Assembly (NCBI GenBank): GCA_000991245.1
Contig: LBRD01000007.1
Span: forward strand, 37,539 to 101,538
Direction of reading: 5' to 3'
Length of the DNA stretch: 64,000 nucleotides
Origin: Parcubacteria group bacterium GW2011_GWC1_36_108
Lineage (GTDB): Bacteria > Patescibacteriota > Minisyncoccia > Moranbacterales > GWC2-37-73
Below the pieces are notes generated by a model that was given only the letters and a program-made list of their open reading frames with translations, did not search any database and was not told the origin of the DNA. This document shows positions 1 through 64,000 of the stretch, one piece after another (positions within the stretch are counted from its first letter, which is position 1; every line of letters starts with the position of its first letter). A program made the translations under genes and the position numbers.

Positions 1-1784
1 CGCTTGAAAAAAAATGGTTTGATTTTCTGTGGATTTTTATGGTTGCGTTTGTTGTGATTCTTGGTGTGCGAGTTTTTTTCTTGATTGTTATACGAGGAGC
101 ATATTATCAAGATGTTTCAAAAGGCAACAGTGTTCGTTCTGTTGTGATTAAAGCTCCACGTGGTAGGATTTTTGATCGCGCCGGTGTGCCGTTGGTTAAC
201 AATGTGCCGAGTATTGATGCGGTAGTAATTCCAGTGGATATTCCTAGAGATAGTGCAAAAACAAAAGAAATTGCCGAAGATGTTTCAAAAATTTTGAATA
301 TGAATGTTGAAGAAGTTTGGGTTGTGCTTGAAAAAAATGCCACTTCCAAATCGCTCAATCCTGTTTTATTGAAAGAGCACATTGAACATAATCAAGCCTT
401 GTCACTTCTTGAAAAAGGAAATGATCTTCCAGGAATTGGTATTGAAAAAACGGCAATCAGAGATTATACGGATGGACCTATATTTTCACACATTCTTGGT
501 TATGAAGGAAAAATTGAACAAAAAGAACTTGATCGTGATCAGAGCTATTTGCTTACTGATTATATTGGAAAGCAAGGAATTGAAAAATCTTATGAAAAAT
601 ATTTGCGAGGAGTTCACGGTGCGGATCAGGCAGAGGTTGATTCAATGGGCAACACCAAAAGAGAGGTGGGTATTATAAACCCAAAACCGGGTAGTGATTT
701 GATTATGAGTATTGATGCAGGACTTCAGAAAAAAATTTATGACAGCATTAATGGTATTTTGGAAAAAACAGGAACAAAAACCGCAGCAGCCGTGGCTATT
801 GATCCAAAAACTGGTCAAGTGTTGGCAATGGTTAATGTGCCAAGTTTTGATAACAACTTGTTTGCTAATAAAATTTCGGGCGATCAATATGCAAATTTGA
901 TAAATGATCCAAACAATCCACTTTTTGACAGGGCAATTTCAGGAGAATATCCTCCCGGTTCAACAATTAAGCCTGCAATTGCATCAGGTGCGCTTTCCGA
1001 AGGCGTTATAAATCCATCCACAATCATTGATGGACTTGGAGGAATGCTCCGAATAGGAAGTTATACTTTCGGAGACTGGAAAACTCACGGGCCAAGCGAT
1101 GTGCGCACGGCAATAGCTGAAAGTAATGATATTTTTTTCTATACAATTGGTGGTGGATATGGAAACGTAAGTGGACTTGGAATGACTCGAATGAAAAAAT
1201 GGTACAATTTGTTTGGATTTGGAGAACCTTCAGGTATTGATATTGGCGGGGAAGCAAGTGGATTTATTCCAGATGAAAAATGGAAACTGGATAAAATCAA
1301 GGAAAAGTGGTCAGTTGGGAATAGTTATCACGCATCAATTGGTCAAGGATATGTGACGGCAACTCCACTTCAAGTTGCAAATTATACTGCGGCAGTTGCC
1401 AATGGCGGAACATTGTATAAACCATATTTGGTTTCTCAAATAAAAAAAAGCAATGGAGAAAATATTGTTATTCAGCCAGAAATAATTCATTCTGATTTTG
1501 TTTCTTCAGATGTGCTTTCTGTTGTGCGCGAAGGTATGCGGCAAACCGTCTTGGCTGGGACAGCGCAGACACTTAAAGATATGCCAGTTGAGATTGCTGG
1601 GAAAACAGGTACTGCCGAATTTGGTAGTGAGGACAAAACTCACGCTTGGTTTGTTTCTTTTGCTCCGTATAATGATCCAGAAATTGCTATGGCAGTTTTG
1701 GTGGAAGGTGGTGGAGAGGGTCACTCCAGTGCGTTGCCCGTTACTAAGGAAGTTTATCAATGGTATTTTGGAGGCAGGCAATAG
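1..1784 (+). CDS. penicillin-binding protein 2 / FtsI-class peptidoglycan D,D-transpeptidase (5' end runs off window)
   Basis: ORF open back to base 3; N-terminal TM then 'RGRIFDRAGVPLVNN' PBP dimerisation region; transpeptidase motifs 'GSTIKP' (SxxK) and 'KTGTA'. Confidence 0.85.
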   Translation, partial: LEKKWFDFLWIFMVAFVVILGVRVFFLIVIRGAYYQDVSKGNSVRSVVIKAPRGRIFDRAGVPLVNNVPSIDAVVIPVDIPRDSAKTKEIAEDVSKILNMNVEEVWVVLEKNATSKSLNPVLLKEHIEHNQALSLLEKGNDLPGIGIEKTAIRDYTDGPIFSHILGYEGKIEQKELDRDQSYLLTDYIGKQGIEKSYEKYLRGVHGADQAEVDSMGNTKREVGIINPKPGSDLIMSIDAGLQKKIYDSINGILEKTGTKTAAAVAIDPKTGQVLAMVNVPSFDNNLFANKISGDQYANLINDPNNPLFDRAISGEYPPGSTIKPAIASGALSEGVINPSTIIDGLGGMLRIGSYTFGDWKTHGPSDVRTAIAESNDIFFYTIGGGYGNVSGLGMTRMKKWYNLFGFGEPSGIDIGGEASGFIPDEKWKLDKIKEKWSVGNSYHASIGQGYVTATPLQVANYTAAVANGGTLYKPYLVSQIKKSNGENIVIQPEIIHSDFVSSDVLSVVREGMRQTVLAGTAQTLKDMPVEIAGKTGTAEFGSEDKTHAWFVSFAPYNDPEIAMAVLVEGGGEGHSSALPVTKEVYQWYFGGRQ

Positions 1785-1789
1785 GCTTG

Positions 1790-1890
1790 ACCCCGTTAGA
1801 AATTTCACAAGTATGCATTCTTAAATATTTTGAATTAAGAAAAAAGTCTAAATACAAGTTAAAAGTAGTTTTTTGAAATTTCTAACGGGG
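1790..1890. repeat. 16-bp perfect inverted repeat (ccccgttagaaatttc / gaaatttctaacgggg) with ~69-nt loop, between PBP stop and rnpB promoter
   Basis: read directly; right arm abuts the -35 TTGACA. Confidence 0.6.
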
Positions 1891-1919
1891 TTGACAAAAT
1901 GGCTTAAAATAGCTATACT
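1891..1919 (+). promoter_or_regulatory. sigma70-type promoter TTGACA-17-TATACT driving RNase P RNA
   Basis: consensus -35/-10 with 17-bp spacer ~50 nt upstream of rnpB 5' end. Confidence 0.6.
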
Positions 1920-1968
1920 GCATCGGTTGTGCTATAATAGATAAGTTCATTGAAATTGTGGTATATCA

Positions 1969-2290
1969 AAGTAATTGAGTGGTTACCCTGATTTTTATTG
2001 GGGAGGAAAGTCCGGACATTTAGCTTCAATTTATTTTGGAGTAAAGGTAGCGGGTAACGCCCGTCCGCAGTGATGCGAGAGGTGCGAGCAGAGACGCTTT
2101 GATTCGAAAGAGTCGAGCACCCTTCGGGGTGAGTTCTTATAGTAATATGAGAAGTGAAACGGCCAAATCCTTACCTGAATGCAAGACCGTATTCCAATGC
2201 TTTGCATTGGTTTGTGTCGCTCGAGCTTGTCAGTAATGGCAAGCCCAGATAAATGATCACTAATACAGAATCCGGCTTATAGATTACTTT
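1969..2290 (+). ncRNA. rnpB: RNase P RNA (bacterial type A)
   Basis: 'GGAGGAAAGTCCGGAC' P4 region, 'ACAGAATCCGGCTTA' 3' conserved region, 5'/3' ends pair (aaagtaat / attacttt) as P1. Confidence 0.85.
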
Positions 2291-2330
2291 GATATGCTAT
2301 GAATTTAATGAGATAATTTTATTCAAAAAA

Positions 2331-3764
2331 ATGAAAAAACGCAGCGAATTATTTTTTAGTGCTATTCAGGTTCCAATGGATGCGGCAATGATATTGTTGG
2401 CAGCGCTAAGTGCTTTTGCAATTCGAAATATTCCTGAACTTTTGGCATTAAAACCAAAGTTGTATAACTTTCCATTGGAAAGTTATTTGAATATTATTTT
2501 AACGATAATTCCACTTGCATTATTTATTTATGCTATTGAGGGGCTTTATAATATTAAAGTTACTAGAAAATTTTGGCAGGAAGCTGTGAAGGTTTTTTCT
2601 GCCACTTCTATTGTTTTGGTTGTGATTATTGTGACCATCTTTCTTAAACGAGAATGGTTTTCGTCTCGTTTTATAATTCTTGCAGGATGGGTTTTGACTG
2701 TTGTATATGTGACAATCGGAAGATATGCTTTGCAAAAAATACAGAGATATCTTTTGGAAACAAGAGGTGTGGGTGTGCACAGACTTCTTTTGATAGGTAG
2801 AAATGGCAAGATGGATCAAATCTTAAATTTAATCAAACACAACGCAGCCCTGGGTTATAAAATTGTCGGACATATGGAAGCTGGCAGCATCAGAGCTGTG
2901 CGCGAGCTCAAAGAAAGAAGAGGTGTTGATGAAATTATTGTTTGCGACGCACTGCTTACGGATGAGGAACAAGAAAAATTAATCGATTATTGCGCAATTA
3001 ATAATATTTCATATAAATTTATTCCGACAAAATTGCAGACCGCAAAATTCGAAGCAGGAATTTTCAATGGGGAACCGATTATTGAAATCAGGCATACTCC
3101 ACTTGAGGGTTGGGGAAAAATATTAAAACGTACTTTTGATATAATCAGCTCAAGCATTTTAATTGTAATTCTTTCTCCATTGATGCTGCTGGTTTCATTG
3201 CTTATAAAATTCGAATCACTTTTTGAAAACAGAAAAGGGGCGCCTATTATTTATAAAAATGAGCGCATCGGAAGTGACGGAAAGAAATTTAATGTGTTCA
3301 AGTTTCGATATATGAAATGGGAGTTTTGCACAGACCCTAATACAAAAGAAGGAAAAAAGGCGTTGGAATATGAAAAAGAGTTAATTGAAAAATTAAGCAT
3401 CAAAAAAGGTCCGCTTTACAAAATTAAAAATGATCCTCGCAAAACAAAAGTGGGTGCATTTATTGAGAAATTTTCTATCGACGAGCTCCCGCAGTTTTTC
3501 AATGTATTGTTTGGGGATATGAGTTTGGTGGGTCCTCGTCCACATCAGGAAAGGGAAGTTGAAAAATATAATGAATATCACAGGCGCTTGCTTACCATTA
3601 AGCCGGGGGTTACAGGAATGGCTCAGGTTTCAGGGCGCAGCGACCTCGAGTTTGAAGATGAATATAAGCTTGATGTGTTTTATATTGAAAATTGGTCACT
3701 TTGGCAGGATATTCAAATTTGCCTCAAGACAGCCTTAGTTTTGTTTAAAAAAAGGAAGAATTGA
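2331..3764 (+). CDS. undecaprenyl-phosphate sugar phosphotransferase (WbaP / bacterial sugar transferase family)
   Basis: N-terminal TMs; C-terminal 'DELPQFFNVLFGDMSLVGPRPH...KPGVTGMAQVSGR' sugar-transferase domain; ATG at 2331 chosen because 2289 would overlap rnpB. Confidence 0.85.
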   Translation: MKKRSELFFSAIQVPMDAAMILLAALSAFAIRNIPELLALKPKLYNFPLESYLNIILTIIPLALFIYAIEGLYNIKVTRKFWQEAVKVFSATSIVLVVIIVTIFLKREWFSSRFIILAGWVLTVVYVTIGRYALQKIQRYLLETRGVGVHRLLLIGRNGKMDQILNLIKHNAALGYKIVGHMEAGSIRAVRELKERRGVDEIIVCDALLTDEEQEKLIDYCAINNISYKFIPTKLQTAKFEAGIFNGEPIIEIRHTPLEGWGKILKRTFDIISSSILIVILSPLMLLVSLLIKFESLFENRKGAPIIYKNERIGSDGKKFNVFKFRYMKWEFCTDPNTKEGKKALEYEKELIEKLSIKKGPLYKIKNDPRKTKVGAFIEKFSIDELPQFFNVLFGDMSLVGPRPHQEREVEKYNEYHRRLLTIKPGVTGMAQVSGRSDLEFEDEYKLDVFYIENWSLWQDIQICLKTALVLFKKRKN

Positions 3765-3789
3765 CAAAAACTGTAAAATAGACTATAAT
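3761..3789 (+). promoter_or_regulatory. sigma70-type promoter TTGACA-17-TATAAT
   Basis: consensus hexamers ~95 nt upstream of KH-protein gene. Confidence 0.5.
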
Positions 3790-3882
3790 TAGAGGTAGAG
3801 AAGATTAAAAATAAAATGGTTTGGTCGACTGTTTTGAACAATCTTTCTCGGTATTATAACCAGTAATTAATGAAACACAATT

Positions 3883-4236
3883 ATGACAGATGTAAGACCC
3901 ACAGACCAGGAATTTTTAGAGTTCGCTGTTAAGGCGCTCGTTGATAACCCTGGAGATGTAAAGGTAGAAAGGAAAATTGATGAAATGGGAGTTCTCATCA
4001 CGTTGGATGTAAATCCTGCAGATATGGGAATGGTAATCGGCCGAGAAGGTCAGACCGCAAAAGCCCTTCGTACAATTTTGAGAGTAATCGGTGCAAGAAA
4101 CAATGCACGCGTTAACCTTAAGATTAATGAACCAGAAGGTTCTCTTCGCGGAGAGCGAACACCAAGACCAGAGGCAGCACCAGCTCCAGAAGTAAAAAAG
4201 AGCATTGATGATGTGCTTGGAGATATGAACATCTAA
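3883..4236 (+). CDS. KH-domain RNA-binding protein (KhpA/YlqC-like) with charged C-terminal tail
   Basis: 'VIGREGQTAKALRTIL' KH GxxG-type core. Confidence 0.7.
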   Translation: MTDVRPTDQEFLEFAVKALVDNPGDVKVERKIDEMGVLITLDVNPADMGMVIGREGQTAKALRTILRVIGARNNARVNLKINEPEGSLRGERTPRPEAAPAPEVKKSIDDVLGDMNI

Positions 4237-4253
4237 TATCACTTTCGATATAA

Positions 4254-4283
4254 TAAAAACCCCGATGAAAGTCGGGGTTTTTA
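4254..4283. terminator. bidirectional intrinsic terminator (A-run, ccccga/tcgggg stem, T-run) shared by converging KH gene and folC
   Basis: stem-loop flanked by A5 and T5. Confidence 0.7.
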
Positions 4284-5780
4284 TATTTTTAAAAATGGAT
4301 AAATTGATGAAATCAAGTATAGCGATCCAGTTATTACAACTGGTTCTTTTGACGTTCTGATATTCTTAAGAATGTCAGAACGTTTGTTTTTTATGATGGA
4401 AAAGTTTTTGAAGTTTTGGGATTGCAAAAATGTTGCGATTTCTTGGTTGTCGATTGAACTCCAGTGATTGTCCATTCCTGAGGTTGAAAATTGTGTGAGC
4501 AGGATTTTGTCTGCGAGCGGGATGATATATTTCAGCATTACTTTAAAATCTTTGCCCTTTTTGAAAGCGATAACGAAAGTAAATTTTTGTGAGGGATAAA
4601 TTTTGGCAAGATTATTGCTAAGAGTTTTCATTTTTTGCGGATTGTGCGCACCATCAATAATGAGTGTTTGCCCGCCCGCAACGCTTCGCAAGTGAGCTTG
4701 CTCGCGTAGCGATGCGGGCGGGGCGCCAATCTTGCGAATTTCTAGGCGACCAGGAATTGTGATTTTTTCCAGTGCGCCTCGCAGTTTTGTTTCGTTGATT
4801 TCAATATTATCCCGCTTGGATAATATTGAAAGACAGGCAAGTGCGAGTGAGCAATTTTCGGCTTGATGAATTCCAATCAAGCCTAAATGGATATTTTTTA
4901 AAGATAGTTTTTTTTCTTTGTCATTCCGGGCTTGACCCGGAATCCAGCCGGACTTTATATCTTTAGTTATATTGCTAACTGATGATTTTAATAGGGGCTG
5001 GATTCCCGTTTTCACGGGAATGACAAGGTGAAAATCAAAAATTGTTTCTTGTGTCGTTGAAGAAATGATGGAATAATTTTTATTATTGATGATATGTAAT
5101 ACTGAATTTTTTTCTTCGCATTTATTTTTGATGACGGTTTGTGCTGCAGGCGTTTGTTGTGTGTTGATTGTTGTATTTTGGCTGTTAATTATCCCAGCTT
5201 TCTCAAGGGCGATTTCGGAAATAGTCTTTCCAAGAATTTGAGTGTGATCCAGTCCAAGTTTTGTGATGATGCAAATTTTGTTTTTGTTTGTCACGGTGTT
5301 GGTTGCATCAAGTCTTCCACCAAGCCCTGTTTCCATCACGGCGTAGTCTAGTTTTTCTTTGGCAAACATATAGAAAGCTAGCGCCACATTTATTTCAAAA
5401 AAAGTTGGCATTCCATATGAACTCTTTTCCATTTTCAAAATTGTTGGCAGGATTTGGTTGAAATATTTAAGAATCAGTTTTTCATTCGGCAGTTGATTGT
5501 TGATTTGCATTCTTTCGCGGATATCAAAAATATGTGGAGAAATTGACATTCCAACTGAAAATTCTTGGCTTTGCAGGATATGGCTGGTCAAATGGGCAGT
5601 AGAGCCTTTGCCAGAAGTCCCAGCAATGTGGATAACTTTAATTTTGTTTTGAGGATTTCCGAGCAATTTCATGAAATATTTGGCTCTTTTAAGACCAATA
5701 TCTCCCATAAACAAAGCCTCCCTCGTTGGAATGCGAGTTAGTAAAAAATCTTCAAATTGTTCCAATGTGGTAATTTTCAT
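4281..5780 (-). CDS. folC: folylpolyglutamate synthase / Mur-ligase family protein, with ~90-aa low-complexity insertion containing an in-frame repeat element
   Basis: 'IAGTSGKGST' P-loop, 'LGLDHT', 'IIDGAHNP' Mur ligase motifs; residues ~249-291 are translated repeat element. Confidence 0.75.
   Translation of the reverse strand: MKITTLEQFEDFLLTRIPTREALFMGDIGLKRAKYFMKLLGNPQNKIKVIHIAGTSGKGSTAHLTSHILQSQEFSVGMSISPHIFDIRERMQINNQLPNEKLILKYFNQILPTILKMEKSSYGMPTFFEINVALAFYMFAKEKLDYAVMETGLGGRLDATNTVTNKNKICIITKLGLDHTQILGKTISEIALEKAGIINSQNTTINTQQTPAAQTVIKNKCEEKNSVLHIINNKNYSIISSTTQETIFDFHLVIPVKTGIQPLLKSSVSNITKDIKSGWIPGQARNDKEKKLSLKNIHLGLIGIHQAENCSLALACLSILSKRDNIEINETKLRGALEKITIPGRLEIRKIGAPPASLREQAHLRSVAGGQTLIIDGAHNPQKMKTLSNNLAKIYPSQKFTFVIAFKKGKDFKVMLKYIIPLADKILLTQFSTSGMDNHWSSIDNQEIATFLQSQNFKNFSIIKNKRSDILKNIRTSKEPVVITGSLYLISSIYPFLKI
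4918..5028. repeat. MITE-like palindromic element copy A (double-hairpin ends TGTCATTCC...GGAATCCAGCC / GGCTGGATTCC...GGAATGACA), inside folC in-frame
   Basis: second copy at 29944-30043; terminal modules are inverted copies, each itself a hairpin. Confidence 0.6.
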
Positions 5781-5839
5781 GTCCTGCTATCATAGCGTTT
5801 CAATCAAAAAAAGACAAATTTCGATCGTTATTAATTTTT

Positions 5840-5883
5840 TTGGCAAATACTATCACACTCGATAGTGTGATAGTATTTGCCAA
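5840..5883. promoter_or_regulatory. perfect 19-bp-arm palindrome (ttggcaaatactatcacac-tcgata-gtgtgatagtatttgccaa), candidate operator in folC / Zn-finger-phosphatase divergent region
   Basis: read directly; no flanking U-run on either strand so not an intrinsic terminator. Confidence 0.4.
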
Positions 5884-6024
5884 TCATTGCAAACATCTTT
5901 GTGTATTGACTTATTTTGTTTTTGGTGTTAATTTGGTTTCAATCGAAGGAAGGCTTGTTGATACGGTGTTTTGCGCGAATATCGTTCAGCATTAACCTGT
6001 CCTTTTGTTTTGCTCCAGGGTAGA

Positions 6025-6102
6025 CCCCGCCATGTAACCCGAAATCCTGGAGCGAACCGAATGGTTGCGTGAGGGAGTCGCATTTTATGCGACCATGGCG
6101 GG
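6025..6102 (+). promoter_or_regulatory. structured 5' leader (ccccgccatg ... catggcggg stem enclosing a gtcgca/tgcgac hairpin) upstream of 6143 CDS
   Basis: nested complementary segments 40 nt upstream of a GGAGG RBS. Confidence 0.3.
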
Positions 6103-6142
6103 AATTCTTTAAAAATCCAAAAAATTGGAGAAAGGAGGCATT

Positions 6143-7231
6143 ATGTTTGATGACAATCGGTATCCTGACTATGTGCAAATTGAATTTGAAAAATATTTCA
6201 AGCGCTTGCGGGAAGAACTTACTTGGAATATGGTGCTTCCAAAATATTTCCGAAAAGATCAATTAAAAAAAGCGCACGAAGCTATTTATGTGAGATGTTC
6301 ATTTCACAAGGAAAGAACCGCCTCAATGCGCTTCTCTTTTTCCAGAAATATTTTTCATTGTTATGGGTGTGGTTCCGGAGGAAGTTTGTTCTCTTTTATT
6401 TCGAAAAAGGAGGGAGGGGCTTTTGAGGCGATGCTTTTTATTAGGAAGCATTTTCAAATCCTTCTGCCATTTTCCAGAAAACAGTGGCGAGCAATAAAAA
6501 CAGAAATGGCGATGATGGAAACACTGGGATTGAATTCCGATTTTCAGGCGATTGCTCTTGATGGATGGGGGGAATCTTATGTGCTTGAAGATGAGGATTG
6601 GGAAGAAATTGAAACCGAGCGGTTAAATTTTGAGTTGTCCTGTATTGATCCCGTGGAAGCTTTTTTTGATTTGAGAGATGATTGTTTTTTTCATCCCACC
6701 ACTCAAATAAAGGAAGTAAAAAAGGTTAATGTTCAAAAAAAAGAAGAGCAAATCTTGTTGGACGTAAGTGGGTTACGCTTAGAAAAGTTTATAATTATAA
6801 GGCACGGTATGTACGGTTTTGATGATCGTTTAAATGAACGTGGTCGTCAACAGATGGAGGAATTATCAAAAAAAATAGATCCACTGCTGAAAGGTGGAAA
6901 AAGTAGTCTGTTGATTTCCTCAACTGCACCCAGAGCATTGGACAGTGCGGATGTGCTTGAAGAAAAATTGTTTTTTAAGCGGCGCGAAGACCTCGAATTA
7001 TTTTGGTCAGATAATAGCCATAATTGGGATATTACAGCTGCCATAGAAGTAATTCTTGAAAAAGGAATTGATTACGAAGTGGTAATTATTGTATCTCATC
7101 TGGAATATTGCGAATATCTCCCGTGGCGTTTTATGAAAAAAGTTTTCGGTTTAGATTCTCAAAGTTTTTCTATGAATAAAGGTGATGCATGTATGTGTAA
7201 CCTAGTAGAAAAAACTTTGATAAAGTTATAA
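6143..7231 (+). CDS. fusion protein: N-terminal CHC2 (DnaG-type) zinc finger + C-terminal histidine-phosphatase (SixA/PGAM-like) domain
   Basis: 'CSFHKERTASMRFSFSRNIFHCYGCGSGG' C-x-H-x17-C-x2-C; 'IIIRHGMYGF' RHG motif; ATG at 6143 preceded by AAAGGAGG. Confidence 0.7.
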   Translation: MFDDNRYPDYVQIEFEKYFKRLREELTWNMVLPKYFRKDQLKKAHEAIYVRCSFHKERTASMRFSFSRNIFHCYGCGSGGSLFSFISKKEGGAFEAMLFIRKHFQILLPFSRKQWRAIKTEMAMMETLGLNSDFQAIALDGWGESYVLEDEDWEEIETERLNFELSCIDPVEAFFDLRDDCFFHPTTQIKEVKKVNVQKKEEQILLDVSGLRLEKFIIIRHGMYGFDDRLNERGRQQMEELSKKIDPLLKGGKSSLLISSTAPRALDSADVLEEKLFFKRREDLELFWSDNSHNWDITAAIEVILEKGIDYEVVIIVSHLEYCEYLPWRFMKKVFGLDSQSFSMNKGDACMCNLVEKTLIKL

Positions 7232-7420
7232 AATTAGGCAGTCCTTGTATTCAAGGTCTGCCTTTTTCTTTTATTTGAGCTCTTTTTTATTTTAAAAAAC
7301 CGTGGTAAAATGATAATAGCTATAAAGTTCATAAAGTTGCAAGTTATAAAGTAAAGAGCTTGTGATTTTTGTGTTCCTACCTTATGAACTTTAAGAACTT
7401 TTAACATTACAAACTTTCAT

Positions 7421-8068
7421 ATGCGATTTGATATTATCACAATTTTTCCGAAGATTTTCGATAGCTATTTTGGCGAGTCGATTGTTAAGCGTGCTAGAGA
7501 AAAGAAAATCGTGGAAATTAACGTTCATAATTTGCGGGATTATTCAGTAAACAAGCATCATAATATTGATGACACTCCATATGGCGGAGGCGCTGGAATG
7601 GTGATGCAAGTCGAGCCGATTTATCGGGCAGTGGCTGATATTCAAAAAGCTAATTTAAAAACCAGAACGATTTTGTTTTCTGCCAAAGGAAAGCGATATA
7701 AACAAAAAGATGCAAAAAGATTATCCGAGTATGATCAGCTCATTTTTGTTTGTGGAAGATATGAAGGTGTTGATGAAAGAGTGGCTGAGTTTGTTGTTGA
7801 TGAAGAAATTTCTATTGGAGACTTTGTCCTGACTGGCGGCGAAATTCCGGCAATGCTGGTGGTGGACAGTGTCACGAGATTGCTGCCGGGAGTTTTGGGT
7901 AATGATCAAAGCGCGATTGAAGAATCACATAGCGAGGAAGGATATTTGGAATTTCCACAGTACACTAAACCGGAAAAGTTTTTAAAGTGGGAAGTGCCTA
8001 GCGTGCTGCTTAGTGGAAATCATAGTGAAATTGAAAGATGGAGAAAGGAGCATTCAGGACTCAAATAA
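7421..8068 (+). CDS. trmD: tRNA (guanine37-N1)-methyltransferase
   Basis: 'MRFDIITIFPKIF', 'DDTPYGGGAGMVM' TrmD signatures. Confidence 0.9.
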   Translation: MRFDIITIFPKIFDSYFGESIVKRAREKKIVEINVHNLRDYSVNKHHNIDDTPYGGGAGMVMQVEPIYRAVADIQKANLKTRTILFSAKGKRYKQKDAKRLSEYDQLIFVCGRYEGVDERVAEFVVDEEISIGDFVLTGGEIPAMLVVDSVTRLLPGVLGNDQSAIEESHSEEGYLEFPQYTKPEKFLKWEVPSVLLSGNHSEIERWRKEHSGLK

Positions 8069-8270
8069 TTTTAAGTTTTAAATTTTAAATTTAAAATCAA
8101 TTTCCAATAAATAAATTTGAAATGTTTAAAAATTAAGACATTGAAAAATTTGGATTTGATTAAAAACTTAAAACTTAAAATTTAAAATTTGATAGTCAAA
8201 AATAAAAAGATAAAATTTTATTATTTAGTGATACTGAGATAAATCAAATTGCTATATAAACTTGACCGGT

Positions 8271-9377
8271 ATGCAAACAAAATTGGGGGATAGGACATTG
8301 CTGATAGTCGTTTCGTCATTGCTTGTTTTTGGGCTTATTATGATTGCAAGTGCTGGTGTGATTTATTCAGAGACCAGATTTGCTGACGAATACTATTTTT
8401 TTAAGCATCAATTGATCTACGGAGTTATTCCTGGTATTTTTGCACTGTATTTTTTTTCTAAGCTTGATTATCATTTTTGGAAAAAAGTTGCCGTGCCATT
8501 GTTTTTTCTTGCGGTTGTTTTTTTGATTTTGGTTTTTGTCCCTGGGGTTGGGTCGCGAGTGTATGGCGCAAGTCGTTGGCTTCAACTTGGTCCATTTTCT
8601 TTTCAACCTTCTGAAATGACAAAATTAGCAGTAATAATATATCTTGCTGCTTGGCTTGAAAGTCGAGGAATTCAAAGAATCAAGGATGTTTTTGAAGGGA
8701 TGTTACCGTTTTTGGGGATAATAGGTCTGCTCGCTTTTTTGATTATGAAGCAACCAGACACGGGAACACTGGGTGTTATTGTGCTTACTTCTTTTGCTAT
8801 TTTTTTTATTGCGGGAGCTCGTCTTTCGCATCTTGCTTCAATGGGAGCATTGGGAATGGTAGCGCTTTGGATTCTTGTTAAGATTGAACCATATCGATTC
8901 AATCGTATTTTGGCATTTCTTGACCCGAGCGCTGATCCACAAGGAATCGGTTATCAAATAAGTCAGGCATTGCTGGCGGTTGGTAGTGGCGGTTTTTTTG
9001 GAGTTGGTCTTGGTCATTCCAGGCAGAAATTTAATTATTTGCCAGAACCAGTTGGAGACAGTATTTTTGCAGTTTTGGGCGAAGAAATTGGAATGGTGGG
9101 TGCGATGATTTTGATTGCACTGTTTGTTACTTTGGCGATGAGGGGCATTAAGATTGCTAAAAACGCTCCTGATATGTTTGGCAGACTTATGGCGACAGGA
9201 ATCACATCTTGGATAATATTGCAGGCATTTATTAATATTAGTGCTAACATTGCGTTGGTTCCACTTACTGGAATTCCACTTCCATTTATCAGTTATGGCG
9301 GAACATCGCTTGTATTTTTGATGGCAGCGGTTGGTATTTTGCTTAATATATCCAAACATTCAAATTTGAATAACTAG
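8271..9377 (+). CDS. ftsW: SEDS-family peptidoglycan glycosyltransferase FtsW/RodA
   Basis: 10-TM protein, 'GASRWLQLGPFSFQPSEMTKLAVIIYLAAWL', adjacent to murG-murC. Confidence 0.85.
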   Translation: MQTKLGDRTLLIVVSSLLVFGLIMIASAGVIYSETRFADEYYFFKHQLIYGVIPGIFALYFFSKLDYHFWKKVAVPLFFLAVVFLILVFVPGVGSRVYGASRWLQLGPFSFQPSEMTKLAVIIYLAAWLESRGIQRIKDVFEGMLPFLGIIGLLAFLIMKQPDTGTLGVIVLTSFAIFFIAGARLSHLASMGALGMVALWILVKIEPYRFNRILAFLDPSADPQGIGYQISQALLAVGSGGFFGVGLGHSRQKFNYLPEPVGDSIFAVLGEEIGMVGAMILIALFVTLAMRGIKIAKNAPDMFGRLMATGITSWIILQAFINISANIALVPLTGIPLPFISYGGTSLVFLMAAVGILLNISKHSNLNN

Positions 9378-9582
9378 TAAATTATGCTGGATTTATTGCA
9401 CGTTTATTGTTATGCTTAGACTGTAAATACAATTTTCAATGATCAATTTCCAATTTTCATATAAATCCTAATGACTCAATGACTAAATTCGCATTTTGTT
9501 TTGAAAATTAAGAAATTGAAAATTAAATGAAAATTGAGAACTGAAAATTGTAAATTAAATAATTTTACTAAATTATTCTATT

Positions 9583-10695
9583 ATGCGAATAGTATTAACT
9601 GGTGGAGGCACGGGAGGACATTTAACACCGCTTGTCGCAGTGGCTGACAAATTAAAAGCGAAACTTGGCAGTGAGGCCAATATTCTTTATATTGGTTCGG
9701 GAGCTGAAATGGAAAAAAAAATAATGTCTGAAGAAGGAATTCCAACAAAATTTGTTATTAGTGGAAAAATGCGACGATATTTTTCCTTTCAAAATTTTAT
9801 TGATTTTTTCAAAGTGCCAATTGGCTTTGTGCAATCATTATGGATATTGCTTCGTTTTATGCCGGACGTTATTTTTTCTAAGGGCGGTTATGTGGCAGTG
9901 CCAATTGTGCTGGCAGGTTGGATATATCGTATTCCGATTATGATTCACGAGTCTGACAGTGCACCCGGAATCGCAAATCAATTTTTGTCTAAATTTGCCA
10001 ACAGGATTGCAGTGGCATATCCAAGCGCTGAAGAATATTTTCCTAAGGAAAAAACGGCATTGGTTGGAAATCCAATACGATTTCAAGTAACTCAAGGTGA
10101 TGCCAAAATATTGCGACAAGAAATTGGCTTTACTGAGTCGCGAAAAACACTCTTGATATTGGGTGGTTCACAAGGATCACGGATTATTAATGAAGCAATT
10201 GTTAAAATCCTTCCGCAACTTTTGCAGCATTTTCAAATTATTCATCAAACCGGACAAGAGCATTATGACAATGTTTTGCGTGAAGCGGCTTTTGTTGGTG
10301 TTAAAGCTGGGCACAATGGATATTATGCTGCGCCGTTTATGAATGCCAATAAACTTCGAGATGCTTTTGCCTTAAGCGATTTGGTTATTAGCAGAGCTGG
10401 CGCAACATTTATCACAGAAATAGCAGCAAACGGAAAGCCAGCAATTTTAATTCCAATTTCTGAAAGTGCAAATGATCATCAGCGTATGAACGCTTATGCG
10501 CTTGCACAAATTGGAGCAGCGCTAGTGCTTGAAGAAGCAAATCTTGGAGAACATATTTTGCTTGAAAAAATAAATCATATTTTGAATGACAATGAACTTC
10601 AAATGAATATGGTTGAAAAAATTAAAACTTTTTATCATCCAACTGCTGCAGACGTTATTGCTAATGGTATTATTGAAATCGCTGAGGCAAACTAA
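9583..10695 (+). CDS. murG: undecaprenyldiphospho-muramoylpentapeptide beta-N-acetylglucosaminyltransferase
   Basis: 'MRIVLTGGGTGGHLTPLVAVADKL' N-terminal signature, GT28 C-terminal domain. Confidence 0.9.
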   Translation: MRIVLTGGGTGGHLTPLVAVADKLKAKLGSEANILYIGSGAEMEKKIMSEEGIPTKFVISGKMRRYFSFQNFIDFFKVPIGFVQSLWILLRFMPDVIFSKGGYVAVPIVLAGWIYRIPIMIHESDSAPGIANQFLSKFANRIAVAYPSAEEYFPKEKTALVGNPIRFQVTQGDAKILRQEIGFTESRKTLLILGGSQGSRIINEAIVKILPQLLQHFQIIHQTGQEHYDNVLREAAFVGVKAGHNGYYAAPFMNANKLRDAFALSDLVISRAGATFITEIAANGKPAILIPISESANDHQRMNAYALAQIGAALVLEEANLGEHILLEKINHILNDNELQMNMVEKIKTFYHPTAADVIANGIIEIAEAN

Positions 10696-10753
10696 TTAAC
10701 ACGAATACAAAACGGATTTTCACGAATAATTATTGTTGTCTACTTTTATATAT

Positions 10754-12139
10754 ATGAATATTAAAGATATTAAAAAAGCTTATTTTGTGGGTATTAAGGG
10801 TGCGGGTATGACTGCTGTGGCTCAAATTTTGCAAAGCAGGAATATTGAAATTTCCGGCTCTGATACGGGCGAGGTTTTTTATACTGACGCAATACTAAAA
10901 CGTTTGAATATTCCATATTATGAAGAATTCATAGCGCGGCACGTTCCAAATGATGCTACTGTTGTTATTTATTCAACTGCTTATAATGAGGGAAATAATG
11001 TTGAAATGGCTGAGGCTAAAAAGATGGGTGTTTTAATGCTGAGTTATCCTGAAATTTTGGGACTTTTGTTTGCTGAAAAACTTGGTATTGCAGTTTGTGG
11101 AACGCACGGAAAAACAACCACCTCGGCGATGCTTGCCAGTGCTCTTACTGAAGCAGAATTGGAGCCTAGTGCAATTGTTGGGAGCAATGTTATTTCATGG
11201 GAGGGTAGTGCACTTTCTGGAAACGGAGAATATTTTGTGGCTGAAGCTGATGAATATCAAAACAAGCTTCGTTTTTACCAGCCGTGGTCTGTGATTCTCA
11301 CAAGTGTTGATTGGGATCATCCTGATTTTTTTCCGGATTTTGTTGAATATAAGAAAGTGTTTAAAGAATTTGTGAAAAAAATTCCCAAAACAGGTTTTTT
11401 GGTGGTTTGGGGTGATAGCAGTGACACATTGGAAGTTGCCGAGAGCGCAAATTGCAATTTGATTACCTATGGTTTTGGGGAAGACAATGAGTATAGAATT
11501 ACAAATTACAAATTACAAATTATAAATGAAAATACGATGCAGTTTTTTGAAGTTGAATATGATGGAAAAAATTTGGGAGAATTTATTTCGCCACTTTCTG
11601 GTAAGCACAATATTTTAAACGCCGCTTCTGTAATTGCACTTTCTCATAAAATGGGATTGGATTTAAGTAAAATAGGAAAATCACTGAATGAATTCAAAGG
11701 GACCACGAGACGTTTTGAATATATTGGAAAATATAAGCAAGCTTTGCTGATTGATGATTATGCTCATCATCCAGATGAAATCAAAGCAACACTTGCTGGC
11801 GCTAAAGATCGCTTCGAAGGAAAAAAAATCTGGACAGTTTTTCATCCGCACACTTTCTCCAGAACCAAAGCGCTGCTCCAAGATTTTGCTCAAAGTTTTG
11901 ATAACACCGAACGTGTGATTGTTATTGATACATATGGAAGTGCACGCGAATCTGGCGGGGAGGCCACTTCTGAAGACTTGGTAACATTGATTAATAAATA
12001 TAACTATAATAAGGCTGAGTATATTCCAACCATTGATGAAGCTACGCAGTATTTGAAAGAAAAGTCAGGAGAATATGACGTGCTTATTACAATGGGCGCA
12101 GGAGATGTTTGGAGAGTCGGACAAGCGCTTAAGGAATAA
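10754..12139 (+). CDS. murC: UDP-N-acetylmuramate--L-alanine ligase
   Basis: 'YFVGIKGAGMTAVAQIL', 'CGTHGKTTTSAM' Mur ligase motifs. Confidence 0.9.
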   Translation: MNIKDIKKAYFVGIKGAGMTAVAQILQSRNIEISGSDTGEVFYTDAILKRLNIPYYEEFIARHVPNDATVVIYSTAYNEGNNVEMAEAKKMGVLMLSYPEILGLLFAEKLGIAVCGTHGKTTTSAMLASALTEAELEPSAIVGSNVISWEGSALSGNGEYFVAEADEYQNKLRFYQPWSVILTSVDWDHPDFFPDFVEYKKVFKEFVKKIPKTGFLVVWGDSSDTLEVAESANCNLITYGFGEDNEYRITNYKLQIINENTMQFFEVEYDGKNLGEFISPLSGKHNILNAASVIALSHKMGLDLSKIGKSLNEFKGTTRRFEYIGKYKQALLIDDYAHHPDEIKATLAGAKDRFEGKKIWTVFHPHTFSRTKALLQDFAQSFDNTERVIVIDTYGSARESGGEATSEDLVTLINKYNYNKAEYIPTIDEATQYLKEKSGEYDVLITMGAGDVWRVGQALKE

Positions 12140-12217
12140 ATTTAAAATTGCTTTTATCTTGGAAAATGTTAAAATTGGGTTAGTAGTGATAATTTTTCTG
12201 AATAATAAATTGAATTT

Positions 12218-12649
12218 ATGCAGCAAAAAATAATAATGTATACAGATGGCGGTTCAAGGGGAAATCCGGGACCAGCGGCAGTTGGTGTGTATATTGAAAC
12301 TTTGAATAAAAAAATTGGACAGTGCATCGGAAACAGGACAAATAATGATGCTGAATATGAAGCTTTGATTTTGGGTTTGCAAAAAGCTAAAATATTTTTA
12401 GGCAAAGAGAAGGCAAAGAAAACTGAAGTGGAATGTTTTTTGGATAGTGAGCTGGTTGTAAAACAATTGAATCATGAATATAAATTAAAAGAACCACGTA
12501 TACAACAATATTTTATTGAAATTTGGAATCTGATGTTGGAATACGGCAAAGTTACCTTTGTGCATATTCCGCGAGAGAAAAATAAAGTTGCAGACGCACT
12601 GGTTAATGAAGCGTTGGATAATCAATGTAAACAAACAAATTTATTGTAA
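12218..12649 (+). CDS. rnhA: ribonuclease HI
   Basis: 'MYTDGGSRGNPGPAAVGVYIE' RNase H fold start, DEDD residues. Confidence 0.8.
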   Translation: MQQKIIMYTDGGSRGNPGPAAVGVYIETLNKKIGQCIGNRTNNDAEYEALILGLQKAKIFLGKEKAKKTEVECFLDSELVVKQLNHEYKLKEPRIQQYFIEIWNLMLEYGKVTFVHIPREKNKVADALVNEALDNQCKQTNLL

Positions 12650-12766
12650 ACAAAAGTTACGCGTTTCGAAACATTTCTTTTTTGGCCAATTGCCTGCCTG
12701 CCGGTAGGCAGGTTGGCGACAGCAACTCTTTGAGCTTTTGGATACTCGCCCCGTCAAATTGTATTT

Positions 12767-14071
12767 ATGTCTAAGAAAAAAAAGTGGATTATCTGGGGCG
12801 TTATTCTTGTTGTCGTTATTGGTGGTGTTATTTTTTATTTTAAAAATAAAAAACCAGTAATAACATATACGACCGCGGATGCAACAAAAGGAACTCTTGC
12901 GCAAACTGTTTCAGTGACAGGGGATTTGGTGGCAAAAGATGAAATTACTCTTAACTTTGAAATTGGCGGGCGAGTGAGTAAAGTTTTTGTCAAAGAAAGT
13001 AATCAAGTTGCAGCAGGCGACAAGATTGCAACACTGACTGACTCAACACTTCAAAAACAAGTTGATCAGGCAAAGGCTGGTCTTGATCAGGCGATTGCAA
13101 CATCTGGTTCAAATAGTGACACTTTGCGCGAAGCAAAAGTAGGTCTTGATAATGCAGAGGATTCATTGGATCAAACAAAAAAATTAAACGATGAAACGGT
13201 TGCTTCTGCAGAGCAGACAGTTGAAAATGCGCAAAAAGCTTATGACGATACCCTGGATTTTTATAATAGCAATATTTCAAAACAAAATAAAATTACACTT
13301 ACAAATGCTGAAAATGCACTTGCAAGTGCCAAGCAAGCGCTTAAAACTGCCAAAGAACAAACAGACCTTTCTGAAATTTCAGCAGACAATGCTGTTTCTA
13401 GCGCTAAGGCCAGAGTTAAAACAGTTGAATCAGATTTCGCCAGAAATGCTCGCAATGCTCAGGTTGCAAGTGCGCGAGCAGTATATGATATGGCTTTGCT
13501 TAATTTGAACAAGGCTGTGCTCATCTCTCCTGTAAATGGCATCATTACGGAAGTTAACAATAAACCAGGGGAAATTCTTGGCACAGGTGTTATCAAGGAA
13601 GCATTTTCACGTGTGATGTCGCTCGATATGATTATTCAATCGCAGGTTCCTGAATCAGACATTGTGAAAGTGAAACTCGGACAACACGCTAGCGTCACAT
13701 TTGACGCGCTCACACCCGAAGATATTTTCGATGCTGATATTATTGAAATAAACCCAGCCTCCACAAATGTGCAAGGTGTTGTGTATTATGATATTAAACT
13801 CAAACTTAACACTCTTGATGCCAGAGTAAAACCGGGGATGAGTTTAAATGTTGATATTAAAACTGCTGAAAAAAGTGAAGTAGTTATGATCCCAAGTCGC
13901 GCAATTAAAATTGAAGAAAATAAAAAGTATACAGAAGTTTTGAAAGCTGACAATGTTACGATAGAAAAAGTTTACGTTGAAACTGGTTTGGAAGGGGATG
14001 ATGGAATGGTGGAAGTTAAAAAGGGTTTGAATGGCGGAGAGAAAGTCGTGACGTTTCAAGTGACGAAGTAG
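12767..14071 (+). CDS. HlyD-family periplasmic adaptor (MacA-like membrane fusion protein)
   Basis: N-terminal TM, biotinyl-lipoyl-like 'ITLNFEIGGRVSKVFVKESNQVAAGDKIATL', long coiled coil, beta-barrel C-terminus. Confidence 0.8.
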   Translation: MSKKKKWIIWGVILVVVIGGVIFYFKNKKPVITYTTADATKGTLAQTVSVTGDLVAKDEITLNFEIGGRVSKVFVKESNQVAAGDKIATLTDSTLQKQVDQAKAGLDQAIATSGSNSDTLREAKVGLDNAEDSLDQTKKLNDETVASAEQTVENAQKAYDDTLDFYNSNISKQNKITLTNAENALASAKQALKTAKEQTDLSEISADNAVSSAKARVKTVESDFARNARNAQVASARAVYDMALLNLNKAVLISPVNGIITEVNNKPGEILGTGVIKEAFSRVMSLDMIIQSQVPESDIVKVKLGQHASVTFDALTPEDIFDADIIEINPASTNVQGVVYYDIKLKLNTLDARVKPGMSLNVDIKTAEKSEVVMIPSRAIKIEENKKYTEVLKADNVTIEKVYVETGLEGDDGMVEVKKGLNGGEKVVTFQVTK

Positions 14072-14100
14072 GTATTAGGTTCTAGGTGTTAGGTGTTAGG
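14069..14100. repeat. TAGGTRTTAGG tandem-like repeats (related inverted copy at 17940-18041)
   Basis: read directly. Confidence 0.4.
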
Positions 14101-14167
14101 AGATACGAATAAAAAAGCCCACAACGTTGATAGCTGCAGACTTTAGTTAGGAGTAAAAGTTGATTGA

Positions 14168-14365
14168 TCATTCATCAGTTTCTTTTTGTTTCTCTAAATG
14201 CATGCCGACACTTGAGCCAATATAGAGACCCATGGCTAGTAAGGCGGCCATGTCTACGAGTGCCGCTGCTGACAGATCTGGTTTATGGCCGAGACTTTTG
14301 TTGATAAACTGAATAATAGTATAGAGACCAGATGAAATAGCTATTCTGATTATTATTTCACTCAT
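14168..14365 (-). CDS. small hydrophobic hypothetical protein (65 aa)
   Basis: preceded by GGGAGGAAAATG RBS on minus strand. Confidence 0.35.
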   Translation of the reverse strand: MSEIIIRIAISSGLYTIIQFINKSLGHKPDLSAAALVDMAALLAMGLYIGSSVGMHLEKQKETDE

Positions 14366-14521
14366 TTTTCCTCCCTTGGCTTCCTTGAGCCATTTGTGAT
14401 ATTTGATTGCTAACGAACCACGATAGTCTATTATACTCTAAAATAATAAAAAAGTCAAGCACGCGCTAAGGCGCGAGTAAAAAGGTTCTAAAGTTTGTAA
14501 AGTTCATAAAGTAAATAAGAT

Positions 14522-15247
14522 ATGAAATTAATAGAAGTTGAAAATTTGGTTAAGACTTATGATAGTGAGGGCGTGCAGACTCAGGCGATGAGGGGTCTTA
14601 ATTTTACGATTGAAAAAGGCGAGTTTGTTTCGATTATGGGACCGAGTGGCAGCGGCAAATCAACGTTGATGCAAATTTTAGGAATGCTTGATCGTCCCAC
14701 GACGGGAGCTTATTTGTTTGAAGGAAAAAATATCAACTCCTATTCTGACGATGAATTGTCAAAACTTCGCAATAAAAAAATTGGTTTTGTTTTTCAATCA
14801 TTCAATTTACTTCCGCGTACTACGGTATATGAAAATACGGAGCTGCCACTTCTTTATGACGAAGATCATTTGGAAGTACATAATAAAGAAAAAATAAACA
14901 AAGCCTTGGCCGCTGTGGGAATGAGCCATCGCATCCAATATCTTTCAAATCAGCTTTCTGGCGGAGAAAAACAACGCGTGGCCATTGCGCGTGCTCTTGT
15001 GAATGACCCAGAAGTTATTTTTGCTGACGAGCCAACTGGAAACCTTGATTCAAAATCAGGACTTGCTGTGATGCGAATTTTGCAAAAACTTAACGACGAT
15101 GGGCACACTGTTATCTTGGTAACTCACGAAACATATACTGCTCAACACGCCAAGCGAATTTTGAATATGAAAGACGGGCAAATTATTTCCGATGAACTTG
15201 TAAAAAATCGCTTAGTGGCAGATGGGGAAGGAGAACTCTTAAAGTAA
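14522..15247 (+). CDS. ABC transporter ATP-binding protein (MacB/LolD type)
   Basis: Walker A 'GPSGSGKST', signature '[15 protein letters not shown]', Walker B '[11 protein letters not shown]'. Confidence 0.9.
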
Positions 15248-15403
15248 TTTCCAATAACCAATTTCCAATTTCCAATAAATTCGCCATCCGGCGAAATTGC
15301 AATACAGCGAAGTGGTTTTTATTTTGGTTTGAAAATTTAAAGAATTGAAAATTGTGAATTGAAAATTATAAATTCAATAAAATGCGCAAAACTCTAAGAT
15401 TTT

Positions 15404-16645
15404 ATGAAACTTACTTCTCCAATTAAAATTTCCTATAAAAACCTAATGGCGGCCAAGTTCCGCTCATTTTTGACGATTCTGGGAATTATTATTGGAATTG
15501 CGAGTGTGATTATTGTGATGGCAATTGGGGCAAGTGCTCAGCAACTTATTATTGCGCAAGTTTCAGGTGTTGGTTCGAATCTTGTTGGCGTTTTGCCGGG
15601 AGCTTCTGATGAAAAAGGTCCTCCCGCATCTGTGCTTGGAATTGTGACAACAACATTAAAGCAATCAGATCTTGATGCGGTTTTGCTCAAAAAAAATGTT
15701 CCAAATGCTGTGGCAGCCTCTGGATATGTAAGTGGAATAGGAACTGCAAAATACAAAAACAATTCTCGGCAGAACAATTTTCAAGGTGTTTCTGCGGATT
15801 TTATTGATGTTGAAAAAAATGATTTAAGTTCGGGAAGATTTTTTACAGACGAGGAAGATTCAGGTTTGGCGCGCGTGGCAGTTTTGGGATCAAACACTGC
15901 AAAGGAACTTTTTGAAAACGAAGATCCAATTGGGAAAATGTTTTCGCTCAAAGATGTGAATTTCACGGTGGTTGGTGTTTTGGCACTGAAGGGAGGATCA
16001 GCAGTTTCTAATCCTGATGAGCTTGTGTATATGCCACTTTCTACTGCTCAAAAAATTCTGCTCGGAATCGATTATCTCAATTTTATGCGTGTAAAAATTG
16101 ATAATCCTGAAAACATAACTCGCGCTGTTGCGGATATAAAATATACCATCAGAACTCAGCATAGAATTAAAAATCCAAATGACGATGATTTTTCAGTTCG
16201 TGACACTGCGCAAGCTCTTAATATGATTACTAATATTACCAATGTGCTTAAATATTTCCTAGCTGGAATTGCGGCGATTTCACTACTGGTTGGCGGTGTT
16301 GGTATTATGAATATTATGCTTATTTCTGTTACGCAGCGTATTCGCGAAGTCGGTCTGCGAAAAGCTGTTGGCGCGCGCAATCGTCACATTATTACGCAGT
16401 TTTTGATTGAAGCTGTTTTTATTACTTTGGTTGGCGGTATAATCGGAATTATTTTTGGGATCTTGATTTCACTTCTGGCTGCAGTTGTTATTAATGCTTT
16501 GGGATATGAATGGGAATTTTTGATTTCATTTAGTTCGATTGTGGTTGCAACAATGGTATCGGCAGCTATTGGTCTTTTGTTTGGTTTATATCCTGCTCGC
16601 AAGGCCGCGAGAATAAGCCCAATGGAGGCGTTGAGATATGAATAA
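15404..16645 (+). CDS. ABC transporter permease, MacB/FtsX family
   Basis: N-terminal TM + periplasmic domain + C-terminal FtsX 4-TM with 'REVGLRKAVGA'. Confidence 0.85.
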   Translation: MKLTSPIKISYKNLMAAKFRSFLTILGIIIGIASVIIVMAIGASAQQLIIAQVSGVGSNLVGVLPGASDEKGPPASVLGIVTTTLKQSDLDAVLLKKNVPNAVAASGYVSGIGTAKYKNNSRQNNFQGVSADFIDVEKNDLSSGRFFTDEEDSGLARVAVLGSNTAKELFENEDPIGKMFSLKDVNFTVVGVLALKGGSAVSNPDELVYMPLSTAQKILLGIDYLNFMRVKIDNPENITRAVADIKYTIRTQHRIKNPNDDDFSVRDTAQALNMITNITNVLKYFLAGIAAISLLVGGVGIMNIMLISVTQRIREVGLRKAVGARNRHIITQFLIEAVFITLVGGIIGIIFGILISLLAAVVINALGYEWEFLISFSSIVVATMVSAAIGLLFGLYPARKAARISPMEALRYE

Positions 16646-16688
16646 TGGTTCATAAAGTTTGTAAAGTTCATAAGGTTTGTAAAGTAAA

Positions 16689-17942
16689 ATGAGAAGATTA
16701 TTTTTATCAATAAGATTAGCTTTTGGAAATCTGCGTAATAATAAAGGCAGGACTGTTTTGACATTGGTTGGAATTGTAATTGGGATTATGTCGGTTATTG
16801 TGGTTTCTTCTAGTGGACAAGGACTTAAAAATTATGTGCTTGGACAATTTGATAGTTTTGGAACTGATGTGATTCAAATTGAAACAAAGGTTCCCGCAAC
16901 AGGAAAAACTTCAGCTGCAAATGCAGAAGGTCAAGCAACAGGAATTCAAATAACAACTCTGAAAGTTTCAGATGGAGAAGCGCTGGCTAAAATTCCAAAT
17001 GTGGCAAGTTTTGCAGCAGGAACAATGGGTCAAGAGCTGACAAGTTATAAAAATGAAAATAAAAGAGCGATGCTTTTTGGGGTTGGTGCTAATTATCCCC
17101 AGGTGGACAGTGCTGTGAAGGTTCAGGAAGGAATTTTTTATGATCAGGCTGCTGATGATAGTTTGGGACAAGTTGCGGTTATCGGACCTGATATTAAAGA
17201 AACTCTTTTTGGCACTGAAGATGCCATTGGAAAGTCAATCAAAATTAAAAATATGGATTTCCGTGTGATTGGAGTTTTGGAAGAAAGAGGTGCAGTTACA
17301 TTTTTTAATTATGATGAACTCATTTATATTCCCGTGCAAACATTGCAAAAGAAAATTTTAGGAATTGATTATGTGCGTTTTATTACTGTTAAAGTTAAAG
17401 ATCAAAATCTTATTGAGGTAACCGTGGCTGATATTGATGATACATTAAAAAGAATTCATCGTACTTATAAACCAGAGCAAGAAGATTATTCAATTACAAC
17501 TATTCAGGAGGCGCAAAAAATAATTGAGGATGTTTTTGGCACGATTAATATTTTGTTGTTGGCGCTCACTTCCATCTCTTTGATTGTGGGTGGGGTGGGA
17601 ATTATGAATGTTATGTATGTGGCGGTGTCTGAGAGAACATTTGAAATAGGTTTGCGAAAAGCTGTTGGCGCAAAAGAGAACGACATTCGCAATCAGTTTT
17701 TGTTTGAAGCGGTTTTTCTGACCATTGTTGGCGGTGTGGTGGGTATTATATTGGGGTATTTGATTTCTCTTGGATTTTCTTATGTTATAAGTTTGTTGGG
17801 TTATACGCTTAACTTTTCTCTTACCTTAAATTCTATTTTAATAGCGGTTGGCTTTTCCGCTACTACCGGAATAATTTTTGGTTATTATCCTGCTTACAAA
17901 GCTTCAAAATTAAGTCCGATGGAAGCGCTAAGAAAAGAATAG
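16689..17942 (+). CDS. ABC transporter permease, MacB/FtsX family (second copy)
   Basis: same architecture, 'FEIGLRKAVGA'. Confidence 0.85.
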   Translation: MRRLFLSIRLAFGNLRNNKGRTVLTLVGIVIGIMSVIVVSSSGQGLKNYVLGQFDSFGTDVIQIETKVPATGKTSAANAEGQATGIQITTLKVSDGEALAKIPNVASFAAGTMGQELTSYKNENKRAMLFGVGANYPQVDSAVKVQEGIFYDQAADDSLGQVAVIGPDIKETLFGTEDAIGKSIKIKNMDFRVIGVLEERGAVTFFNYDELIYIPVQTLQKKILGIDYVRFITVKVKDQNLIEVTVADIDDTLKRIHRTYKPEQEDYSITTIQEAQKIIEDVFGTINILLLALTSISLIVGGVGIMNVMYVAVSERTFEIGLRKAVGAKENDIRNQFLFEAVFLTIVGGVVGIILGYLISLGFSYVISLLGYTLNFSLTLNSILIAVGFSATTGIIFGYYPAYKASKLSPMEALRKE

Positions 17943-18041
17943 GTAATTAGGTGCTAGATATTAGGTATTAGGTGTTAGGAAATGCCAGATATGTAGCTTA
18001 AAATTTGTTAAGACCTAATACTTATAACCTAGAACCTAGCC
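17940..18041. repeat. imperfect long palindrome built from TAGGTRTTAGG units (ggtgttagg ... cctaatac)
   Basis: read directly; immediately after permease stop, could act as terminator-like hairpin. Confidence 0.4.
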
Positions 18042-18280
18042 AAATACTACACAATATTTTATGCAACCTTGCAAGTTGTAGGTTTTATGCGGTTGTGGTA
18101 ACATATAGGGACAAATTAACCAGTAAAAAAGAGGTTCACCCTGTTAAATAATTTTAAATTTCTTAAAAAATTTAAAATTAAGATTTGGCAAGGTGGATTG
18201 ATGTATAAAGAATAATAACCTAATCTAGGGTAAGTTGGTTCTAAATAACTTGTAGGGCCAAATCTTATTTAACAGGGTAA

Positions 18281-18715
18281 ATGCATCAAGACAAAAAAAG
18301 AGAAGAGCTTGAACAAAAAAAGGAATTCGAACGACTTCAACAAGAAGAATTGTTTGAACTTGAACAAGAAGAAGATTTGTCTGAAGTAGAAACAGAAGAA
18401 GATCAGCAAAATAAAAATCTAGAACAAACACAAGAAAGCCAACCAATCGAAAATGAAATGGAACGTGCAAAAAAAAGAAGAAGGGAAGTTATCTTTGAAA
18501 TGGCATTGTTCTTTATTCTAGGTGTTCTTTTGGGAGTGACAATTAAAACGGAGGCAGTGAAAAAAATCACAATAGGATTTAATGATTATCAAATAACCAA
18601 ATCATCGCAGAAATATGACATTGCTGAATTGAAGAAAGCTCTTGATGAACAAGCAGCAGAGCAAGCCGCACAAGAACAAATACAAATGGAAAACCAGAAT
18701 CAACCACAACAGTAA
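18281..18715 (+). CDS. hypothetical single-TM protein with acidic coiled-coil N-terminus
   Basis: ORF with one TM (FEMALFFILGVLLGVTI); start codon embedded in TTTAACAGGGTAAAT motif. Confidence 0.5.
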   Translation: MHQDKKREELEQKKEFERLQQEELFELEQEEDLSEVETEEDQQNKNLEQTQESQPIENEMERAKKRRREVIFEMALFFILGVLLGVTIKTEAVKKITIGFNDYQITKSSQKYDIAELKKALDEQAAEQAAQEQIQMENQNQPQQ

Positions 18716-18752
18716 ACATACAACATTTAACATTTAACACTCGAAAAATCCT

Positions 18753-19928
18753 ATGGATGAAGAAAAAAATGAAATTTACCCAGTGCAATCCAGCAAAGCT
18801 GGAATTTCGCAAAACGAAATTATTGCACCGGGTGAAGATGCTTCTATAGAGGAAGTTGTTGAGGAACAAGAAATCGATTCATCTGTTGAAGAAGTTGAAG
18901 AAACAGAAGAAGAAAAAAAGGATAAAAAAATCAAAAACTTAATTTCAGCAGTGATCCTGCTCGCTGGTTTGTTTGTTGGAAGTTTGTTTGTTGATGCAAT
19001 CCAAATGATTAGAGGCGGTGGTTTTTCTCAGCGCGTGCTGAATGAGGCTGATGTCTTTGCGTTAGGTGGAAAAACTTGGGTTGCTTACAATGAACCGTTG
19101 GTAAAAGTCCAAGTGATTTCTGATGATACTTGCGAAGCTTGTGCTCCAGATGAGGTGTTGGTCGGTCTCAAACAAGCACTGCCAACAATGCAAAATGAAA
19201 AAATAGATGCAAATTCTGCTGTTGGCCAAAAGCTTATTGCTGATTTCAAGATTAAAACAATTCCGGCATTTATTTTCTCAAAGGAAATAGAAAAAACAGA
19301 ATTGTTTGCAAAAGCTGAGCCATTTTTGGATAAACAAGGAGGTTCCTATGCAATTAAAAGCGCAGAAGCTGGATTTCCAGTAGGGAAATATGTTTCAGCT
19401 CCACAAATTTCAGATAAAGATATTTCAATTGGTTCTACTGAATCAACGGTAAAAGTTATTGCGTTTAGTAACTTTCAAAGTCCTAGTGATAAGAAAGCAT
19501 ATGCTGATATTATCACTCCAATGTTGAAAGAGTATGGTGATCGCATTCAGGTTGTTTTCAAGAGTTATGTTCCACCAACAGCAACGCAAGGAATTAGTGC
19601 AGCTTTGGCTGCAGCTTGTGCAAATGAACAAGGAAAATTTGTTGATTATGCTGGTAAACTTTTTGCTTCTCAAGATGTCTGGGGAAAAGCCAAAGACGCT
19701 GCTCCAATTTTGAAAGGATATGCAGCAACTCTCGGGCTTAATGCTCAAGATTTTAACAAATGTCTTGATGATAAAAAATATCAAGATCAAATCACTGCAA
19801 CTGTTGCAGAGGGTCAAAGTTTTGGATTGCAAACAACACCTTCAATTTTTGTTGGAACAGATTTGCAACTTCCAACCGCAAAATATGACGATATGAAAAA
19901 GGTTATTGAACAGCAGCTAGCAAAATAA
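18753..19928 (+). CDS. membrane-anchored DsbA-family thioredoxin-fold protein (thiol:disulfide oxidoreductase-like)
   Basis: TM anchor; 'CEAC' CxxC; C-terminal DsbA-like domain. Confidence 0.65.
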   Translation: MDEEKNEIYPVQSSKAGISQNEIIAPGEDASIEEVVEEQEIDSSVEEVEETEEEKKDKKIKNLISAVILLAGLFVGSLFVDAIQMIRGGGFSQRVLNEADVFALGGKTWVAYNEPLVKVQVISDDTCEACAPDEVLVGLKQALPTMQNEKIDANSAVGQKLIADFKIKTIPAFIFSKEIEKTELFAKAEPFLDKQGGSYAIKSAEAGFPVGKYVSAPQISDKDISIGSTESTVKVIAFSNFQSPSDKKAYADIITPMLKEYGDRIQVVFKSYVPPTATQGISAALAAACANEQGKFVDYAGKLFASQDVWGKAKDAAPILKGYAATLGLNAQDFNKCLDDKKYQDQITATVAEGQSFGLQTTPSIFVGTDLQLPTAKYDDMKKVIEQQLAK

Positions 19929-20034
19929 CAAACAACTTACAACAAACAACTTACAATGGAAGGTGATTAGCTGTCACCCTCCATTTGCATTTCCTGGTTG
20001 TTTGTTGTCGGTAATTAGTTGTTGGTTGATATTA

Positions 20035-20062
20035 TTGACAACATCTCTTGAGCTGCTATAAT
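20035..20062 (+). promoter_or_regulatory. sigma70-type promoter TTGACA-16-TATAAT
   Basis: consensus hexamers, no ORF downstream before terminator. Confidence 0.55.
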
Positions 20063-20068
20063 CAACAT

Positions 20069-20217
20069 ATGAGTATAAACAAACCAAACCACAATTTAAT
20101 ACAGTTTATGTATTTTTGGTTTACGGGCCTTCATGGTCGGTTTGTTTTTGCTAATTGTGAATAAAAGATAAATTCACAATGTGCTCAAATAATCCCGACC
20201 TCGGTCGGGTTTTTTGT
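20069..20217 (+). ncRNA. candidate small RNA (~150 nt) between consensus promoter and intrinsic terminator
   Basis: promoter 20035-20062, terminator cccgacc..ggtcggg+T6 at 20192-20217, no plausible ORF; identity unknown. Confidence 0.35.
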
Positions 20218-20263
20218 TATTTAAAAACAGCATACAAAATAAAATAGGAAAGGAGAAATTCTC

Positions 20264-20572
20264 ATGTTGGAACTAGCCCTGAATGTTTTTAGTGTTCAAA
20301 GTGGAATTCATGGTTTTAGGTTGGTTGGCGAGAGTAACACTGCTTCTGCTGATTTTTGCAGATCCATCGGAGATGGCATACGCAAAAAAAATGTTGGTAT
20401 CGGTCTTGATGAAAAAGAATGCGTAGTAAGCATTTTAGGTAACAATGTTTCTATTAATTTTACTCAAAAGCCAAAAGAAATGGAAAAAATTTCCAGTGTA
20501 TTGCGCGGGAGTATAAGCGTAGAGGACTATGATGACGGAGAATTTTCCGGTTGTATGGTAATAGACAGGTAA
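20264..20572 (+). CDS. hypothetical protein (102 aa)
   Basis: strong RBS AAAGGAGAAATTCTCATG. Confidence 0.5.
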   Translation: MLELALNVFSVQSGIHGFRLVGESNTASADFCRSIGDGIRKKNVGIGLDEKECVVSILGNNVSINFTQKPKEMEKISSVLRGSISVEDYDDGEFSGCMVIDR

Positions 20573-20626
20573 GATTGTGGCGTTTGTTTTTTAAGGGATT
20601 TGTATGATTCAATGCAAATCCTTTTT

Positions 20627-21961
20627 TTATTGAAAATCTTTCTCGAAAGCTTCTTTGTTGAAAGAATATTTTCCGTCGAAAAAGGCAATTATTTTGTTGA
20701 CAGTTTTGGCGGCATTTTTTATGCAAGCGGTTGCCCCAGGGGATGGTGTGATGTTAAAGAGAATGTTTTTACCTTCAATTTCAATTTCTCCCATTTGCAA
20801 TTTTTGAGTTTGGTTGTTGATCAATTGCGGTCTGATGCCAGCCTTGGTTTTGCTATTTTTAAAATCTGAATATTTCAAAGTCGGAATTATTTTCTGGCAC
20901 ATTTTTGCATATGCTCTGGGGCCAAAATATGGAATTTCGTAAATTAAATTTTTCAATAAAAATGTGAGCAATGTATTTTCTGAAAGTACTTTTAACAATG
21001 CAATGGCAGATTTTTTGTCACAAAGTGTTGATTTGAAAAAATCTCCAAATGTTGCAATGTTATTTCTTTCAAGAAATGGCATAACATTTGCAGTTGGTCC
21101 AAAGCGAGTTTCGTTTTCATTGTGAACATTGGGATCGCCGTGAACCCCAGCAAAGGGGAGTTTGCCGCTCTGCATTGTATAAACCTTGCCGTTTAAAACC
21201 TTTCTTGAAGATGTGTAAAAATTTCCGCCAACAGGGAGTATTGAATATTCTTTGCCGTATCCAAGCTCTTTGGCAAACATCAAACTGTGAGAACACATTG
21301 CAACCACAACAGCTTTTGCAAAAAAAGTTTCTTTGTTGGTAGTTATTTTAAAGCCATCTTCTTTTTCAATTATTTTTATAACTTTTGTGTCAACAAAAAT
21401 TTTTGCTCCTGCTTTAATTTTTTTAGCTTCTGTTGCTAAATTTTTAGCTAGGGCTCCAAAATCAACAGTGAATCCGTCCTTGCTGTATCCCGCCATTATT
21501 TTTTCAGATTTTTTTCTTCCATTTACAATTCCTGGTTCAATCTCGGCAATTTCCTCCCTGGTTATTTTTTTGAAATTTGGAAATATTTTTTCAAATTCAT
21601 TTTGTCTTTTTTCAAATTCTGCAATTTCTTTTTTCCCAACCGCCAATAACATTTTGTGAGATTTTTTATAAATCCCAGCGCCATCTTCTCCTAGTCTTTC
21701 AAGATAGCGTACAACCATTTGCGAAGCTTCTTTTGATGATAATGCTTTCTCAACGGAATAATTGGCTTCGATATCGCCGAAGTGCAATGTTTGGCTGTTG
21801 TTATTTTCTTTGGAATTTATTTCTCCCAATTTTCCATCTTTTTCTATCAGCGCAATGGAATCAATATTTGTGTATTTGCTTAAAATGTGAAAAATTGAAC
21901 TGCCAGTGATGCCGCCCCCCAATATTGCTATTTGAAATTTTTTTGGTTTACATTGTTCCAT
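20627..21961 (-). CDS. FAD-dependent oxidoreductase, malate:quinone oxidoreductase (Mqo)-like
   Basis: 'IAILGGGITGSS' dinucleotide-binding motif, 'LPVGGNFY', 'SPGATACI' resembling Mqo family. Confidence 0.55.
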   Translation of the reverse strand: MEQCKPKKFQIAILGGGITGSSIFHILSKYTNIDSIALIEKDGKLGEINSKENNNSQTLHFGDIEANYSVEKALSSKEASQMVVRYLERLGEDGAGIYKKSHKMLLAVGKKEIAEFEKRQNEFEKIFPNFKKITREEIAEIEPGIVNGRKKSEKIMAGYSKDGFTVDFGALAKNLATEAKKIKAGAKIFVDTKVIKIIEKEDGFKITTNKETFFAKAVVVAMCSHSLMFAKELGYGKEYSILPVGGNFYTSSRKVLNGKVYTMQSGKLPFAGVHGDPNVHNENETRFGPTANVMPFLERNNIATFGDFFKSTLCDKKSAIALLKVLSENTLLTFLLKNLIYEIPYFGPRAYAKMCQKIIPTLKYSDFKNSKTKAGIRPQLINNQTQKLQMGEIEIEGKNILFNITPSPGATACIKNAAKTVNKIIAFFDGKYSFNKEAFEKDFQ

Positions 21962-22204
21962 ATATATAATAAATAAAAAATAAAAAAATCGGCTCTGTGT
22001 GAGTCGATCTTGTTTTGCAAATTCAAATCAAAACCGACGATAATCAATCACAATTATCGTCATTATTCAAGGTTGTAATTTGTGCAAAATGCATATTCAT
22101 ATGATTCAGTTTAGCAGAGTTATAAAATTTGTCCAGCCCTTGCAGGATGCTTATTTTTTGTTATAGTGACGAAATGGCAATATCATTATAATCGTAAAAT
22201 ATAT

Positions 22205-23344
22205 ATGCAACAAATTTCAAAAAGAGCAACGAGTCTGACATCTTCGCCGTTGTACGAATTTGCAAAAAAGGTGAAAGAGCAAGAAGCTCAAGGCAGGAAA
22301 ATAATTTCACTTGGACTGGGAGAGCCATATTATGACACGCCTGAGATTATTAAACAGGCGGGAATTGAGGCAATCAAGAATGACAAAACACATTATAACC
22401 CAGCGCAAGGTTCGATGACGCTAAGAAAAAAAATTGCTGAAAAATATCAAGTTGAGGTACAGTGCGTTTCTGTTTCAACTGGTGCTAAACCATTTTTGGG
22501 AAGTATTTTGTGGTCACTGGTTGATGATGGAGATTTGATTTTTATGACAGGTCCATATTATCCGCCGTTTTTTCAAATTGCGCAGTCTTGCGGAGGCAAA
22601 GTTGTTTTGATTGACACCAAGCCAACAGATTTCCAATTGAAAGCGGATGTTCTTGATGAAATTTTTGCAAACAACAATACTGCAGAAAAAAAATCATTTA
22701 TAATAATAAATTCGCCAAACAATCCCAGTGGTGTTACGTATGAAAAAAATGAATTGAAAAAAATCGTTGAAGTTTGCAAAAAAAATAATGTAACAATAAT
22801 TTCAGATGAATGTTATAGCAATTTTTCTCCTGATCCGCAGTTTAGTTTGCGCCAATTTAACTCTGAAATTATTGTGATAAATTCACTTTCCAAATCACAT
22901 GCGATGACAGGTTGGAGAATTGGATACGCAATTTGCCCGAGTGATTTGAATGTTACAATCGGAAGATTTTTGGAAAATTATATTGGTTGTCCATCTTCCA
23001 TTTCAGACGCAGCGGCAGTTGTGGCACTTGAAAGTGAGTCCACTTTGCCTGACCTTGTTTCACAAAGAGAAATTATGCACAGTTGGCTTGCTGAAATGAA
23101 AATTTCTTATGCCAAATCAACAGGAGGAATTTTCATTTTTCCGGATTTTGTCGATGTTATGGAAAAACTTAATCTCAAAAATTCAGTGGAGTTGGCAACT
23201 TATTTCTTGGAAAAGGCTGGAGTGGCAACAACCCCTGGAGTTTCTTTCGGTGAAAAATATGACACTCATCTGCGTTTGTCATATTGCATCAAACCTGATG
23301 AGCTCAAATTGGCATTGCAGGAACTCGAAAAAGTTATCATCTAG
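22205..23344 (+). CDS. class I/II pyridoxal-phosphate aminotransferase (aspartate aminotransferase-like)
   Basis: 'SLSKSHAMTGWRIGY' PLP-lysine region, 'NSPNNPSG'. Confidence 0.85.
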   Translation: MQQISKRATSLTSSPLYEFAKKVKEQEAQGRKIISLGLGEPYYDTPEIIKQAGIEAIKNDKTHYNPAQGSMTLRKKIAEKYQVEVQCVSVSTGAKPFLGSILWSLVDDGDLIFMTGPYYPPFFQIAQSCGGKVVLIDTKPTDFQLKADVLDEIFANNNTAEKKSFIIINSPNNPSGVTYEKNELKKIVEVCKKNNVTIISDECYSNFSPDPQFSLRQFNSEIIVINSLSKSHAMTGWRIGYAICPSDLNVTIGRFLENYIGCPSSISDAAAVVALESESTLPDLVSQREIMHSWLAEMKISYAKSTGGIFIFPDFVDVMEKLNLKNSVELATYFLEKAGVATTPGVSFGEKYDTHLRLSYCIKPDELKLALQELEKVII

Positions 23345-23393
23345 GGCTGGCTGTGAAGGTTGATGTGTGATAAAATAATTTTATATTGGAGAA

Positions 23394-23987
23394 TTGAAAA
23401 TTTATAAATATAGTATGAAATTAAATAAAGATACATTTGAAATAATCTTTTTTGCACGAGGAGGGCAGGGTGCAAAAACTGCCTCTGAGCTTATTGCGCA
23501 TAGCGCGGTGCGTGAAGGGAAATTTGTGAAAGCTTTTCCATTTTTTGGACCGGAAAGAAGTGGCGCTCCAACCAAAATGTTTTTGCGTGTGTCAGACAAG
23601 GAAATCAGAACACAAGAACCCGTGACTGATCCCGATATTGTTTTGGTGTTGGATGAAACTGTGATGGATTCTCAGGATGTGGCGAGAAACTTGGACAAGC
23701 ATGAAATTCTCATTGTAAATTCGGCAAATTCAAAAGAAGATGTCAGGAAAAGAGTCCCACATTTTAAAGGTTCAATTCACTGCATTGATGGCAACAAGAT
23801 TTCTGCTGATATTATTGGAAAACCAAATCCTAATATGGTTTTGATGGGACACTTGATTAAAGTTACTGAAATTGTGGATTTGGAAACTGCTGGCGAAATT
23901 TTTCGCGAAGTTTTCACTGAAAAAATCGGCAAGGATTTAACTGAAAAAAATATACGCGCGATGCAAGCCGGTTACGATGAATTGTAA
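23394..23987 (+). CDS. porC: pyruvate/2-oxoacid:ferredoxin oxidoreductase gamma subunit
   Basis: 'FFARGGQGAKTASELIA' signature. Confidence 0.85.
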   Translation: MKIYKYSMKLNKDTFEIIFFARGGQGAKTASELIAHSAVREGKFVKAFPFFGPERSGAPTKMFLRVSDKEIRTQEPVTDPDIVLVLDETVMDSQDVARNLDKHEILIVNSANSKEDVRKRVPHFKGSIHCIDGNKISADIIGKPNPNMVLMGHLIKVTEIVDLETAGEIFREVFTEKIGKDLTEKNIRAMQAGYDEL

Positions 23988-24036
23988 TAAGTTATATGAC
24001 GGATATTTGTGATTTGTGAAAATTCGTTAATAATTA

Positions 24037-24315
24037 GTGAAAATTAGTATGAGTTTAGAAAAAGGAGGAATTATAAAACATGACATTTCCAAGTCTCCCA
24101 AAACAGGGGATTGGGCATATTCAAAACCCCAGGTTGATAAGGATAAATGTATTGGTTGCGAGACCTGTGTTCAATATTGTCCAGACGCTTGCATTGAGAT
24201 GGTTAAACATAAAAAGGATATTAAGAAAAAAGCTGACATCGATTATGATTTTTGCAAAGGCTGCGGTGTCTGCGCTCAAGTTTGCCCAGTCAAAGCAATT
24301 GTTATGAAAAAATAA
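24037..24315 (+). CDS. porD: pyruvate:ferredoxin oxidoreductase delta subunit (2x[4Fe-4S] ferredoxin)
   Basis: 'CIGCETCVQYCP' and 'CKGCGVCAQVCP'. Confidence 0.85.
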   Translation: MKISMSLEKGGIIKHDISKSPKTGDWAYSKPQVDKDKCIGCETCVQYCPDACIEMVKHKKDIKKKADIDYDFCKGCGVCAQVCPVKAIVMKK

Positions 24316-24327
24316 AAAATATTCGTT

Positions 24328-25506
24328 ATGGAAAATAAAACTATAAAAAACAAAACAACTGTTAAGGCCTTGAATGGTGGTTATGCGATGGCGGAGGCTT
24401 TGCGGCAAATTCATCCGGATGTGATGGCAGTGTATCCGATCACGCCGCAGACAACTATTATTGAAACATATGCTAAGTTCAAAGCTGACGGATTGGTGGA
24501 TACTGAAATTGTGCAAGTTGAATCTGAACATTCTGCAATGAGCGCAACGATTGGTGCTTGCACTGCTGGAGCTAGGGCAGTTACCGCTTCCAGCTCTCAA
24601 GGGCTTTTGCATATGGCGGAAACTTTGCCGGTTGTTAGTGGTCTTGGACTTCCAATTGTAATGTGTGTGAGTTCTAGGGCTCTTTCTGCACCGCTTAATA
24701 TTCATGGCGAACATGGAGATGTGATGGCAATTCGTGACCTCGGGTGGGTGCAAATATTCAGTGAGCAGGCCCAGGATGCCTATGATAACACGATAATTGC
24801 CCTCAGGTTGGCCGAAATGGCAGGGGTGCCAGTTATGCCCATTATGGATGGATTCCATACCTCGCACACCACAGAGCGTGTGGAGGTGCTTGGGGATGAA
24901 ATTATCCAGAGTTTTGTCGGACAATTCAAGCCAGAAAACGCCCTGGTGGATCAAAAAAACCCCATAACCATCGGAACTTTGGCTCTACAAAACACTTATT
25001 TTGACTTTAAAATAGATCAAGAAAAGGCTTTTCAAAAAGTGAAGAGTTTGTATAAGAAAATCTGCGTTGAATATGGCAAAATTTCTGGTCGCAAATATGG
25101 TTTTTTTGAGGAATATAAAACCAAAGATGCTGATTTTGTGATTGTGATGATGGGAGCAACTGCTGGAACCACCAAGGATGCAGTGGATAAACTTCGCATC
25201 GATGGAAAAAAAGTTGGATTGCTCAAGATAAACTTATTCAGACCATTCCCATATAAAGAAGTTGGAGTTGCACTGTCTCATGCTGAAAATATTGCTGTGC
25301 TTGATCGTGCGATGTCCTTTGGATCATTCCCACCACTATATCAAGACATTGTAACCAGTATGCAAAGTGCCGGCTCTCGCAAACATGATATTGCTAGCTA
25401 TGTTTATGGAATCGGTGGACGTGACACAATGCAATCCCATATCATTTCTGTTTTTAAAGATTTGGAAGAAGGGGAAATCGGCAATAAAATTAAATACCTA
25501 CAGTAA
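24328..25506 (+). CDS. porA: pyruvate:ferredoxin oxidoreductase alpha subunit
   Basis: PorA-like N-terminus 'LNGGYAMAEALRQIHPDVMAVYPITPQT'. Confidence 0.9.
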   Translation: MENKTIKNKTTVKALNGGYAMAEALRQIHPDVMAVYPITPQTTIIETYAKFKADGLVDTEIVQVESEHSAMSATIGACTAGARAVTASSSQGLLHMAETLPVVSGLGLPIVMCVSSRALSAPLNIHGEHGDVMAIRDLGWVQIFSEQAQDAYDNTIIALRLAEMAGVPVMPIMDGFHTSHTTERVEVLGDEIIQSFVGQFKPENALVDQKNPITIGTLALQNTYFDFKIDQEKAFQKVKSLYKKICVEYGKISGRKYGFFEEYKTKDADFVIVMMGATAGTTKDAVDKLRIDGKKVGLLKINLFRPFPYKEVGVALSHAENIAVLDRAMSFGSFPPLYQDIVTSMQSAGSRKHDIASYVYGIGGRDTMQSHIISVFKDLEEGEIGNKIKYLQ

Positions 25507-25691
25507 ATCAGATCTTATAATTTCGAAGTCCGAATTTCGAATTTCGAATCAAATCTAAATGACATAATGTTTCAAATTGACTTTACAAACTTTATGAACT
25601 TTATTTTCAAATGAAGCGAGTGAAATGAGAAACGTTTTCATTTCCGAGCGAATGCAGAAAATATCTAATATAACTTTAAGAACTTAGTTTT

Positions 25692-26600
25692 ATGAATAAA
25701 GAATTAACTAAAAAATTATCGTCGGGTCATGCGACTTGTCAGGGATGTGGAATTCCGGCAATTGTTCGAACTGTATTGGGTGCAACGGATGAACCTGTGA
25801 TCGTGGCTAATGCGACGGGATGTCTTGAGGTGACAACCACAATATATCCATATACAGCTTGGAAGGTGCCATACGTTCATAGTGTTTTTGGAAATGCTGC
25901 AGCCACTGCGGCTGGGATTGATGCTGCTCAAAAAGCTCTAATGAAAAGTGGAAAAATAAAAAAGAAAGCTAAGGTTGTGGTTTTTGGTGGAGATGGTGGA
26001 ACATATGATATTGGACTCCAAGCACTTTCAGGTGCACTTGAGCGAGGTCATGATTTTTTGTATGTTTGTTATGATAATGAAGGATATATGAACACGGGAG
26101 GACAACGCTCTGGCGGCACTCCATATGGTGCCAACACTGAAACTGCACCAGCGGGCGAGACTTCTTTTGGAAAGTCGCAGCAACGAAAAGATTTAATGGA
26201 AATTGTGAATGCGCATCATATTAAATACCTTGCTCAATCAAATGTGGCTTATGTAAATGATCTTAAGATGAAAGCCAAAAAAGCTCTGAAAACAACGGGT
26301 CCCTCTTTTCTTTTGGTTTTGCAACCTTGCACGCAACTTTGGAAATTTCCAACATCGGAATATGTGGCGGTTGGAAAACTTGCAACAGAAACAAATTTTT
26401 GGCCACTGTATGAAATTGAGGATGGAAAATATACGATTAATAATATTGTAAAAACTCCAAAACCAATTGAGGAATTTTTGAAAGTTCAAGGACGCTTCAA
26501 GCATCTTTTTACTGATAAAAATAAGCAGGTTATTGTGGATATTCAAAACAAGGTGGATGAGAATCTGTCCAAACTTGTCAAAAGAGCTGAAAAAAGCTAA
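25692..26600 (+). CDS. porB: pyruvate:ferredoxin oxidoreductase beta subunit (TPP-binding)
   Basis: 'CQGCGIPA', 'GGDGGTYDIG' TPP motif. Confidence 0.9.
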   Translation: MNKELTKKLSSGHATCQGCGIPAIVRTVLGATDEPVIVANATGCLEVTTTIYPYTAWKVPYVHSVFGNAAATAAGIDAAQKALMKSGKIKKKAKVVVFGGDGGTYDIGLQALSGALERGHDFLYVCYDNEGYMNTGGQRSGGTPYGANTETAPAGETSFGKSQQRKDLMEIVNAHHIKYLAQSNVAYVNDLKMKAKKALKTTGPSFLLVLQPCTQLWKFPTSEYVAVGKLATETNFWPLYEIEDGKYTINNIVKTPKPIEEFLKVQGRFKHLFTDKNKQVIVDIQNKVDENLSKLVKRAEKS

Positions 26601-26828
26601 CATAAAGCAAAAGAATAAAATTTTTCTGCGAAATTAAACTCGAGCTCTTTATTTTTTAACTTCACCCTCCGGGTATATGTTATCCGGACAAAATCATAGA
26701 TTTTGAAGGATAACTAAAATTTTTTGTGGTCACACGCGTATACCGCGCAAGGGACAAAAAATTTCAGAAAAAATATTAGTTCTCAAACAGTAATTTCTCG
26801 AAAAATTTTATTCTTTAGCTTTATTAAG

Positions 26829-26901
26829 GCCGATGTAGCTCACTTGGTAGAGCAATACACTCGTAACGTATAGGTAGCCGGTTCGATTCCGGCCATCGGC
26901 T
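26829..26901 (+). tRNA. tRNA-Thr (anticodon CGT)
   Basis: cloverleaf: acceptor GCCGATG/CATCGGC, D-arm GCTC..GAGC, anticodon loop CTCGTAA, T-arm GCCGG TTCGATT CCGGC; close to E. coli thrW. Confidence 0.85.
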
Positions 26902-26930
26902 CATTTTATAATTTCTAAATTTGTAATGCG

Positions 26931-27188
26931 ATGAATTTTACTGTAAGAAAATTTTTAGCCTTAATTTTGACAATAGGAAATGTTTTTTTAGCTGTATTTC
27001 TTCATGGTTATGAATACGGGTTAATTGTTTTAGTGTTGTCATTGTTGATGCTGGTTGCGTTTATTTGGTTCAAAGATTTTTTCGCTAAAGTGGTTACTGG
27101 TTTTTATCGTAATAATCCTGTGTTGCTTGAATTTACTGGTTGGATTTTTTTGATTTTATTTTTGATTTTTTCTATAATTGCCAAATGA
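26931..27188 (+). CDS. small hypothetical membrane protein (85 aa)
   Basis: two or three TM segments; no other support. Confidence 0.35.
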   Translation: MNFTVRKFLALILTIGNVFLAVFLHGYEYGLIVLVLSLLMLVAFIWFKDFFAKVVTGFYRNNPVLLEFTGWIFLILFLIFSIIAK

Positions 27189-27227
27189 TTTTGTATTTTT
27201 GTATAATTTTTTAATTTTGTAGACCTT

Positions 27228-27746
27228 ATGAAAACATTTATTTGTGAAATTTGTGGAGATGCATATTTGGGAGAAGGAAAACCAACCAATTGTCCTTTTT
27301 GTGGAGCGCGCAGTGCTTTTATACGAGAAGGAAAAGATGCTCATCCTGTCACTGAAGTGAAAACCGAGTTATCTGAATTGACTTTAAAAAATTTGCAAGA
27401 AACTTTGCAATTGGAATTGGATGCCAATGCGATTTATTTGTGTATGGCAGCAAAAACTGATTCATATGAAATAATGAAGATGTATAAACGTTTGGCTAAA
27501 GTTGAAATGGAACATGCAATTATTTGTACAAAAATAATGCAGATTGCAATGCCCGAAGCTGAAACAAAAGAATGCAGTGATGATGATATTGCAAATTTTC
27601 AAAAAACACTTGAACTTGAAGATCATGCCGCTGGCTTGTATGCAAAATTTGCCAGAGAGGCAAATGAAAAGCATGTAAAAATTATGTTTACCGCTCTTAA
27701 CCAAGTGGAAGTTGATCATATTGAACTCATAAAGAGTTACTTGTGA
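27228..27746 (+). CDS. rubrerythrin-family protein (N-terminal rubredoxin-like Cys4 ribbon + ferritin-like diiron domain)
   Basis: 'CEICGD...CPFCGA' and ExxH-containing four-helix region. Confidence 0.7.
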   Translation: MKTFICEICGDAYLGEGKPTNCPFCGARSAFIREGKDAHPVTEVKTELSELTLKNLQETLQLELDANAIYLCMAAKTDSYEIMKMYKRLAKVEMEHAIICTKIMQIAMPEAETKECSDDDIANFQKTLELEDHAAGLYAKFAREANEKHVKIMFTALNQVEVDHIELIKSYL

Positions 27747-27748
27747 GA

Positions 27749-27905
27749 GTCGCTTGAGCATATTCTTATTTTTGATCACAGAAAAACAATTGCAACTTTT
27801 GACACAACACCAATGAGACTTGTTTTAATTGTCATTCAAAATCTTTGATTTTATCCTGACAATATATACCCAGAGGGTGCAAGTGACAAAAATAAGAATA
27901 TGCTC
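27749..27905. repeat. ~157-bp element with 19-bp perfect inverted arms (gagcatattcttatttttg / caaaaataagaatatgctc); its first ~80 bp is repeated at 28700-28779
   Basis: direct comparison of the two copies flanking the ZIP transporter gene. Confidence 0.55.
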
Positions 27906-27937
27906 TCGCTCTGTTTTATTTCTTCAAAGTCTATCTT

Positions 27938-28681
27938 ATGGAAATTTGGATTTACACAATAGTAAGTGTTTTGATTGTTAGCTTGCTTTCTCTCTTGGGA
28001 TTGGCGGCTTTTCCATTTGGCGAAGAAAAAATTAAAAAGTTTTTGATTTGGGCGGTTGCTTTCGCTGGCGGAACTCTTTTAGGCGATGCTTTTTTGCATT
28101 TGATTCCAGAGGCATATAGCGAAGGAGCTGGAATTGGAATTTCATTTTCCATTTTAGCTGGAATGCTAGCTTTTTTTGTGCTAGAAAAATTTATTCATTG
28201 GCATCATTGTCATGATATTGATTGCACTGAGCATAACTCTGCTTTTTCTTATGTGATCTTAATTGGAGATGGCGCGCATAATTTTATTGATGGGATGATA
28301 ATTGCTGCAAGCTATATGGTTAGCATTCCAATTGGAATCGCCACAACTTTGGCAGTTATTTTTCATGAAATTCCTCACGAGATTGGTGATTTTGCGTCAA
28401 TGCTATATGGTGGTTTTTCAAAAATAAAAGCCCTTTGGTATAATTTTTTGGCAGGAATCGTGGCTATTTTTGGAGCGCTAATAGTTTTGGTGGTGGGTCA
28501 AAATTTTGCTGATTTAACTTATTATCTTATTCCATTTGCGGCTGGTGGTTTTATTTATGTGGCTAGTGCTGATATTATTCCAGAACTTCACAAATCAACA
28601 AAAATTTCACATTCATTTTTGCAGCTCTTGTTTATTATTGCAGGAATCGCTATTATGTATGGACTGCTTGTTTTTGGGTAA
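27938..28681 (+). CDS. ZIP-family divalent metal (zinc) transporter, ZupT-like
   Basis: 'HEIPHEIGDF' ZIP signature, 8 TMs. Confidence 0.85.
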   Translation: MEIWIYTIVSVLIVSLLSLLGLAAFPFGEEKIKKFLIWAVAFAGGTLLGDAFLHLIPEAYSEGAGIGISFSILAGMLAFFVLEKFIHWHHCHDIDCTEHNSAFSYVILIGDGAHNFIDGMIIAASYMVSIPIGIATTLAVIFHEIPHEIGDFASMLYGGFSKIKALWYNFLAGIVAIFGALIVLVVGQNFADLTYYLIPFAAGGFIYVASADIIPELHKSTKISHSFLQLLFIIAGIAIMYGLLVFG

Positions 28682-28699
28682 TTTATATTTTTTGTGCAT

Positions 28700-28779
28700 G
28701 AGTCGTTCGCATACATTTTTCTTTTTGTCACAGAGAAACAATTGCAACTTTTGACATAACACTAAGGAGACTTGTTTCT
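28700..28779. repeat. second (half-length) copy of the 27749 element
   Basis: ~85% identity over ~80 nt incl. 'aaacaattgcaacttttgaca'. Confidence 0.55.
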
Positions 28780-28833
28780 AGTGAAAAAAGAAAAAGTATA
28801 CTCACTTCCATCTGTAAGTTTGTGGAATCTATT

Positions 28834-29935
28834 ATGAAAGAAATACTGGACAAATTATTTGAAATAAAAAATAAGCTCCCGCTTTTGCGGGACTATCTTT
28901 GACGTTGCTGGGAAGATGCGGAAGATAACAGACTTGACACGGACTAGCTCGGAAAAAGATTTCTGGAACGATACGCAGAAGGCTGCTAAAATTTCGCAGG
29001 AACTTGAACTTTTGAAAAATGAAGTTACGGGACTTGAAAATATTGAAAAAAAAGTTGATGAACTTATTGAATTGATTGGTCTTTTTGAAAATTCCGAAAA
29101 TGAAGAAAAGCAAGAAGTTGAAAAACAATTTTTACAATTACAAAAAGAATTCGACGACTTAGAATTTAAATCATTGCTGGGAGGGGAATATGACAAAAGT
29201 GATGTGATTTTGGCAATTCGCAGTGGCGCTGGTGGCGTTGATGCACAAGATTGGGCGCAAATGCTTGAAAAAATGTATTTGAAGTGGTCAGAAAAAAATG
29301 GTTTCAAAGCTGTGATGGTTGAGGAAACGCGTGGAGCAGAAGCTGGGATCAAAAGTGCGACAATTGAAATATCAGGTCCTTATGCATATGGATATTTGCA
29401 AAGCGAAGCTGGCGTGCATCGGTTAGTCAGACTTTCTCCTTTTAATTCTGACAATTTGCGTCAGACATCATTTGCGATTGTGGAAGTTTTGCCAGTAATC
29501 GAAGAAATTGCTGAAGTGATTATAAACCCACAGGATCTTGTGATTGACACATATCGAGCCTCAGGTGCTGGCGGGCAACATGTGAACACGACCGATAGTG
29601 CAGTGCGCATCACGCATACGCCAACAAACATTGTTGTTACCTGTCAAAGTGAGCGTTCTCAACTTCAAAACAAAGAGCAGGCAATGAAAGTTTTGAAAGC
29701 TCGAATTCATCAGCGATATTTGGAAGAGCAAAAAGCTGAAAAAGAAAAATTGCGCGGAGAGTATAAAAGTGCGGAATGGGGAAGTCAAATTCGATCATAT
29801 GTGATCCATCCGTATAAGATGGTTAAAGATCATCGCACAAAATTTGAAACTTCTGATGCGGAAAAAGTGCTTGAGGGAGAGTTGCAAGGATTTATGGAAA
29901 GTTTTCTGCGCTGGCAGGCTAGCAATGGCGAATAA
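28834..29935 (+). CDS. prfB: peptide chain release factor 2 with programmed +1 ribosomal frameshift (ORF0 28834-28899 'MKEILDKLFEIKNKLPLLRDYL' then skip T28900, continue 28901-29935)
   Basis: CTT TGA C shift site at 28897-28903; 'SPF' and 'GGQ' motifs downstream. Confidence 0.9.
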
Positions 29936-29943
29936 TTTTTTTC

Positions 29944-30043
29944 CTTGTCATTCCCGTGGAAACGGGAATCCAGGTTACGTATAAATATACATAATGGTGA
30001 TATTGAGTAGGGCTGGATTCCCAATCAAGTTGGGAATGACAAG
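29944..30043. repeat. MITE-like palindromic element copy B (same family as 4918-5028), intergenic after prfB
   Basis: tgtcattcccgtggaaacgggaatccagg ... ggctggattcccaatcaagttgggaatgacaag. Confidence 0.6.
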
Positions 30044-30165
30044 TGAACAAATGCTCTATGCTCTATGTTTTATGTTTTATGATTTGTGTGATATAATATA
30101 AAAGTAAAAAAACAAAAGTGCATTCGGATTTAATTTGAATTTAATTCGTGTGTGCAAATTCGTAT

Positions 30166-30852
30166 ATGCCAATATTAAAATTTGAAAATGTTTCCAAGAC
30201 ATATCCCGGAAATTTTGTCGCACTGGAAGAAATAAACCTTGTCATTGAAGGCGGAGAGTTTTTGTCGATTGTTGGTCACAGTGGATCTGGGAAATCAACA
30301 TTGCTCAAGCTTATCTATGCTGAAGAACAGGCCACTATTGGTCACGTGTATTTCAATGATCGCTCAATAGATTCAATCAATCGCAAACATTTGCCATATT
30401 ATCGTCGCAACATCGGAACGGTTTTTCAAGATTTTAAATTGCTTCCGCAAAAAACAGCTTTTGAAAATGTGGCTTATGCATTAGAAGTCTCAGATGAAAC
30501 CGAAGAAGAAATTAATGAACTCGTGCCTGAGATATTAGAAATTGTCGGGATGAATGATAAAGCCAACAAATATCCTCGTCAACTTTCTGGCGGAGAGCAG
30601 CAAAAAATTTGTTTGGCTAGGGCTTTGGTGCGTAAGCCCATGGTTATTATTGCTGATGAGCCGACTGGAAATCTTGATCCTGTTGCAACCTGGGAAATTA
30701 TTCAACTTTTGTTGAAAATAAACAGTATGGGCACTACAATAATTCTTGCTACTCATAATAAAGATATTGTGGATAAATTGAATCGTAGAGTTATTGCTCT
30801 TGATAACGGAAGAGTGATCAGGGATCATATGAAGGGAAGGTATGCGATATAG
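30166..30852 (+). CDS. ftsE: cell-division ABC transporter ATP-binding protein FtsE
   Basis: '[15 protein letters not shown]', 'LSGGEQQKICLARAL'; followed by ftsX. Confidence 0.9.
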   Translation: MPILKFENVSKTYPGNFVALEEINLVIEGGEFLSIVGHSGSGKSTLLKLIYAEEQATIGHVYFNDRSIDSINRKHLPYYRRNIGTVFQDFKLLPQKTAFENVAYALEVSDETEEEINELVPEILEIVGMNDKANKYPRQLSGGEQQKICLARALVRKPMVIIADEPTGNLDPVATWEIIQLLLKINSMGTTIILATHNKDIVDKLNRRVIALDNGRVIRDHMKGRYAI

Positions 30853-30959
30853 TTCATAAAGTTAAAAGTTATAAAGTTATAAAGTTAAATACAAAAATAG
30901 AAACTAATTTTTTCTAAAAGCTAAAAAGCTGAGAAGCTAATGCCTAAGAAGCTGTTATT

Positions 30960-31871
30960 ATGAAATTTACAAAACTCAAGAGAACATTTAAAGAAGGATT
31001 GGATAATTTTCGTCGCAACGGGTGGCTTAGTTTTGCCACTGTCAGCGTGCTCGCCATTTCGCTATATGTTATTAGTGTCACAATAATTTTGGGAGTGACG
31101 GCAAACATCGTGCTTAAAAATATTCAAGACAAGATTAATGTGAGTATGTATTTTAATTCTGATGTTGAGGAAAGTAGGATTTTAGAAATAAAAGACAAGC
31201 TCGTGGGATATCAGGAAATTGCCTCGATTGAATATGTTTCAAAAGACCAAGCATTGGAACAATTTAAAAAGTTGGGAGACAAGAATCCTTCAATAACACA
31301 AGCACTTGATGAAATCGGGGAAAATCCATTGCTTGCAGCGTTGGTTGTGAAAGCAAAAAGCCCAAATCAATATGACATCATCACGAAAGCAATTTCAAAT
31401 GCCAGTTTTTCTGCGGACATTAGCCGCATTGATTATGAAGAAAACAAAACAGCCATCGATCGTCTCACGAATATAATGAAATTGGTTGAGCAAGTTGGAC
31501 TGACACTCGGGATAATCTTTGTTTTTATTGGTGTGCTCATCACGTTTAATGCAATTCGTCTTACGATGTATGCTCACAAGCAGGAATTTGAAATTATGCG
31601 ACTCGTTGGCGCATCAAACACTTATATTAAAATGCCGTTTGTTTTTGAGGGAATTTTTTACGGAGTAGTTTCTGCATTTGTCGTTATGATTTGTCTTTAT
31701 GCTACTTCAAAATTTCTCGCACCAATCACGCAAGGCAGCATCGGCGGCGGCGACATTGTAACATTTTATTTTTCAAATTTCTTCATTATTTTTGGTGGAC
31801 TTCTTCTCTCTGGAATTTTCCTCGGAACATTAAGTGGTGTTATTGCGATTAGGAGATACCTTAAGGTTTAA
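30960..31871 (+). CDS. ftsX: cell-division permease-like protein FtsX
   Basis: N-terminal TM, periplasmic domain, C-terminal 3 TMs. Confidence 0.85.
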   Translation: MKFTKLKRTFKEGLDNFRRNGWLSFATVSVLAISLYVISVTIILGVTANIVLKNIQDKINVSMYFNSDVEESRILEIKDKLVGYQEIASIEYVSKDQALEQFKKLGDKNPSITQALDEIGENPLLAALVVKAKSPNQYDIITKAISNASFSADISRIDYEENKTAIDRLTNIMKLVEQVGLTLGIIFVFIGVLITFNAIRLTMYAHKQEFEIMRLVGASNTYIKMPFVFEGIFYGVVSAFVVMICLYATSKFLAPITQGSIGGGDIVTFYFSNFFIIFGGLLLSGIFLGTLSGVIAIRRYLKV

Positions 31872-31888
31872 AACTTCAGATTAGCAAA

Positions 31889-31924
31889 TAAAAAAATTAC
31901 GTAACTAGTTACGTAATTTTTTTA
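31889..31924. terminator. bidirectional intrinsic terminator (A-run, attacgtaact/agttacgtaat, T-run) between ftsX and tRNA-Gln
   Basis: perfect palindrome with A/T flanks. Confidence 0.75.
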
Positions 31925-31927
31925 ATG

Positions 31928-31999
31928 TTGGAGTGCTAGGATTCGAACCTAGGGATGGCGGTACCAGAAACCGCTGCCTTACCGCTTGGCTACACTCCA
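31928..31999 (-). tRNA. tRNA-Gln (anticodon CTG)
   Basis: minus-strand cloverleaf TGGAGTG..GCCAAGCGGTAAGGCA..GCGGT TTCTGGT ACCGC..CTAGG TTCGAAT CCTAG..CACTCCA. Confidence 0.85.
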
Positions 32000-32089
32000 A
32001 TTTAAACACCAAACAAGATTCAGTATATCATTTTTGACCAAAAAATCAAGGCTTGACTTTGGGTTGATTTGCTTTTATAATAATTCGAT

Positions 32090-32809
32090 ATGGAAGAAAT
32101 AATATATCCAATACGAATAAATCGATATCTGGCGCTGAATAATTATTGTTCGCGCAGGGAAGCAGACGCCTTGATTGAAAAAGGTGTTGTTTTGGTTAAT
32201 GGCAAAAAGGCCAAAATAGGGGACAAAGTTAATGAAACTGACAAAGTGACGGTGAATGCAAAAGATGCCAGTGTGATGAAAAAATATGTTTATTTTGCTT
32301 TCAATAAACCGCGAGGAATCGTGACTAATTCGCCGAAAGATGGTCAAAAAAGCATCAAAGACATCACATATTCAGCAGACGATGTTTTTCCGGTTGGACG
32401 TTTGGACAAAAATTCTCGTGGGCTTATTATTCTTACAAACGATGGAAGAGTTAATGATAAAATGCTTAATCCTGAATATAATCACGAGAAGGAATATGTC
32501 GTTGAGGTTAACAAGCCAATCACTAACATATTTCTGAAAGTAATGCGCCAAGGTGTGCAGTTGGAAGATTTCAAAACCAAACCTGCTATTGTTGAGCAAA
32601 AAGATGAAATAACTTTTCACATCACTTTGACCGAAGGAAAAAAACATCAAATTCGTCGTATGTGCACAAATCTTGGTTGGGAAGTGGTGGATTTGAAACG
32701 TATCCGAGTTATGAGTATAAAAATGGGAACACTTGGCTCAGGACAACAACGCAAAATTCAAGGAGCAGAGCTTCTTGAATTGCTTACAAGTCTAGGATTG
32801 AATGGCTAG
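32090..32809 (+). CDS. pseudouridine synthase, RsuA/RluB family, with S4 RNA-binding domain
   Basis: S4 'RINRYLALNNYCSRREADALIEKGVVLVNGKK', catalytic 'GRLDKNSRGLIILTNDG'. Confidence 0.85.
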   Translation: MEEIIYPIRINRYLALNNYCSRREADALIEKGVVLVNGKKAKIGDKVNETDKVTVNAKDASVMKKYVYFAFNKPRGIVTNSPKDGQKSIKDITYSADDVFPVGRLDKNSRGLIILTNDGRVNDKMLNPEYNHEKEYVVEVNKPITNIFLKVMRQGVQLEDFKTKPAIVEQKDEITFHITLTEGKKHQIRRMCTNLGWEVVDLKRIRVMSIKMGTLGSGQQRKIQGAELLELLTSLGLNG

Positions 32810-32830
32810 TTTTTATGTGTTTGAAAAATT

Positions 32831-32864
32831 TTAAAGGGCAACGAATTTATCGTTGCCCTTTTTG
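32831..32864 (+). terminator. intrinsic terminator gggcaacga-loop-tcgttgccc + T5
   Basis: read directly. Confidence 0.7.
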
Positions 32865-32886
32865 GTAGGTACCGTGCCGTTATTTG

Positions 32887-33378
32887 TTAGATGACTTTTA
32901 AGATTTCTACAGTCATCTTGCGTTTGCCCCAAGCGTCAGCTTGTTTTTGGGACATTTTAGAAAAGACGTCAAACTGAACAATTTTTTCGTCTTTCCATAA
33001 TTCTTCTGCAGCAACACAACGATCATCAACTTTTCCAATGAGATTTATTCCATCTCCTTTTATTCTGATGATTGTTCCGCGTCTGAAGCCATGCTTGCGA
33101 GTTACATTTGCCGCAATTGTGAAATCTGCTTGCGGCTTTGTTCCAAAAAATGTTTCCTTTCCTTTGCCATTGAGTTTTATGGCGTCGAGATAGGCTCTTT
33201 TGGATTTGTAATACTCCCTTTTTGGTTCTATGTATCGAGACACAATAACCGGAAGGGTTTTTACAACTTTGTACCGCTTGGCGGGCGGTTGTGGTGGAAC
33301 GTACTTGAAGTACGCTCGCGAGGAAGTAGGCTGTGCGCACGCTAATATTATAAAAAGCGCGCATATCCATCCTTTCAC
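32887..33378 (-). CDS. secreted DPBB-fold (3D/RlpA-like) domain protein, putative cell-wall lytic enzyme
   Basis: signal peptide; C-terminal 'FTIAANV...GTIIRIKGDG...IVQFDVF...ADAWGKRKMTVEIL' resembles 3D-domain pattern. Confidence 0.45.
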   Translation of the reverse strand: MKGWICALFIILACAQPTSSRAYFKYVPPQPPAKRYKVVKTLPVIVSRYIEPKREYYKSKRAYLDAIKLNGKGKETFFGTKPQADFTIAANVTRKHGFRRGTIIRIKGDGINLIGKVDDRCVAAEELWKDEKIVQFDVFSKMSQKQADAWGKRKMTVEILKVI

Positions 33379-33647
33379 GTGGGCTTTCTCCTTTCAGTTT
33401 CGCCACGATACCTTTTATTTTAACAAAAAACAGGTCCTTGCGGGATCGTTTTTTGGAAATGTCCAATGCGTCACTCGTGACAACTTTTGGACCTCATTTT
33501 ATAATACTAGATAAAAACTTTTTTGTTTCATTTTCAGTTTTGGTTTTTTAACCAGAGCTGATATAATGAAATTAAGAAATCTTTTTAAGGCTTTATTAAG
33601 AGAATAAGTTGCCGTGCCAGCACGGATTTATAGGATAACACATATTT

Positions 33648-34847
33648 ATGAAAATAGCAATACATTGCGCCGACCTTGATCACAAACGCATTGATGGAAC
33701 AAGGGTATACCTTTATAATATGCTGAAAAACTTCGGAATTTTGGACAAAAAAGACGTTTTTGAGATTTATCATCGAAGCGATTTTAATCCACGGCTCACT
33801 CCGCCAACATTTTCAAATTATGCGGTTAAAAAGCTTTCATTTCCGTTTCTTTGGACGCAAACTTGTTTTGCTTGGAAATTGCTTTTTGATAAACCGGATG
33901 TGCTTTGGATGGCTGTGCATAATGCGCCAATTGTAAGGAGGAAAAATCTCAAAGTGGTAGTGACAATTCATGATTTGGCTTTCAAAATATTTCCGCAGTA
34001 TTTTCCCAAGAAAGATTTGACGAAGCTTAACATTCTTAGTGACTTGGCGATTAAAAATGCTGATCGTATCATTGCAGTTTCGCAGTCGACAAAGAAAGAT
34101 ATTTTAAAATTTTATCCTCAAGTTTCTTCAGAAAAAATTACCGTCATCCATCACGGTTTCGACACGCAATTATTTCAAAATAAAGTTTCCCAAGAAGAGC
34201 TTGAAAAAGTACTAGCAACCTATAACCTTTACCCTGTTAAATCCGACGAAGTCGGTGCGAAGCAATTTAACGGGGTGAAACCTAAAACCTATCTTCTGTA
34301 TGTCGGTGCAATTCAACCGCGAAAAAATCTGGGAGTTTTGATTGAGGCATTTGAAAAAATAAAAATTAATAACCCGGAGCTTAAATTGGTTTTTGCGGGA
34401 GCCCCTGCGTGGCAATATGAGGACACTTTGGAAAAAATTTCCCAAAGTAAATTCAGCGGCGACATTATTGTTACAGGCACAATTCCGTTTTCTGATTTGC
34501 CAGTGCTATATCAAAACGCAGCGGCTTTTGTTTTTCCATCTTTATATGAGGGTTTTGGTATTCCAGTGCTTGAGGCGTTTGCCTCGGGCACGCCGGTTAT
34601 TTTGGCAAACAATTCTAGTCTGCCTGAAGTTGGAGGAGAGGCGGCTTTATATTTTGAAACTGAAAGTAGTGATAATCTTGCTGGTTGTCTCGAGCGTGTT
34701 TTGACAGACAAAGATTTGAGCGCAACTATGATTCAAAAAGGGAAGAGTCGCGCAGCAAATTTTTCCTGGGAAAAATGCGCGCAAATAACACTTAACAGTA
34801 TTAGAAAAACACAGGGTTATTCTTCGGAAGAAAAGATGATTTCGTAA
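33648..34847 (+). CDS. GT4-family glycosyltransferase
   Basis: 'FPSLYEGFGIPVLEAFASGTPVI' GT4 C-terminal motif. Confidence 0.85.
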   Translation: MKIAIHCADLDHKRIDGTRVYLYNMLKNFGILDKKDVFEIYHRSDFNPRLTPPTFSNYAVKKLSFPFLWTQTCFAWKLLFDKPDVLWMAVHNAPIVRRKNLKVVVTIHDLAFKIFPQYFPKKDLTKLNILSDLAIKNADRIIAVSQSTKKDILKFYPQVSSEKITVIHHGFDTQLFQNKVSQEELEKVLATYNLYPVKSDEVGAKQFNGVKPKTYLLYVGAIQPRKNLGVLIEAFEKIKINNPELKLVFAGAPAWQYEDTLEKISQSKFSGDIIVTGTIPFSDLPVLYQNAAAFVFPSLYEGFGIPVLEAFASGTPVILANNSSLPEVGGEAALYFETESSDNLAGCLERVLTDKDLSATMIQKGKSRAANFSWEKCAQITLNSIRKTQGYSSEEKMIS

Positions 34848-35218
34848 AGCAAAAAGAAAACAAAAAGTGTGATAAGCGCAATTGTGATGTTTTCCCAAAG
34901 ACTAAATTTAAGCATTGAACTTCCGATTAGCAAAAAAGAAAATAAGATAATCATCGGCAAAAATTTCGTTTTGCTGATTTTTATTTTGTCGTACGTAATG
35001 TCTAGTTTCTTGCCGAGATATGCAATAAGTGCCAGTACTAAAAAAAGTGAGATGGTTGTTTTGCTGAAACTTATTTTGCTTGAAACAAGTCCGGGGAGCA
35101 ATCCTTCTGCTGCAAGTGTTGCTGCAAATGTGAGGAGCAAAAGCAATAAGAGATCATAAGCGAGTTTATATGAAATCAATAACGCATTCTTGCTGATGGT
35201 AATTTTTTTTAATCGCAT
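34817..35218 (-). CDS. hypothetical small polytopic membrane protein
   Basis: 3-4 TM segments; tail-end of minus-strand operon. Confidence 0.4.
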   Translation of the reverse strand: MRLKKITISKNALLISYKLAYDLLLLLLLTFAATLAAEGLLPGLVSSKISFSKTTISLFLVLALIAYLGKKLDITYDKIKISKTKFLPMIILFSFLLIGSSMLKFSLWENITIALITLFVFFLLYEIIFSSEE

Positions 35219-35228
35219 ATTTTTAATG

Positions 35229-36554
35229 TTATCTGTTTTTCAGCTTATTTTTTATGGTAGAGAGGGAATTTCGAAGACTGTGAAATGTCATCGGGGTTGA
35301 GAATGTCGTGTCGATTGTGTTTACTTTGGCATTCTTGGAAAAGGTTGCACTTATTTGATAATCATTACCAATAAGCAGTGCCAAATCTTCGAGCGGCACA
35401 TCGCACTGATATGTGTTTGAGCTGAGCATTTTCTTTTTCAGTGTGCAAGTCGATTCTTTTGCAGCTTGTGCTGCGCTGGCGATTATTGGTTTTTGTTTGG
35501 CATATGTTTTTACAAGGACAGAACTGTTCATTGGTCTTTTCTTTTCATCTTTGATAATAAAATGGTTATTTGTTTCTTGATCGAAGAAAATTGTTCCATT
35601 GGGATGAGAGGAATTGCGTGTAAATTGTTTTTGTTTTTTGTACATTCCAATTTCATTGGAAGTGACTGCAATTACGTCGTTCCAATCAAATCCCATTGCC
35701 AAGAATGTCACATCATTTTCGATAGGATAACTTTTTTCTTCGCTCAAGATGAAAACTGATTCAGCTGATGAGACAAGTGTTCCGTCAGCAAAACCCAAAT
35801 ATGTTTCAGACACGGGATAACGAGAAAGAAAATCTTTTTCTTTCACAACTGTTGATGTCATATCAAACTGCGTCAAAAAAGCTCGCGCGCTGACAAAAGG
35901 GAAAAGTTGTTGGTTTTTTAATCTATAAAAATTATCATCGATAACAAAAAGTGTATCGTTGGGATAATTTTCGGCATTGGCAATTTCGTCTCCTGTTTTG
36001 TTTAATTTCAAATCATCTTGCGAAACTTCGACAAATGCGCTTTTGGGATAACCAAGATCAAGAATGATGTTGGTGCTGGAAAATTTGCGCAGCAATCCAT
36101 CAGAAACAATGTAATATTCTCCAGTTGGGGTTGTCAGCAATGTTCCATCTTTGAAATCAGCAGGCTTGCCAATTGGAAAGAAAAAGGCTTGATATGACTT
36201 GCTTATTTTCACTGAAGTGTTTTCAATGTCGTTGGAATTTTTTTCCAAAGTAAATGCGATGTTTGCTTTGGAAAATTGGCCTATTGGATTTGCATTGAAT
36301 ATTAATGTTTCGTTTGAACTGATTGATTTTTCAACTGGAAATCCTCCGGTTTGATTCAAGCGAGGGGAAACTAGCGTGTTTTTGTTTGAATTGGGCGTGT
36401 TCATCGAAAAATTTAGAGGAACAATAGGGAACAGGATTCGATACAAAATAAAAAACATCGCTATTAAAAAAACAAAATGAAGAAGCGCCCGCAGAACGGT
36501 ATATCTTTTTTGCAAAGTTGGTTCTAGTGTGACGTTTTTAGTAAGATCAAACAT
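35229..36554 (-). CDS. hypothetical N-terminally anchored extracytoplasmic protein (441 aa)
   Basis: single N-terminal TM then large soluble domain; no recognisable motif. Confidence 0.5.
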   Translation of the reverse strand: MFDLTKNVTLEPTLQKRYTVLRALLHFVFLIAMFFILYRILFPIVPLNFSMNTPNSNKNTLVSPRLNQTGGFPVEKSISSNETLIFNANPIGQFSKANIAFTLEKNSNDIENTSVKISKSYQAFFFPIGKPADFKDGTLLTTPTGEYYIVSDGLLRKFSSTNIILDLGYPKSAFVEVSQDDLKLNKTGDEIANAENYPNDTLFVIDDNFYRLKNQQLFPFVSARAFLTQFDMTSTVVKEKDFLSRYPVSETYLGFADGTLVSSAESVFILSEEKSYPIENDVTFLAMGFDWNDVIAVTSNEIGMYKKQKQFTRNSSHPNGTIFFDQETNNHFIIKDEKKRPMNSSVLVKTYAKQKPIIASAAQAAKESTCTLKKKMLSSNTYQCDVPLEDLALLIGNDYQISATFSKNAKVNTIDTTFSTPMTFHSLRNSLSTIKNKLKNR

Positions 36555-36634
36555 AGTTAATATAACATTTTAAATTTTAAATTCTAAGTTTTAAATTTTA
36601 AATGACAGGGCGGGAGTCCAGAATGACACGAGGC

Positions 36635-38419
36635 TTATTTGTTTACTTTAAATATTTTTCCTGACACTGAGATTTCTTTTTTTTCGGGAAGGGAAATTTT
36701 GTCGAGCTTATTGCTACGCTCAACGTCCAGCCTGGTGGTGGTAAGCGTGTATGAATCTGTTTCAGACAAGCTGCTTCCAATCGTGCTGTTTAAATAAAAT
36801 GGCACTTGCTTGTTGGGCGCAATCAAATAAACATTGGAAAAATTTTCAGTATCAAGTTTTGACAGGTCTTGATTATTGAAAAAGTACACAGCATTTTTGC
36901 TAAATAAATAATTCATCGGACCGCCCAGCATTGACCAGCCATCGCCTGAAGCCTCGCGGTCTATTAAAATTAAATCGTTGTCGGAAAATTTTGAGCTAAG
37001 TGTTTGAGTTTGAGCAAGGAGACTTTCGTTTTCATTGTAGGAAATATATTTTAAAAATGCCGGCAAATTCATTGCAAGTAATGCTAGGCTGATAAGGGCA
37101 GCTAATGTTTTTGTTTTAATATTTTTTCCTTCAAACCATTTGCCGAGCAGTATTCCTGAATAAAAAATTGCGCAAGGGAGAAGGGAAAACATAAAGCGTC
37201 TGAGCATCCAAGGATGATCCGGTGTGATTTGAGAATCAAAAAAATAAACAAAAGTAGGAAGAATTATAAAAAACGGAGTGAGTTTGTAGAATTCTTTTTT
37301 CCACAAAGCGTAAAGTGTTCCAAATCCGCCAACAATAAAAAATCCAAGCAAGCCGTAGAGATAAAATACTTTCAAGCTGTAAAAATCTGGCAGAATACTA
37401 TTTTTGATTTCTCCTAGATATTTTGCTTGAGGCGAGGTTACTGTGGGCAAAATAGCTTTTAAAATTTCTTTGTAAAAATACACATCAACATATACATTGG
37501 TTATAAAAATCAAAAACAATGCAATTGCTGGCAGAAAAAATCTGGATGACATTTTTTCCTTAACGAATGTGCGAGTATTTTTGTTGAGCAAGATCACCGC
37601 GATTGAAGCAAGAAGAAAAGCGAAGCCTTCAATTCTGGCAAAGCAAAGAAGGAAAGATGAAAAAAGAAAAACAAAATAAAATAATTTGCGTTGGTCTTTC
37701 AAGAAAAGCATCAATGAAAGAATCGTCAGCCACACGAGTGGCAGCGCAATATTTTCGCTAAGAGTGAATTTGGAAAACCACATAAAGACAAATGATGTTG
37801 AAGTCAGCAGCATTATTGGCAGAGCCGATGATGTTTTCAAAAATAAGCGCAGTGTCATATAAAATGACAAAAGGAACGTGAAAAACAAAACTGCATTTGC
37901 AACAAGAAATCCAGTTATTCCAAAAACAGCAAAAAACAAAGCAAGCCATGCAATATAGACTAGGGAAAATTGAGTGATGAGCAAGCCATCTTTGGTATAA
38001 TAAAAACCGGGGAAATTTTGAGCGCGTCCTGGCTCGTGCAATTTGAAAAATTCTTTGGAGGCAGGAGTGGAAAATTCAAGTTTGTGATTTTGAGCAAGTC
38101 TGGCTGCAGCTTCACTGAAAGAACCTTGATCTCTGCCTGTGAAAACAGAAGGCTGAGAGAGAAAGGAGAAAGAAATTGCAATAAAGATAAAGAGTATGCT
38201 TGTGAAAAAAAATTCGCGGGAAATTTTAAATGATATGCCAAAAGAAGTTGCTTTTCTTGCAAGCCAAATTCCGCCAATTGCCACTATTGTCCAAACCAAA
38301 GAGGCGTAGAAAAAACCGACAAGTGCCAAGGCGAAACTTCCCCAAGCTAAACTTAGCCAAACAAGGGCTTTAAACAGAAATATTTGATAATCTTTGGACG
38401 ACATTTTGTTGTTATTCAT
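36635..38419 (-). CDS. polytopic membrane protein, putative GT-C-fold glycosyltransferase (PMT/ArnT-like)
   Basis: ~12 TMs with large C-terminal extracytoplasmic domain; start at internal ATG 38419. Confidence 0.5.
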   Translation of the reverse strand: MNNNKMSSKDYQIFLFKALVWLSLAWGSFALALVGFFYASLVWTIVAIGGIWLARKATSFGISFKISREFFFTSILFIFIAISFSFLSQPSVFTGRDQGSFSEAAARLAQNHKLEFSTPASKEFFKLHEPGRAQNFPGFYYTKDGLLITQFSLVYIAWLALFFAVFGITGFLVANAVLFFTFLLSFYMTLRLFLKTSSALPIMLLTSTSFVFMWFSKFTLSENIALPLVWLTILSLMLFLKDQRKLFYFVFLFSSFLLCFARIEGFAFLLASIAVILLNKNTRTFVKEKMSSRFFLPAIALFLIFITNVYVDVYFYKEILKAILPTVTSPQAKYLGEIKNSILPDFYSLKVFYLYGLLGFFIVGGFGTLYALWKKEFYKLTPFFIILPTFVYFFDSQITPDHPWMLRRFMFSLLPCAIFYSGILLGKWFEGKNIKTKTLAALISLALLAMNLPAFLKYISYNENESLLAQTQTLSSKFSDNDLILIDREASGDGWSMLGGPMNYLFSKNAVYFFNNQDLSKLDTENFSNVYLIAPNKQVPFYLNSTIGSSLSETDSYTLTTTRLDVERSNKLDKISLPEKKEISVSGKIFKVNK

Positions 38420-38573
38420 ATTTTTAATTATACCGACTATTTTCGTATTTGCAAAGCACTTTTTGATGGTGTAAAATGAAATAAATAGATGCTCTATTAC
38501 TGAGAAATTGAAATACAAAAATATAACCCCAGTTAAATATTGCGGATTACCGCAATTTAACGGGGCAAGAAAA

Positions 38574-41027
38574 ATGCAAAAAAATCCTAATTTTATACAT
38601 TGGTATTATAATGAAGCAGTTTGTGATCTCTTGGAAATCTGGAAGAATTTTTTGTTTTTTGCTTGGCAACATTTTTCAATATCCGAACTTACAAAAACTC
38701 TTTTGTCTCCGTGGAGGCGCGATGTGGTTTTTTCCACTTGGGTGGGAATTCATCCGATCAAGATGCTGACAGCTCTTTTTGAAAATATTGTTTCAAGATT
38801 TTTAGGTGCGATTGTTCGCACTTTTGTTATTTTTGCGGGACTGGCTTTTTTTCTGCTGGTGCTTGTTTTTGGATTGATAATTAATATCGTCTGGCTTGGC
38901 GCTCCGCTTTTGTTGGTAGTCTTTTTCTTCTATGCTTTTAATCTTGGGATAGATTTTTATTATTCTATTGGCTTGGCGCTTGTCTGGATTGTTGGAGCGA
39001 TTTTTTTGTATTATCAAGATTCAAAGCCGCCAATGCTGCTTATGAATTTCCAGCATTTGCTCAGACACTCCGTTTTCGAAAGAATTTGTGGTCGACTTGG
39101 CATTGGACGCAAGCGTTTTCCAAAGGAGATTTTTGGCAATCAAGATCTTTTTAATGAATTTTTAAAAGCCAGGAATCTGACTGAAAAAGAATATTTGCGT
39201 CTTACTTCGATTGAATTGAAAAGACAGCAGGAAATAAATGATATGCCAAAATTTTGGCGTTGGGAATATTTGAATAAAATTCCCGCTATTGGAATGCAAT
39301 GGCGCTATGCGTATACTGTTCATTTGGATAAATATGGTTTGGATTTGTCGACAAATGATTGGAGTGAATATGCAAAGGCTGATCTTGTTGGCAGAGCAGA
39401 TGAATATGAAGTTTTGAAACTTGTGCTGGAAAGGCCTGATCAAAATTGTGCACTCTTGGTTGGAAATGCTGGAATTGGTAAAAAAACATTGATTCACTGT
39501 TTGGCCAAAAAAGTTCGTTTTAATGAAGAGATGGGAATTCTTTCCAACAAAAGAATGATCGTGCTTGATTTGGGGAGAGTGATTTCAGATGCCGTCAGCA
39601 AAGGCGAAGATGTGGAAAATTCATTGCGCAGACTTTTTTATGAGGCAAGTTATGCGGGTAATGTTGTTTTGATTATTGAACATTTTGAATATTTCTTAGG
39701 CAAAGAGGGAAGTTCTTTCCATCCTGACATTTCGGCAGTGCTTGCAGAGTTTTTGCATATTCCTACTTTTCAAATAATTGCAATATCAACACCCAAGGAA
39801 TATCATCATTTGATTGAAAAACAAGAAGAAATTGCAAAATATTTTGAAGTTATTGAAATGCGAGAGCCGTCTGAAGAGGAAACGATTGAGATTTTGCTGA
39901 ATCAACTTGAAAAATATGAACATAGGCGAGTGCTTTTTACTTTCAAGGCATTAGAGAAGATTGTGCGTGACAGTGCAAAGCATAATTGGGAGTTTCCTTT
40001 GCCGGAAAGAGCAATTGATTTGGCAATGGGTGTGCTGATGTTTTGGGAGAAAAAATCTGTCGAGCAATTTGTCACTGAAAAAACCGTGGCAGACTATTTG
40101 TCATTAAAAACTGGTGTTCCACAAGGGGAGATTGAGGGCGGAGAGAGAAAGAAATTGTTGAACCTTGAATCAATGCTGCATAGACAGGTTATTGGACAGC
40201 AAGAGGCAATCTCTCAGGTTTCTCAGGCGATGCGAAGAGCGCGCAGTGGAATTGGAAATTCTCAAAAACCAGTTGGAAGCTTTTTGTTTTTGGGACCAAC
40301 GGGAGTGGGAAAAACGGAAACTGCCAAAGCACTTGCCAAAACTTATTTCGGCGATGAAAATAAGATGATTCGTTTGGATATGAGCGAATTTCAAACTCCG
40401 AATTCTATTGATAGGCTGTTGGGTTCTAGTCAACTCAATCAACCAGGGAGATTGGTCACACAAATTAAAGACAATCCATACTCTTTGCTTTTGCTTGATG
40501 AAATAGAAAAAGCTTATCCGGAAATTCTGAATATATTTTTGCAAATCTTGGATGAAGGATATGTTAATGATGCTTTCGGCGAGAAGATAAATTTTCGCAA
40601 CACGATGATTATTGCAACTTCAAATGCAGGAGCTTCGCTTATCAAGGAGATGGTGGAGCAGGAGCGTCCGGCAGAAGAAATCAAGCAAGCTGTTATTGAT
40701 TGGACGATTAAAAATAACATTTTCCGCACTGAATTTCTGAATCGTTTTGAAGGAGTGATTTTCTTCCGACCGCTTAATGAAATTGAATTAAAAAGCGTTG
40801 TGCGTTTGCAATTGCAAAAATTTGTTCGCAGATTGGCAAAAGAAAAAAATATCGAGCTGGTTTATCAAGAAAATATTATTGAGAAGATTATTCAAAAAGG
40901 ATACAATCCAATTTTTGGAGCAAGATCGCTTAATCGATATATCGAAGATGAAATTGAAAGCATCGTGGCTAAAAAAATAATCTCTGGTGAAACATTGAGC
41001 GGGGAGAAAATCACGCTGTCACTTTGA
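38574..41027 (+). CDS. membrane-anchored Clp/Hsp100-family AAA+ ATPase (degenerate D1, intact D2)
   Basis: N-terminal multi-TM segment; degenerate Walker A 'GNAGIGKKT'; D2 'GPTGVGKTE', 'LLLLDEIEKA', 'ATSNAG', ClpB small D2 domain; alternative start 38508. Confidence 0.75.
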   Translation: MQKNPNFIHWYYNEAVCDLLEIWKNFLFFAWQHFSISELTKTLLSPWRRDVVFSTWVGIHPIKMLTALFENIVSRFLGAIVRTFVIFAGLAFFLLVLVFGLIINIVWLGAPLLLVVFFFYAFNLGIDFYYSIGLALVWIVGAIFLYYQDSKPPMLLMNFQHLLRHSVFERICGRLGIGRKRFPKEIFGNQDLFNEFLKARNLTEKEYLRLTSIELKRQQEINDMPKFWRWEYLNKIPAIGMQWRYAYTVHLDKYGLDLSTNDWSEYAKADLVGRADEYEVLKLVLERPDQNCALLVGNAGIGKKTLIHCLAKKVRFNEEMGILSNKRMIVLDLGRVISDAVSKGEDVENSLRRLFYEASYAGNVVLIIEHFEYFLGKEGSSFHPDISAVLAEFLHIPTFQIIAISTPKEYHHLIEKQEEIAKYFEVIEMREPSEEETIEILLNQLEKYEHRRVLFTFKALEKIVRDSAKHNWEFPLPERAIDLAMGVLMFWEKKSVEQFVTEKTVADYLSLKTGVPQGEIEGGERKKLLNLESMLHRQVIGQQEAISQVSQAMRRARSGIGNSQKPVGSFLFLGPTGVGKTETAKALAKTYFGDENKMIRLDMSEFQTPNSIDRLLGSSQLNQPGRLVTQIKDNPYSLLLLDEIEKAYPEILNIFLQILDEGYVNDAFGEKINFRNTMIIATSNAGASLIKEMVEQERPAEEIKQAVIDWTIKNNIFRTEFLNRFEGVIFFRPLNEIELKSVVRLQLQKFVRRLAKEKNIELVYQENIIEKIIQKGYNPIFGARSLNRYIEDEIESIVAKKIISGETLSGEKITLSL

Positions 41028-41040
41028 AATCATATAACAT

Positions 41041-41078
41041 ATAACATATAGCATATAACAAAAATGCTTAAAACTGGC
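41041..41078. repeat. CATATAACATATAGCATATAACA(AAAATG) locus-specific repeat (5 copies between 41.0 and 47.4 kb)
   Basis: copies at 41041, 43848(rc, degenerate), 46149, 46551(rc), 47357. Confidence 0.55.
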
Positions 41079-41112
41079 GTAAGAGTTTTTTATATTGTAT
41101 GATATATGGTAT

Positions 41113-42288
41113 ATGAAAATATTAGTCATCGCGCCTACACCGTTTTTTGCGGATCGTGGGACACATATTCGAATATTGGAAGAATCGCTGGCTTTGGAAA
41201 AGCGTGGGCATCAAATTACGATAGCAACGTATCATATTGGAAGGGATATTCATTCGGATGTCGAAACCAACATCGACGTTCGTCGCATCAGGAGGCTTCT
41301 TTTTTGGTATAAAAAGCTGGAAGCTGGACCTGATTGGCAAAAGATTTTTCTTGATATTATGCTTATTCGAAAAGCCTTTTATTTGGCGCGCACTCAAAAG
41401 CCGGATGTTATTCACGGGCATTTGCACGAAGGAGTTTTGATTGGTTGGATTGTGAAAAAAGCTCTTTTTTGGAGAAAAATGAAATTGGTCGCAGATTTTC
41501 ACGGAAGTCTTACCAAAGAAATGGCATCGCATAGCTATCTGAAAGGAGGAATTCTTAAAAAGATATTTTTTGAAATTGAAAAATGGATTGATAATTTGGG
41601 AGACAGTGCGCTGACTAGTAGTGAAGAAAACACCAAGGACATTGCAAAGCTTCGCGAGGATCATAACGTGACAACTGTTTTGGATGGAGTTAACCTTGCT
41701 TGCTATGAAAATAATTTGAGCAAAATTGAACTTAAAAAAGAATTTGAATTATCCTTGGACAAAACAATAGTGACATACGCTGGTGCTCTTATCTTTAATA
41801 AAGGCATTGAATATTTGATGGACGCAATTCCGAAAGTGCTTGAGAAAAATAAAAATGTGTATTTTGTTATTGCGGGATTTCCAATCGAGGATGTGACAAA
41901 ATTTGTGAAAGTAAATAGATTATCAGAAAATGTGCGCATAATAAGCCCGCTCAACTATTTTGATTTGCCAAAGGTGTTAATGGCTAGTGATATTGGCGTA
42001 GATCCAAAAGACTCAATGACGCTTCAGGCTAGTGGAAAAATTTTGCAATATATGGCAGCAGGATTGCCAGTCGTTTGTTTTGATCGTCCAAACAATCGAG
42101 CATATTTGGGAGAGGGTGGGGAATACTCAAGAGAAATTTCTGCCGTATGCTTGGCTGACAGTATTCTCTCTCTTGCAAATGAACCGCAAAAAATGGAATA
42201 TAAAGGACAATTGAACAAGCAGCAGATAAAAAAATTCAGTTGGGATATCTCAGCACAAAAAATTGAAGAAATTTATAATAATATTTAA
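41113..42288 (+). CDS. GT4-family glycosyltransferase
   Basis: 'MKILVIAPTPFFADRGTHIRIL' N-terminus, GT-B C-terminal domain. Confidence 0.85.
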   Translation: MKILVIAPTPFFADRGTHIRILEESLALEKRGHQITIATYHIGRDIHSDVETNIDVRRIRRLLFWYKKLEAGPDWQKIFLDIMLIRKAFYLARTQKPDVIHGHLHEGVLIGWIVKKALFWRKMKLVADFHGSLTKEMASHSYLKGGILKKIFFEIEKWIDNLGDSALTSSEENTKDIAKLREDHNVTTVLDGVNLACYENNLSKIELKKEFELSLDKTIVTYAGALIFNKGIEYLMDAIPKVLEKNKNVYFVIAGFPIEDVTKFVKVNRLSENVRIISPLNYFDLPKVLMASDIGVDPKDSMTLQASGKILQYMAAGLPVVCFDRPNNRAYLGEGGEYSREISAVCLADSILSLANEPQKMEYKGQLNKQQIKKFSWDISAQKIEEIYNNI

Positions 42289-42297
42289 AAATAAAAA

Positions 42298-43785
42298 ATG
42301 AGTAATAAAGACCAATACAAAATTAACCGTTTAGATAATAATGGAATTGATCAACTTGCGCACCTAAATCCTTCAAAAAAACAAAAAATATCAAAATTAA
42401 AAACATTTAATCGTAAAAAAATCATAATAATCAGTATTATTGTTTTTGTATGTGTTGGTGGATATTATGCCTTCTCTTATGCTGCTGCAAATAAGCGTAT
42501 TATTGCGATATCTTCTTTTTCTGCATTGAGTAATGTATCCAAGTTTCTTCCGATAGGGCAGGATGAAAAAAAGGAAATCGAGGTTTTAAATGCTATTGTG
42601 ACAGAATTTACCAAAAATGATGATCAGGAAAAAAGTTTCTTGATTATGCTGCAAAATGAAGCAGAACTTCGTCCGGGCGGTGGATTTTTGGGCCAATATG
42701 CGATTGTGAAAACGAAAAATGGTGAAATTATTTCGACATTTGTTGAAGACGCAAATCTTTTGGATCAACGCATTTCGGCAAAAATTCCAGCCCCGTTTCC
42801 TTTCAAGAGAATGATGCAAATTAAAAATTGGAAATTTCGCGACTCAAACTTTTCGCCGGATTTTCCAACTAATGTTGAAAAGGCAAAATATTTTTTCAGA
42901 TTAGCAGGAAGAAGTTCAGCTGGTTTTGATGGTGTGGTGGCTGTTAATTCGGAAGTTTTTGATAATGTTATTGGACTCACTGGTCCAATAACCGTCCCAG
43001 GATATTCCGGAGAATATACTCAGGAAAATGCTTCACGCAAATTGGAAGAACAAGTTGAAAAAGCCTACATTATGAATCCTGAAATTGATACCCAGAATCG
43101 TAAGGCGATTATAAAAAAAATGGCGCCAATAATTTTGGATAAGTTGCTCACGGTTGGAAATATCACAAAGGTTGCAGATCTTTTTCATAATGAATTGAAA
43201 AATAGAAATGTGATGATTAATTTTTCTGATCCAAATTTGCAAAAGATGGTCGAAAGTGTTCATTGGGATGGTGCTATGCCAAAAGACTGGGGAGGGGATT
43301 ATCTAATGGCAGTTGATGCAAATATGGGCGCACTCAAATCAGATTTTTATGTTAAGCGTGAAATGATTTATGATATTGATTTGACTCAGCCAAAGCCCCT
43401 GGTAACGTTGAATATAAAATATAAACACACCGCTCCATATGGCGATTGGCGCACGAGCGATTATCATTCCTATTTAAGGGTATATGCACCGCAAGGTTCA
43501 AATTTTTTGGAGAGCAATATGGTAAGTCATTTGAGCACTGCTGATGAATTTGGTAAAACATATTTTGGTTTTATGTGTCACGTGCTTATTGGGCAAGAAA
43601 CAAATGCGACAATAAAATATGAATTGCCAGAATCTTTCAGTAATATTGCTGATTATAAATTGCTCATTCAAAAACAATCAGGCGCTGGAGATGTTCCTAT
43701 TTCAGTTAATGTGAAAACAAAAGACGAACAATATTCTCAACAGCAAACACTTACCAATGACATTAGATTTGAATATGAAAAATAG
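42298..43785 (+). CDS. DUF4012-like membrane-anchored protein (polysaccharide-locus associated)
   Basis: N-terminal TM; 'MLQNEAELRPGGGFLGQYA' motif. Confidence 0.55.
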   Translation: MSNKDQYKINRLDNNGIDQLAHLNPSKKQKISKLKTFNRKKIIIISIIVFVCVGGYYAFSYAAANKRIIAISSFSALSNVSKFLPIGQDEKKEIEVLNAIVTEFTKNDDQEKSFLIMLQNEAELRPGGGFLGQYAIVKTKNGEIISTFVEDANLLDQRISAKIPAPFPFKRMMQIKNWKFRDSNFSPDFPTNVEKAKYFFRLAGRSSAGFDGVVAVNSEVFDNVIGLTGPITVPGYSGEYTQENASRKLEEQVEKAYIMNPEIDTQNRKAIIKKMAPIILDKLLTVGNITKVADLFHNELKNRNVMINFSDPNLQKMVESVHWDGAMPKDWGGDYLMAVDANMGALKSDFYVKREMIYDIDLTQPKPLVTLNIKYKHTAPYGDWRTSDYHSYLRVYAPQGSNFLESNMVSHLSTADEFGKTYFGFMCHVLIGQETNATIKYELPESFSNIADYKLLIQKQSGAGDVPISVNVKTKDEQYSQQQTLTNDIRFEYEK

Positions 43786-43885
43786 TTTATAAGGTTTGTA
43801 AAGTTAAATACGAAATACTTGCTACAAAGAAGCTTATACGGCATTTATGTTGTATGTTATATGCTATGTGGTACAATGAATTCAT

Positions 43886-45064
43886 ATGAAATTGCTACTA
43901 ATTAAGGCTGGAAAAATCTTTAAAACAATTCAAAGGGAAGGTATTTTTAGGGGCGGAAAACGGGTTATTCTAGCTATTTTTGCTATGTTTCGTTTCGTAG
44001 GAAGTGGCGATGTTTTGTTTATTGCCGGAGGCGTTGGAGACAGTGCTCGCTATCGTGATCATCACGTGGCTGAAGAATTAGAGATTCAAGGTTTAAAATG
44101 TTCAATTACTGTTCAAGATAATCCATTTTTGCCAAATTATGCTGACAAATTCAAGGTGTTTGTTTTTCATCGAGTTTTATTTTCTCCAAGCGTAAAAAAG
44201 CTGATTGAAAAAATAAAAGAGCAGAAAAAAGAGATCATTTTTGAGACAGACGATTTGGTTTATGATCCAAAATTTTTAGAGTATATGGATGGGTTCAAAA
44301 CAATGAATTATCTTGAAAAAAAATTATACGAAAATGGAGTTGGAGGAGAAATTTTGGCTGATCCATATGTTAAGGTTTGCAGCACAACCACAACTTATCT
44401 TGCTGACAAATTGCGCCAGCAGAATAAAAAAGTTTTTATTGTTCCAAACAAGCTTTCAAGAAGGGATGTGGAAGTCGCAGATATAGTAACAAACAACAAA
44501 CAACAAACAACTGACAACAAAATCAATCTGGGATATTTCTCAGGAACACTTTCGCATAATAAAGATTTTGCTACCATCACTGAGGCTCTTGTGCAGATAA
44601 TGGAGAAAAATGAAAATGTTGAATTATTCTTGGTTGGACCACTTGATATTGAAAATGAACTGAACAAATTTGCTAGCAGAATAAAACAGTTGCCATATGT
44701 GACGCGCGAAAAACATTTTGGCAACTTGGCAAGTGTTGATATTAATTTGGTACCACTGGAAATTGGCAATCCATTTTGCGAATCAAAATCAGAACTGAAA
44801 TTTTTTGAAGCAGGAATTGTGGGCGTGCCAACAGTGGCAGCTGCCACAGCGCCTTTTGTTGAGGCCATCGCTGATGGCGTTGATGGTTTTGTTGCTAATG
44901 GCACCGAGCAATGGATTGAAAAAATAGAAAATCTTATTCTGGATGAAAATTTGCGAATTGAAATCGGAGAAAAAGCCCGCGAAAAAGCACTGAGTCGATA
45001 TACAACGACTAATGCCACAAATAAGAATTACTATGATTATTTGAAGAGCAAGATAAAAAGATAA
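43886..45064 (+). CDS. glycosyltransferase (GT4-like GT-B)
   Basis: 'LVPLEIGNPFCESKSELKFFEAGIVGVPTVAA'. Confidence 0.8.
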   Translation: MKLLLIKAGKIFKTIQREGIFRGGKRVILAIFAMFRFVGSGDVLFIAGGVGDSARYRDHHVAEELEIQGLKCSITVQDNPFLPNYADKFKVFVFHRVLFSPSVKKLIEKIKEQKKEIIFETDDLVYDPKFLEYMDGFKTMNYLEKKLYENGVGGEILADPYVKVCSTTTTYLADKLRQQNKKVFIVPNKLSRRDVEVADIVTNNKQQTTDNKINLGYFSGTLSHNKDFATITEALVQIMEKNENVELFLVGPLDIENELNKFASRIKQLPYVTREKHFGNLASVDINLVPLEIGNPFCESKSELKFFEAGIVGVPTVAAATAPFVEAIADGVDGFVANGTEQWIEKIENLILDENLRIEIGEKAREKALSRYTTTNATNKNYYDYLKSKIKR

Positions 45065-45182
45065 GACAATGCCAAATTAAAAATTAAAAATTTCAAATGA
45101 ATGACCAATGATAAAATGTTTAAAATTGGAAATTTGAGAATTTGAAATTGATTTGTAATTTGATATTTGTAATTTGAAATTT

Positions 45183-46139
45183 ATGCAAATTCTCGTTACT
45201 GGTGGTGCTGGCTTTATTGGAAGTAATGTTACAAAAAAATTATTGGAGCGCGGAGACTCTGTTGTTTGCGTGGATGAGTTTAATGATTATTATTCTCCAA
45301 AAATAAAGGAACTTAATGTTGCTCAATTTGCTGATAATCCAAATTTTACATTGTATCGTGGAAGCATTACGGATTATGAATTTTTGAAAACTGTTTTTGA
45401 AAAAGAAAACATTCAAAGAGTTGTGCACGCAGCAGCTCGAGCGGGTGTGCGACCGAGCATTGAAAATCCTTTCATATATGAAGACACGAACGTGAAAGGC
45501 ACGCTTAATCTTTTGCATTTAGCTAAGGAATTTAAGATTGAAAATTTTGTATTGTTTAGTTCATCTTCGGTGTATGGAAATTCCTCAAAAGTGCCATTTT
45601 CCGAAAATGAGGTGGTAGATTGTCCCATTTCACCCTATGCGGCCACCAAGAAGGCCACAGAGCTTCTAGGATACACATACCACCATTTATACCACCTCAA
45701 TGTAAATGTTGTACGTCCCTTCACAGTCTACGGGCCCGGTGGACGGCCTGATATGTTTCCATTTTTAGCCACCAAATTGATTGATGAAGGCTTGGAAGTG
45801 AAGCGTTTTGGAGACGGCTCAACTCGCAGAGATTACACTTTTATTGATGATTTGGTTGATGGGGTGGTGGCTGCACTCGACACGATTTTGGGATATGAAA
45901 TTTTCAACCTTGGAAATTCAAACACTGTCGAGCTTAATTATTTTATCTCCACGGTGGAAAAAATTCTTGGCAAAAACGCCAACATCAAAGAATATCCAAT
46001 GCAACCAGGGGATGTCCTGATCACAAACGCCGACCTCACCAAATCTCGAAAACTTCTCGGCTACAATCCGAAGGTAAAGATTGAAGAGGGAATGAGTATT
46101 TTTATAAAGTGGTATCAAGAAAACAAAAATCTTTACTAA
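45183..46139 (+). CDS. NAD-dependent nucleotide-sugar epimerase/dehydratase (extended SDR)
   Basis: 'ILVTGGAGFIGSN', 'YAATKKATE' YxxxK. Confidence 0.85.
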   Translation: MQILVTGGAGFIGSNVTKKLLERGDSVVCVDEFNDYYSPKIKELNVAQFADNPNFTLYRGSITDYEFLKTVFEKENIQRVVHAAARAGVRPSIENPFIYEDTNVKGTLNLLHLAKEFKIENFVLFSSSSVYGNSSKVPFSENEVVDCPISPYAATKKATELLGYTYHHLYHLNVNVVRPFTVYGPGGRPDMFPFLATKLIDEGLEVKRFGDGSTRRDYTFIDDLVDGVVAALDTILGYEIFNLGNSNTVELNYFISTVEKILGKNANIKEYPMQPGDVLITNADLTKSRKLLGYNPKVKIEEGMSIFIKWYQENKNLY

Positions 46140-46176
46140 GATTTTTGTAACATGTAACATATAACATGTAACAAAA

Positions 46177-46539
46177 ATGCAAAACAAAAAATTTCACGAT
46201 GAATTAAAGAGAAAAATGGATGATTACGCTTTTGGTGTTTATGCTATAACTAAAAAATTTCCTAAGGACGAGATTTATGGCATAACATCACAACTGCGTA
46301 GATCTGCATTATCTGTTATACTGAACTATATAGAAGGATTTGCTAGAACTGGAGATAAGCAATTGAAAAATTTCCTAAATATTTCTTATGGCTCTCTTAA
46401 GGAGTCAAAATATTTACTTTATTTCTCAAAAAGAGAAGGATATATTGAAAATTTGGAATATGAAAAATTAATTAATTTATCTGAAGAAATTGGGGCAATG
46501 CTATGGACAACAATAAATGGTCTCAAGGAAAAATGTTGA
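46177..46539 (+). CDS. four-helix-bundle protein (23S rRNA intervening-sequence protein family)
   Basis: 'DELKRKMDDYAFGVYAITKKFPKDEIYGITSQLRRSALSV...EGFAR' family pattern; start codon embedded in repeat motif. Confidence 0.65.
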   Translation: MQNKKFHDELKRKMDDYAFGVYAITKKFPKDEIYGITSQLRRSALSVILNYIEGFARTGDKQLKNFLNISYGSLKESKYLLYFSKREGYIENLEYEKLINLSEEIGAMLWTTINGLKEKC

Positions 46540-46576
46540 GCCAGAAAGTTGTTATATGTTATATGCTATATGTTAT

Positions 46577-47353
46577 ATGTTGAAACATGAAAACTATAAG
46601 GAACTCATCTGGGCGCTTGCAAAAACTGATTTTAAACTTCGTTATCACGGAAGTGTTTTGGGATATTTGTGGGCGCTGCTCAAGCCGCTGCTGACTTTCG
46701 CGGTGATGAATTTTGTTTTTTCTTCAATGTTTAACCCTCGGGGAACAGGGATGAGTACATATTCATTGCAGTTGTTGGTTGCGCTTATGATGTTTTATTT
46801 TTTCTCTGAAGGAACGACAGCAGGAATGAGTTCACTTTTATCAAAAGCTCAACTTGTAACCAAAATTTATGTCCCACGCTGGACGATTATTATTGCTTCT
46901 ACAATCAACGCAACTCTAATATTCCTGATGAATCTTGTCGTGATTGTTTTTTTCTTTGCGCTTAAAGGTTTCATGCCGAGCATTCCAGCAATCCTTTTGT
47001 TTTTAATGTTTTCAATTTTCATATATATCATCGTTCTTTCTTTTTCACTCATTACTGCACCGCTCTATGTCAAATTTCGCGACCTGGCGATGATCTGGGA
47101 AGTTCTTTTAATGATAATTTTGTACGCGTCGCCGATTATTTATCCTTTAGTAACTTTGCCGGCAGCATATCATAAATTTATTCTGCTTAATCCTCTGGCT
47201 TTTATTATTCACTTTACCAAGGAATCGCTCATCAACAATCATTTTGCTAGCCCTTCACAATATGTAGTGTTTGTCGCCATAGTTTTTGGCGCCTTCGCCC
47301 TAAGCATCTTTTCATATCGTAAATTTATTCCAAAAGTTGCCGAAGAAATCTAG
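46577..47353 (+). CDS. ABC-2 type polysaccharide/teichoic-acid export permease (Wzm/TagG-like)
   Basis: 'ELIWALAKTDFKLRYHGSVLGYLWALLKPL' N-terminal signature, 6 TMs. Confidence 0.8.
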   Translation: MLKHENYKELIWALAKTDFKLRYHGSVLGYLWALLKPLLTFAVMNFVFSSMFNPRGTGMSTYSLQLLVALMMFYFFSEGTTAGMSSLLSKAQLVTKIYVPRWTIIIASTINATLIFLMNLVVIVFFFALKGFMPSIPAILLFLMFSIFIYIIVLSFSLITAPLYVKFRDLAMIWEVLLMIILYASPIIYPLVTLPAAYHKFILLNPLAFIIHFTKESLINNHFASPSQYVVFVAIVFGAFALSIFSYRKFIPKVAEEI

Positions 47354-47393
47354 AAACCATATAACATATAGCATAAAACATATAACACTTGTA

Positions 47394-47431
47394 AAAACAA
47401 AACCTTGTCGCGCTGACAAGGTTTTTGTTTT
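47394..47431. terminator. bidirectional intrinsic terminator (aaccttgtc-loop-gacaaggtt with A/T flanks)
   Basis: read directly after wzm stop. Confidence 0.75.
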
Positions 47432-47436
47432 GTGAT

Positions 47437-47448
47437 ATAATATCAATG
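47437..47448 (+). promoter_or_regulatory. extended -10 promoter element TGTGATATAAT (identical element at 30086-30096 upstream of ftsE)
   Basis: TGn-TATAAT match. Confidence 0.4.
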
Positions 47449-47529
47449 TTGGTAGTTTATAAATATTAATCACCCAGAGTTAAATAATATTTTGATTACA
47501 AAATAATTTAACAGGGTAAATAAAAAAAT

Positions 47530-47805
47530 ATGTTTTCATTAAGTCCAGATATTGAAATAGGAGCCATGCTTTTTTTGATAGGCATCGCTTTTATTTGCTC
47601 ACTCGTGTACGCTTTTTTTGCCAAAGAAAAAATTAAAGCATTAGTGGTTTTTTCAGTGCTTAGTAATATGATTTTATGGTTGTTTATTTTGATAGGATCA
47701 AGACTTTTTTATTTTTATGATATCCTATGGTTCAGAGTTTTTTCTGTTTTCTTTTGGCCGGTTATTAACATCTATTTAATCATTAAAGTGTTTTCAAAAA
47801 AATGA
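47530..47805 (+). CDS. small hypothetical membrane protein (91 aa), translationally coupled (ATGA) to lipase gene
   Basis: 3 TMs; preceded by TTTAACAGGGTAAAT motif. Confidence 0.5.
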   Translation: MFSLSPDIEIGAMLFLIGIAFICSLVYAFFAKEKIKALVVFSVLSNMILWLFILIGSRLFYFYDILWFRVFSVFFWPVINIYLIIKVFSKK

Positions 47806-50768
47806 AAATCAAATTTAAATTGGCGATTGTATCGCTGATTTTTTTTATCACTATCTCCCCAATTTCTTTTCCGGCTCTGCTTGATCATTCTCAAGCAGCT
47901 GATTATGAAGAAATCAGTGAGGATCAAGAGTGGACAATCGACAAAACTGTTGATAAGAACGTGGTTATTAAATCAGGCGTAACTTTGACGATTAAAAAAG
48001 GAGTTACCGTAACCTTTAAGAGCACATATATCGACGTTTATGGCAAAATGATTATTGCCGGCACATTGAAAAGCCCTGTGATATTTAAAAAAGCAGAAGA
48101 TTCGGAAAATTATGCAGTTTCAGTCTGGCAAGGAGGTAATTTGATTATGCGAAATGCTGATTTTAGCGGTGGCGGAGGTTTTTATTTTAATGTTTTGCAG
48201 AATGATTCAATTGTGAATAAAGCATATGCGTATGGAACATATTCTGCCGCAGTTCATGCACGTGGTGGAATTGTGAATATACAGGGAAGTAATTTTCACA
48301 ATAATGATGTTGCAGTGTATGTTGATAGCTCTAGTGCTGGAAAAGTTGTTGTCAGTAGGTCAAAATTTTTGAATAATTCACGGATTGACATTGCCTATGC
48401 CGGATATGGTCAACTAAGCAAGGTAGATGCCAGATATAATTGGTGGGGAAATATAGCGGGTCCATCCAATGTGTGTGTTGATCATAGTGATCCTTTTGGC
48501 GATTGTAAGATTGCAGGATCAGTCGATGTTTCAAATTGGCTCACGAGTGAAAATTTTCACGACCCAGTTGTTATCATTCCGGGAATTTTTGGTTCGCAAA
48601 AAGAAGACGAAATTTGGAAAATAGATCCGATTTTTCATACTTATGATAATTTGATTGATGAATTTAAAAATAATGGATATACGATTGGAAAAGATCTATT
48701 CCTTTTTCCGTATGAATGGCGTGACAGTAATAGTGTGAATGCCACAAAATTGAAATATAGAATAGCTGAAATAAAAACCATTGCCAAATGGCCAAAGGTT
48801 GATGTGGTGGCTCATTCGATGGGCGGTCTTTTGGCGCGCAAATATATTGAATCCAACATATATCAAAATGATGTTGATCAATTGATAACACTTGGAACTC
48901 CTAATTATGGTTCGCCAGAAATTTATCCTCTTTGGGAAGCAGGTGGAGCTATTGGCATGTCTCAGGTTATTATGAAAAAATTTCTTGCACAAGAAATGGA
49001 AGAGGCTGGATACGAGACTATGTTTGAATATATCCGAAAGCGTCCAATTTCTTCAGCTCAAGAGCTTTTGCCAAATTATGAATATTTGTATGACACTGAT
49101 GCAAACAAGCCTTTGATTTATCCAGCTGATTATCCCGTTAATGTTTTTTTGGACAATCTGAACAGTGAAGATAATGTTGAAAAATTAACCAATGTTGAAT
49201 ACATAAAGATTATAGGCAAGGTGGATAGTGATAAAAGTACAATTGTTGGATTTGATATTATTAAAACAGATATGGGAGAATTGTGGCAACACGGTTATCC
49301 TGTTGGTTTTGAAATTCCTTTAATTGGAGATAGAGGTGCTATAAGTGGGGATGGGGATGGAACTGTCCCACTTTCATCAGCCAAGAGTGTTGAAATTCCA
49401 TCAGACAATTATCTTGAATTGAATTTTTCTCATTCTGATTTGCCAACAAAAGCACAAAAAGATGTGTTGGAGACTCTGACAAACGTTCGTCCAACGTCAG
49501 AGGTTACTGACTGGTTAATAAAAAACATATTGCAAACCTGGGCGCACTCTCCAGTAGATATCCAAATCATTTCTCCAACCAACAAAAAATATGGAAAGGA
49601 TTTTGAAAACAACAAAAATTTTGAAAGCATTGACGGTTCATTCTATACTGGCTTTAAAACTGAAAATGAGTTTATCACAATTCCAAATCCTGAAGACGGA
49701 GAATACAAAGTTTTAACACAAGGAACTGAAAATGGAGGAGCGTATCGTATTGAAATGGTTAATCTTTCTCAGAATGAATCCAATGAAGCTTTAGAGTCCA
49801 CAGTTGAAATCGCTGGTTCTTCAATTCCCGATGAAACTGAAGAACTGAGAGTTGAAATTAATGATGGGGAGATAATAGAAAAAAATCAAGATGAAATTGC
49901 GCCAGTGACTGAGTCTTCTATTACTGGGACACAAGGAAGTAATGATTGGTGCACAGGTGACGTTGAATTAACATTGTCTGCAACTGACAACGTTAATGGA
50001 AGTGGCGTCGCAAAAACCGAATATTCTCTGGATGACGGAAAGACTTGGACAACATATGAAAGCCCAGTCGTTTTCTCGCAAGAAGGAATTTTTGATGTTT
50101 CATATCGTTCTGTTGATAAAAAAGACAACATCGAAGAAATAAAAAAAGTCACGATTAAAATTGACAAAACTTCCCCCGAAGCAAAAATGACTTTCAATTC
50201 AATAACTCAAAAACTTGAGGTGCTTGGCACAGATAATCTTTTGCAAAATGTTTCCGTGGAAACGAGAGAACAAACTATTTTCGTCGATAATAATCAAGAC
50301 GAGAAAAAGCAAAAATCCTGGGCTTGGGGATGGTTTCAAAAAGAAAAACCGAAAGAAAAGAAAATAATCGTAACTGCAACATTGACTGATCAAGCAGGGC
50401 ACAAAACTGAACTTGTTTGGGAAAAGAAAAAGAACAAAGACCGACGCATTGACCTTGCAATATCTTCAATTTCATATGATGGTCAAAAGACAAACATTGA
50501 TAAGGGAATTTTGCAATATAAGTGGTTACAAGATTGGAAAAGGAATAAATATCTTATTTTTGCTTCACATCTTAGCACTGAGTCAATGTCATTAGAATCT
50601 CATTATTTTCCAAACAAAAATCAAACGTGGCTTATGGAAAAACCGAATGAAATTGCTGATGATGACAAAAATGACAATGCTGAAAAACGTCCAGTTTGGA
50701 AAAAAATGACGGGAATGATAATCCCGAGTATACTAATAGAAAAGGGTGCTATTAAAATAAGTTATTAA
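47802..50768 (+). CDS. large secreted multidomain protein: N-terminal parallel beta-helix, central alpha/beta-hydrolase lipase/esterase, C-terminal Ig-like domains
   Basis: signal peptide; 'VDVVAHSMGGLLARKYIE' lipase GxSxG; 'TEYSLDDGKTWTTYESPV' Ig-like/chitobiase-C-type motif. Confidence 0.7.
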   Translation: MKIKFKLAIVSLIFFITISPISFPALLDHSQAADYEEISEDQEWTIDKTVDKNVVIKSGVTLTIKKGVTVTFKSTYIDVYGKMIIAGTLKSPVIFKKAEDSENYAVSVWQGGNLIMRNADFSGGGGFYFNVLQNDSIVNKAYAYGTYSAAVHARGGIVNIQGSNFHNNDVAVYVDSSSAGKVVVSRSKFLNNSRIDIAYAGYGQLSKVDARYNWWGNIAGPSNVCVDHSDPFGDCKIAGSVDVSNWLTSENFHDPVVIIPGIFGSQKEDEIWKIDPIFHTYDNLIDEFKNNGYTIGKDLFLFPYEWRDSNSVNATKLKYRIAEIKTIAKWPKVDVVAHSMGGLLARKYIESNIYQNDVDQLITLGTPNYGSPEIYPLWEAGGAIGMSQVIMKKFLAQEMEEAGYETMFEYIRKRPISSAQELLPNYEYLYDTDANKPLIYPADYPVNVFLDNLNSEDNVEKLTNVEYIKIIGKVDSDKSTIVGFDIIKTDMGELWQHGYPVGFEIPLIGDRGAISGDGDGTVPLSSAKSVEIPSDNYLELNFSHSDLPTKAQKDVLETLTNVRPTSEVTDWLIKNILQTWAHSPVDIQIISPTNKKYGKDFENNKNFESIDGSFYTGFKTENEFITIPNPEDGEYKVLTQGTENGGAYRIEMVNLSQNESNEALESTVEIAGSSIPDETEELRVEINDGEIIEKNQDEIAPVTESSITGTQGSNDWCTGDVELTLSATDNVNGSGVAKTEYSLDDGKTWTTYESPVVFSQEGIFDVSYRSVDKKDNIEEIKKVTIKIDKTSPEAKMTFNSITQKLEVLGTDNLLQNVSVETREQTIFVDNNQDEKKQKSWAWGWFQKEKPKEKKIIVTATLTDQAGHKTELVWEKKKNKDRRIDLAISSISYDGQKTNIDKGILQYKWLQDWKRNKYLIFASHLSTESMSLESHYFPNKNQTWLMEKPNEIADDDKNDNAEKRPVWKKMTGMIIPSILIEKGAIKISY

Positions 50769-50793
50769 TTTTAATAAATATTAATAAAAATAT

Positions 50794-51189
50794 ATGACAA
50801 AAAAAAGAGCATTATTTCTTAGTGTTTGCGGGGCAATAATTTTTAGTGTTGCGATAACTATTTCAGTGAAAGGTTTTTGTTTGATAGATTTAATTTGCAG
50901 TAGATCACATGATGATTCGGTGGCATTTATTTTTTTTCCAACAATTACTCTTTTTATTTTCTCTCTCATTACATATCCAATGCAGGATAAAATTTTCCAA
51001 TCTTGGTGGCGTTTTGCTCGCATCTGGATTCCGCTTTCAATGTTAGCAATTTTGATATCACCTTCATATTCGCATAATTTTATTTTTCCAATTGAAAAGG
51101 GAGCCGTAGCATTTTTCTCTTCAGCACTTTTCGTCATAATTAGCCTTGTTCAAATAATTTTGACTTCCCGAAAATTAAAGAGAAGCTAA
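50794..51189 (+). CDS. hypothetical 4-TM membrane protein (131 aa)
   Basis: hydrophobic segments only. Confidence 0.45.
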   Translation: MTKKRALFLSVCGAIIFSVAITISVKGFCLIDLICSRSHDDSVAFIFFPTITLFIFSLITYPMQDKIFQSWWRFARIWIPLSMLAILISPSYSHNFIFPIEKGAVAFFSSALFVIISLVQIILTSRKLKRS

Positions 51190-51301
51190 TAAAAGTAAGG
51201 CGTAATCTTTCGCGTAGTGTTGCGCTGTTTCCATTATTTTTTTTAAAAGTAGTTTTAGCTGTGAGGTAATATAGATATAGCAGCAATGGAATTATATTAA
51301 C

Positions 51302-51342
51302 TTGGCGCCAATAGAATGCGGTCGTCAGCTACTGGCGCCGGG
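51302..51342. repeat. GC-rich palindromic repeat TTGGCGCCA-N-AATGCGGTCGTCAG-N-TGGCGCCGGG, copy 1
   Basis: three near-identical copies (51302, 52036, 52144) in an AT-rich background. Confidence 0.7.
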
Positions 51343-51390
51343 TAGTGTTTAATATAATATAAAAGAGATAATTTAATTGATAAAAATATT

Positions 51391-51957
51391 GTGAACAAGG
51401 GTAAGAAAAAATTTAAAAGTCCAATAAAGAAAAAGGCACTGTTGCTTCTTGCAGGTGGTGTTGCTCTTGGTCTTGCACGAAATCCTAGGTCGCAGCAATA
51501 TATATTTAAAACACTAAAAAGGGATTGGAAGGAAATAAATAAAAAATATTTATATAAAATTGTCAAAGAATTTAGAGAGGAAAGGTTGGTTGATTATATT
51601 GAGAAAGCGGACGGTAGCGTGAAGATTGTGCTTACTGAAAAAGGAAAAAATATTATTCTTAATTTTGATATAGATAGAATAAAAATAAAAAAACCAATTC
51701 GTTGGGATAAAAAATGGCGATTTGTATTTTTTGATATACCTGAAAAACGAAGATCCGAAAGAAATGTTTTGAGAAATAAATTAAAAGATTTGAAATTTTA
51801 TGAAATTCAAAAATCAATTTTCGTGCATCCTTATCCGTGTTTAGATGAAGTTAATTTTGTTATTGAATATTTTAATTTGAGAAATATGGTTCGTTATGGG
51901 GAAGTGACAAATATTTCAAATGAGGAGGAATTAAAATTGAAATGTAATCTTTTTTAA
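51391..51957 (+). CDS. PaaX-like transcriptional regulator (short wHTH + PaaX core domain), GTG start
   Basis: 'WDKKWRFVFFDIPEKRRSERNVLRNKLKDLKFYEIQKSIFVHPYP' parallels PaaX 'WDGKWLLLLSEGLDK..LIWQGFGAL..S.MASP'; N-terminal wHTH-like 'LVDYIEKADGSVKIVLTEKGK'. Confidence 0.5.
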   Translation: MNKGKKKFKSPIKKKALLLLAGGVALGLARNPRSQQYIFKTLKRDWKEINKKYLYKIVKEFREERLVDYIEKADGSVKIVLTEKGKNIILNFDIDRIKIKKPIRWDKKWRFVFFDIPEKRRSERNVLRNKLKDLKFYEIQKSIFVHPYPCLDEVNFVIEYFNLRNMVRYGEVTNISNEEELKLKCNLF

Positions 51958-52035
51958 AAAGGCACTTTTCTTTTTAGCTCGTTTATGTTTTGCTTGCTCG
52001 TGTTTCTTGTTTGCTGCGGCACTATTTTATTTTAA

Positions 52036-52076
52036 TTGGCGCCACTTTTGTGCGGTCGTCAGTTAGTGGCGCCAGG
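52036..52076. repeat. GC-rich palindromic repeat, copy 2
   Basis: ttggcgccacttttgtgcggtcgtcagttagtggcgccagg. Confidence 0.7.
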
Positions 52077-52143
52077 CTTATTATGGTGAAATAGTATTTT
52101 AAATTGCAAAAAAATACATATCTTTTATAATGTATTTATTTTA

Positions 52144-52184
52144 TTGGCGCCAGTAGAATGCGGTCGTCAGTTAGTGGCGCCGGG
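52144..52184. repeat. GC-rich palindromic repeat, copy 3
   Basis: ttggcgccagtagaatgcggtcgtcagttagtggcgccggg. Confidence 0.7.
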
Positions 52185-52273
52185 CTTCTTGATGGTGGAG
52201 CTTATAAAAAGCTTGAATTATTGGAAAAATAAATAATAAAAGCTAAATCCAGAAATTTCGGAATTTGTTAAGG

Positions 52274-52357
52274 CAGTAACCTGTGCAAAAATTGCACATG
52301 TTACTGTGTATGGAAAAGTTAGAAAAATCAACCTGTTCCATTTTGGAACAGGTTGAT
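52274..52357. promoter_or_regulatory. two long hairpins (cagtaacctgtgcaa-aaa-ttgcacatgttactg; atcaacctgttcca-ttt-tggaacaggttgat) in a non-coding segment
   Basis: 13-15-bp stems read directly. Confidence 0.45.
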
Positions 52358-52535
52358 GTAGATAAGAAAACAAGAAAGAATAATTTAGTAAAGTGTTACC
52401 TATGTGCTCATCTAGTTAAAATACTTGACAAGATCTTAAAAATACTGTACAAAAAGGGATGGTAGTATGGTAATTTTAACAATTCAAGAATCTGCAAATT
52501 TGCAGAAAAAATAACCCAGAAAAAGGAGAAAAAAG

Positions 52536-53009
52536 ATGCCAGTTCCAATGAAAAAGTCGTCAGATGAAGTTTTTCGGTCAAACGGTGAGGATTTGGAGTA
52601 CAGAAGTGCTCAAGGTTCGCCTCATGTCACAGGGGAGATTGAAAAACCAGTTCCCAGTTGTAAACAGAGTATTTTTTTGAAGATAAAGGGTGAAGCTGGC
52701 GGAAGACAGGCCTTGGGCGCGCGAATCTCGGAAATTTTGCTGAAAATTTTCGGCAAAACAAACCAAAAATGTAAAATTGAGGATCTATCCATCTTGGATG
52801 GACAATATCTCTCGGAGTTTTTTGAAGTATTGACTAAGATCTTTAAGGAAGGACGCGTGGAAGATGTGGAGCCACTCAACCTTTTCTTGTCAGGGTTTAG
52901 TGAACCAGACCTTTCCAGATTGCAGAACCTGTCAACTCATGACAAAATCGGCAATAACATTCTGAGTGAGGGTATAGGCAACTCACTAAAAACCAAAAGA
53001 AGGAGATAG
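52536..53009 (+). CDS. hypothetical protein (157 aa), visibly GC-richer than surroundings
   Basis: strong RBS AAAAGGAGAAAAAAGATG; terminator 53043-53075 downstream. Confidence 0.5.
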   Translation: MPVPMKKSSDEVFRSNGEDLEYRSAQGSPHVTGEIEKPVPSCKQSIFLKIKGEAGGRQALGARISEILLKIFGKTNQKCKIEDLSILDGQYLSEFFEVLTKIFKEGRVEDVEPLNLFLSGFSEPDLSRLQNLSTHDKIGNNILSEGIGNSLKTKRRR

Positions 53010-53042
53010 CCTGGGGGATGAGAATTAATATGAAGGGGGAAC

Positions 53043-53075
53043 GAATTTTCGTTCTCCCTTTTTTCTTGTCCTTTA
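53043..53075 (+). terminator. intrinsic terminator gggggaacgaa-loop-ttcgttctccc + T6
   Basis: read directly. Confidence 0.7.
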
Positions 53076-53127
53076 TGTTGTATCTTTAGCTTGCAAAGTA
53101 GCTCTTTTTGTTATATGATGGGATTGT

Positions 53128-53415
53128 ATGGTTACAGAAATATACATAAATAGGATCAAGGAAATTTTACAAAAACATCTCACTAATAATGAGAAAGTTT
53201 TTATTTTTGGCTCAAGTGTGGACGGTGAAAAGTTTGGTGATGTGGATTTGGCAGTAGTTTCTGAGCAATCAGTGGATGAAAGAATAATGCGCCAAATTAG
53301 AGAGGATTTGGAGGAATCAACACTGCCGTATAAATTTGATTTGGTGGATATTAATCAAACTAATGATCCATTTCGCACCCGCGTGCTGAATGGTCCAAAA
53401 TTATGGATTATCTAG
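53128..53415 (+). CDS. minimal nucleotidyltransferase (MNT) antitoxin of a HepT/MNT pair
   Basis: 'FGSSVDGEKFGDVDLAV' GSx9DxD motif. Confidence 0.75.
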   Translation: MVTEIYINRIKEILQKHLTNNEKVFIFGSSVDGEKFGDVDLAVVSEQSVDERIMRQIREDLEESTLPYKFDLVDINQTNDPFRTRVLNGPKLWII

Positions 53416-53798
53416 AAGAAAAACATACACAACTTGAGCAAGCATTAAAAAAATGGAAGCAAGTGCTGGATATGCCTTTTTCGGATATAAATAGAGACGC
53501 ATCAATTCAGAGATATGAATTTTCTTTTGAATTGCTTTGGAAAGTAGTTAAAAAATATCTCAAAGAGATTGAAGGTTTTGAATGTAATTCACCTAAATCA
53601 TGTTTTCGAGAAATTCGTATGACATTGGATTTAAATGAATCTGACATTGAAATATGCATAAGTATGACGGAGGATAGAAATTTGTCAGTGCACACATATT
53701 CAGAGGAGATGGCGAACAATTTATATGCAAAACTGCCAGAATATGCCAGAGTTTCAAAATTAATTGCAAAAAAAATAAAAGAAAAAGCAAAAATATAA
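53403..53798 (+). CDS. HepT-like (DUF86/HEPN) toxin
   Basis: 'RNLSVHTY' Rx4HxY HEPN motif; 13-nt overlap with MNT gene. Confidence 0.75.
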   Translation: MDYLEEKHTQLEQALKKWKQVLDMPFSDINRDASIQRYEFSFELLWKVVKKYLKEIEGFECNSPKSCFREIRMTLDLNESDIEICISMTEDRNLSVHTYSEEMANNLYAKLPEYARVSKLIAKKIKEKAKI

Positions 53799-53870
53799 AA
53801 AATTTACAATGACTAAGGAAGTTCAAAATTTATTTATTATTTAGTTAACGTGTTGACGGGTTAACGAGTT

Positions 53871-53939
53871 ATGAAAATACAAAAATTTGATTCTATTGTG
53901 AAATTTTCTGAATTGGAACGCTTTATTGATCAAAAATAA
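53871..53939 (+). pseudogene. duplicated internal fragment of the wzt/tagH ABC ATPase gene (matches 56214-56274)
   Basis: ~53/56 nt identical to 'KKFDSIVKFSELERFIDQK' coding segment of 55833 gene. Confidence 0.6.
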
Positions 53940-53993
53940 AAAAACTTTTAACTTTTAATTATGGCGAATTTGCCATAATTACCAGCTTAAATT

Positions 53994-54023
53994 AAAAAAA
54001 CCAGTTTGATACTGGTTTTTTTG
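53994..54023. terminator. bidirectional terminator aaaaaaaccagt-ttgat-actggttttttt
   Basis: read directly. Confidence 0.6.
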
Positions 54024-54037
54024 CTACCCCCTGTTCG

Positions 54038-54232
54038 TTATTTACAAGAGTTGGTTTGAAGTTCGCCAAATTTACGCTCATATTCCTTCAAGAGATCTTT
54101 TTGGTCTTGTGCTGAAAGATCTGCAGCCTTCCGTATGATTTTTTGCTGCTCTGCCACAGGAAGATCAAAGAAATTAATTTTTTCTTTGTTCGTATCTTTT
54201 TTGCTGATGTGTGATATGATTTTTTTTAACAT
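54038..54232 (-). CDS. small hypothetical protein (64 aa)
   Basis: ORF only. Confidence 0.3.
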   Translation of the reverse strand: MLKKIISHISKKDTNKEKINFFDLPVAEQQKIIRKAADLSAQDQKDLLKEYERKFGELQTNSCK

Positions 54233-54520
54233 AATATTGTATTTAATGATTCTTTATTATATATAATTTTGATGTAATTGTCAATATTGCAATCAATATT
54301 TTTGCTTCCTCTGCTATTTGTATTTCATCTGTTTGTATCATGCTTTGATTTTACCATTTTTTCATTTTCAGTACAATGCATGCCCAATGCGTTAAGCGTT
54401 GTATTTTTGCATTTAAAATGATAAAATTGATTAGTAAAATATACTCAATTAATATTGATTTAAATAATCACATAAAAATAAAAATAGATATCAAAAACTA
54501 AGATAAAAAGAAAAAAATAT

Positions 54521-55081
54521 ATGCACATATTTGTTGATGAATCTGGAATACATAAAGAAACTGGAAAATCTTCAGTTGCGTTGGTTTATGTTTTAACAGA
54601 AGATGTAAAATTTCTTAATGAAGCCATAATTAGGGCTGAAAAATCATTAAGAATAAAAAATTTTCATTGGACTGATTGTTCGTGGAAAATAAGGATTGAA
54701 TTTTTCAAGCTTATATTGAAGGAAAATTTTTCTGTAAGAGTTTCAATTATACGAAATCCTTTCAGTAAAAACGATTTTGAAGAGTCAATCAAGCTGCTGT
54801 TGTTGGAAAAGAAATTTAAAAAAGTTGTAATAGATGGCAAGAAGCCAAAATGGTATGCATTAAAAATGAAAAAGCTGTTGCGAGATTCTGGAATTTCTGT
54901 AAAAAAAATAAATATGGCCAATGACGAAGCGCATCCATGTTTGAGGTTGGCTGATGCTTATGCTGGTTTGTCTAGGGCATACTGGGAAGGGAGGGAAAAT
55001 AAGAATGTGGATAGTTTGTATGAAATAGCTCGGAAGAAAATAAAAACCACCCAACTGGTGGATGGTCAGACAGTCCAGTAG
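54521..55081 (+). CDS. DUF3800-family protein
   Basis: 'MHIFVDESGIHKE' N-terminal DESG motif characteristic of DUF3800. Confidence 0.55.
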   Translation: MHIFVDESGIHKETGKSSVALVYVLTEDVKFLNEAIIRAEKSLRIKNFHWTDCSWKIRIEFFKLILKENFSVRVSIIRNPFSKNDFEESIKLLLLEKKFKKVVIDGKKPKWYALKMKKLLRDSGISVKKINMANDEAHPCLRLADAYAGLSRAYWEGRENKNVDSLYEIARKKIKTTQLVDGQTVQ

Positions 55082-55218
55082 CTATTGCTAGCTTTCTCGC
55101 ACGGAGATTTGTCCTGGGTATCTAGTTATATTCAAAGCATAGCATAAAGACTAAAATACGTCAATAGCGCTATGCATCATTATATACGGATTATATTAGA
55201 AAAATATTTCAAAAAACA

Positions 55219-55243
55219 AAAACCCCCGTTTATAGGGGGAATA
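55219..55243 (-). terminator. hairpin ccccc-gtttata-ggggg with U-run only on minus-strand reading
   Basis: orientation implies minus-strand transcription from the 55.25-55.8 kb non-coding segment. Confidence 0.35.
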
Positions 55244-55832
55244 GCCTATCCCTTTCGAGAAACCCGCCATACGGTCGGTGTTCGGCTAACATTTGACTTT
55301 ATTATAGACAATTTTTACAATGCTGTCAATGGTTAATACTCCTTCCGCTATTATTAATTTCAAAAATGAAATGTTACGGATAGAGTGGCTATTTTAAGCC
55401 ATTTTTTATTATATAATTGTGTTGCAAATTTACCCATATAATGATAAACTTTATTAGTGAAAAAAAGTGAAGAAGATGTACTTTTTTGTTTATTTGAATG
55501 ATGCAAGGGCAATTTTCCACATTTCTTTTTCCCGCAAAAAGAAACCTGGAGGAAAGAAAAGCTCACACCTGATGAAGATACTGTGGCAAAAACTTCGCTC
55601 TTCGCTAGAATTTACACTTCGCTCGTAGTCTGCTGACTCTCGCTACGTTTCAAAATTCCTTAACGCTCATCACTCGTTTTTTGCCTACGTACTTCATATG
55701 GTGCAAAGGGAATGCGGAATGCGAATACTGAAGAATACAGAGAGGGGTAGAGAGAATGGAAGAATTAGTTTAAAATTAAATAATTGAAAAATTAAGATTT
55801 GAATCGAAATTCAAAATTCAAAATTCGAAATT

Positions 55833-57131
55833 ATGAACAACGACATCGCGATCAGCGTTAAGAATGTGTCAAAGACCTTCAAGATACCACATGAAAAAAT
55901 CTCCTCTCTTCGTGGGGCGGCGGTTTCGATTTTTTCGAAAAAGAGGGGTTATGAAGAATTTAAGGCGTTGGATGATGTTAGTTTTGAGGTGAAGAAGGGG
56001 GAGTTTTTTGGGATTATTGGGAGAAATGGGAGTGGAAAAAGCACACTTTTGAAAATTCTGGCGGGAATATATCAGACTGACAAGGGAAGTGTGGAAATCG
56101 ACGGGCGGATTTCGCCGTTTTTGGAATTGGGGATTGGGTTTAATCCAGAACTTAGTGGTCGGGATAATGTGTATCTTAATGCAACTGTATTGGGACTGAC
56201 GAAAAAAGAAATCGATAAAAAATTTGATTCAATTGTGAAATTTTCTGAATTGGAAAGATTTATTGATCAAAAACTCAAAAATTATTCCTCCGGCATGCAA
56301 GTGCGACTAGCCTTTTCCGTTTCAATCCATGCCAACCGCGAGATTCTGCTCATGGATGAAGTGCTGGCGGTTGGAGATTCGAATTTCCAGAGTAAATGTT
56401 TGGAAGAATTTAATAAATATCGGGACGCGGGAAGAACTGTTATTATTGTTACTCATGATATTTCAGTAGTTCAGAGATATTGTGATCGAGCGATGCTTCT
56501 TAGAAATGGCAAAATAATGAAAATGGGAAAAGCAGAAGATGTGGCAAACGCATATGTTTATGATAATATGTCAGATGAAGAAAAAAGGTTTACTGATGAA
56601 GAAAGGCAAAAAATAATTGATGCCGAAAAAAATCTTGAAAATTTAAAAGGGAAAGAATTGGAGGATGAAAAAAGAAGAATTAAAGAGGAAAAAATAAAAC
56701 AAGCAGAAGAAAGAAAAAATAAAGTTGTGGAGATTATGAAGGTTGAACTTCTGGACAAAGACGGAATAGATAAGAATGTTTTTGAGACAGGGGAATCGCT
56801 CGATATTAAAATTAATTTTGAGGTGTACAAAGAAATTGAAAATTTAAATTTTGGGATAGGTCTGCATGCAATTTCAGGCGGACAAGTTTTTGGATATAAT
56901 ACTCAAATGGATGAGATAATTGTTGACAAAAATAAAAAAAGTATAACACTGCATTTTGATAAACTGCCAATTTTAAAGGGTGAATACACCATGAATATTG
57001 CATGCTGGAATGATATTGTTCAAGATCCATATGATCTCAAAATGGGTTATAGAATAGTGAGAATGTTTTCTAAAGGTTTAAAGAATAATTACGGTGGTTT
57101 TTGTGATATTGAGCATGCTTGGAAGAATTAA
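55833..57131 (+). CDS. ABC transporter ATP-binding protein Wzt/TagH-like with C-terminal extension (coiled coil + beta-rich domain)
   Basis: 'GRNGSGKSTLLKILAG', 'YSSGMQVRLAFSV' signature. Confidence 0.85.
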   Translation: MNNDIAISVKNVSKTFKIPHEKISSLRGAAVSIFSKKRGYEEFKALDDVSFEVKKGEFFGIIGRNGSGKSTLLKILAGIYQTDKGSVEIDGRISPFLELGIGFNPELSGRDNVYLNATVLGLTKKEIDKKFDSIVKFSELERFIDQKLKNYSSGMQVRLAFSVSIHANREILLMDEVLAVGDSNFQSKCLEEFNKYRDAGRTVIIVTHDISVVQRYCDRAMLLRNGKIMKMGKAEDVANAYVYDNMSDEEKRFTDEERQKIIDAEKNLENLKGKELEDEKRRIKEEKIKQAEERKNKVVEIMKVELLDKDGIDKNVFETGESLDIKINFEVYKEIENLNFGIGLHAISGGQVFGYNTQMDEIIVDKNKKSITLHFDKLPILKGEYTMNIACWNDIVQDPYDLKMGYRIVRMFSKGLKNNYGGFCDIEHAWKN

Positions 57132-57157
57132 CCGTGTTTTAAAAATAAAATTAAAAT

Positions 57158-58093
57158 ATGAGCGAAAAAAAATTTATTTCAGTGGTTACCCCTGTCTATA
57201 AATGTGAAAAGTGTATAGATGCTCTTTGTGCGCGATTGAAAAGTGTTATTGAAAAAATCACAGATAATTTCGAAATAATACTTGTAAATGATGCAAGTCC
57301 AGACAATGCTTGGGATGTTATAATGAAAAATTCAAAAAATGATCCCAGAATTAAGGGTATTAATCTTTCTCGCAATTTTGGACAGCATTATGCAATTACT
57401 GCGGGCATTGATTCTGCAGAAGGTGATTGGGTTGTAGTTATGGATTGTGACTTGCAAGACAAGCCTGAGGAAATTAGTAAGCTTTACAACAAAGCAATTG
57501 AGGGTGAATTCGATATAGTTTTTGGTAGAAGAATTATGCGCAAAGATGGTTTTTTAAAAAGAATGGCATCCAGATTTTTTTATAAGGTTTTTGAATATCT
57601 GTCTGGAATAAAATTTGATTATACTGTTGCAAATTTTAGCATTAGTAAGCGATTAGTTATCGAAAGCTTTAAAGATCTTAGAGAACAAAATAGATCATTC
57701 CCATATTTTATTAATTGGTTAGGATTTAATAGGGGTTATGTGGATATTGATCATGGAAAAAGAGATAATGGTGAATCAGCATATACTATAAAAAAGTTAT
57801 TAAAATTTGCTCTGGATAATATAATTGCTTATTCAAATAAGCCACTTATCCTTTCTATTTGGGTTGGATTGTTCTTTTCTTTTCTTTCAATTGCTTACGT
57901 TTTATATTTAATATTAAGATACATAAGTTACGGAGTTGTTATTGAAGGGTGGACAAGCGTTATTGTTTCAATATGGTTTATTGGTGGATTAATTTTTGCA
58001 AATCTTGGTGTAATTGGTTTGTATATTGGAAAAATTTTTAATGAAACTAAAAATCGCCCCTTGTACATAATAAAAGAAAAAATTGGTTTTTAA
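57158..58093 (+). CDS. GT2 polyprenyl-phosphate glycosyltransferase (GtrB/ArnC/DPM1-like) with two C-terminal TMs
   Basis: 'ILVNDASPDN', 'VVMDCDLQD' DxD, C-terminal TM pair. Confidence 0.85.
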   Translation: MSEKKFISVVTPVYKCEKCIDALCARLKSVIEKITDNFEIILVNDASPDNAWDVIMKNSKNDPRIKGINLSRNFGQHYAITAGIDSAEGDWVVVMDCDLQDKPEEISKLYNKAIEGEFDIVFGRRIMRKDGFLKRMASRFFYKVFEYLSGIKFDYTVANFSISKRLVIESFKDLREQNRSFPYFINWLGFNRGYVDIDHGKRDNGESAYTIKKLLKFALDNIIAYSNKPLILSIWVGLFFSFLSIAYVLYLILRYISYGVVIEGWTSVIVSIWFIGGLIFANLGVIGLYIGKIFNETKNRPLYIIKEKIGF

Positions 58094-58111
58094 TTTTATT
58101 TTTGAAATCGT

Positions 58112-58816
58112 ATGATTAAAAAAAATGAATGGGATTCAAATCATTTCGGCATTAATATTGCAGAAGTTGATATTGCAGAACTAGAGAGAGACATGAAAAT
58201 GATCTCTTTGTTTGCTGAAAAGGAAAATATTTCTGTAATTCAATCGTGTTGTGATATTTCAGATATTAAATCGATAAATTTACTTGAAAAAAATGGCTTT
58301 TACTTTGCTGATTTGAAGATGACATATTTTTTGGATTTAGAAAATATAAATATTGAAAAAGCAGAAGTTGTATTTGCTGTTGCCAAGGATGTTTTTTTGT
58401 TGAAAAAAATAGCTGCCAAGTCATTTGTTGATAAAAGTCGGTACTATCATGATTTTTTTGAAAAAGAAAAGGCGGATAAACTTTTTGAAATTTGGATAGA
58501 AAAGGCGGTCAATGGAACATTTGATGATTTTTGCATAAAAACTGAAAAAGATGGAGTTGTTGCTGGTTTTATTACTGGAAAAAAAATAGATGATTTGAGT
58601 GCAAGGATTGGAATAATAGGTGTAGATGATAGCTTCCAGAGTAGGGGCGCTGGAACAAAACTCTTGGAATCACTTTTTTATTTTTATAAATCAGAGGGTG
58701 TAAAAAGCGTGTATGTTTCTACACAAGGAAAAAACATAGGTGCTAATAACTTTTATATAAAAAATGGCTTTAAAATTAAAAATATTGAGGCATGGTTTTA
58801 TAAGAAATATAATTAA
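58112..58816 (+). CDS. GNAT-fold N-acetyltransferase (WecD-like sugar N-acetyltransferase candidate)
   Basis: 'GIIGVDDSFQSRGAGTKLLESL' acetyl-CoA binding motif A. Confidence 0.5.
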   Translation: MIKKNEWDSNHFGINIAEVDIAELERDMKMISLFAEKENISVIQSCCDISDIKSINLLEKNGFYFADLKMTYFLDLENINIEKAEVVFAVAKDVFLLKKIAAKSFVDKSRYYHDFFEKEKADKLFEIWIEKAVNGTFDDFCIKTEKDGVVAGFITGKKIDDLSARIGIIGVDDSFQSRGAGTKLLESLFYFYKSEGVKSVYVSTQGKNIGANNFYIKNGFKIKNIEAWFYKKYN

Positions 58817-58831
58817 TATTATTAAATAAAA

Positions 58832-59200
58832 ATGGCGTATCTATATATTTTAGGCACTATAATCTTTACAGTGTATGGTCAATTGATATTGAAATGGCGC
58901 ATACCTTTTTATGGATCACTCCCGGCTTCCTTTTTTGATAAAATATTGTTTTTATTTAAATTATTATTGGATCCTTTTATCTTTTCTGGTTTTGCTGCAG
59001 CATTTATTGCATCATTTTTTTGGATGGCAGCAGTGACAAATAAGATAGAACTCAGCAGGGCATATCCCATGACTACGATTGGTTTGGTGTTGGTATTTGT
59101 TTTTTCGATTATTTTTTTTAAAGAAGCACTGACGGTGTATAAGGTTATTGGAATGTTTTTAATAATTTCAGGCGTTTTATTTATCAGTAAATCATTATGA
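58832..59200 (+). CDS. small 4-TM membrane protein (GtrA/ArnE-like candidate lipid-linked sugar flippase)
   Basis: 122 aa, four TMs, position next to GtrB-like gene. Confidence 0.5.
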   Translation: MAYLYILGTIIFTVYGQLILKWRIPFYGSLPASFFDKILFLFKLLLDPFIFSGFAAAFIASFFWMAAVTNKIELSRAYPMTTIGLVLVFVFSIIFFKEALTVYKVIGMFLIISGVLFISKSL

Positions 59201-60072
59201 TAATATGTCTAAAGTGTAAAAGTGAATTAAGAAAGGAGAATGAACGTTATCTTTGTAATTCCTGTGGCTTTCGGGCTGATATTATAAATGGGGTTGTTTA
59301 TTTTAAGCCAGAAATTGATGAAACATTTGAAAGTTATAATCCCAATGCATTGGATGTCTTTTATAAATATGAAAAGGAACACTTTTGGTTTAAAATCAGA
59401 AGAGATTTTATTCTTAAAATATTTAGTAAATATGTAAAAAAAAGTAGTTTGGTTATGGAGGTGGGCACAGGAACGGGAAATATTGCTAGAGAATTAAAAA
59501 ATAACGGATACGACGTTGTGATTTCTGATGTGCATAAACAATTTCTTGATTTTGAAAAAAATAAAATAATAGAAAAAAGATATCAGTTTGATGTCAATGA
59601 ACCACCATTCGAAGATCACTTCAATGCAATTGGAATGTTTGATGTTCTTGAGCATACTGAGGAAGATGAACAAGTTTTGAAAAATATTAGAAAAATGTTA
59701 AAGGATGATGGTAAAATTATCATAACAGTTCCTGCGCATAGTTGGTTGTGGAATAAGTATGATTATTCGCATAAACGAAGATATAATTTAAAAAGAATTA
59801 GGGAGATATTTAAAAACAGCGGTTTTGATATACTTGAGGCTAAACATTTTTTTGTTTCTATTATGCCGCTTTTATTTATAAGAGCTTTGATAGAGAGAGA
59901 TAATGGTAACAAAGATTCTGCCGATGATTTAGCGGAGCAGCAGATGGCTATTAATCCCATCATAAATAAAATTTTGTATACTATTCTTTCCTTAGAATGT
60001 AAATTGATTGCAAATATTTCTCCGAAAATCGGAGGCAGCATTATTGTTGTTGCGCAAAAAAGTAAAAATTAA
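59197..60072 (+). CDS. class I SAM-dependent methyltransferase with N-terminal Cys4 zinc ribbon
   Basis: 'CLKCKSEL..CNSCGF'; motif I 'MEVGTGTGNIAREL'. Confidence 0.75.
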   Translation: MIICLKCKSELRKENERYLCNSCGFRADIINGVVYFKPEIDETFESYNPNALDVFYKYEKEHFWFKIRRDFILKIFSKYVKKSSLVMEVGTGTGNIARELKNNGYDVVISDVHKQFLDFEKNKIIEKRYQFDVNEPPFEDHFNAIGMFDVLEHTEEDEQVLKNIRKMLKDDGKIIITVPAHSWLWNKYDYSHKRRYNLKRIREIFKNSGFDILEAKHFFVSIMPLLFIRALIERDNGNKDSADDLAEQQMAINPIINKILYTILSLECKLIANISPKIGGSIIVVAQKSKN

Positions 60073-60084
60073 TTTTTTGTTTTT

Positions 60085-61233
60085 ATGATACCATTTAATA
60101 TTCCTCCATTTACTGGCAAAGAAGAAAAATATCTAAAAGAAGTTATCGCAAAAAGAAAATTATCTGGCGATGGTGAATTTACAAAAAAATGTAATCAGTG
60201 GTTCGAAGATAATTTTAAGTGTAAAAAGGCTCTTCTGACTACCTCATGTTCTCATGCTCTTGATATGGCTGCTATTTTGATAGATATAAAGGAGGGGGAT
60301 GAAGTTATTATGCCATCTTATACTTTTGTTTCAACTGCCAATGCTTTTGCCTTGAGAGGAGCAAAGATTGTATTTGTTGATATTCGTCCTGATACGATGA
60401 ATATAGACGAGAGTCTTATTGAAAAAGCTATTACGAATAAGACCAAGGTTATTGTGGTTGTTCATTATGCTGGAATTTCATGTGAAATGGACACCATTAT
60501 GGAAATTGCTAGAAAGCATAATTTGCTGGTAATTGAGGATGCGGCACAAGGGGTAATGTCGAAATATAAAGGAAAATTTTTAGGAACAATTGGAGATATT
60601 GGATGCTACAGTTTTCATGAAACAAAAAACTATTCGTCAGGAGAAGGTGGTGCTATTGTTTTAAATAATGAAAAATTTGTAGAAAGAGCTGAGATTATTA
60701 GAGAAAAGGGAACAAATAGATCAAAATTTTTGAGAGGGCAAGTTGATAAGTATACATGGGTTGATATCGGTTCTTCATATTTGCCAAGTGAATTAAATGC
60801 TGCGTATTTATTTGCTCAGCTTGAGGTTGCTGAAAATATAAACACAAAAAGACTAACGTTGTGGAATTTATATTTCAAATTATTAAAGAAATTAAGTGAA
60901 GAAGGTTTATTGGAATTGCCAACCATTCCTGATGATTGCGAACATAATGCACATATGTTTTACATAAAAACGAAGAATTTAGCGGAACGAACCGAGTTGA
61001 TAGATTATCTTAAAAGCAAGGATATTTTAAGTGTATTTCATTATGTTCCATTGCATTCTTCATCTGCAGGTATTAAATACGGTGTTTTTTCTGGCGAGGA
61101 TAAATATACAACGCAAGATAGTGATAGATTGATAAGATTGCCTATGTACTATGAGTTATCAGCGGATGAAGTTGAAAAAATTGTTTCTGATATATTCTTA
61201 TTTTATGAATTGAAAAATAATAAAAAATTATAA
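60085..61233 (+). CDS. DegT/DnrJ/EryC1-family PLP-dependent sugar aminotransferase
   Basis: 'SFHETKNYSSGEGGAIV' PLP lysine motif. Confidence 0.9.
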   Translation: MIPFNIPPFTGKEEKYLKEVIAKRKLSGDGEFTKKCNQWFEDNFKCKKALLTTSCSHALDMAAILIDIKEGDEVIMPSYTFVSTANAFALRGAKIVFVDIRPDTMNIDESLIEKAITNKTKVIVVVHYAGISCEMDTIMEIARKHNLLVIEDAAQGVMSKYKGKFLGTIGDIGCYSFHETKNYSSGEGGAIVLNNEKFVERAEIIREKGTNRSKFLRGQVDKYTWVDIGSSYLPSELNAAYLFAQLEVAENINTKRLTLWNLYFKLLKKLSEEGLLELPTIPDDCEHNAHMFYIKTKNLAERTELIDYLKSKDILSVFHYVPLHSSSAGIKYGVFSGEDKYTTQDSDRLIRLPMYYELSADEVEKIVSDIFLFYELKNNKKL

Positions 61234-61237
61234 CAAA

Positions 61238-62671
61238 ATGATAAAAAATAATATTATAAGGCTGTTAGATAATAAGATATCCTTGTTTGTTTTTGCTTTT
61301 TTGTTAATGGCGAGTTATTTATTCCCTGCTAAGGATTTAATTACGGGTAGTATGGATGCCTCTGAAACTTGGAAAGTAGTGACAACATTTTTTAGTCACG
61401 ATCCCTATAGTTCGTATGTGATGTATAAGGGTTTTTTAGCCTTTATCCCAAACATTGCTTTGTATGAGTTAGCTATTTTTTTTGATGTGGACCTATTCTT
61501 TTTTGTAAAAATTTTTAATTGTATTAGTTTTGCATATATAACAACTATTGGAATCCCATATTTCTTTGCATATATTTTTGGCAATAAAATTAAATACTAT
61601 AAAATTTATATTTTAACTCTAATATTGTACTTTGGCATAAGGCCCAACTTCTCTTTTATAAGCGTTGATTTTCCAAGTATTGTTTTGATGATGCTTACTA
61701 TGAATAGCGCTATAAAAATCAAAATTAGTGAAAAAAAATTGCCCATTTTTTATTATATTTACGCTGGTATTATTTTTTCGATGGGCTTATTGCTTAGCGG
61801 ACAGTATATCCCTGCAGTTATCTTTACACTAGCGTTCCTATTTTTTTCAGAAGTTATTCCTGTTATTAGACAAAAAAAAATTAATTTTAGATCGTTTGTT
61901 ATTTTAGCTTGCTTTATTTTAGGCTTTTTTGTTATAAATGTTTCAAATAATTATTTTATTGAAACTAGGGTGCAGCCAGTTAGGGAGGCAGGAGAATGGC
62001 TTCCAACTGCAAATGATTGGTTTAAATTTGCTTTGACAAATAATATGTTATTTTCTAAACTTAGTTCAGTGATGATACCTGATAATAGGGGTAAGGCTAT
62101 ACTTATAAGTGAAAATGCTGATATGCAGGCAATTAGTGGTGGTGGTGGTGCTTATAATTATGATGATTATGCAATGCTGGTATTAAAATATCCCATAGAT
62201 TTTATAGTGAGGTGGGCGAATAGATTATTTCTTGGAATAAGTATTGATAGTGATAAATTAAAATTTATCTATTTGTTTATCTCGTATACCTTGTTATTTT
62301 TATCATTGCTTACAATAAAAAAGAAATGTGAAAAATTAAAAGATTTTTTAGATTTGCGTATATTTTTAATATTAGCAATGGCTACACCGTCTCTGATACC
62401 GTGTTTCATACATGTCGAAATGAGATATTTCATGTCAATTCAGATTCTTATTGCAGGCATAGCTTTATTGTCGGATACTTTATGGAAATCATTACTAAAC
62501 TTTAAAGATTTTGTAAGTCTAATAATTGTTAGTAGGGGGAAAATAATAAGTAAAATGCGCATTAATTATTTATTCATCAGTTACATTATTTTTGTAACAT
62601 TGTGCTTTATGTTGCTTGCAACCCAATATGAGCTTTTGGGTCCAATTCCAAATATCCTTTTTAAATTCTAA
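61238..62671 (+). CDS. polytopic integral membrane protein (477 aa), candidate GT-C glycosyltransferase/polymerase
   Basis: >10 TM segments, in operon with GtrB-like and flippase-like genes. Confidence 0.4.
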   Translation: MIKNNIIRLLDNKISLFVFAFLLMASYLFPAKDLITGSMDASETWKVVTTFFSHDPYSSYVMYKGFLAFIPNIALYELAIFFDVDLFFFVKIFNCISFAYITTIGIPYFFAYIFGNKIKYYKIYILTLILYFGIRPNFSFISVDFPSIVLMMLTMNSAIKIKISEKKLPIFYYIYAGIIFSMGLLLSGQYIPAVIFTLAFLFFSEVIPVIRQKKINFRSFVILACFILGFFVINVSNNYFIETRVQPVREAGEWLPTANDWFKFALTNNMLFSKLSSVMIPDNRGKAILISENADMQAISGGGGAYNYDDYAMLVLKYPIDFIVRWANRLFLGISIDSDKLKFIYLFISYTLLFLSLLTIKKKCEKLKDFLDLRIFLILAMATPSLIPCFIHVEMRYFMSIQILIAGIALLSDTLWKSLLNFKDFVSLIIVSRGKIISKMRINYLFISYIIFVTLCFMLLATQYELLGPIPNILFKF

Positions 62672-62681
62672 TTAAATCAAG

Positions 62682-63104
62682 ATGAAATATTCGCAAAAAA
62701 TAGAAACACTAAAATTATCAGTCAATGGAGATGAGACCGGGCAGTTAATTGCGCTAGAGTCTAATAAGGCAGTTGTTCCATTTGACATTAAAAGGGTTTA
62801 TTATATATATGATACAACACCAGGAACAGTGCGAGGTCACCATGCTCATAAAAAATTGAAACAGCTCCTAGTGGCAACTAGTGGCTCTTGTACTATTGTG
62901 TGTGATGATGGGAAGGAAAAAAGGGAATTCATTCTTGATTGGCCAAATAAGGCACTTTACGTTGAGGGCATGATATGGCGTGATATGAAAAATTTTTCTA
63001 AAGGAGCTGTTTTGATGGTTTTGGCAAGTGAATATTATGATGAAAATGATTATATTAGGGATTATAATGTATTTTTGAAAGAATTAAAAAATATTAAAAA
63101 GTAG
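62682..63104 (+). CDS. cupin-fold dTDP-sugar 3,4-ketoisomerase (FdtA/WxcM-C-like)
   Basis: 'RVYYIYDTTPGTVRGHHAHKKLKQLLVATSGSCTIV' with paired His. Confidence 0.65.
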   Translation: MKYSQKIETLKLSVNGDETGQLIALESNKAVVPFDIKRVYYIYDTTPGTVRGHHAHKKLKQLLVATSGSCTIVCDDGKEKREFILDWPNKALYVEGMIWRDMKNFSKGAVLMVLASEYYDENDYIRDYNVFLKELKNIKK

Positions 63105-63114
63105 TTGATTTTTT

Positions 63115-64000
63115 ATGGCAAATATAGTAATTATTCATTATGGTGGAGTTAAGGTTGAAGGGAAGTATAAAACCTTTGTTTTTTATGAAGGTTTAATTGA
63201 GTCTTTGCGAAAAAATGGTAATAATGTGATGGAAATAATTACTAATGATTTTTTAGTGCAACCATGGGGTGGAACAAATAAACTTAAATTAAAGATAAAT
63301 AGAAACAAGCTTATTAATGACGTGGTTGTTTTTAATCCAGATTTAGTAATTTCTTTTAATAATTCTTCTATTGATGGGTTAGAAAAAATTCTTAAGTGCC
63401 CAATAGCTATTTGGAGTGCGGATCACTTTTATCATTTTAATGACCTAGAAAAACTGAAAACTAATAAAGATAGGTTTATATTTTTTTGTGCTCAGTCTGG
63501 CGATGTGGCTGATTGTCAAAGAATAGTAGGGGCTAGCCCTGATAAATGTTTTCGTGTTAAGCCAGCAACATCGGTGCAATCTGATTTTATTCATGAAAAA
63601 GTGAACAACATTATTTTTATAGGTAGTCCATTTGGAAGTCATGGAGAAAAGGAAAATTTGCACAAACATAAAAAAGAATTTGTTGAGCTTGGAAAAAAAC
63701 TTATAAAAAAGGATGGAAATGTGGAGGATCTTGTTAGACAATATGAGGAAATTAGTGATATACAACAAACTATTTTGGATTTTGGTTCGGCAGCTAATCG
63801 TACTAGTGTTTTAAGCCATATTGCTTCGTTGGGGTTAAATATTCATGGAGGAGATGGATGGTTAGACATTGGATTAGATTCTTCATTGGATATTTTTAAT
63901 TCCTATAATCCGAAACAAATATATTCAGTCTCCCAAACACAAGATGCCTACAATAGTTCAAAAATAGGCATTAATATAAATCATTCTCAGGCAAAAACAG
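63115..64000 (+). CDS. hypothetical protein, 3' end beyond window (possibly glycosyltransferase-associated, CgeB-like)
   Basis: open reading frame from ATG 63115 to window end. Confidence 0.4.
   Translation, partial: MANIVIIHYGGVKVEGKYKTFVFYEGLIESLRKNGNNVMEIITNDFLVQPWGGTNKLKLKINRNKLINDVVVFNPDLVISFNNSSIDGLEKILKCPIAIWSADHFYHFNDLEKLKTNKDRFIFFCAQSGDVADCQRIVGASPDKCFRVKPATSVQSDFIHEKVNNIIFIGSPFGSHGEKENLHKHKKEFVELGKKLIKKDGNVEDLVRQYEEISDIQQTILDFGSAANRTSVLSHIASLGLNIHGGDGWLDIGLDSSLDIFNSYNPKQIYSVSQTQDAYNSSKIGININHSQAKT

Follow-up and report, generated by a model that had tools for sequence, protein, structure and literature searches.

Serotype switching occurs where O-antigen or capsule clusters recombine between conserved flanking genes and their borders carry debris from pseudogenes and IS elements; defense islands are hotspots of defense or accessory genes between conserved core genes. 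In uncultured CPR bacteria, the mechanisms of gene exchange are poorly known. A third type of variable locus grows by sequential displacement, which has been described in the orphan arrays of Vibrio cholerae T6SS effector-immunity loci and for which homology-facilitated illegitimate recombination (HFIR) was proposed (PMC5361080). HFIR has likewise been proposed for the C-terminal displacement of Rhs/CDI loci in papers cited in that study. Here, we analyze a 64-kb stretch of Moranbacteria DNA (the window) in which several kilobases of other genes separate wzm and wzt, the two genes of a glycan ABC exporter. We consider it likely that this interval combines a conserved lipase block with a recombination hotspot at the wzt 5′ boundary, where serial displacement probably proceeded by HFIR.

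The Exporter Genes and Their Separation

The features that frame the interval are as follows.
46177–46539, plus strand: IVP gene (23S rRNA intervening-sequence protein, four-helix-bundle, bAvd-like; PF05635, E 4e-28)
46577–47353, plus strand: wzm, ABC-2 permease of the glycan exporter and conserved left anchor (PF01061, ABC2_membrane, E 9.8e-13)
47358–47387: third copy of the IVP-type repeat, 30 nt, 97% complementary to 46550–46579
47399–47425: strong bidirectional terminator after wzm, 12-pair stem, both strands
55833–57131, plus strand: wzt, ABC ATPase with a Wzt_C glycan-binding domain and right anchor (PF00005, ABC_tran, and PF14524)

A sequence-only reading had placed the two exporter genes at these positions, about 8.5 kb apart, and a search of the full window bears this out: wzm and wzt are each single-copy and intact, and 8,479 nt separate them. 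Their products have the domains expected of a Wzm/Wzt exporter, that is, an ABC-2 permease and an ATPase with a C-terminal carbohydrate-binding domain, both full length relative to homologs; the 258-aa Wzm has 3,494 homologs with 100% coverage, the closest of which (80–97% identity) are in Moranbacteria. The genes are neither adjacent nor, given at least three terminators within the gap, arranged for cotranscription. Upstream of wzm, the IVP gene is bracketed by inverted repeats (46148–46174 and 46549–46581), and homology between the window and its closest relative stops at 47355, just past the end of wzm.

On the right, wzt is the first gene of a strain-variable glycan cluster, and the gene sets downstream of it vary among relatives and among strains. 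Between relatives, the region of wzt encoding the nucleotide-binding domain is 77–82% identical in nucleotide sequence and the C-terminal part about 71%; the first ~600 nt are 70–82% identical across species and up to 100% inside one species.

An Old Neighbor of wzm

Three genes occupy the left part of the interval.
47530–47805, plus strand: TM91, 91-aa membrane protein of the conserved block
47802–50768, plus strand: lipase, 988-aa secreted LCAT/Lipase_2/PGAP1-like hydrolase (Pfam)
50794–51189, plus strand: TM131, 131-aa membrane protein; the plus strand carries the real gene

In tblastn searches, more than 30 species have these genes next to wzm, placed either upstream of it or between it and wzt. 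Among 82 species-level Moranbacteria loci, at least 14 species have the block between the two exporter genes, and 9 further species have the wzm–lipase layout on contigs that ended short of wzt. The sequence-only reading took wzm and wzt to be normally adjacent, which describes 18 of the 42 species with wzt downstream of wzm; a gap without lipase is found in 10 and the lipase lies between in 14, including every close relative with a findable wzt; separation is the norm for the window's clade. The lipase-between layout is universal in the immediate clade and spans Wzm identities of 60–97% and several Wzm clades. For example, the order is wzm-lipase-TM131-...-Fic-IVP-wzt in the closest relative (Wzm 97% identical at the amino acid level; gap 6.7 kb) and wzm-TM91-lipase-PaaX-...-zeta-IVP-wzt in a 91% relative (6.9 kb), and the gap reaches 9.3 kb in an 85% relative.

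No gene in the window has more typical codon usage than the lipase, which is itself mosaic: the stretch encoding residues 689–988 together with TM131 is 82% identical in nucleotide sequence to the closest relative, L004, which is the best DNA match of this segment, and residues 1–372 are only 23% identical. We conclude that the left 3.8 kb is an old, vertically conserved neighbor of wzm in Moranbacteria that has long lain between wzm and wzt here. The layout arose either because the lipase moved between wzm and wzt or because wzm moved.

A Mosaic of Small Modules before wzt

The right 4.6 kb is, in our reading, a recombination hotspot at the wzt 5′ boundary, where conserved genes meet the strain-variable glycan cluster starting with wzt. 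Apart from the scar described below, it contains the following features.
51304–51339, 52038–52073, and 52146–52181: three GC-rich hairpin repeats flanking the PaaX-like gene (stem GGCGCCA/TGGCGCC, invariant loop core ATGCGGTCGTC)
51391–51957, plus strand: PaaX_M gene (Cas2-like domain; PF20803, E 1.7e-20)
52536–53009, plus strand: Orf157, 157 aa (GC 0.42, GC3 0.44)
53032–53061, plus strand: Orf157 terminator
53128–53415, plus strand: MNT nucleotidyltransferase (PF18765/PF01909, motif GSSVDGEKFGDVD)
53403–53798, plus strand: HEPN-type partner of MNT (PF08780, NTase_sub_bind, HI0074 type, E 4.1e-21)
53996–54020: bidirectional terminator hairpin AAAAAAACCAGTTTGATACTGGTTTTTTT between the scar and the module that follows
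54038–54232, minus strand: Orf64, 64-aa ORF with a perfect consensus promoter (54284–54256)
54341–54291 and 54300–54229, minus strand: zeta-toxin pseudogene, residues 1–17 and 213–236 (tblastn)
54521–55081, plus strand: DUF3800 gene (PF12686, 25.5 bits, cut-off 21)
55129–55064, minus strand: DUF3800-II RNA (Rfam RF02961, 68.4 bits against a gathering score of 43.2, full model length)
55329–55301, minus strand: promoter of the DUF3800-II RNA (consensus, 12 of 12)
55067–55045, minus strand: terminator of the DUF3800-II RNA
55331–55832, plus strand: non-coding stretch before wzt, ending in an AAATTC-type repeat (55804–55832), a population-level breakpoint

The hairpin that flanks the PaaX-like gene has no further copy elsewhere in the window and no match in Rfam. 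The gene-plus-hairpin module recurs with different stems in L007, L043, L045, and L054, and the stems covary (85.7% of cells paired vs. 37–46% in slid controls; 9 of 12 pairs compensatory). The PaaX_M-type gene travels with a covarying hairpin whose invariant 11-nt loop makes it a candidate new structured RNA or DNA motif. Next to this module lies Orf157, for which neither Pfam nor PADLOC gives a match and which has distant homologs (31–32% amino acid identity) directly downstream of wzm in L047 and L054. It has the highest codon-usage distance in the window and is the only compositionally atypical gene; otherwise composition is uniform, and the interval has a GC content of 0.334 compared with 0.355 for the whole window.

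The MNT and HEPN-type genes overlap by 13 nt and encode a GS...DxD nucleotidyltransferase and a partner with the Rx4H motif RNLSVH, within the Rx4-6H pattern of HEPN proteins. The pair had been called HepT/MNT; an MNT with an overlapping HEPN-type partner is indeed present, but the partner matches PF08780, which we take to be part of the HEPN superfamily, and not HepT proper (DUF86, PF01934) in Pfam. Over exactly 53107–53797 the module is 85% identical in nucleotide sequence to L045, although the Wzm of L045 is only 71% identical at the amino acid level, and in L045 the module is flanked by two wzt stubs. The pair is a predicted toxin-antitoxin-like module that appears to be exchanged between lineages.

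Beyond the AAAAAAACCAGTTTGATACTGGTTTTTTT hairpin, whose Rfam match covers the terminator part only of an unrelated model, the window holds no intact zeta-toxin (PF06414) TA module. Instead, zeta-toxin remnants in different frames lie beside the intact Orf64, which is 66% identical to a 65-aa ORF of L007; there the ORF overlaps an intact zeta toxin at the toxin's 3′ end, and the pair is complete. The DNA blocks 54038–54261 and 54292–54439 correspond to L007 16170–16396 and 17022–17180. When 140 cargo proteins of relatives were searched by tblastn against the non-coding stretches of the interval, zeta toxin was the only remnant recovered; no recombinase or transposase remnants appeared, and 55331–55832 gave no protein remnants.

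The DUF3800-II RNA is convergent with the DUF3800 gene and overlaps its 3′ end in antisense, an arrangement also found in L015. This motif was described with function unknown (Weinberg et al. 2017, PMC5737381), and the window copy, with a DUF3800 gene beside it and a terminator after it as published, is a regular member that shows no difference. Terminators after wzm, Orf157, and the scar and consensus promoters before Orf64 and the DUF3800-II RNA suggest that the cargo consists of independent transcription units.

The closest DNA relative changes from module to module: L007 for PaaX (75%), L045 for MNT-HEPN, L004 for the IVP leader (91%), L033 and L007 for Orf64 and the zeta remnant (72–74%), L015 for DUF3800 and its RNA (65–72%), and L035 for 55213–55309 (83%). 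Therefore, the distal 4.6 kb is a mosaic and not one unit. In other genomes the same slot holds Fic, zeta, PemK, NYN, MNT/HEPN, AlbA_2 ATPases, AAA_14/DUF4143, and DUF3800, and IVP genes are the commonest hotspot cargo among relatives (12 of 140 ORFs). Pfam and composition thus uphold the earlier list of a secreted lipase, a PaaX-like regulator with GC-rich repeats, a GC-richer ORF, and a DUF3800 protein, and also its remark that no integrase or transposase is visible: no ORF of 47354–55832 carries an integrase, recombinase, or transposase Pfam domain. PADLOC recognizes no complete known defense system in the interval.

The wzt Scar

Three overlapping features make up the scar.
53800–53890, plus strand: left half, start of an IVP gene (leader plus codons 1–6)
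53881–53936, plus strand: right half, wzt nt 386–441, joined at the shared 10-mer AAAAATTTGA (53881–53890)
53871–53939, plus strand: 22-codon ORF MKIQKFDSIVKFSELERFIDQK with its stop codon

The sequence-only reading saw a near-copy of an internal wzt segment at 53871–53939 and took it for a recombination scar; both points hold. The match joins 53881–53936 to wzt 56218–56273 with 3 mismatches in 56 nt, and none of 100 shuffles gave a comparable match. None of the three differences changes the encoded amino acid (TCT/TCA Ser; CGC/AGA Arg), which is what one would expect of a sequence that diverged when it still belonged to a functional wzt allele. To the left, 53779–53890 is 90.6% identical to L004 16979–17095, which comprises the upstream region and start of an IVP gene that directly precedes wzt; to the right, 53879–53943 is 91% identical to the interior of L004 wzt. 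Hence, L004 keeps the parental IVP-wzt arrangement, and the 10-nt microhomology is clear at the IVP::wzt deletion joint. The wzt copy is, as read from these alignments, a genuine recombination scar in which the start of an IVP gene runs directly into an interior segment of a former wzt.

Stub Arrays and a Strain Variant

Such debris recurs in relatives. By our count, 10 species besides the window have wzt 5′ stubs interleaved with cargo before an intact wzt; extra wzt pieces upstream of intact wzt or in wzm–wzt gaps occur in L010 (two), L014, L019, L025, L035, L043, L045 (three or more), L058, and L091. Most stubs start at codon 1–2, and their 3′ ends are spread over nt 33 to 615. They are 75–100% identical to the resident wzt, which points to events of different ages. 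The cargo between them includes PemK, NYN, PaaX, MNT-HEPN, and IS200-like TnpA, the last in three hotspots, and in L010, L035, and L058 a conserved promoter-plus-hairpin unit stands ahead of the cargo genes that follow stubs. In four species the stubs contain a REP-like GC-rich palindrome at one fixed site immediately before the Walker A codons, and this palindrome is absent from more than 40 intact wzt genes. Simple illegitimate joining would not predict a fixed site of this kind.

The same boundary varies within the window's own population, where wzt has been overwritten from codon 12 in a co-occurring strain. Its contigs L093, L100, and L104 match the window at 99.4–100% identity as far as 55825, where they part from it: of wzt they keep only codons 1–11, which encode the window-type peptide MNNDIAISVKN but carry 7 synonymous differences, and after these come an AlbA_2/HATPase_c_4 gene, another wzt allele (78% nucleotide identity), and a different glycan gene set. 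L004 and L093 have an identical junction (wzt codon 11, then AACCATAAAATCC...) in stub alleles that are only ~67% identical, which hints either that certain sites are preferred or that the junction was transferred and gene conversion came later.

Serial Displacement as the Likely Origin

We are very confident of the descriptive part of our account, that is, that the lipase block is conserved, that the distal part is mosaic, and that the stubs, the scar, and the strain variant are built as described. HFIR as the mechanism we regard as an even call, as both it and the order of events would have to be read back from end products. According to this scheme, incoming DNA would bring a wzt, usually with small genes that lay upstream of it in the donor, and homology would anchor it within the conserved stretch of wzt that encodes the ATPase or farther downstream. 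Its other end would be joined illegitimately upstream, often within the 5′ region of the resident wzt, so that each displacement would leave an old 5′ stub and new cargo ahead of a complete wzt; later microhomology deletions would trim the debris. In the window, an earlier IVP-wzt arrangement may have been displaced by a segment with Orf64 and a zeta toxin, DUF3800 plus RNA, and today's wzt and glycan cluster, cutting the old wzt at nt 442. A deletion of ~0.8 kb between AAAAATTTGA in the IVP start and AAAAATTTGA in wzt would then have produced the 56-nt scar, and the middle of the zeta toxin would have been lost. We propose that self-contained, separately transcribed modules persist because insertions here spare wzm and wzt function.

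Two features that HFIR calls for are present: a conserved anchor, the 5′ ~600 nt of wzt, beside a variable region consisting of the wzt C-terminal part and downstream genes, and anchor-gene remnants and foreign cargo stacked with variable junctions beside the functional copy, in the window as in the 10 other species. A relative's locus encodes ComEC (PF03772), which makes DNA uptake plausible. Some stubs extend to nt 558–615; in those cases an anchor would have to be located past the conserved ATPase-coding region or outside wzt. Two very recent duplications (L035, 100%; L010, 98%) could equally reflect local duplication or Campbell-type integration of a circle.

Other explanations fit less well. 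It is scarcely credible that a chimeric metagenome assembly produced the split or the scar: contig L003 does look chimeric, with 50%-GC DNA carrying a truncated murB joined to the AAATTC repeat (55804) 29 nt before wzt, but every junction of the window's arrangement is covered at 99.6–100% identity by independent assemblies from other samples and other assemblers (46047–55544, 47403–55825, and 53085–64000), and NCBI genome record GCA_000991495.1 covers 47403–55506. We give hardly more credence to a function for the 22-codon ORF, whether as a small gene or as a regulatory decoy (a peptide derived from wzt or a target for antisense). The ORF does begin with ATG and keep its frame, differs from wzt only synonymously, and is kept at 100% identity across several samples; yet those samples represent one and the same strain, the ORF occurs in no other species, relatives' stubs differ in length and position and are often frameshifted, codons 1–6 are no more than the beginning of an IVP gene behind its own leader, and the synonymous changes fit divergence prior to truncation equally well. 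Very improbable, too, is a single compact mobile or defense island of ~8.5 kb inserted between adjacent exporter genes, with the wzt fragment as insertion scar, as the sequence-only reading proposed. Adjacency in more distant Moranbacteria, the accessory-type distal genes, some of them TA or defense-like, and the existence of the fragment, whose similarity is significant, all speak for it. However, relatives carry the same kind of intervening genes, close relatives combine the lipase block with differing distal modules rather than having or lacking a single unit, and all same-species contigs contain the full interval; the sole significant direct repeat (53881–53936/56218–56273) lies inside the interval and does not flank it, so there is no attachment-site-like duplication of an island, and the left half of the scar is an IVP gene start. 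There is no integrase or transposase, and the closest tRNA genes lie at 26.8 and 31.9 kb. A single inserted island is largely refuted by the conserved position of the lipase block, the mosaicism of the modules, and the uniform composition outside one ORF. The outcome that the sequence-only reading itself named as refuting it is thus partly borne out.

Two further readings assign a special role to the start of wzt. Dedicated cassette capture, in which the wzt 5′ end serves as attachment site for a recombinase in trans (an IS200/IS605-type HUH or unknown enzyme) on an integron-like platform, seems unlikely. The stub-cargo-stub-cargo arrays of L045 and L010, the codon-11 junction shared by different stub alleles, the fixed palindrome, the promoter-plus-hairpin units, and the TnpA genes are all consistent with it. 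Against it, stub ends are scattered without a single site, neither the window's interval nor most relatives' intervals hold a recombinase, the palindrome is a dispersed genomic element that is not wzt-specific, the window scar lacks that palindrome and the window lacks the promoter-hairpin unit, and no attC-like common site flanks the modules. The arrays, the shared junction, and the fixed palindrome site would also fit a gene-capture platform, as opposed to a passive hotspot, at the Moranbacteria wzt 5′ end, where small self-contained units would enter at favored positions within the first ~200 nt and an intact wzt would be regenerated each time by integrase-less, integron-like accretion; we consider this quite unlikely. 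We favor serial displacement at the wzt boundary.

Comparison with Known Systems

Separate glycan exporter genes are routine in Moranbacteria, and selfish or defense-type genes have long been accreting in the zone ahead of wzt. This better-supported reading replaces the tempting one of a mobile defense island splitting an operon. The stub arrays and the before/after strain pair are sequence-level evidence that uncultured CPR bacteria recombine frequently and switch their surface glycans, and stubs of graded age are natural markers that could order acquisition events.

As in integron arrays, small promoter-poor or self-contained cassettes, many of them TA genes, are stacked beside a fixed gene; unlike them, the window locus has no IntI or other integrase, attI, or attC, its junction positions vary, and its module boundaries share no common imperfect-palindrome site. 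Like a defense hotspot, one chromosomal slot holds different small TA or defense-like genes in each genome, although much of the cargo consists of IVP genes, PaaX-like genes, and pseudogenes, and the window's interval has no complete PADLOC system. The T6SS and Rhs arrays share with the window a conserved segment that acts as homology anchor, incoming modules that displace the resident copy, remnants and orphan genes that pile up beside the functional copy, and modules shared horizontally with no integrase. The window is mirrored in comparison, with 5′ stubs and cargo upstream of the 5′ ATPase region where those arrays have 3′ tips and immunity genes downstream. Furthermore, its anchor is a glycan ABC-exporter ATPase, its cargo (TA, IVP, PaaX-like, and DUF3800) is unrelated to the anchor's function, and its host is an uncultured CPR bacterium in which the mechanism is read from sequence. 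In contrast to serotype switching, the border in the window lies between the two exporter genes, and 4–9 kb of unrelated cargo is tolerated inside the pair. Nevertheless, as in serotype switching, gene fragments mark the borders, wzm and the genes upstream of it are conserved, and the wzt C-terminal domain and the downstream glycan genes vary, even between strains that are 99.4% identical.

The wzm/wzt split and the lipase block

The window lies on a scaffold of Candidatus Moranbacteria (CPR) assembled from Rifle groundwater metagenomes, and in its 64 kb each gene of the glycan exporter is present as a single intact copy.

Exporter genes of the window
46577-47353, wzm, permease (ABC2_membrane)
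55833-57131, wzt, ATPase (ABC_tran and Wzt_C)

The two genes are 8,479 nt apart. Because independent assemblies from other samples span every junction of this layout at 99.6-100% identity, it is not an artefact. The sequence-only reading was correct in describing wzm and wzt as split and in the intervening genes that it listed. Its proposal that a single island of about 8.5 kb had split the pair is not borne out, as relatives share the lipase block, composition is uniform apart from one ORF, and the distal modules have different closest relatives. No integrase or transposase was found in the interval (47354-55832) with Pfam or in a remnant search with relatives' cargo proteins, PADLOC returned no complete defence system there (weak Cas2-like and MNT matches only), and a literature search on Moranbacteria and wzt together gave nothing.

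We compared loci around Wzm homologues at graded distances, together with 80 species-representative loci, and mapped the window proteins onto them. Layouts were counted in the 42 species with a wzt detected downstream of wzm: the genes are adjacent in 18, separated by 0.6-9.7 kb without a lipase in 10, and separated by 3.9-9.6 kb that include an LCAT-like lipase in 14. Nine more contigs carry the lipase downstream of wzm and end short of wzt, and in nine species the lipase, together with a 131-aa membrane protein, is instead located upstream of wzm. On the Wzm tree the lipase-between layout occurs in several clades and is universal in the immediate clade of the window.

Gene order in two relatives (TM91 and TM131, 91-aa and 131-aa membrane proteins; IVP, 23S rRNA intervening-sequence protein)
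L004, closest relative (Wzm 97%): wzm-lipase-TM131-197aa-Fic-IVP-wzt
L007, 91% relative: wzm-TM91-lipase-PaaX-...-zeta-IVP-wzt

This universality and these gene orders argue that both the split and the lipase block are ancestral for the lineage of the window. Uniform composition agrees with this view: GC is 0.334 in the interval vs 0.355 in the window, codon usage is more typical in the lipase than in any other gene, and no signal extends across the interval, the sole atypical gene being a 157-aa ORF (GC3 0.44).

The lipase is itself mosaic relative to L004 (window 47802-50768 vs L004 10890-14438), with a C-terminal 300 aa that are 68% identical and an N-terminal 370 aa that are 23% identical; DNA homology breaks near 49926. 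Such a pattern is suggestive of domain swapping, or of diversifying selection, in a surface enzyme. In three further loci (L043, L045 and L054), identity to the window is 83-92% for the epimerase and IVP genes that precede wzm vs only 69-71% for Wzm, which argues that wzm itself has been exchanged in some lineages.

Anatomy of the scar

The near-copy of wzt is real (53881-53936 vs 56218-56273; 3 mismatches in 56 nt, 0 expected by chance), and the earlier suggestion that it is a recombination scar is supported, and a detailed explanation of the scar is now available. In L004 an IVP gene lies directly upstream of wzt. Window 53800-53890 corresponds to the leader and first six codons (ATGAAAATACAAAAATTTGA) of an L004-type IVP gene, and from 53881 on the scar is wzt nt 386-441; both parents contain the 10-mer AAAAATTTGA. 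The joining of IVP leader and codons to the wzt interior at this 10-mer points to an older IVP-wzt arrangement that lost about 0.8 kb in a microhomology-mediated deletion, with the scar as its remnant. All three differences from wzt are synonymous, which fits a sequence that diverged while still in a working wzt allele. Beyond the cut at wzt nt 442 there is unrelated sequence, with a hairpin and then a bidirectional terminator; the older wzt would already have been cut at this point before the deletion.

Mosaic structure of the distal 4.6 kb

A blastn search of the interval against all collected loci gave a different closest relative for each module of the distal 4.6 kb, which is a mosaic.

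Closest relatives of the interval's modules (nucleotide identity unless stated)
Lipase C-terminus and TM131: L004, 82%
PaaX-like gene: L007, 75%
MNT/HEPN pair, exactly 53107-53797: L045, 85% (L045 Wzm only 71% aa)
Leader, 53779-53890: L004, 91%
64-aa ORF and flanks: L033 and L007, 72-74%
DUF3800 and RNA: L015, 65-72%
55213-55309: L035, 83%

In L007 the 64-aa ORF is paired with a zeta toxin; the window zeta is reduced to residues 1-17 and 213-236. Searches of non-coding 51958-52535 and 55130-55832 with 140 cargo proteins of relatives found no further pseudogene remnants. Terminators directly follow wzm, the 157-aa ORF and the scar, and promoters with a perfect consensus match lie before the 64-aa ORF and before a minus-strand DUF3800-II RNA unit with its own terminator. 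The distal modules are thus predicted to be separate transcription units.

DUF3800-II RNA unit
55045-55329, minus strand; promoter 55329-55301 (12/12 consensus), terminator 55067-55045

This RNA (Rfam RF02961, 68 bits) is antisense to the 3' end of the DUF3800 gene, and the gene-RNA pair is also found in L015. The class has no assigned function (PMC5737381).

Recurrent wzt stubs and their cargo

We searched each wzm-to-wzt gap with the wzt of the same genome. Extra pieces of wzt occur in L010 (two), L014, L019, L025, L035, L043, L058, L091 and L045 (three or more). Most of these stubs start at codon 1-2, together with a few bases of upstream sequence. The 3' ends fall at varied points between nt 33 and 615, and identity to the resident wzt ranges from 75% to 100%. 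Each stub is nearly always closest to the wzt of its own genome, and we reject a single travelling lineage of stubs. Cargo is lodged between them, in the order stub-PaaX-stub-MNT/HEPN-stub in L045 and IVP-stub-NYN-stub-PemK-wzt in L010, and L035 carries an IS200-like TnpA with terminal hairpins. Two apparent features were discarded: L035 does not hold a split DUF3800 gene, having one N-terminal fragment and one full-length copy, and a 200-nt insertion in one L010 stub is a scaffolding N-run flanked by duplicated sequence, the true insert being 45 nt.

Scanned in bulk with Pfam, 140 ORFs in the gaps of about 30 species yielded IVP (12), SpoIID (7), PaaX_M (6), DUF5648 (5), AAA_14 (5), DUF4143 (4), IS200 Y1_Tnp (3) and AlbA_2/HATPase_c_4 (3), along with NYN, MNT, zeta and PDDEXK proteins. 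Many species have an IVP gene immediately upstream of wzm or wzt. IVP genes outside rRNA are bracketed by inverted repeats, as rRNA intervening sequences are.

Inverted repeats at IVP genes
Window: 46148-46174, 46549-46581 and 47358-47387 (the third copy also brackets wzm)
L004: 17040-17075 and 17500-17530
L007: 17202-17265 and 17661-17694

The PaaX-associated hairpin

Next to the PaaX-like gene, the GC-rich repeats prove to be one hairpin in three copies; its 11-nt loop core (ATGCGGTCGTC) is invariant, and its stem varies by genome (GGCGCCA, GGTACCAAAA, GTGACCAC, TATACCAAAAC, ATTCCAC). Covariation in the stem is strong: across 25 instances, 85.7% of cells pair vs 37-46% with the partner columns slid, and 9 of the 12 pairs show compensatory changes. 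There are 3-6 copies around PaaX_M (Cas2-like) genes, always on the strand of the gene.

PaaX-associated hairpins
Window: 51304-51339, 52038-52073 and 52146-52181
L007: 13893-16005
L014: 14366-14759
L043: 17745-18864
L045: 11826-14242
L054: 8418-13517

A metagenome scan added about 21 low-GC contigs on which true hairpins occur, with more versions of the stem; five of these contigs have a PaaX homologue inside the stretch retrieved, and high-GC matches were rejected as chance. No Rfam family matches the hairpin. A dispersed MITE- or REP-like mobility element was considered and rejected, the sequence of the three window copies being in no other locus. We regard the hairpin as a candidate for a new structured motif of RNA or ssDNA, or for a binding site of the PaaX-like protein. 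The housekeeping RNAs of the window are ordinary (RNase P class A RNA, 1967-2295; tRNA-Thr(CGT), 26829-26902; tRNA-Gln(CTG), 31927-31999).

Replacement within the population

Two contigs from other Rifle samples (L093 and L100) match the window at 99.4-100% identity as far as 55825, which is 8 nt short of the wzt ATG. Beyond this point they keep only wzt codons 1-11, encoding the window-type peptide MNNDIAISVKN with 7 synonymous differences. The stub is followed by a 50-nt block, which recurs after a stub in L004 and at window 53800-53829 (30 nt, 96.7% identity), and then by a 460-aa AlbA_2/HATPase_c_4 gene. In the near-identical contigs L103 and L104 this gene leads directly into a different wzt allele (433 aa, 78% nt), and the glycan gene set differs from that of the window. 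The stub on one pair of contigs and the new wzt and glycan genes on the other argue that almost identical strains differ by a swap that starts inside the 5' end of wzt and leaves a stub.

Two inverted copies of an element of about 45-60 nt flank tRNA-Thr and a 173-aa ORF in the window (26663-26707, plus strand; 27825-27886, minus strand); the variant strain carries this element as an insertion at the position equivalent to window 55609 (L093 about 19018-19073; L103 5847-5908). A further contig, L003, has a wzt identical to that of the window and a different upstream region. We kept this apparent empty-site variant out of the evidence, as it is probably an assembly chimera, the alternative being a real foreign insertion: its first 630 nt are 50% GC, hold a truncated murB and the end of a PG-binding protein, and are joined at a low-complexity AAATTC repeat (window 55804).

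Mechanism and comparison with known systems

We infer a mechanism of sequential displacement at wzt. The conserved anchor would be the ATPase-coding part of wzt or the sequence downstream, where incoming DNA would be held by homology, and its other end would be joined illegitimately a short distance upstream. The portion of the resident wzt 5' of the joint would become a stub, and the upstream genes of the donor would become new cargo. DNA uptake is plausible because a ComEC gene is present in the locus of a relative. For the youngest stub events, Campbell-type integration of a circle or a local duplication would give identical products.

Sequential displacement leaves three features unexplained, and given these we keep, as a minority reading, a mechanism that captures DNA at preferred sites in wzt. 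The joint after codon 11 is identical in L004 and L093, yet their stub alleles are only about 67% identical. In stubs of four species a GC-rich palindrome (GCCTGCC...GGCAGGC) lies at one fixed site, between GARTTTTTT and GGNATTATTGG, always just before the Walker A codons; it is absent from all of the more than 40 intact wzt genes and occurs, within wzt, in retired stubs only. A conserved unit, consisting of a sigma-70-like promoter and then a hairpin (AAAACCACCCG...CGGNGGGGTTTATTTT), lies after wzt stubs and immediately upstream of NYN, PemK and IS200 TnpA cargo in L010, L035 and L058; it is absent from the window. The palindrome is otherwise dispersed and REP-like (GCCTGCC(TGCC)GGYAGGCAGGC, a perfect GC-rich palindrome).

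REP-like palindromes
Window: 12692-12709
L010: 18297 and 19441
L019: 15720
L045: 13257 and 14448
Further loci: L012, L013, L027, L030, L043, L055 and L086

Promoter-plus-hairpin units
L010: 18596-18650 and 19561-19615
L035: 18457-18510
L058: 9575
L070: 11760

We conclude that the locus is a hotspot of displacement or accretion bordering a variable surface-glycan cluster in a CPR lineage. The end products seen at wzt fit, in mirror image, the sequential-displacement model put forward for T6SS effector-immunity arrays and for Rhs loci (PMC5361080).

What the first reader, a model, noticed from the sequence alone, without database searches (positions are those of the whole stretch)
51302..52184. 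Three GC-rich 41-bp palindromic repeats bracketing a PaaX-like regulator gene
TTGGCGCCA..AATGCGGTCGTCAG..TGGCGCCGGG occurs three times (51302, 52036, 52144). Each has two GGCGCC half-sites ~29 bp apart, which is the geometry of PaaX operators (two 6-bp inverted half-sites ~27 bp apart). The copies sit upstream and downstream of an ORF whose C-terminal half parallels the PaaX core ('WDKKW..FVFFDIPE..'). GGCGCC-rich 40-mers are conspicuous in this AT-rich genome. The conserved central 14-mer is longer than a simple operator needs, so these could instead be recombination sites or structured RNA.
Basis: partly seen in the sequence, partly recalled or inferred. Interest (0 to 1): 0.7.

Follow-up and report, generated by a model that had tools for sequence, protein, structure and literature searches.

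The report
Palindromes bracketing a mini-PaaX regulator gene
Three copies of a 41-bp GC-rich palindrome flank a small PaaX/Cas2-like DNA-binding protein gene in a Moranbacteria (CPR) genome. The same gene-between-two-palindromes layout holds across this large, apparently undescribed protein family, so the palindromes are most likely the protein's own binding sites.

Summary
Three same-strand copies of TTGGCGCCA-N6-TGCGGTCGTC-N6-TGGCGCC lie at 51302, 52036 and 52144, one before and two after a 188-aa ORF; none is expected by chance.

The ORF is a winged-helix plus Cas2-like (Pfam PaaX_M) protein. It lacks PaaX's ligand domain, so it is not a PaaX orthologue and not a CRISPR Cas2.

In 67 of 81 non-redundant homologous loci from CPR bacteria, the gene is bracketed by two copies of a lineage-specific 30-45 bp palindrome. 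The arms covary; the centre is conserved and dyad-like (usually CGATCG; TGCGGTCGTC in Moranbacteria).

The genes look leaderless. The upstream palindrome is centred about 46 bp before the start.

Best reading: these are cognate double-stranded DNA operators of an autoregulated "mini-PaaX", one at each end of the gene.

Three things remain unexplained by a plain operator:
- compensatory arm changes;
- a G·T over A·C excess;
- in Moranbacteria relatives, REP-like spread to unrelated loci, including in-frame inside folC.

An RNA/single-strand hairpin role or a REP/RAYT-like role therefore remains open. No Rfam family or paper was found.

The parts
51302..51342 (+). Palindrome copy 1, upstream of the gene: TTGGCGCCAATAGAATGCGGTCGTCAGCTACTGGCGCCGGG
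   Evidence: Covariance model score 54.4 bits. It ends 48 nt before the GTG start. Homologous loci carry a copy in the same position.
51353..51358 (+). Candidate -10 hexamer TATAAT. It would place the transcription start near 51365, about 43 bp from the palindrome axis. Inferred only.
   Evidence: Read directly from the sequence. The simple promoter scan did not call it. Family-wide, the palindrome axis lies a median of about 46 bp from the start.
51391..51957 (+). 188-aa 'mini-PaaX': an N-terminal HxlR/MarR-like winged helix (about residues 11-90) plus a C-terminal Cas2-like/PaaX_M ferredoxin-fold domain (104-178).
   Evidence: Pfam PF20803, E 1.7e-20. AlphaFold2 pLDDT is above 90 over residues 101-188. 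Foldseek matches PaaX 8a39, Cas2 and VapD. It is 100% identical to a protein of Ca. Moranbacteria GW2011_GWC2_37.
52036..52076 (+). Palindrome copy 2, first copy downstream of the gene.
   Evidence: Covariance model score 51.5 bits. It starts 78 nt after the stop codon.
52144..52184 (+). Palindrome copy 3, second copy downstream of the gene.
   Evidence: Covariance model score 50.9 bits. A promoter-like TTGCAA-16-TATAAT at 52104-52131 ends 12 nt before it.
52536..53009 (+). 157-aa protein of unknown function. It is a syntenic downstream neighbour in several Moranbacteria loci; whether it belongs to the system is uncertain.
   Evidence: Homologues follow the mini-PaaX gene in L002, L030/L003 and L049. 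No Pfam or PADLOC hit.

Best explanation
The three palindromes are the cognate binding sites of the protein encoded between them. That protein is a two-domain 'mini-PaaX': a winged-helix DNA-binding domain plus a Cas2-like domain that probably mediates dimerisation.

A dimer most likely binds the double-stranded palindrome through its dyad-like centre (TGCGGTCGTC here; CGATCG-type in most relatives) and the invariant CCA/TGG that flank it. The upstream site lies over or just upstream of the gene's own promoter, giving autoregulation as in PaaX. The downstream site or sites, tied to the gene's 3' end, would act as auxiliary operators, through looping or as roadblocks/insulators.

Shown:
- the protein's domain make-up;
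- the family-wide bracketing of the gene by lineage-specific palindromes;
- the promoter-proximal position of the upstream site.

Inferred:
- actual binding;
- double-stranded rather than hairpin recognition;
- repression and looping.

The covarying arms imply that intrastrand pairing also matters, or that the arms are kept symmetric by quasipalindrome template-switch mutation. That part is unexplained.
For: 1. Protein. PaaX_M scores E 1.7e-20. Foldseek's best hit is E. coli PaaX, over both domains. The N-terminus matches DNA-binding HxlR/MarR winged helices such as QsrR and YodB.

2. Linkage.
- Close homologues carry the same element before and after the gene.
- Homologues at 40-50% identity carry different palindromes in the same two positions.
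- The upstream/downstream flank match exceeds the 95th percentile of a mismatched-locus control in 67 of 81 non-redundant loci.

3. Tight placement. The upstream copy ends a median of 30 nt before the start. The downstream copy begins a median of 28 nt after the stop, whether the next gene is co-oriented (34 loci) or convergent (31 loci).

4. Promoter context.
- A strong -10 ends 6-8 nt before the start codon in 29 of 87 loci.
- A Shine-Dalgarno-like 4-mer is present in only 2 of 87.
- The mRNA is therefore leaderless, and the upstream palindrome is normally not in the gene's own transcript.
- The palindrome axis lies a median of about 46 bp upstream, over the -35 zone.

5. The conserved centre is dyad-like: CGATCG, CGGCCG, and CGGTCG or its complement CGACCG. 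Asymmetric centres occur in either orientation. This fits a symmetric dimer on duplex DNA better than loop-specific RNA recognition.

6. PaaX itself binds an inverted repeat about 39 bp long and represses its own promoter (PMC9493321).
Against: - The arms vary freely between close relatives yet stay complementary. Between the two copies of a single locus there are 34 double Watson-Crick compensatory changes across 34 loci. In the Moranbacteria alignment 12 of 14 stem pairs covary, with a score of 0.398 against 0.19 in shuffles. A plain operator does not need this.
- On the gene's strand, G·T mismatches outnumber A·C mismatches: 91 to 46 family-wide, and 38 to 14 in Moranbacteria. This hints at a single-strand (RNA or top-strand DNA) fold.
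- In Moranbacteria all copies share one orientation. They sit 3' of co-oriented genes in 40 cases against 4, and 10 lie between convergent genes.
- Solo copies in related genomes flank functionally unrelated genes. They also sit in-frame inside folC. This looks like insertion, not regulon evolution.
- Palindrome length varies from 22 to 74 bp, so a fixed PaaX-like half-site spacing does not hold.
- In this window the axis lies about 70 bp from the annotated GTG start.
- No binding experiment exists.
Confidence: 0.5

Rival explanations
1. The elements work as transcribed hairpins, or as top-strand single-stranded DNA hairpins. They would be 3'-end, insulator or processing elements on the sense strand. 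The conserved apical sequence would be recognised, and perhaps cut, by the winged-helix/Cas2-like protein. Cas2 and VapD are RNases with an RRM-like fold.
For: - Stem covariation.
- G·T excess over A·C on the sense strand.
- Fixed orientation in Moranbacteria and placement just 3' of co-oriented genes, 40 against 4, including convergent gene pairs.
- Good predicted hairpins.
- The Cas2-type β1 Asp (D115) and the QxS motif are invariant.
- Some family members look like bidirectional terminators, for example L156 AAAAAATCCCGCGATCGCGGGATTTTTT.
Against: - The gene is leaderless, so the upstream copy is outside its own mRNA.
- Asymmetric centres are flipped in some loci (L129/L150, L130, L153), which would change the loop sequence.
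- A T-tract follows only 5 of 70 stems, so these are not canonical intrinsic terminators.
- The folC copies are antisense to the mRNA.
- The G·T excess could arise from strand-biased mutation, and the orientation bias from gene-strand bias.
- No Rfam family matches.
Confidence: 0.2
2. A REP/RAYT-like or site-specific-recombination system. The palindromes would be DNA hairpin or cruciform sites that are copied or inserted around the genome. The flanked winged-helix/Cas2-like gene would encode the protein that maintains or mobilises them. Alternatively, gene plus palindromes would form a small cassette with att-like ends.
For: - The gene is flanked on both sides by its own palindrome, and the palindrome type is lineage-specific.
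- Moranbacteria genomes hold 5 or more further copies on other contigs. Arms are uniform within a genome and differ between genomes.
- The copy in folC is an in-frame, element-sized insertion. It lies at the same site in two genomes, each with its own arm type, and this window's folC carries other palindromic insertions there.
- L019 holds four copies in tandem.
- A diverged wzt fragment ends 27 nt before the upstream copy in L004.
Against: - There is no HUH/Y1, integrase or transposase domain.
- Outside Moranbacteria only the two flanking copies are usually seen: no extras within ±3 kb in 61 of 72 loci, and none within the up to 10 kb of flank retrieved on each side for L159-L161.
- The same upstream/downstream difference, CACGAG/CTCGTG against CATGAG/CTCATG, is kept in L078 and L159 and partly in L098. 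The two copies are therefore old and vertically inherited, not recently transposed.
- This window has no copies away from the gene.
Confidence: 0.15
3. Generic GC-rich terminators or REP elements that merely happen to lie next to this gene, with no functional link to the protein.
For: Solo copies exist at unrelated loci in related genomes.
Against: - Bracketing recurs in 67 of 81 loci with entirely different palindrome sequences across the family.
- The conserved centre tracks the protein family.
- Positions relative to the start and stop codons are tight.
- T-tracts are mostly absent.
Confidence: 0.03

Closest known systems
PaaX repressor and its operators (E. coli, Pseudomonas)
   Same: Winged helix plus Cas2-like middle domain. 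A long inverted-repeat site: TGATTC-N27-GAATCA, about 39 bp, against 41 bp here. A site at its own promoter, giving autoregulation (PMC9493321).
   Different: No C-terminal phenylacetyl-CoA-binding domain and no paa genes nearby. It scores far below the equivalog cut-off. The conserved part of the site is the centre, not the outer hexamers. A second copy (here also a third) lies at the gene's 3' end. The arms covary.
REP elements with their RAYT genes (REPIN-RAYT systems)
   Same: A gene seen once in each retrieved locus, flanked by its own short palindromes. The palindromes are lineage-specific. In Moranbacteria there are extra extragenic copies, mostly 3' of genes.
   Different: The protein is not an HUH/Y1 transposase. 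Flanking copies are usually direct rather than inverted. Copy number is tiny, and outside Moranbacteria usually just two.
Cas2 / VapD ferredoxin-fold nucleases
   Same: The fold and the β1 'DI' Asp motif. Some relatives pass NCBI's cas2 cut-off and are named Cas2 in GenBank.
   Different: Fused to a winged helix. No cas1 gene and no regularly spaced array; the spacings are 734 and 108 nt. The window protein scores below the Cas2 cut-offs.
Rickettsia palindromic elements and Correia-type miniature elements
   Same: Small palindromic units found in-frame inside a protein-coding gene (folC in L018/L052) and in intergenic 3' regions. Some arm types carry an outward extended -10, TGGTATAAT.
   Different: Only 40 bp long. 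A strictly conserved centre. Physically and evolutionarily tied to one protein family.
Repressors with operators on both sides of their gene that loop DNA (lambda CI OR/OL, GalR OE/OI)
   Same: Two near-identical sites bracket the regulator gene, about 650-740 bp apart. This comparison rests on my own knowledge of those systems; it was not tested here.
   Different: Oligomeric state and looping are untested. The downstream site sits immediately after the stop codon across the family.

Membership tests
PaaX (phenylacetate catabolon repressor, TIGR02277) | Winged helix plus Cas2-like middle domain (PF20803) | tested here: met
   PF20803 E 1.7e-20 over residues 104-178. Foldseek match to 8a39, E 1.6e-4, across both domains.
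PaaX (phenylacetate catabolon repressor, TIGR02277) | C-terminal ligand-binding domain, about 300 aa in total, and a score above the equivalog cut-off | tested here: not met
   188 aa with no PaaX_C hit. TIGR02277 scores 23.8 bits against a cut-off of 264.55.
PaaX (phenylacetate catabolon repressor, TIGR02277) | Genomic association with paa catabolic genes | tested here: not met
   Neighbours are an LCAT-like protein, a membrane protein, MNT/HEPN and DUF3800 here. In relatives they are infB, recA, trpS and alaS.
PaaX (phenylacetate catabolon repressor, TIGR02277) | Operator made of two 6-bp inverted half-sites about 27 bp apart at its own promoter | tested here: inconclusive
   Overall size and promoter-proximal position are similar. 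However, the outer arms are not conserved among close relatives, and palindrome length varies from 22 to 74 bp.
CRISPR Cas2 | Cas2 fold with the β1 Asp | tested here: met
   The model shows βαββαβ at pLDDT above 90. It matches Cas2 structures. D115 is invariant.
CRISPR Cas2 | Score above curated cut-offs, an adjacent cas1, and a regularly spaced repeat array | tested here: not met
   PF09827 scores 23.5 against 23.8; TIGR01573 scores 19.9 against 24.5. Repeat spacing is 734 and 108 nt. No Cas1 family appears in any called neighbour.
REP/RAYT | Gene flanked by its own palindromic repeats, with further extragenic copies | tested here: inconclusive
   Flanking is met. Dispersed copies occur in related Moranbacteria, but not in this 64-kb window and rarely in other lineages.
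REP/RAYT | HUH/Y1 transposase protein | tested here: not met
   Only PaaX_M and Cas2 hits are found. No invariant HUH motif or Tyr appears in the alignment.
Intrinsic (Rho-independent) terminator | GC-rich stem followed by a T-tract | tested here: not met
   The terminator scan did not call the three copies. A T-rich tail follows 5 of 70 family palindromes, against a 3% background.
Any Rfam RNA family | Covariance-model hit | tested here: not met
   No hit at the elements at gathering score or at E up to 10. None in 15 related loci.
Integron attC cassette site | R''/R' core sites (GTTRRRY) and an integron integrase nearby | tested here: not met
   The arms read TTGGCGCCA/TGGCGCCGG with no GTTRRRY core. 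No integrase family appears among the neighbours.
Type III toxin-antitoxin (ToxIN-like) | Tandem short RNA repeats immediately upstream of an endoribonuclease gene | tested here: not met
   There is one copy upstream and non-tandem copies downstream. The gene is leaderless.

The most novel reading that the evidence does not exclude
A Cas1-independent partnership between a Cas2-family protein and palindromes. The winged-helix/Cas2-like protein would recognise DNA or RNA hairpins whose tip carries the conserved centre. It would maintain, process or disperse these palindromes, in the way RAYTs act on REPs. Moranbacteria would be a lineage where the sites have begun to proliferate, even inserting in-frame into folC. 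If true, this would be a new class of hairpin-element system built on the Cas2 fold. It might also bear on how palindromic repeats and Cas2 came together in CRISPR evolution.
Probability: 0.1. Interest if true: 0.9.

Novelty: new variant of a known kind. Interest (0 to 1): 0.6.

Why it matters
CPR/Patescibacteria are a large group of bacteria that are mostly uncultured, and to my knowledge their gene regulation is little characterised.

This analysis gives a large protein family (at least 751 clusters at 50% identity) a concrete, testable cis-element. It also predicts that these genes are leaderless and autoregulated. It shows that GenBank's 'CRISPR-associated endonuclease Cas2' name for many members is probably wrong.

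The covarying arms and the REP-like spread in Moranbacteria raise a further possibility: a Cas2-fold protein that works on hairpin elements. The protein is small and the site is 40 bp, so simple biochemistry could settle the question.

Tried and rejected
- Rfam. Searches of the whole window at gathering score, the locus at E up to 10, and 15 related loci found nothing at the elements.
- tRNA-like origin. ARAGORN finds only two unrelated tRNAs.
- CRISPR mini-array. Rejected: spacing is irregular and there is no cas1.
- Viral origin. A scan of viral contigs gave 11 hits, all without stems and so by chance.
- Defence-system membership. PADLOC gives only weak Cas2 hits.
- Regulon hypothesis for the solo Moranbacteria copies. 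Ten of the flanking genes were scanned against Pfam and gave unrelated families: Bro-N, GT1, Mur ligase, TrmB, HAD, PNPOx, patatin, RlmN.
- Canonical terminator. T-tracts are mostly absent.
- 5'-UTR riboregulator of the gene. Rejected for most of the family, because the -10 sits 6-8 nt from the start codon and there is no Shine-Dalgarno sequence.
- Weak covariance-model hit at 10093-10137. It lies inside a coding gene and lacks the core, so it is chance.
- Literature. Searches for PaaX+Cas2, PaaX+Patescibacteria, 'Cas2-like'+'winged helix', and CPR+palindromic found nothing relevant.
- Correlating recognition-helix residues with centre type. No clear pattern was visible by eye.

Full report
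**1. The observation**

The window comes from a Candidatus Moranbacteria (CPR) genome. The ORF product is 100% identical to a protein of GW2011_GWC2_37. Local GC content is 0.32.

Three same-strand copies of a 41-bp element lie at 51302-51342, 52036-52076 and 52144-52184. A degenerate pattern for the element matches exactly three times in the window, against 0.00 expected. Six of the window's ten GGCGCC sites fall inside these copies.

Each copy is a hairpin-forming quasi-palindrome. Predicted energies are -22.7, -20.8 and -18.3 kcal/mol, with z-scores of -3.3, -4.0 and -1.6. A covariance model built later from 56 related copies finds only these three in the 64 kb (51-54 bits). The next hit, at 23 bits, is the reverse strand of copy 2.

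Copy 1 ends 48 nt before ORF 51391-51957. Copies 2 and 3 follow its stop codon by 78 and 186 nt.

**2. The protein**

The 188-aa ORF hits Pfam PaaX_M, the 'PaaX central Cas2-like domain', at E 1.7e-20. It hits Cas2 just below the cut-off.

The AlphaFold2 model has a confident βαββαβ C-terminal domain (pLDDT above 90) and a less confident three-helix-plus-wing N-terminal domain. Foldseek ranks E. coli PaaX (8a39) first, over both domains. Cas2 proteins, VapD and Rv0674 follow. A profile search of PDB sequences links the N-terminus to HxlR/MarR winged helices such as QsrR and YodB.

It is not a PaaX orthologue. There is no C-terminal ligand domain, TIGR02277 scores 23.8 bits against a cut-off of 264.55, and no paa genes are nearby.

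It is not a CRISPR Cas2 either. It scores below the cut-offs, there is no cas1, and there is no regular array. Several relatives do pass NCBI's cas2 threshold and are deposited as 'Cas2'.

The family is large: 751 clusters at 50% identity with E ≤ 1e-30. Invariant residues include W105, D106, W109, D115 (the Cas2 β1 Asp), P117, R124, S142, P147 and C150.

**3. The link between gene and palindrome**

- Close homologues at 72-75% identity (L002, L003, L004) carry the same element once upstream and one to four times downstream, on the gene's strand (L002 has three). CCA-N6-TGCGGTCGTC-N6-TGG is invariant. The arms differ: GGTACC, GGCGCC/GGTGCC, or TATACC/GGTATA.
- Homologues at 43-47% identity in other CPR lineages (L075-L078) are also bracketed, but by quite different palindromes.
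- The metagenome scan returned 80 loci; together with loci fetched earlier, 81 were non-redundant and had adequate flanks. In 67 of these 81, the best match between the gene's upstream and downstream flanks beats the 95th percentile of a mismatched-locus control. The median score is 20 against 8.
- The shared element is a palindrome with a median length of about 37 bp (range 22-74). It has lineage-specific arms and a conserved centre. The centre is most often CGATCG (ACGATCGT, GCGATCGC or CCGATCGG). Less often it is CGGTCG/CGACCG, CGGCCG, CCATGG, CTATAG or CTGGAG.
- The Moranbacteria centre TGCGGTCGTC shares the same axis and is a derived CGGTCG variant.
- Placement is tight. The upstream copy ends a median of 30 nt before the start. 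The downstream copy begins a median of 28 nt after the stop.
- The downstream neighbour is co-oriented in 34 loci and convergent in 31. The 3' copy therefore belongs to this gene, not to the next one.
- Neighbouring genes are unrelated housekeeping genes: infB, ftsK/recA, rnj/trpS and mnmA/alaS.

**4. Evidence for DNA-level (operator) function**

- A strong -10 hexamer ends 6-8 nt before the start codon in 29 of 87 loci, against about 2 per position elsewhere. Several are extended -10 elements.
- Only 2 of 87 loci have a Shine-Dalgarno-like 4-mer. The genes therefore appear leaderless, and the upstream palindrome lies outside the gene's own mRNA.
- The palindrome axis lies a median of about 46 bp upstream of the start. 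Eighteen of 42 values fall between 39 and 50 bp, which is over the -35 zone. In several loci the 3' arm itself supplies TGGTATAAT.
- The centres are dyad-like, and asymmetric centres occur in both orientations. This fits a symmetric dimer on duplex DNA.
- PaaX binds TGATTC-N27-GAATCA and represses its own promoter (PMC9493321).

**5. What a plain operator does not explain**

- Compensatory arm changes. Between the two copies of a single locus, across 34 loci, there are 34 double Watson-Crick compensatory changes and 5 more involving G·T. This compares with 105 single changes that break a pair. I estimate roughly three times as many compensatory changes as independent change would give.
- Clear examples are L078, L113, L121, L137 and L159. 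The same upstream/downstream difference, CACGAG/CTCGTG against CATGAG/CTCATG, recurs in L078 and L159 and partly in L098. The two copies are therefore old and vertically inherited.
- Covariation in Moranbacteria. In the 56-sequence alignment 12 of 14 stem pairs covary. The covariation score is 0.398, against 0.19 in shuffles (0 of 500 reach it) and at most 0.147 in slid controls. The copies are related to one another, which inflates this figure.
- Strand asymmetry. G·T mismatches outnumber A·C mismatches on the sense strand, 91 to 46 and 38 to 14. Strand-biased mutation could contribute.
- Arms are not read. Relatives whose winged-helix regions are 68-76% identical carry completely different arms. 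The protein probably does not read arm sequence.
- A non-selective source of symmetry is possible: quasipalindrome template-switch correction. This rests on my own knowledge and was not tested.
- T-tracts are rare, in 5 of 70 stems, so these are not canonical terminators.

**6. Moranbacteria-specific spread**

A pattern scan of species-representative genomes gave 58 loci. About 27 are true hairpins, all in Moraniibacteriota or other CPR assemblies; the rest lack stems.

Besides the copies around the gene, single genomes carry further copies on other contigs. Bin-153, UBA12142, STA_10 and Kiruna_bin-03293 each show 5-6 copies in total matching the exact pattern. Arms are uniform within a genome, although UBA12142 has two types.

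These solo copies are mostly intergenic. Over all 58 copies counted, gene-flanking ones included, the upstream gene is co-oriented in 40 cases against 4, and 10 copies lie between convergent genes. Ten of the flanking genes were scanned against Pfam and share no functional theme.

Two copies lie in-frame and antisense inside folC, at the same site in two genomes. Each has its own genome's arm type. This window's folC (4287-5786, minus strand) carries two other GC-rich palindromic in-frame insertions, one at that site and one further downstream in the protein.

This pattern looks like element insertion, in the manner of REP or Rickettsia palindromic elements. Outside Moranbacteria, extra copies are rare. 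There are none within ±3 kb in 61 of 72 loci, and none in the up to 10 kb of flank retrieved on each side of L159-L161. This window has none away from the gene.

**7. Verdict**

- the protein is a two-domain 'mini-PaaX', not PaaX;
- the conserved recognition element is the centre, not the GGCGCC arms;
- the architecture, one palindrome at each end of a leaderless gene, is a property of the whole family.

I rate the models as follows:
- double-stranded DNA operator with autoregulation: 0.5;
- RNA or single-strand hairpin role: 0.2;
- REP/RAYT-like or recombination role: 0.15.

I found no Rfam family and no paper describing this.

Noticed in passing
window 55064-55129 (-): Rfam DUF3800-II RNA (68.4 bits; gathering score 43.2). 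It lies on the opposite strand, overlapping the 3' end of a DUF3800 ORF at 54521-55081 (+).
   Followed up: no
window 4287-5786 (-), especially 4671-4722 and about 4920-5030: The FolC-like gene carries two GC-rich palindromic in-frame insertions (encoding GAPPASLREQAHLRSVAGG and a segment of about 35 aa). The 4920-5030 insertion lies at the site where the folC genes of L018 and L052 carry the TGCGGTCGTC hairpin. This loop seems to be a hotspot that tolerates palindromic insertions.
   Followed up: partly
window 46517-57131: The ABC-transporter genes wzm (46517-47353) and wzt (55833-57131) are separated by about 8.5 kb. The intervening stretch holds a 988-aa LCAT/lipase-like protein, a 131-aa membrane protein, the mini-PaaX unit, an MNT/HEPN pair (53128-53798) and DUF3800. 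The LCAT-like protein, membrane protein and mini-PaaX gene are syntenic in L002, L030, L049, L067 and L161.
   Followed up: partly
L004 2271-2877: A diverged fragment of the 5' part of wzt (78% identity over 632 nt to the intact gene 1.9 kb downstream) ends 27 nt before the upstream hairpin. L023 and L059 show the same arrangement.
   Followed up: partly
L019 659-1006: Four hairpin copies in tandem, spaced 93, 114 and 93 nt. This looks like a duplicated two-hairpin unit of the kind found downstream of the gene in L071.
   Followed up: no
L022, L048, L056, L061, L073 (all from MAG UBA12142): One genome carries two arm types of the element, GGCGCC and TATACC. None of the retrieved loci contains the mini-PaaX gene.
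   Followed up: no
relatives P0003, P0020, P0047, P0080, P0086, P0087, P0102, P0109: GenBank names these winged-helix/PaaX_M proteins 'CRISPR-associated endonuclease Cas2'. P0087 and P0102, the two of these scanned, pass the TIGR01573 cut-off on the β1-α1 segment alone. The name is probably wrong.
   Followed up: partly
window 52420-52470 and L003 2290-2345: A promoter-like block, TTGACAA-ATCTTAAAAA...TGTA-AAA, is conserved upstream of the small downstream gene family (ORF157 and relatives).
   Followed up: no
family-wide (L075-L161): The palindrome centres coincide with classic restriction or methylation palindromes: CGATCG, GCGATCGC, CCATGG, CGGCCG and CTGGAG. No restriction-modification genes were seen next to them. 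The significance is unknown.
   Followed up: no
window 1967-2295 (+), 26829-26902 (+), 31927-31999 (-): RNase P RNA (class A, 130 bits), tRNA-Thr(CGU) and tRNA-Gln(CUG). These are ordinary housekeeping RNAs.
   Followed up: no
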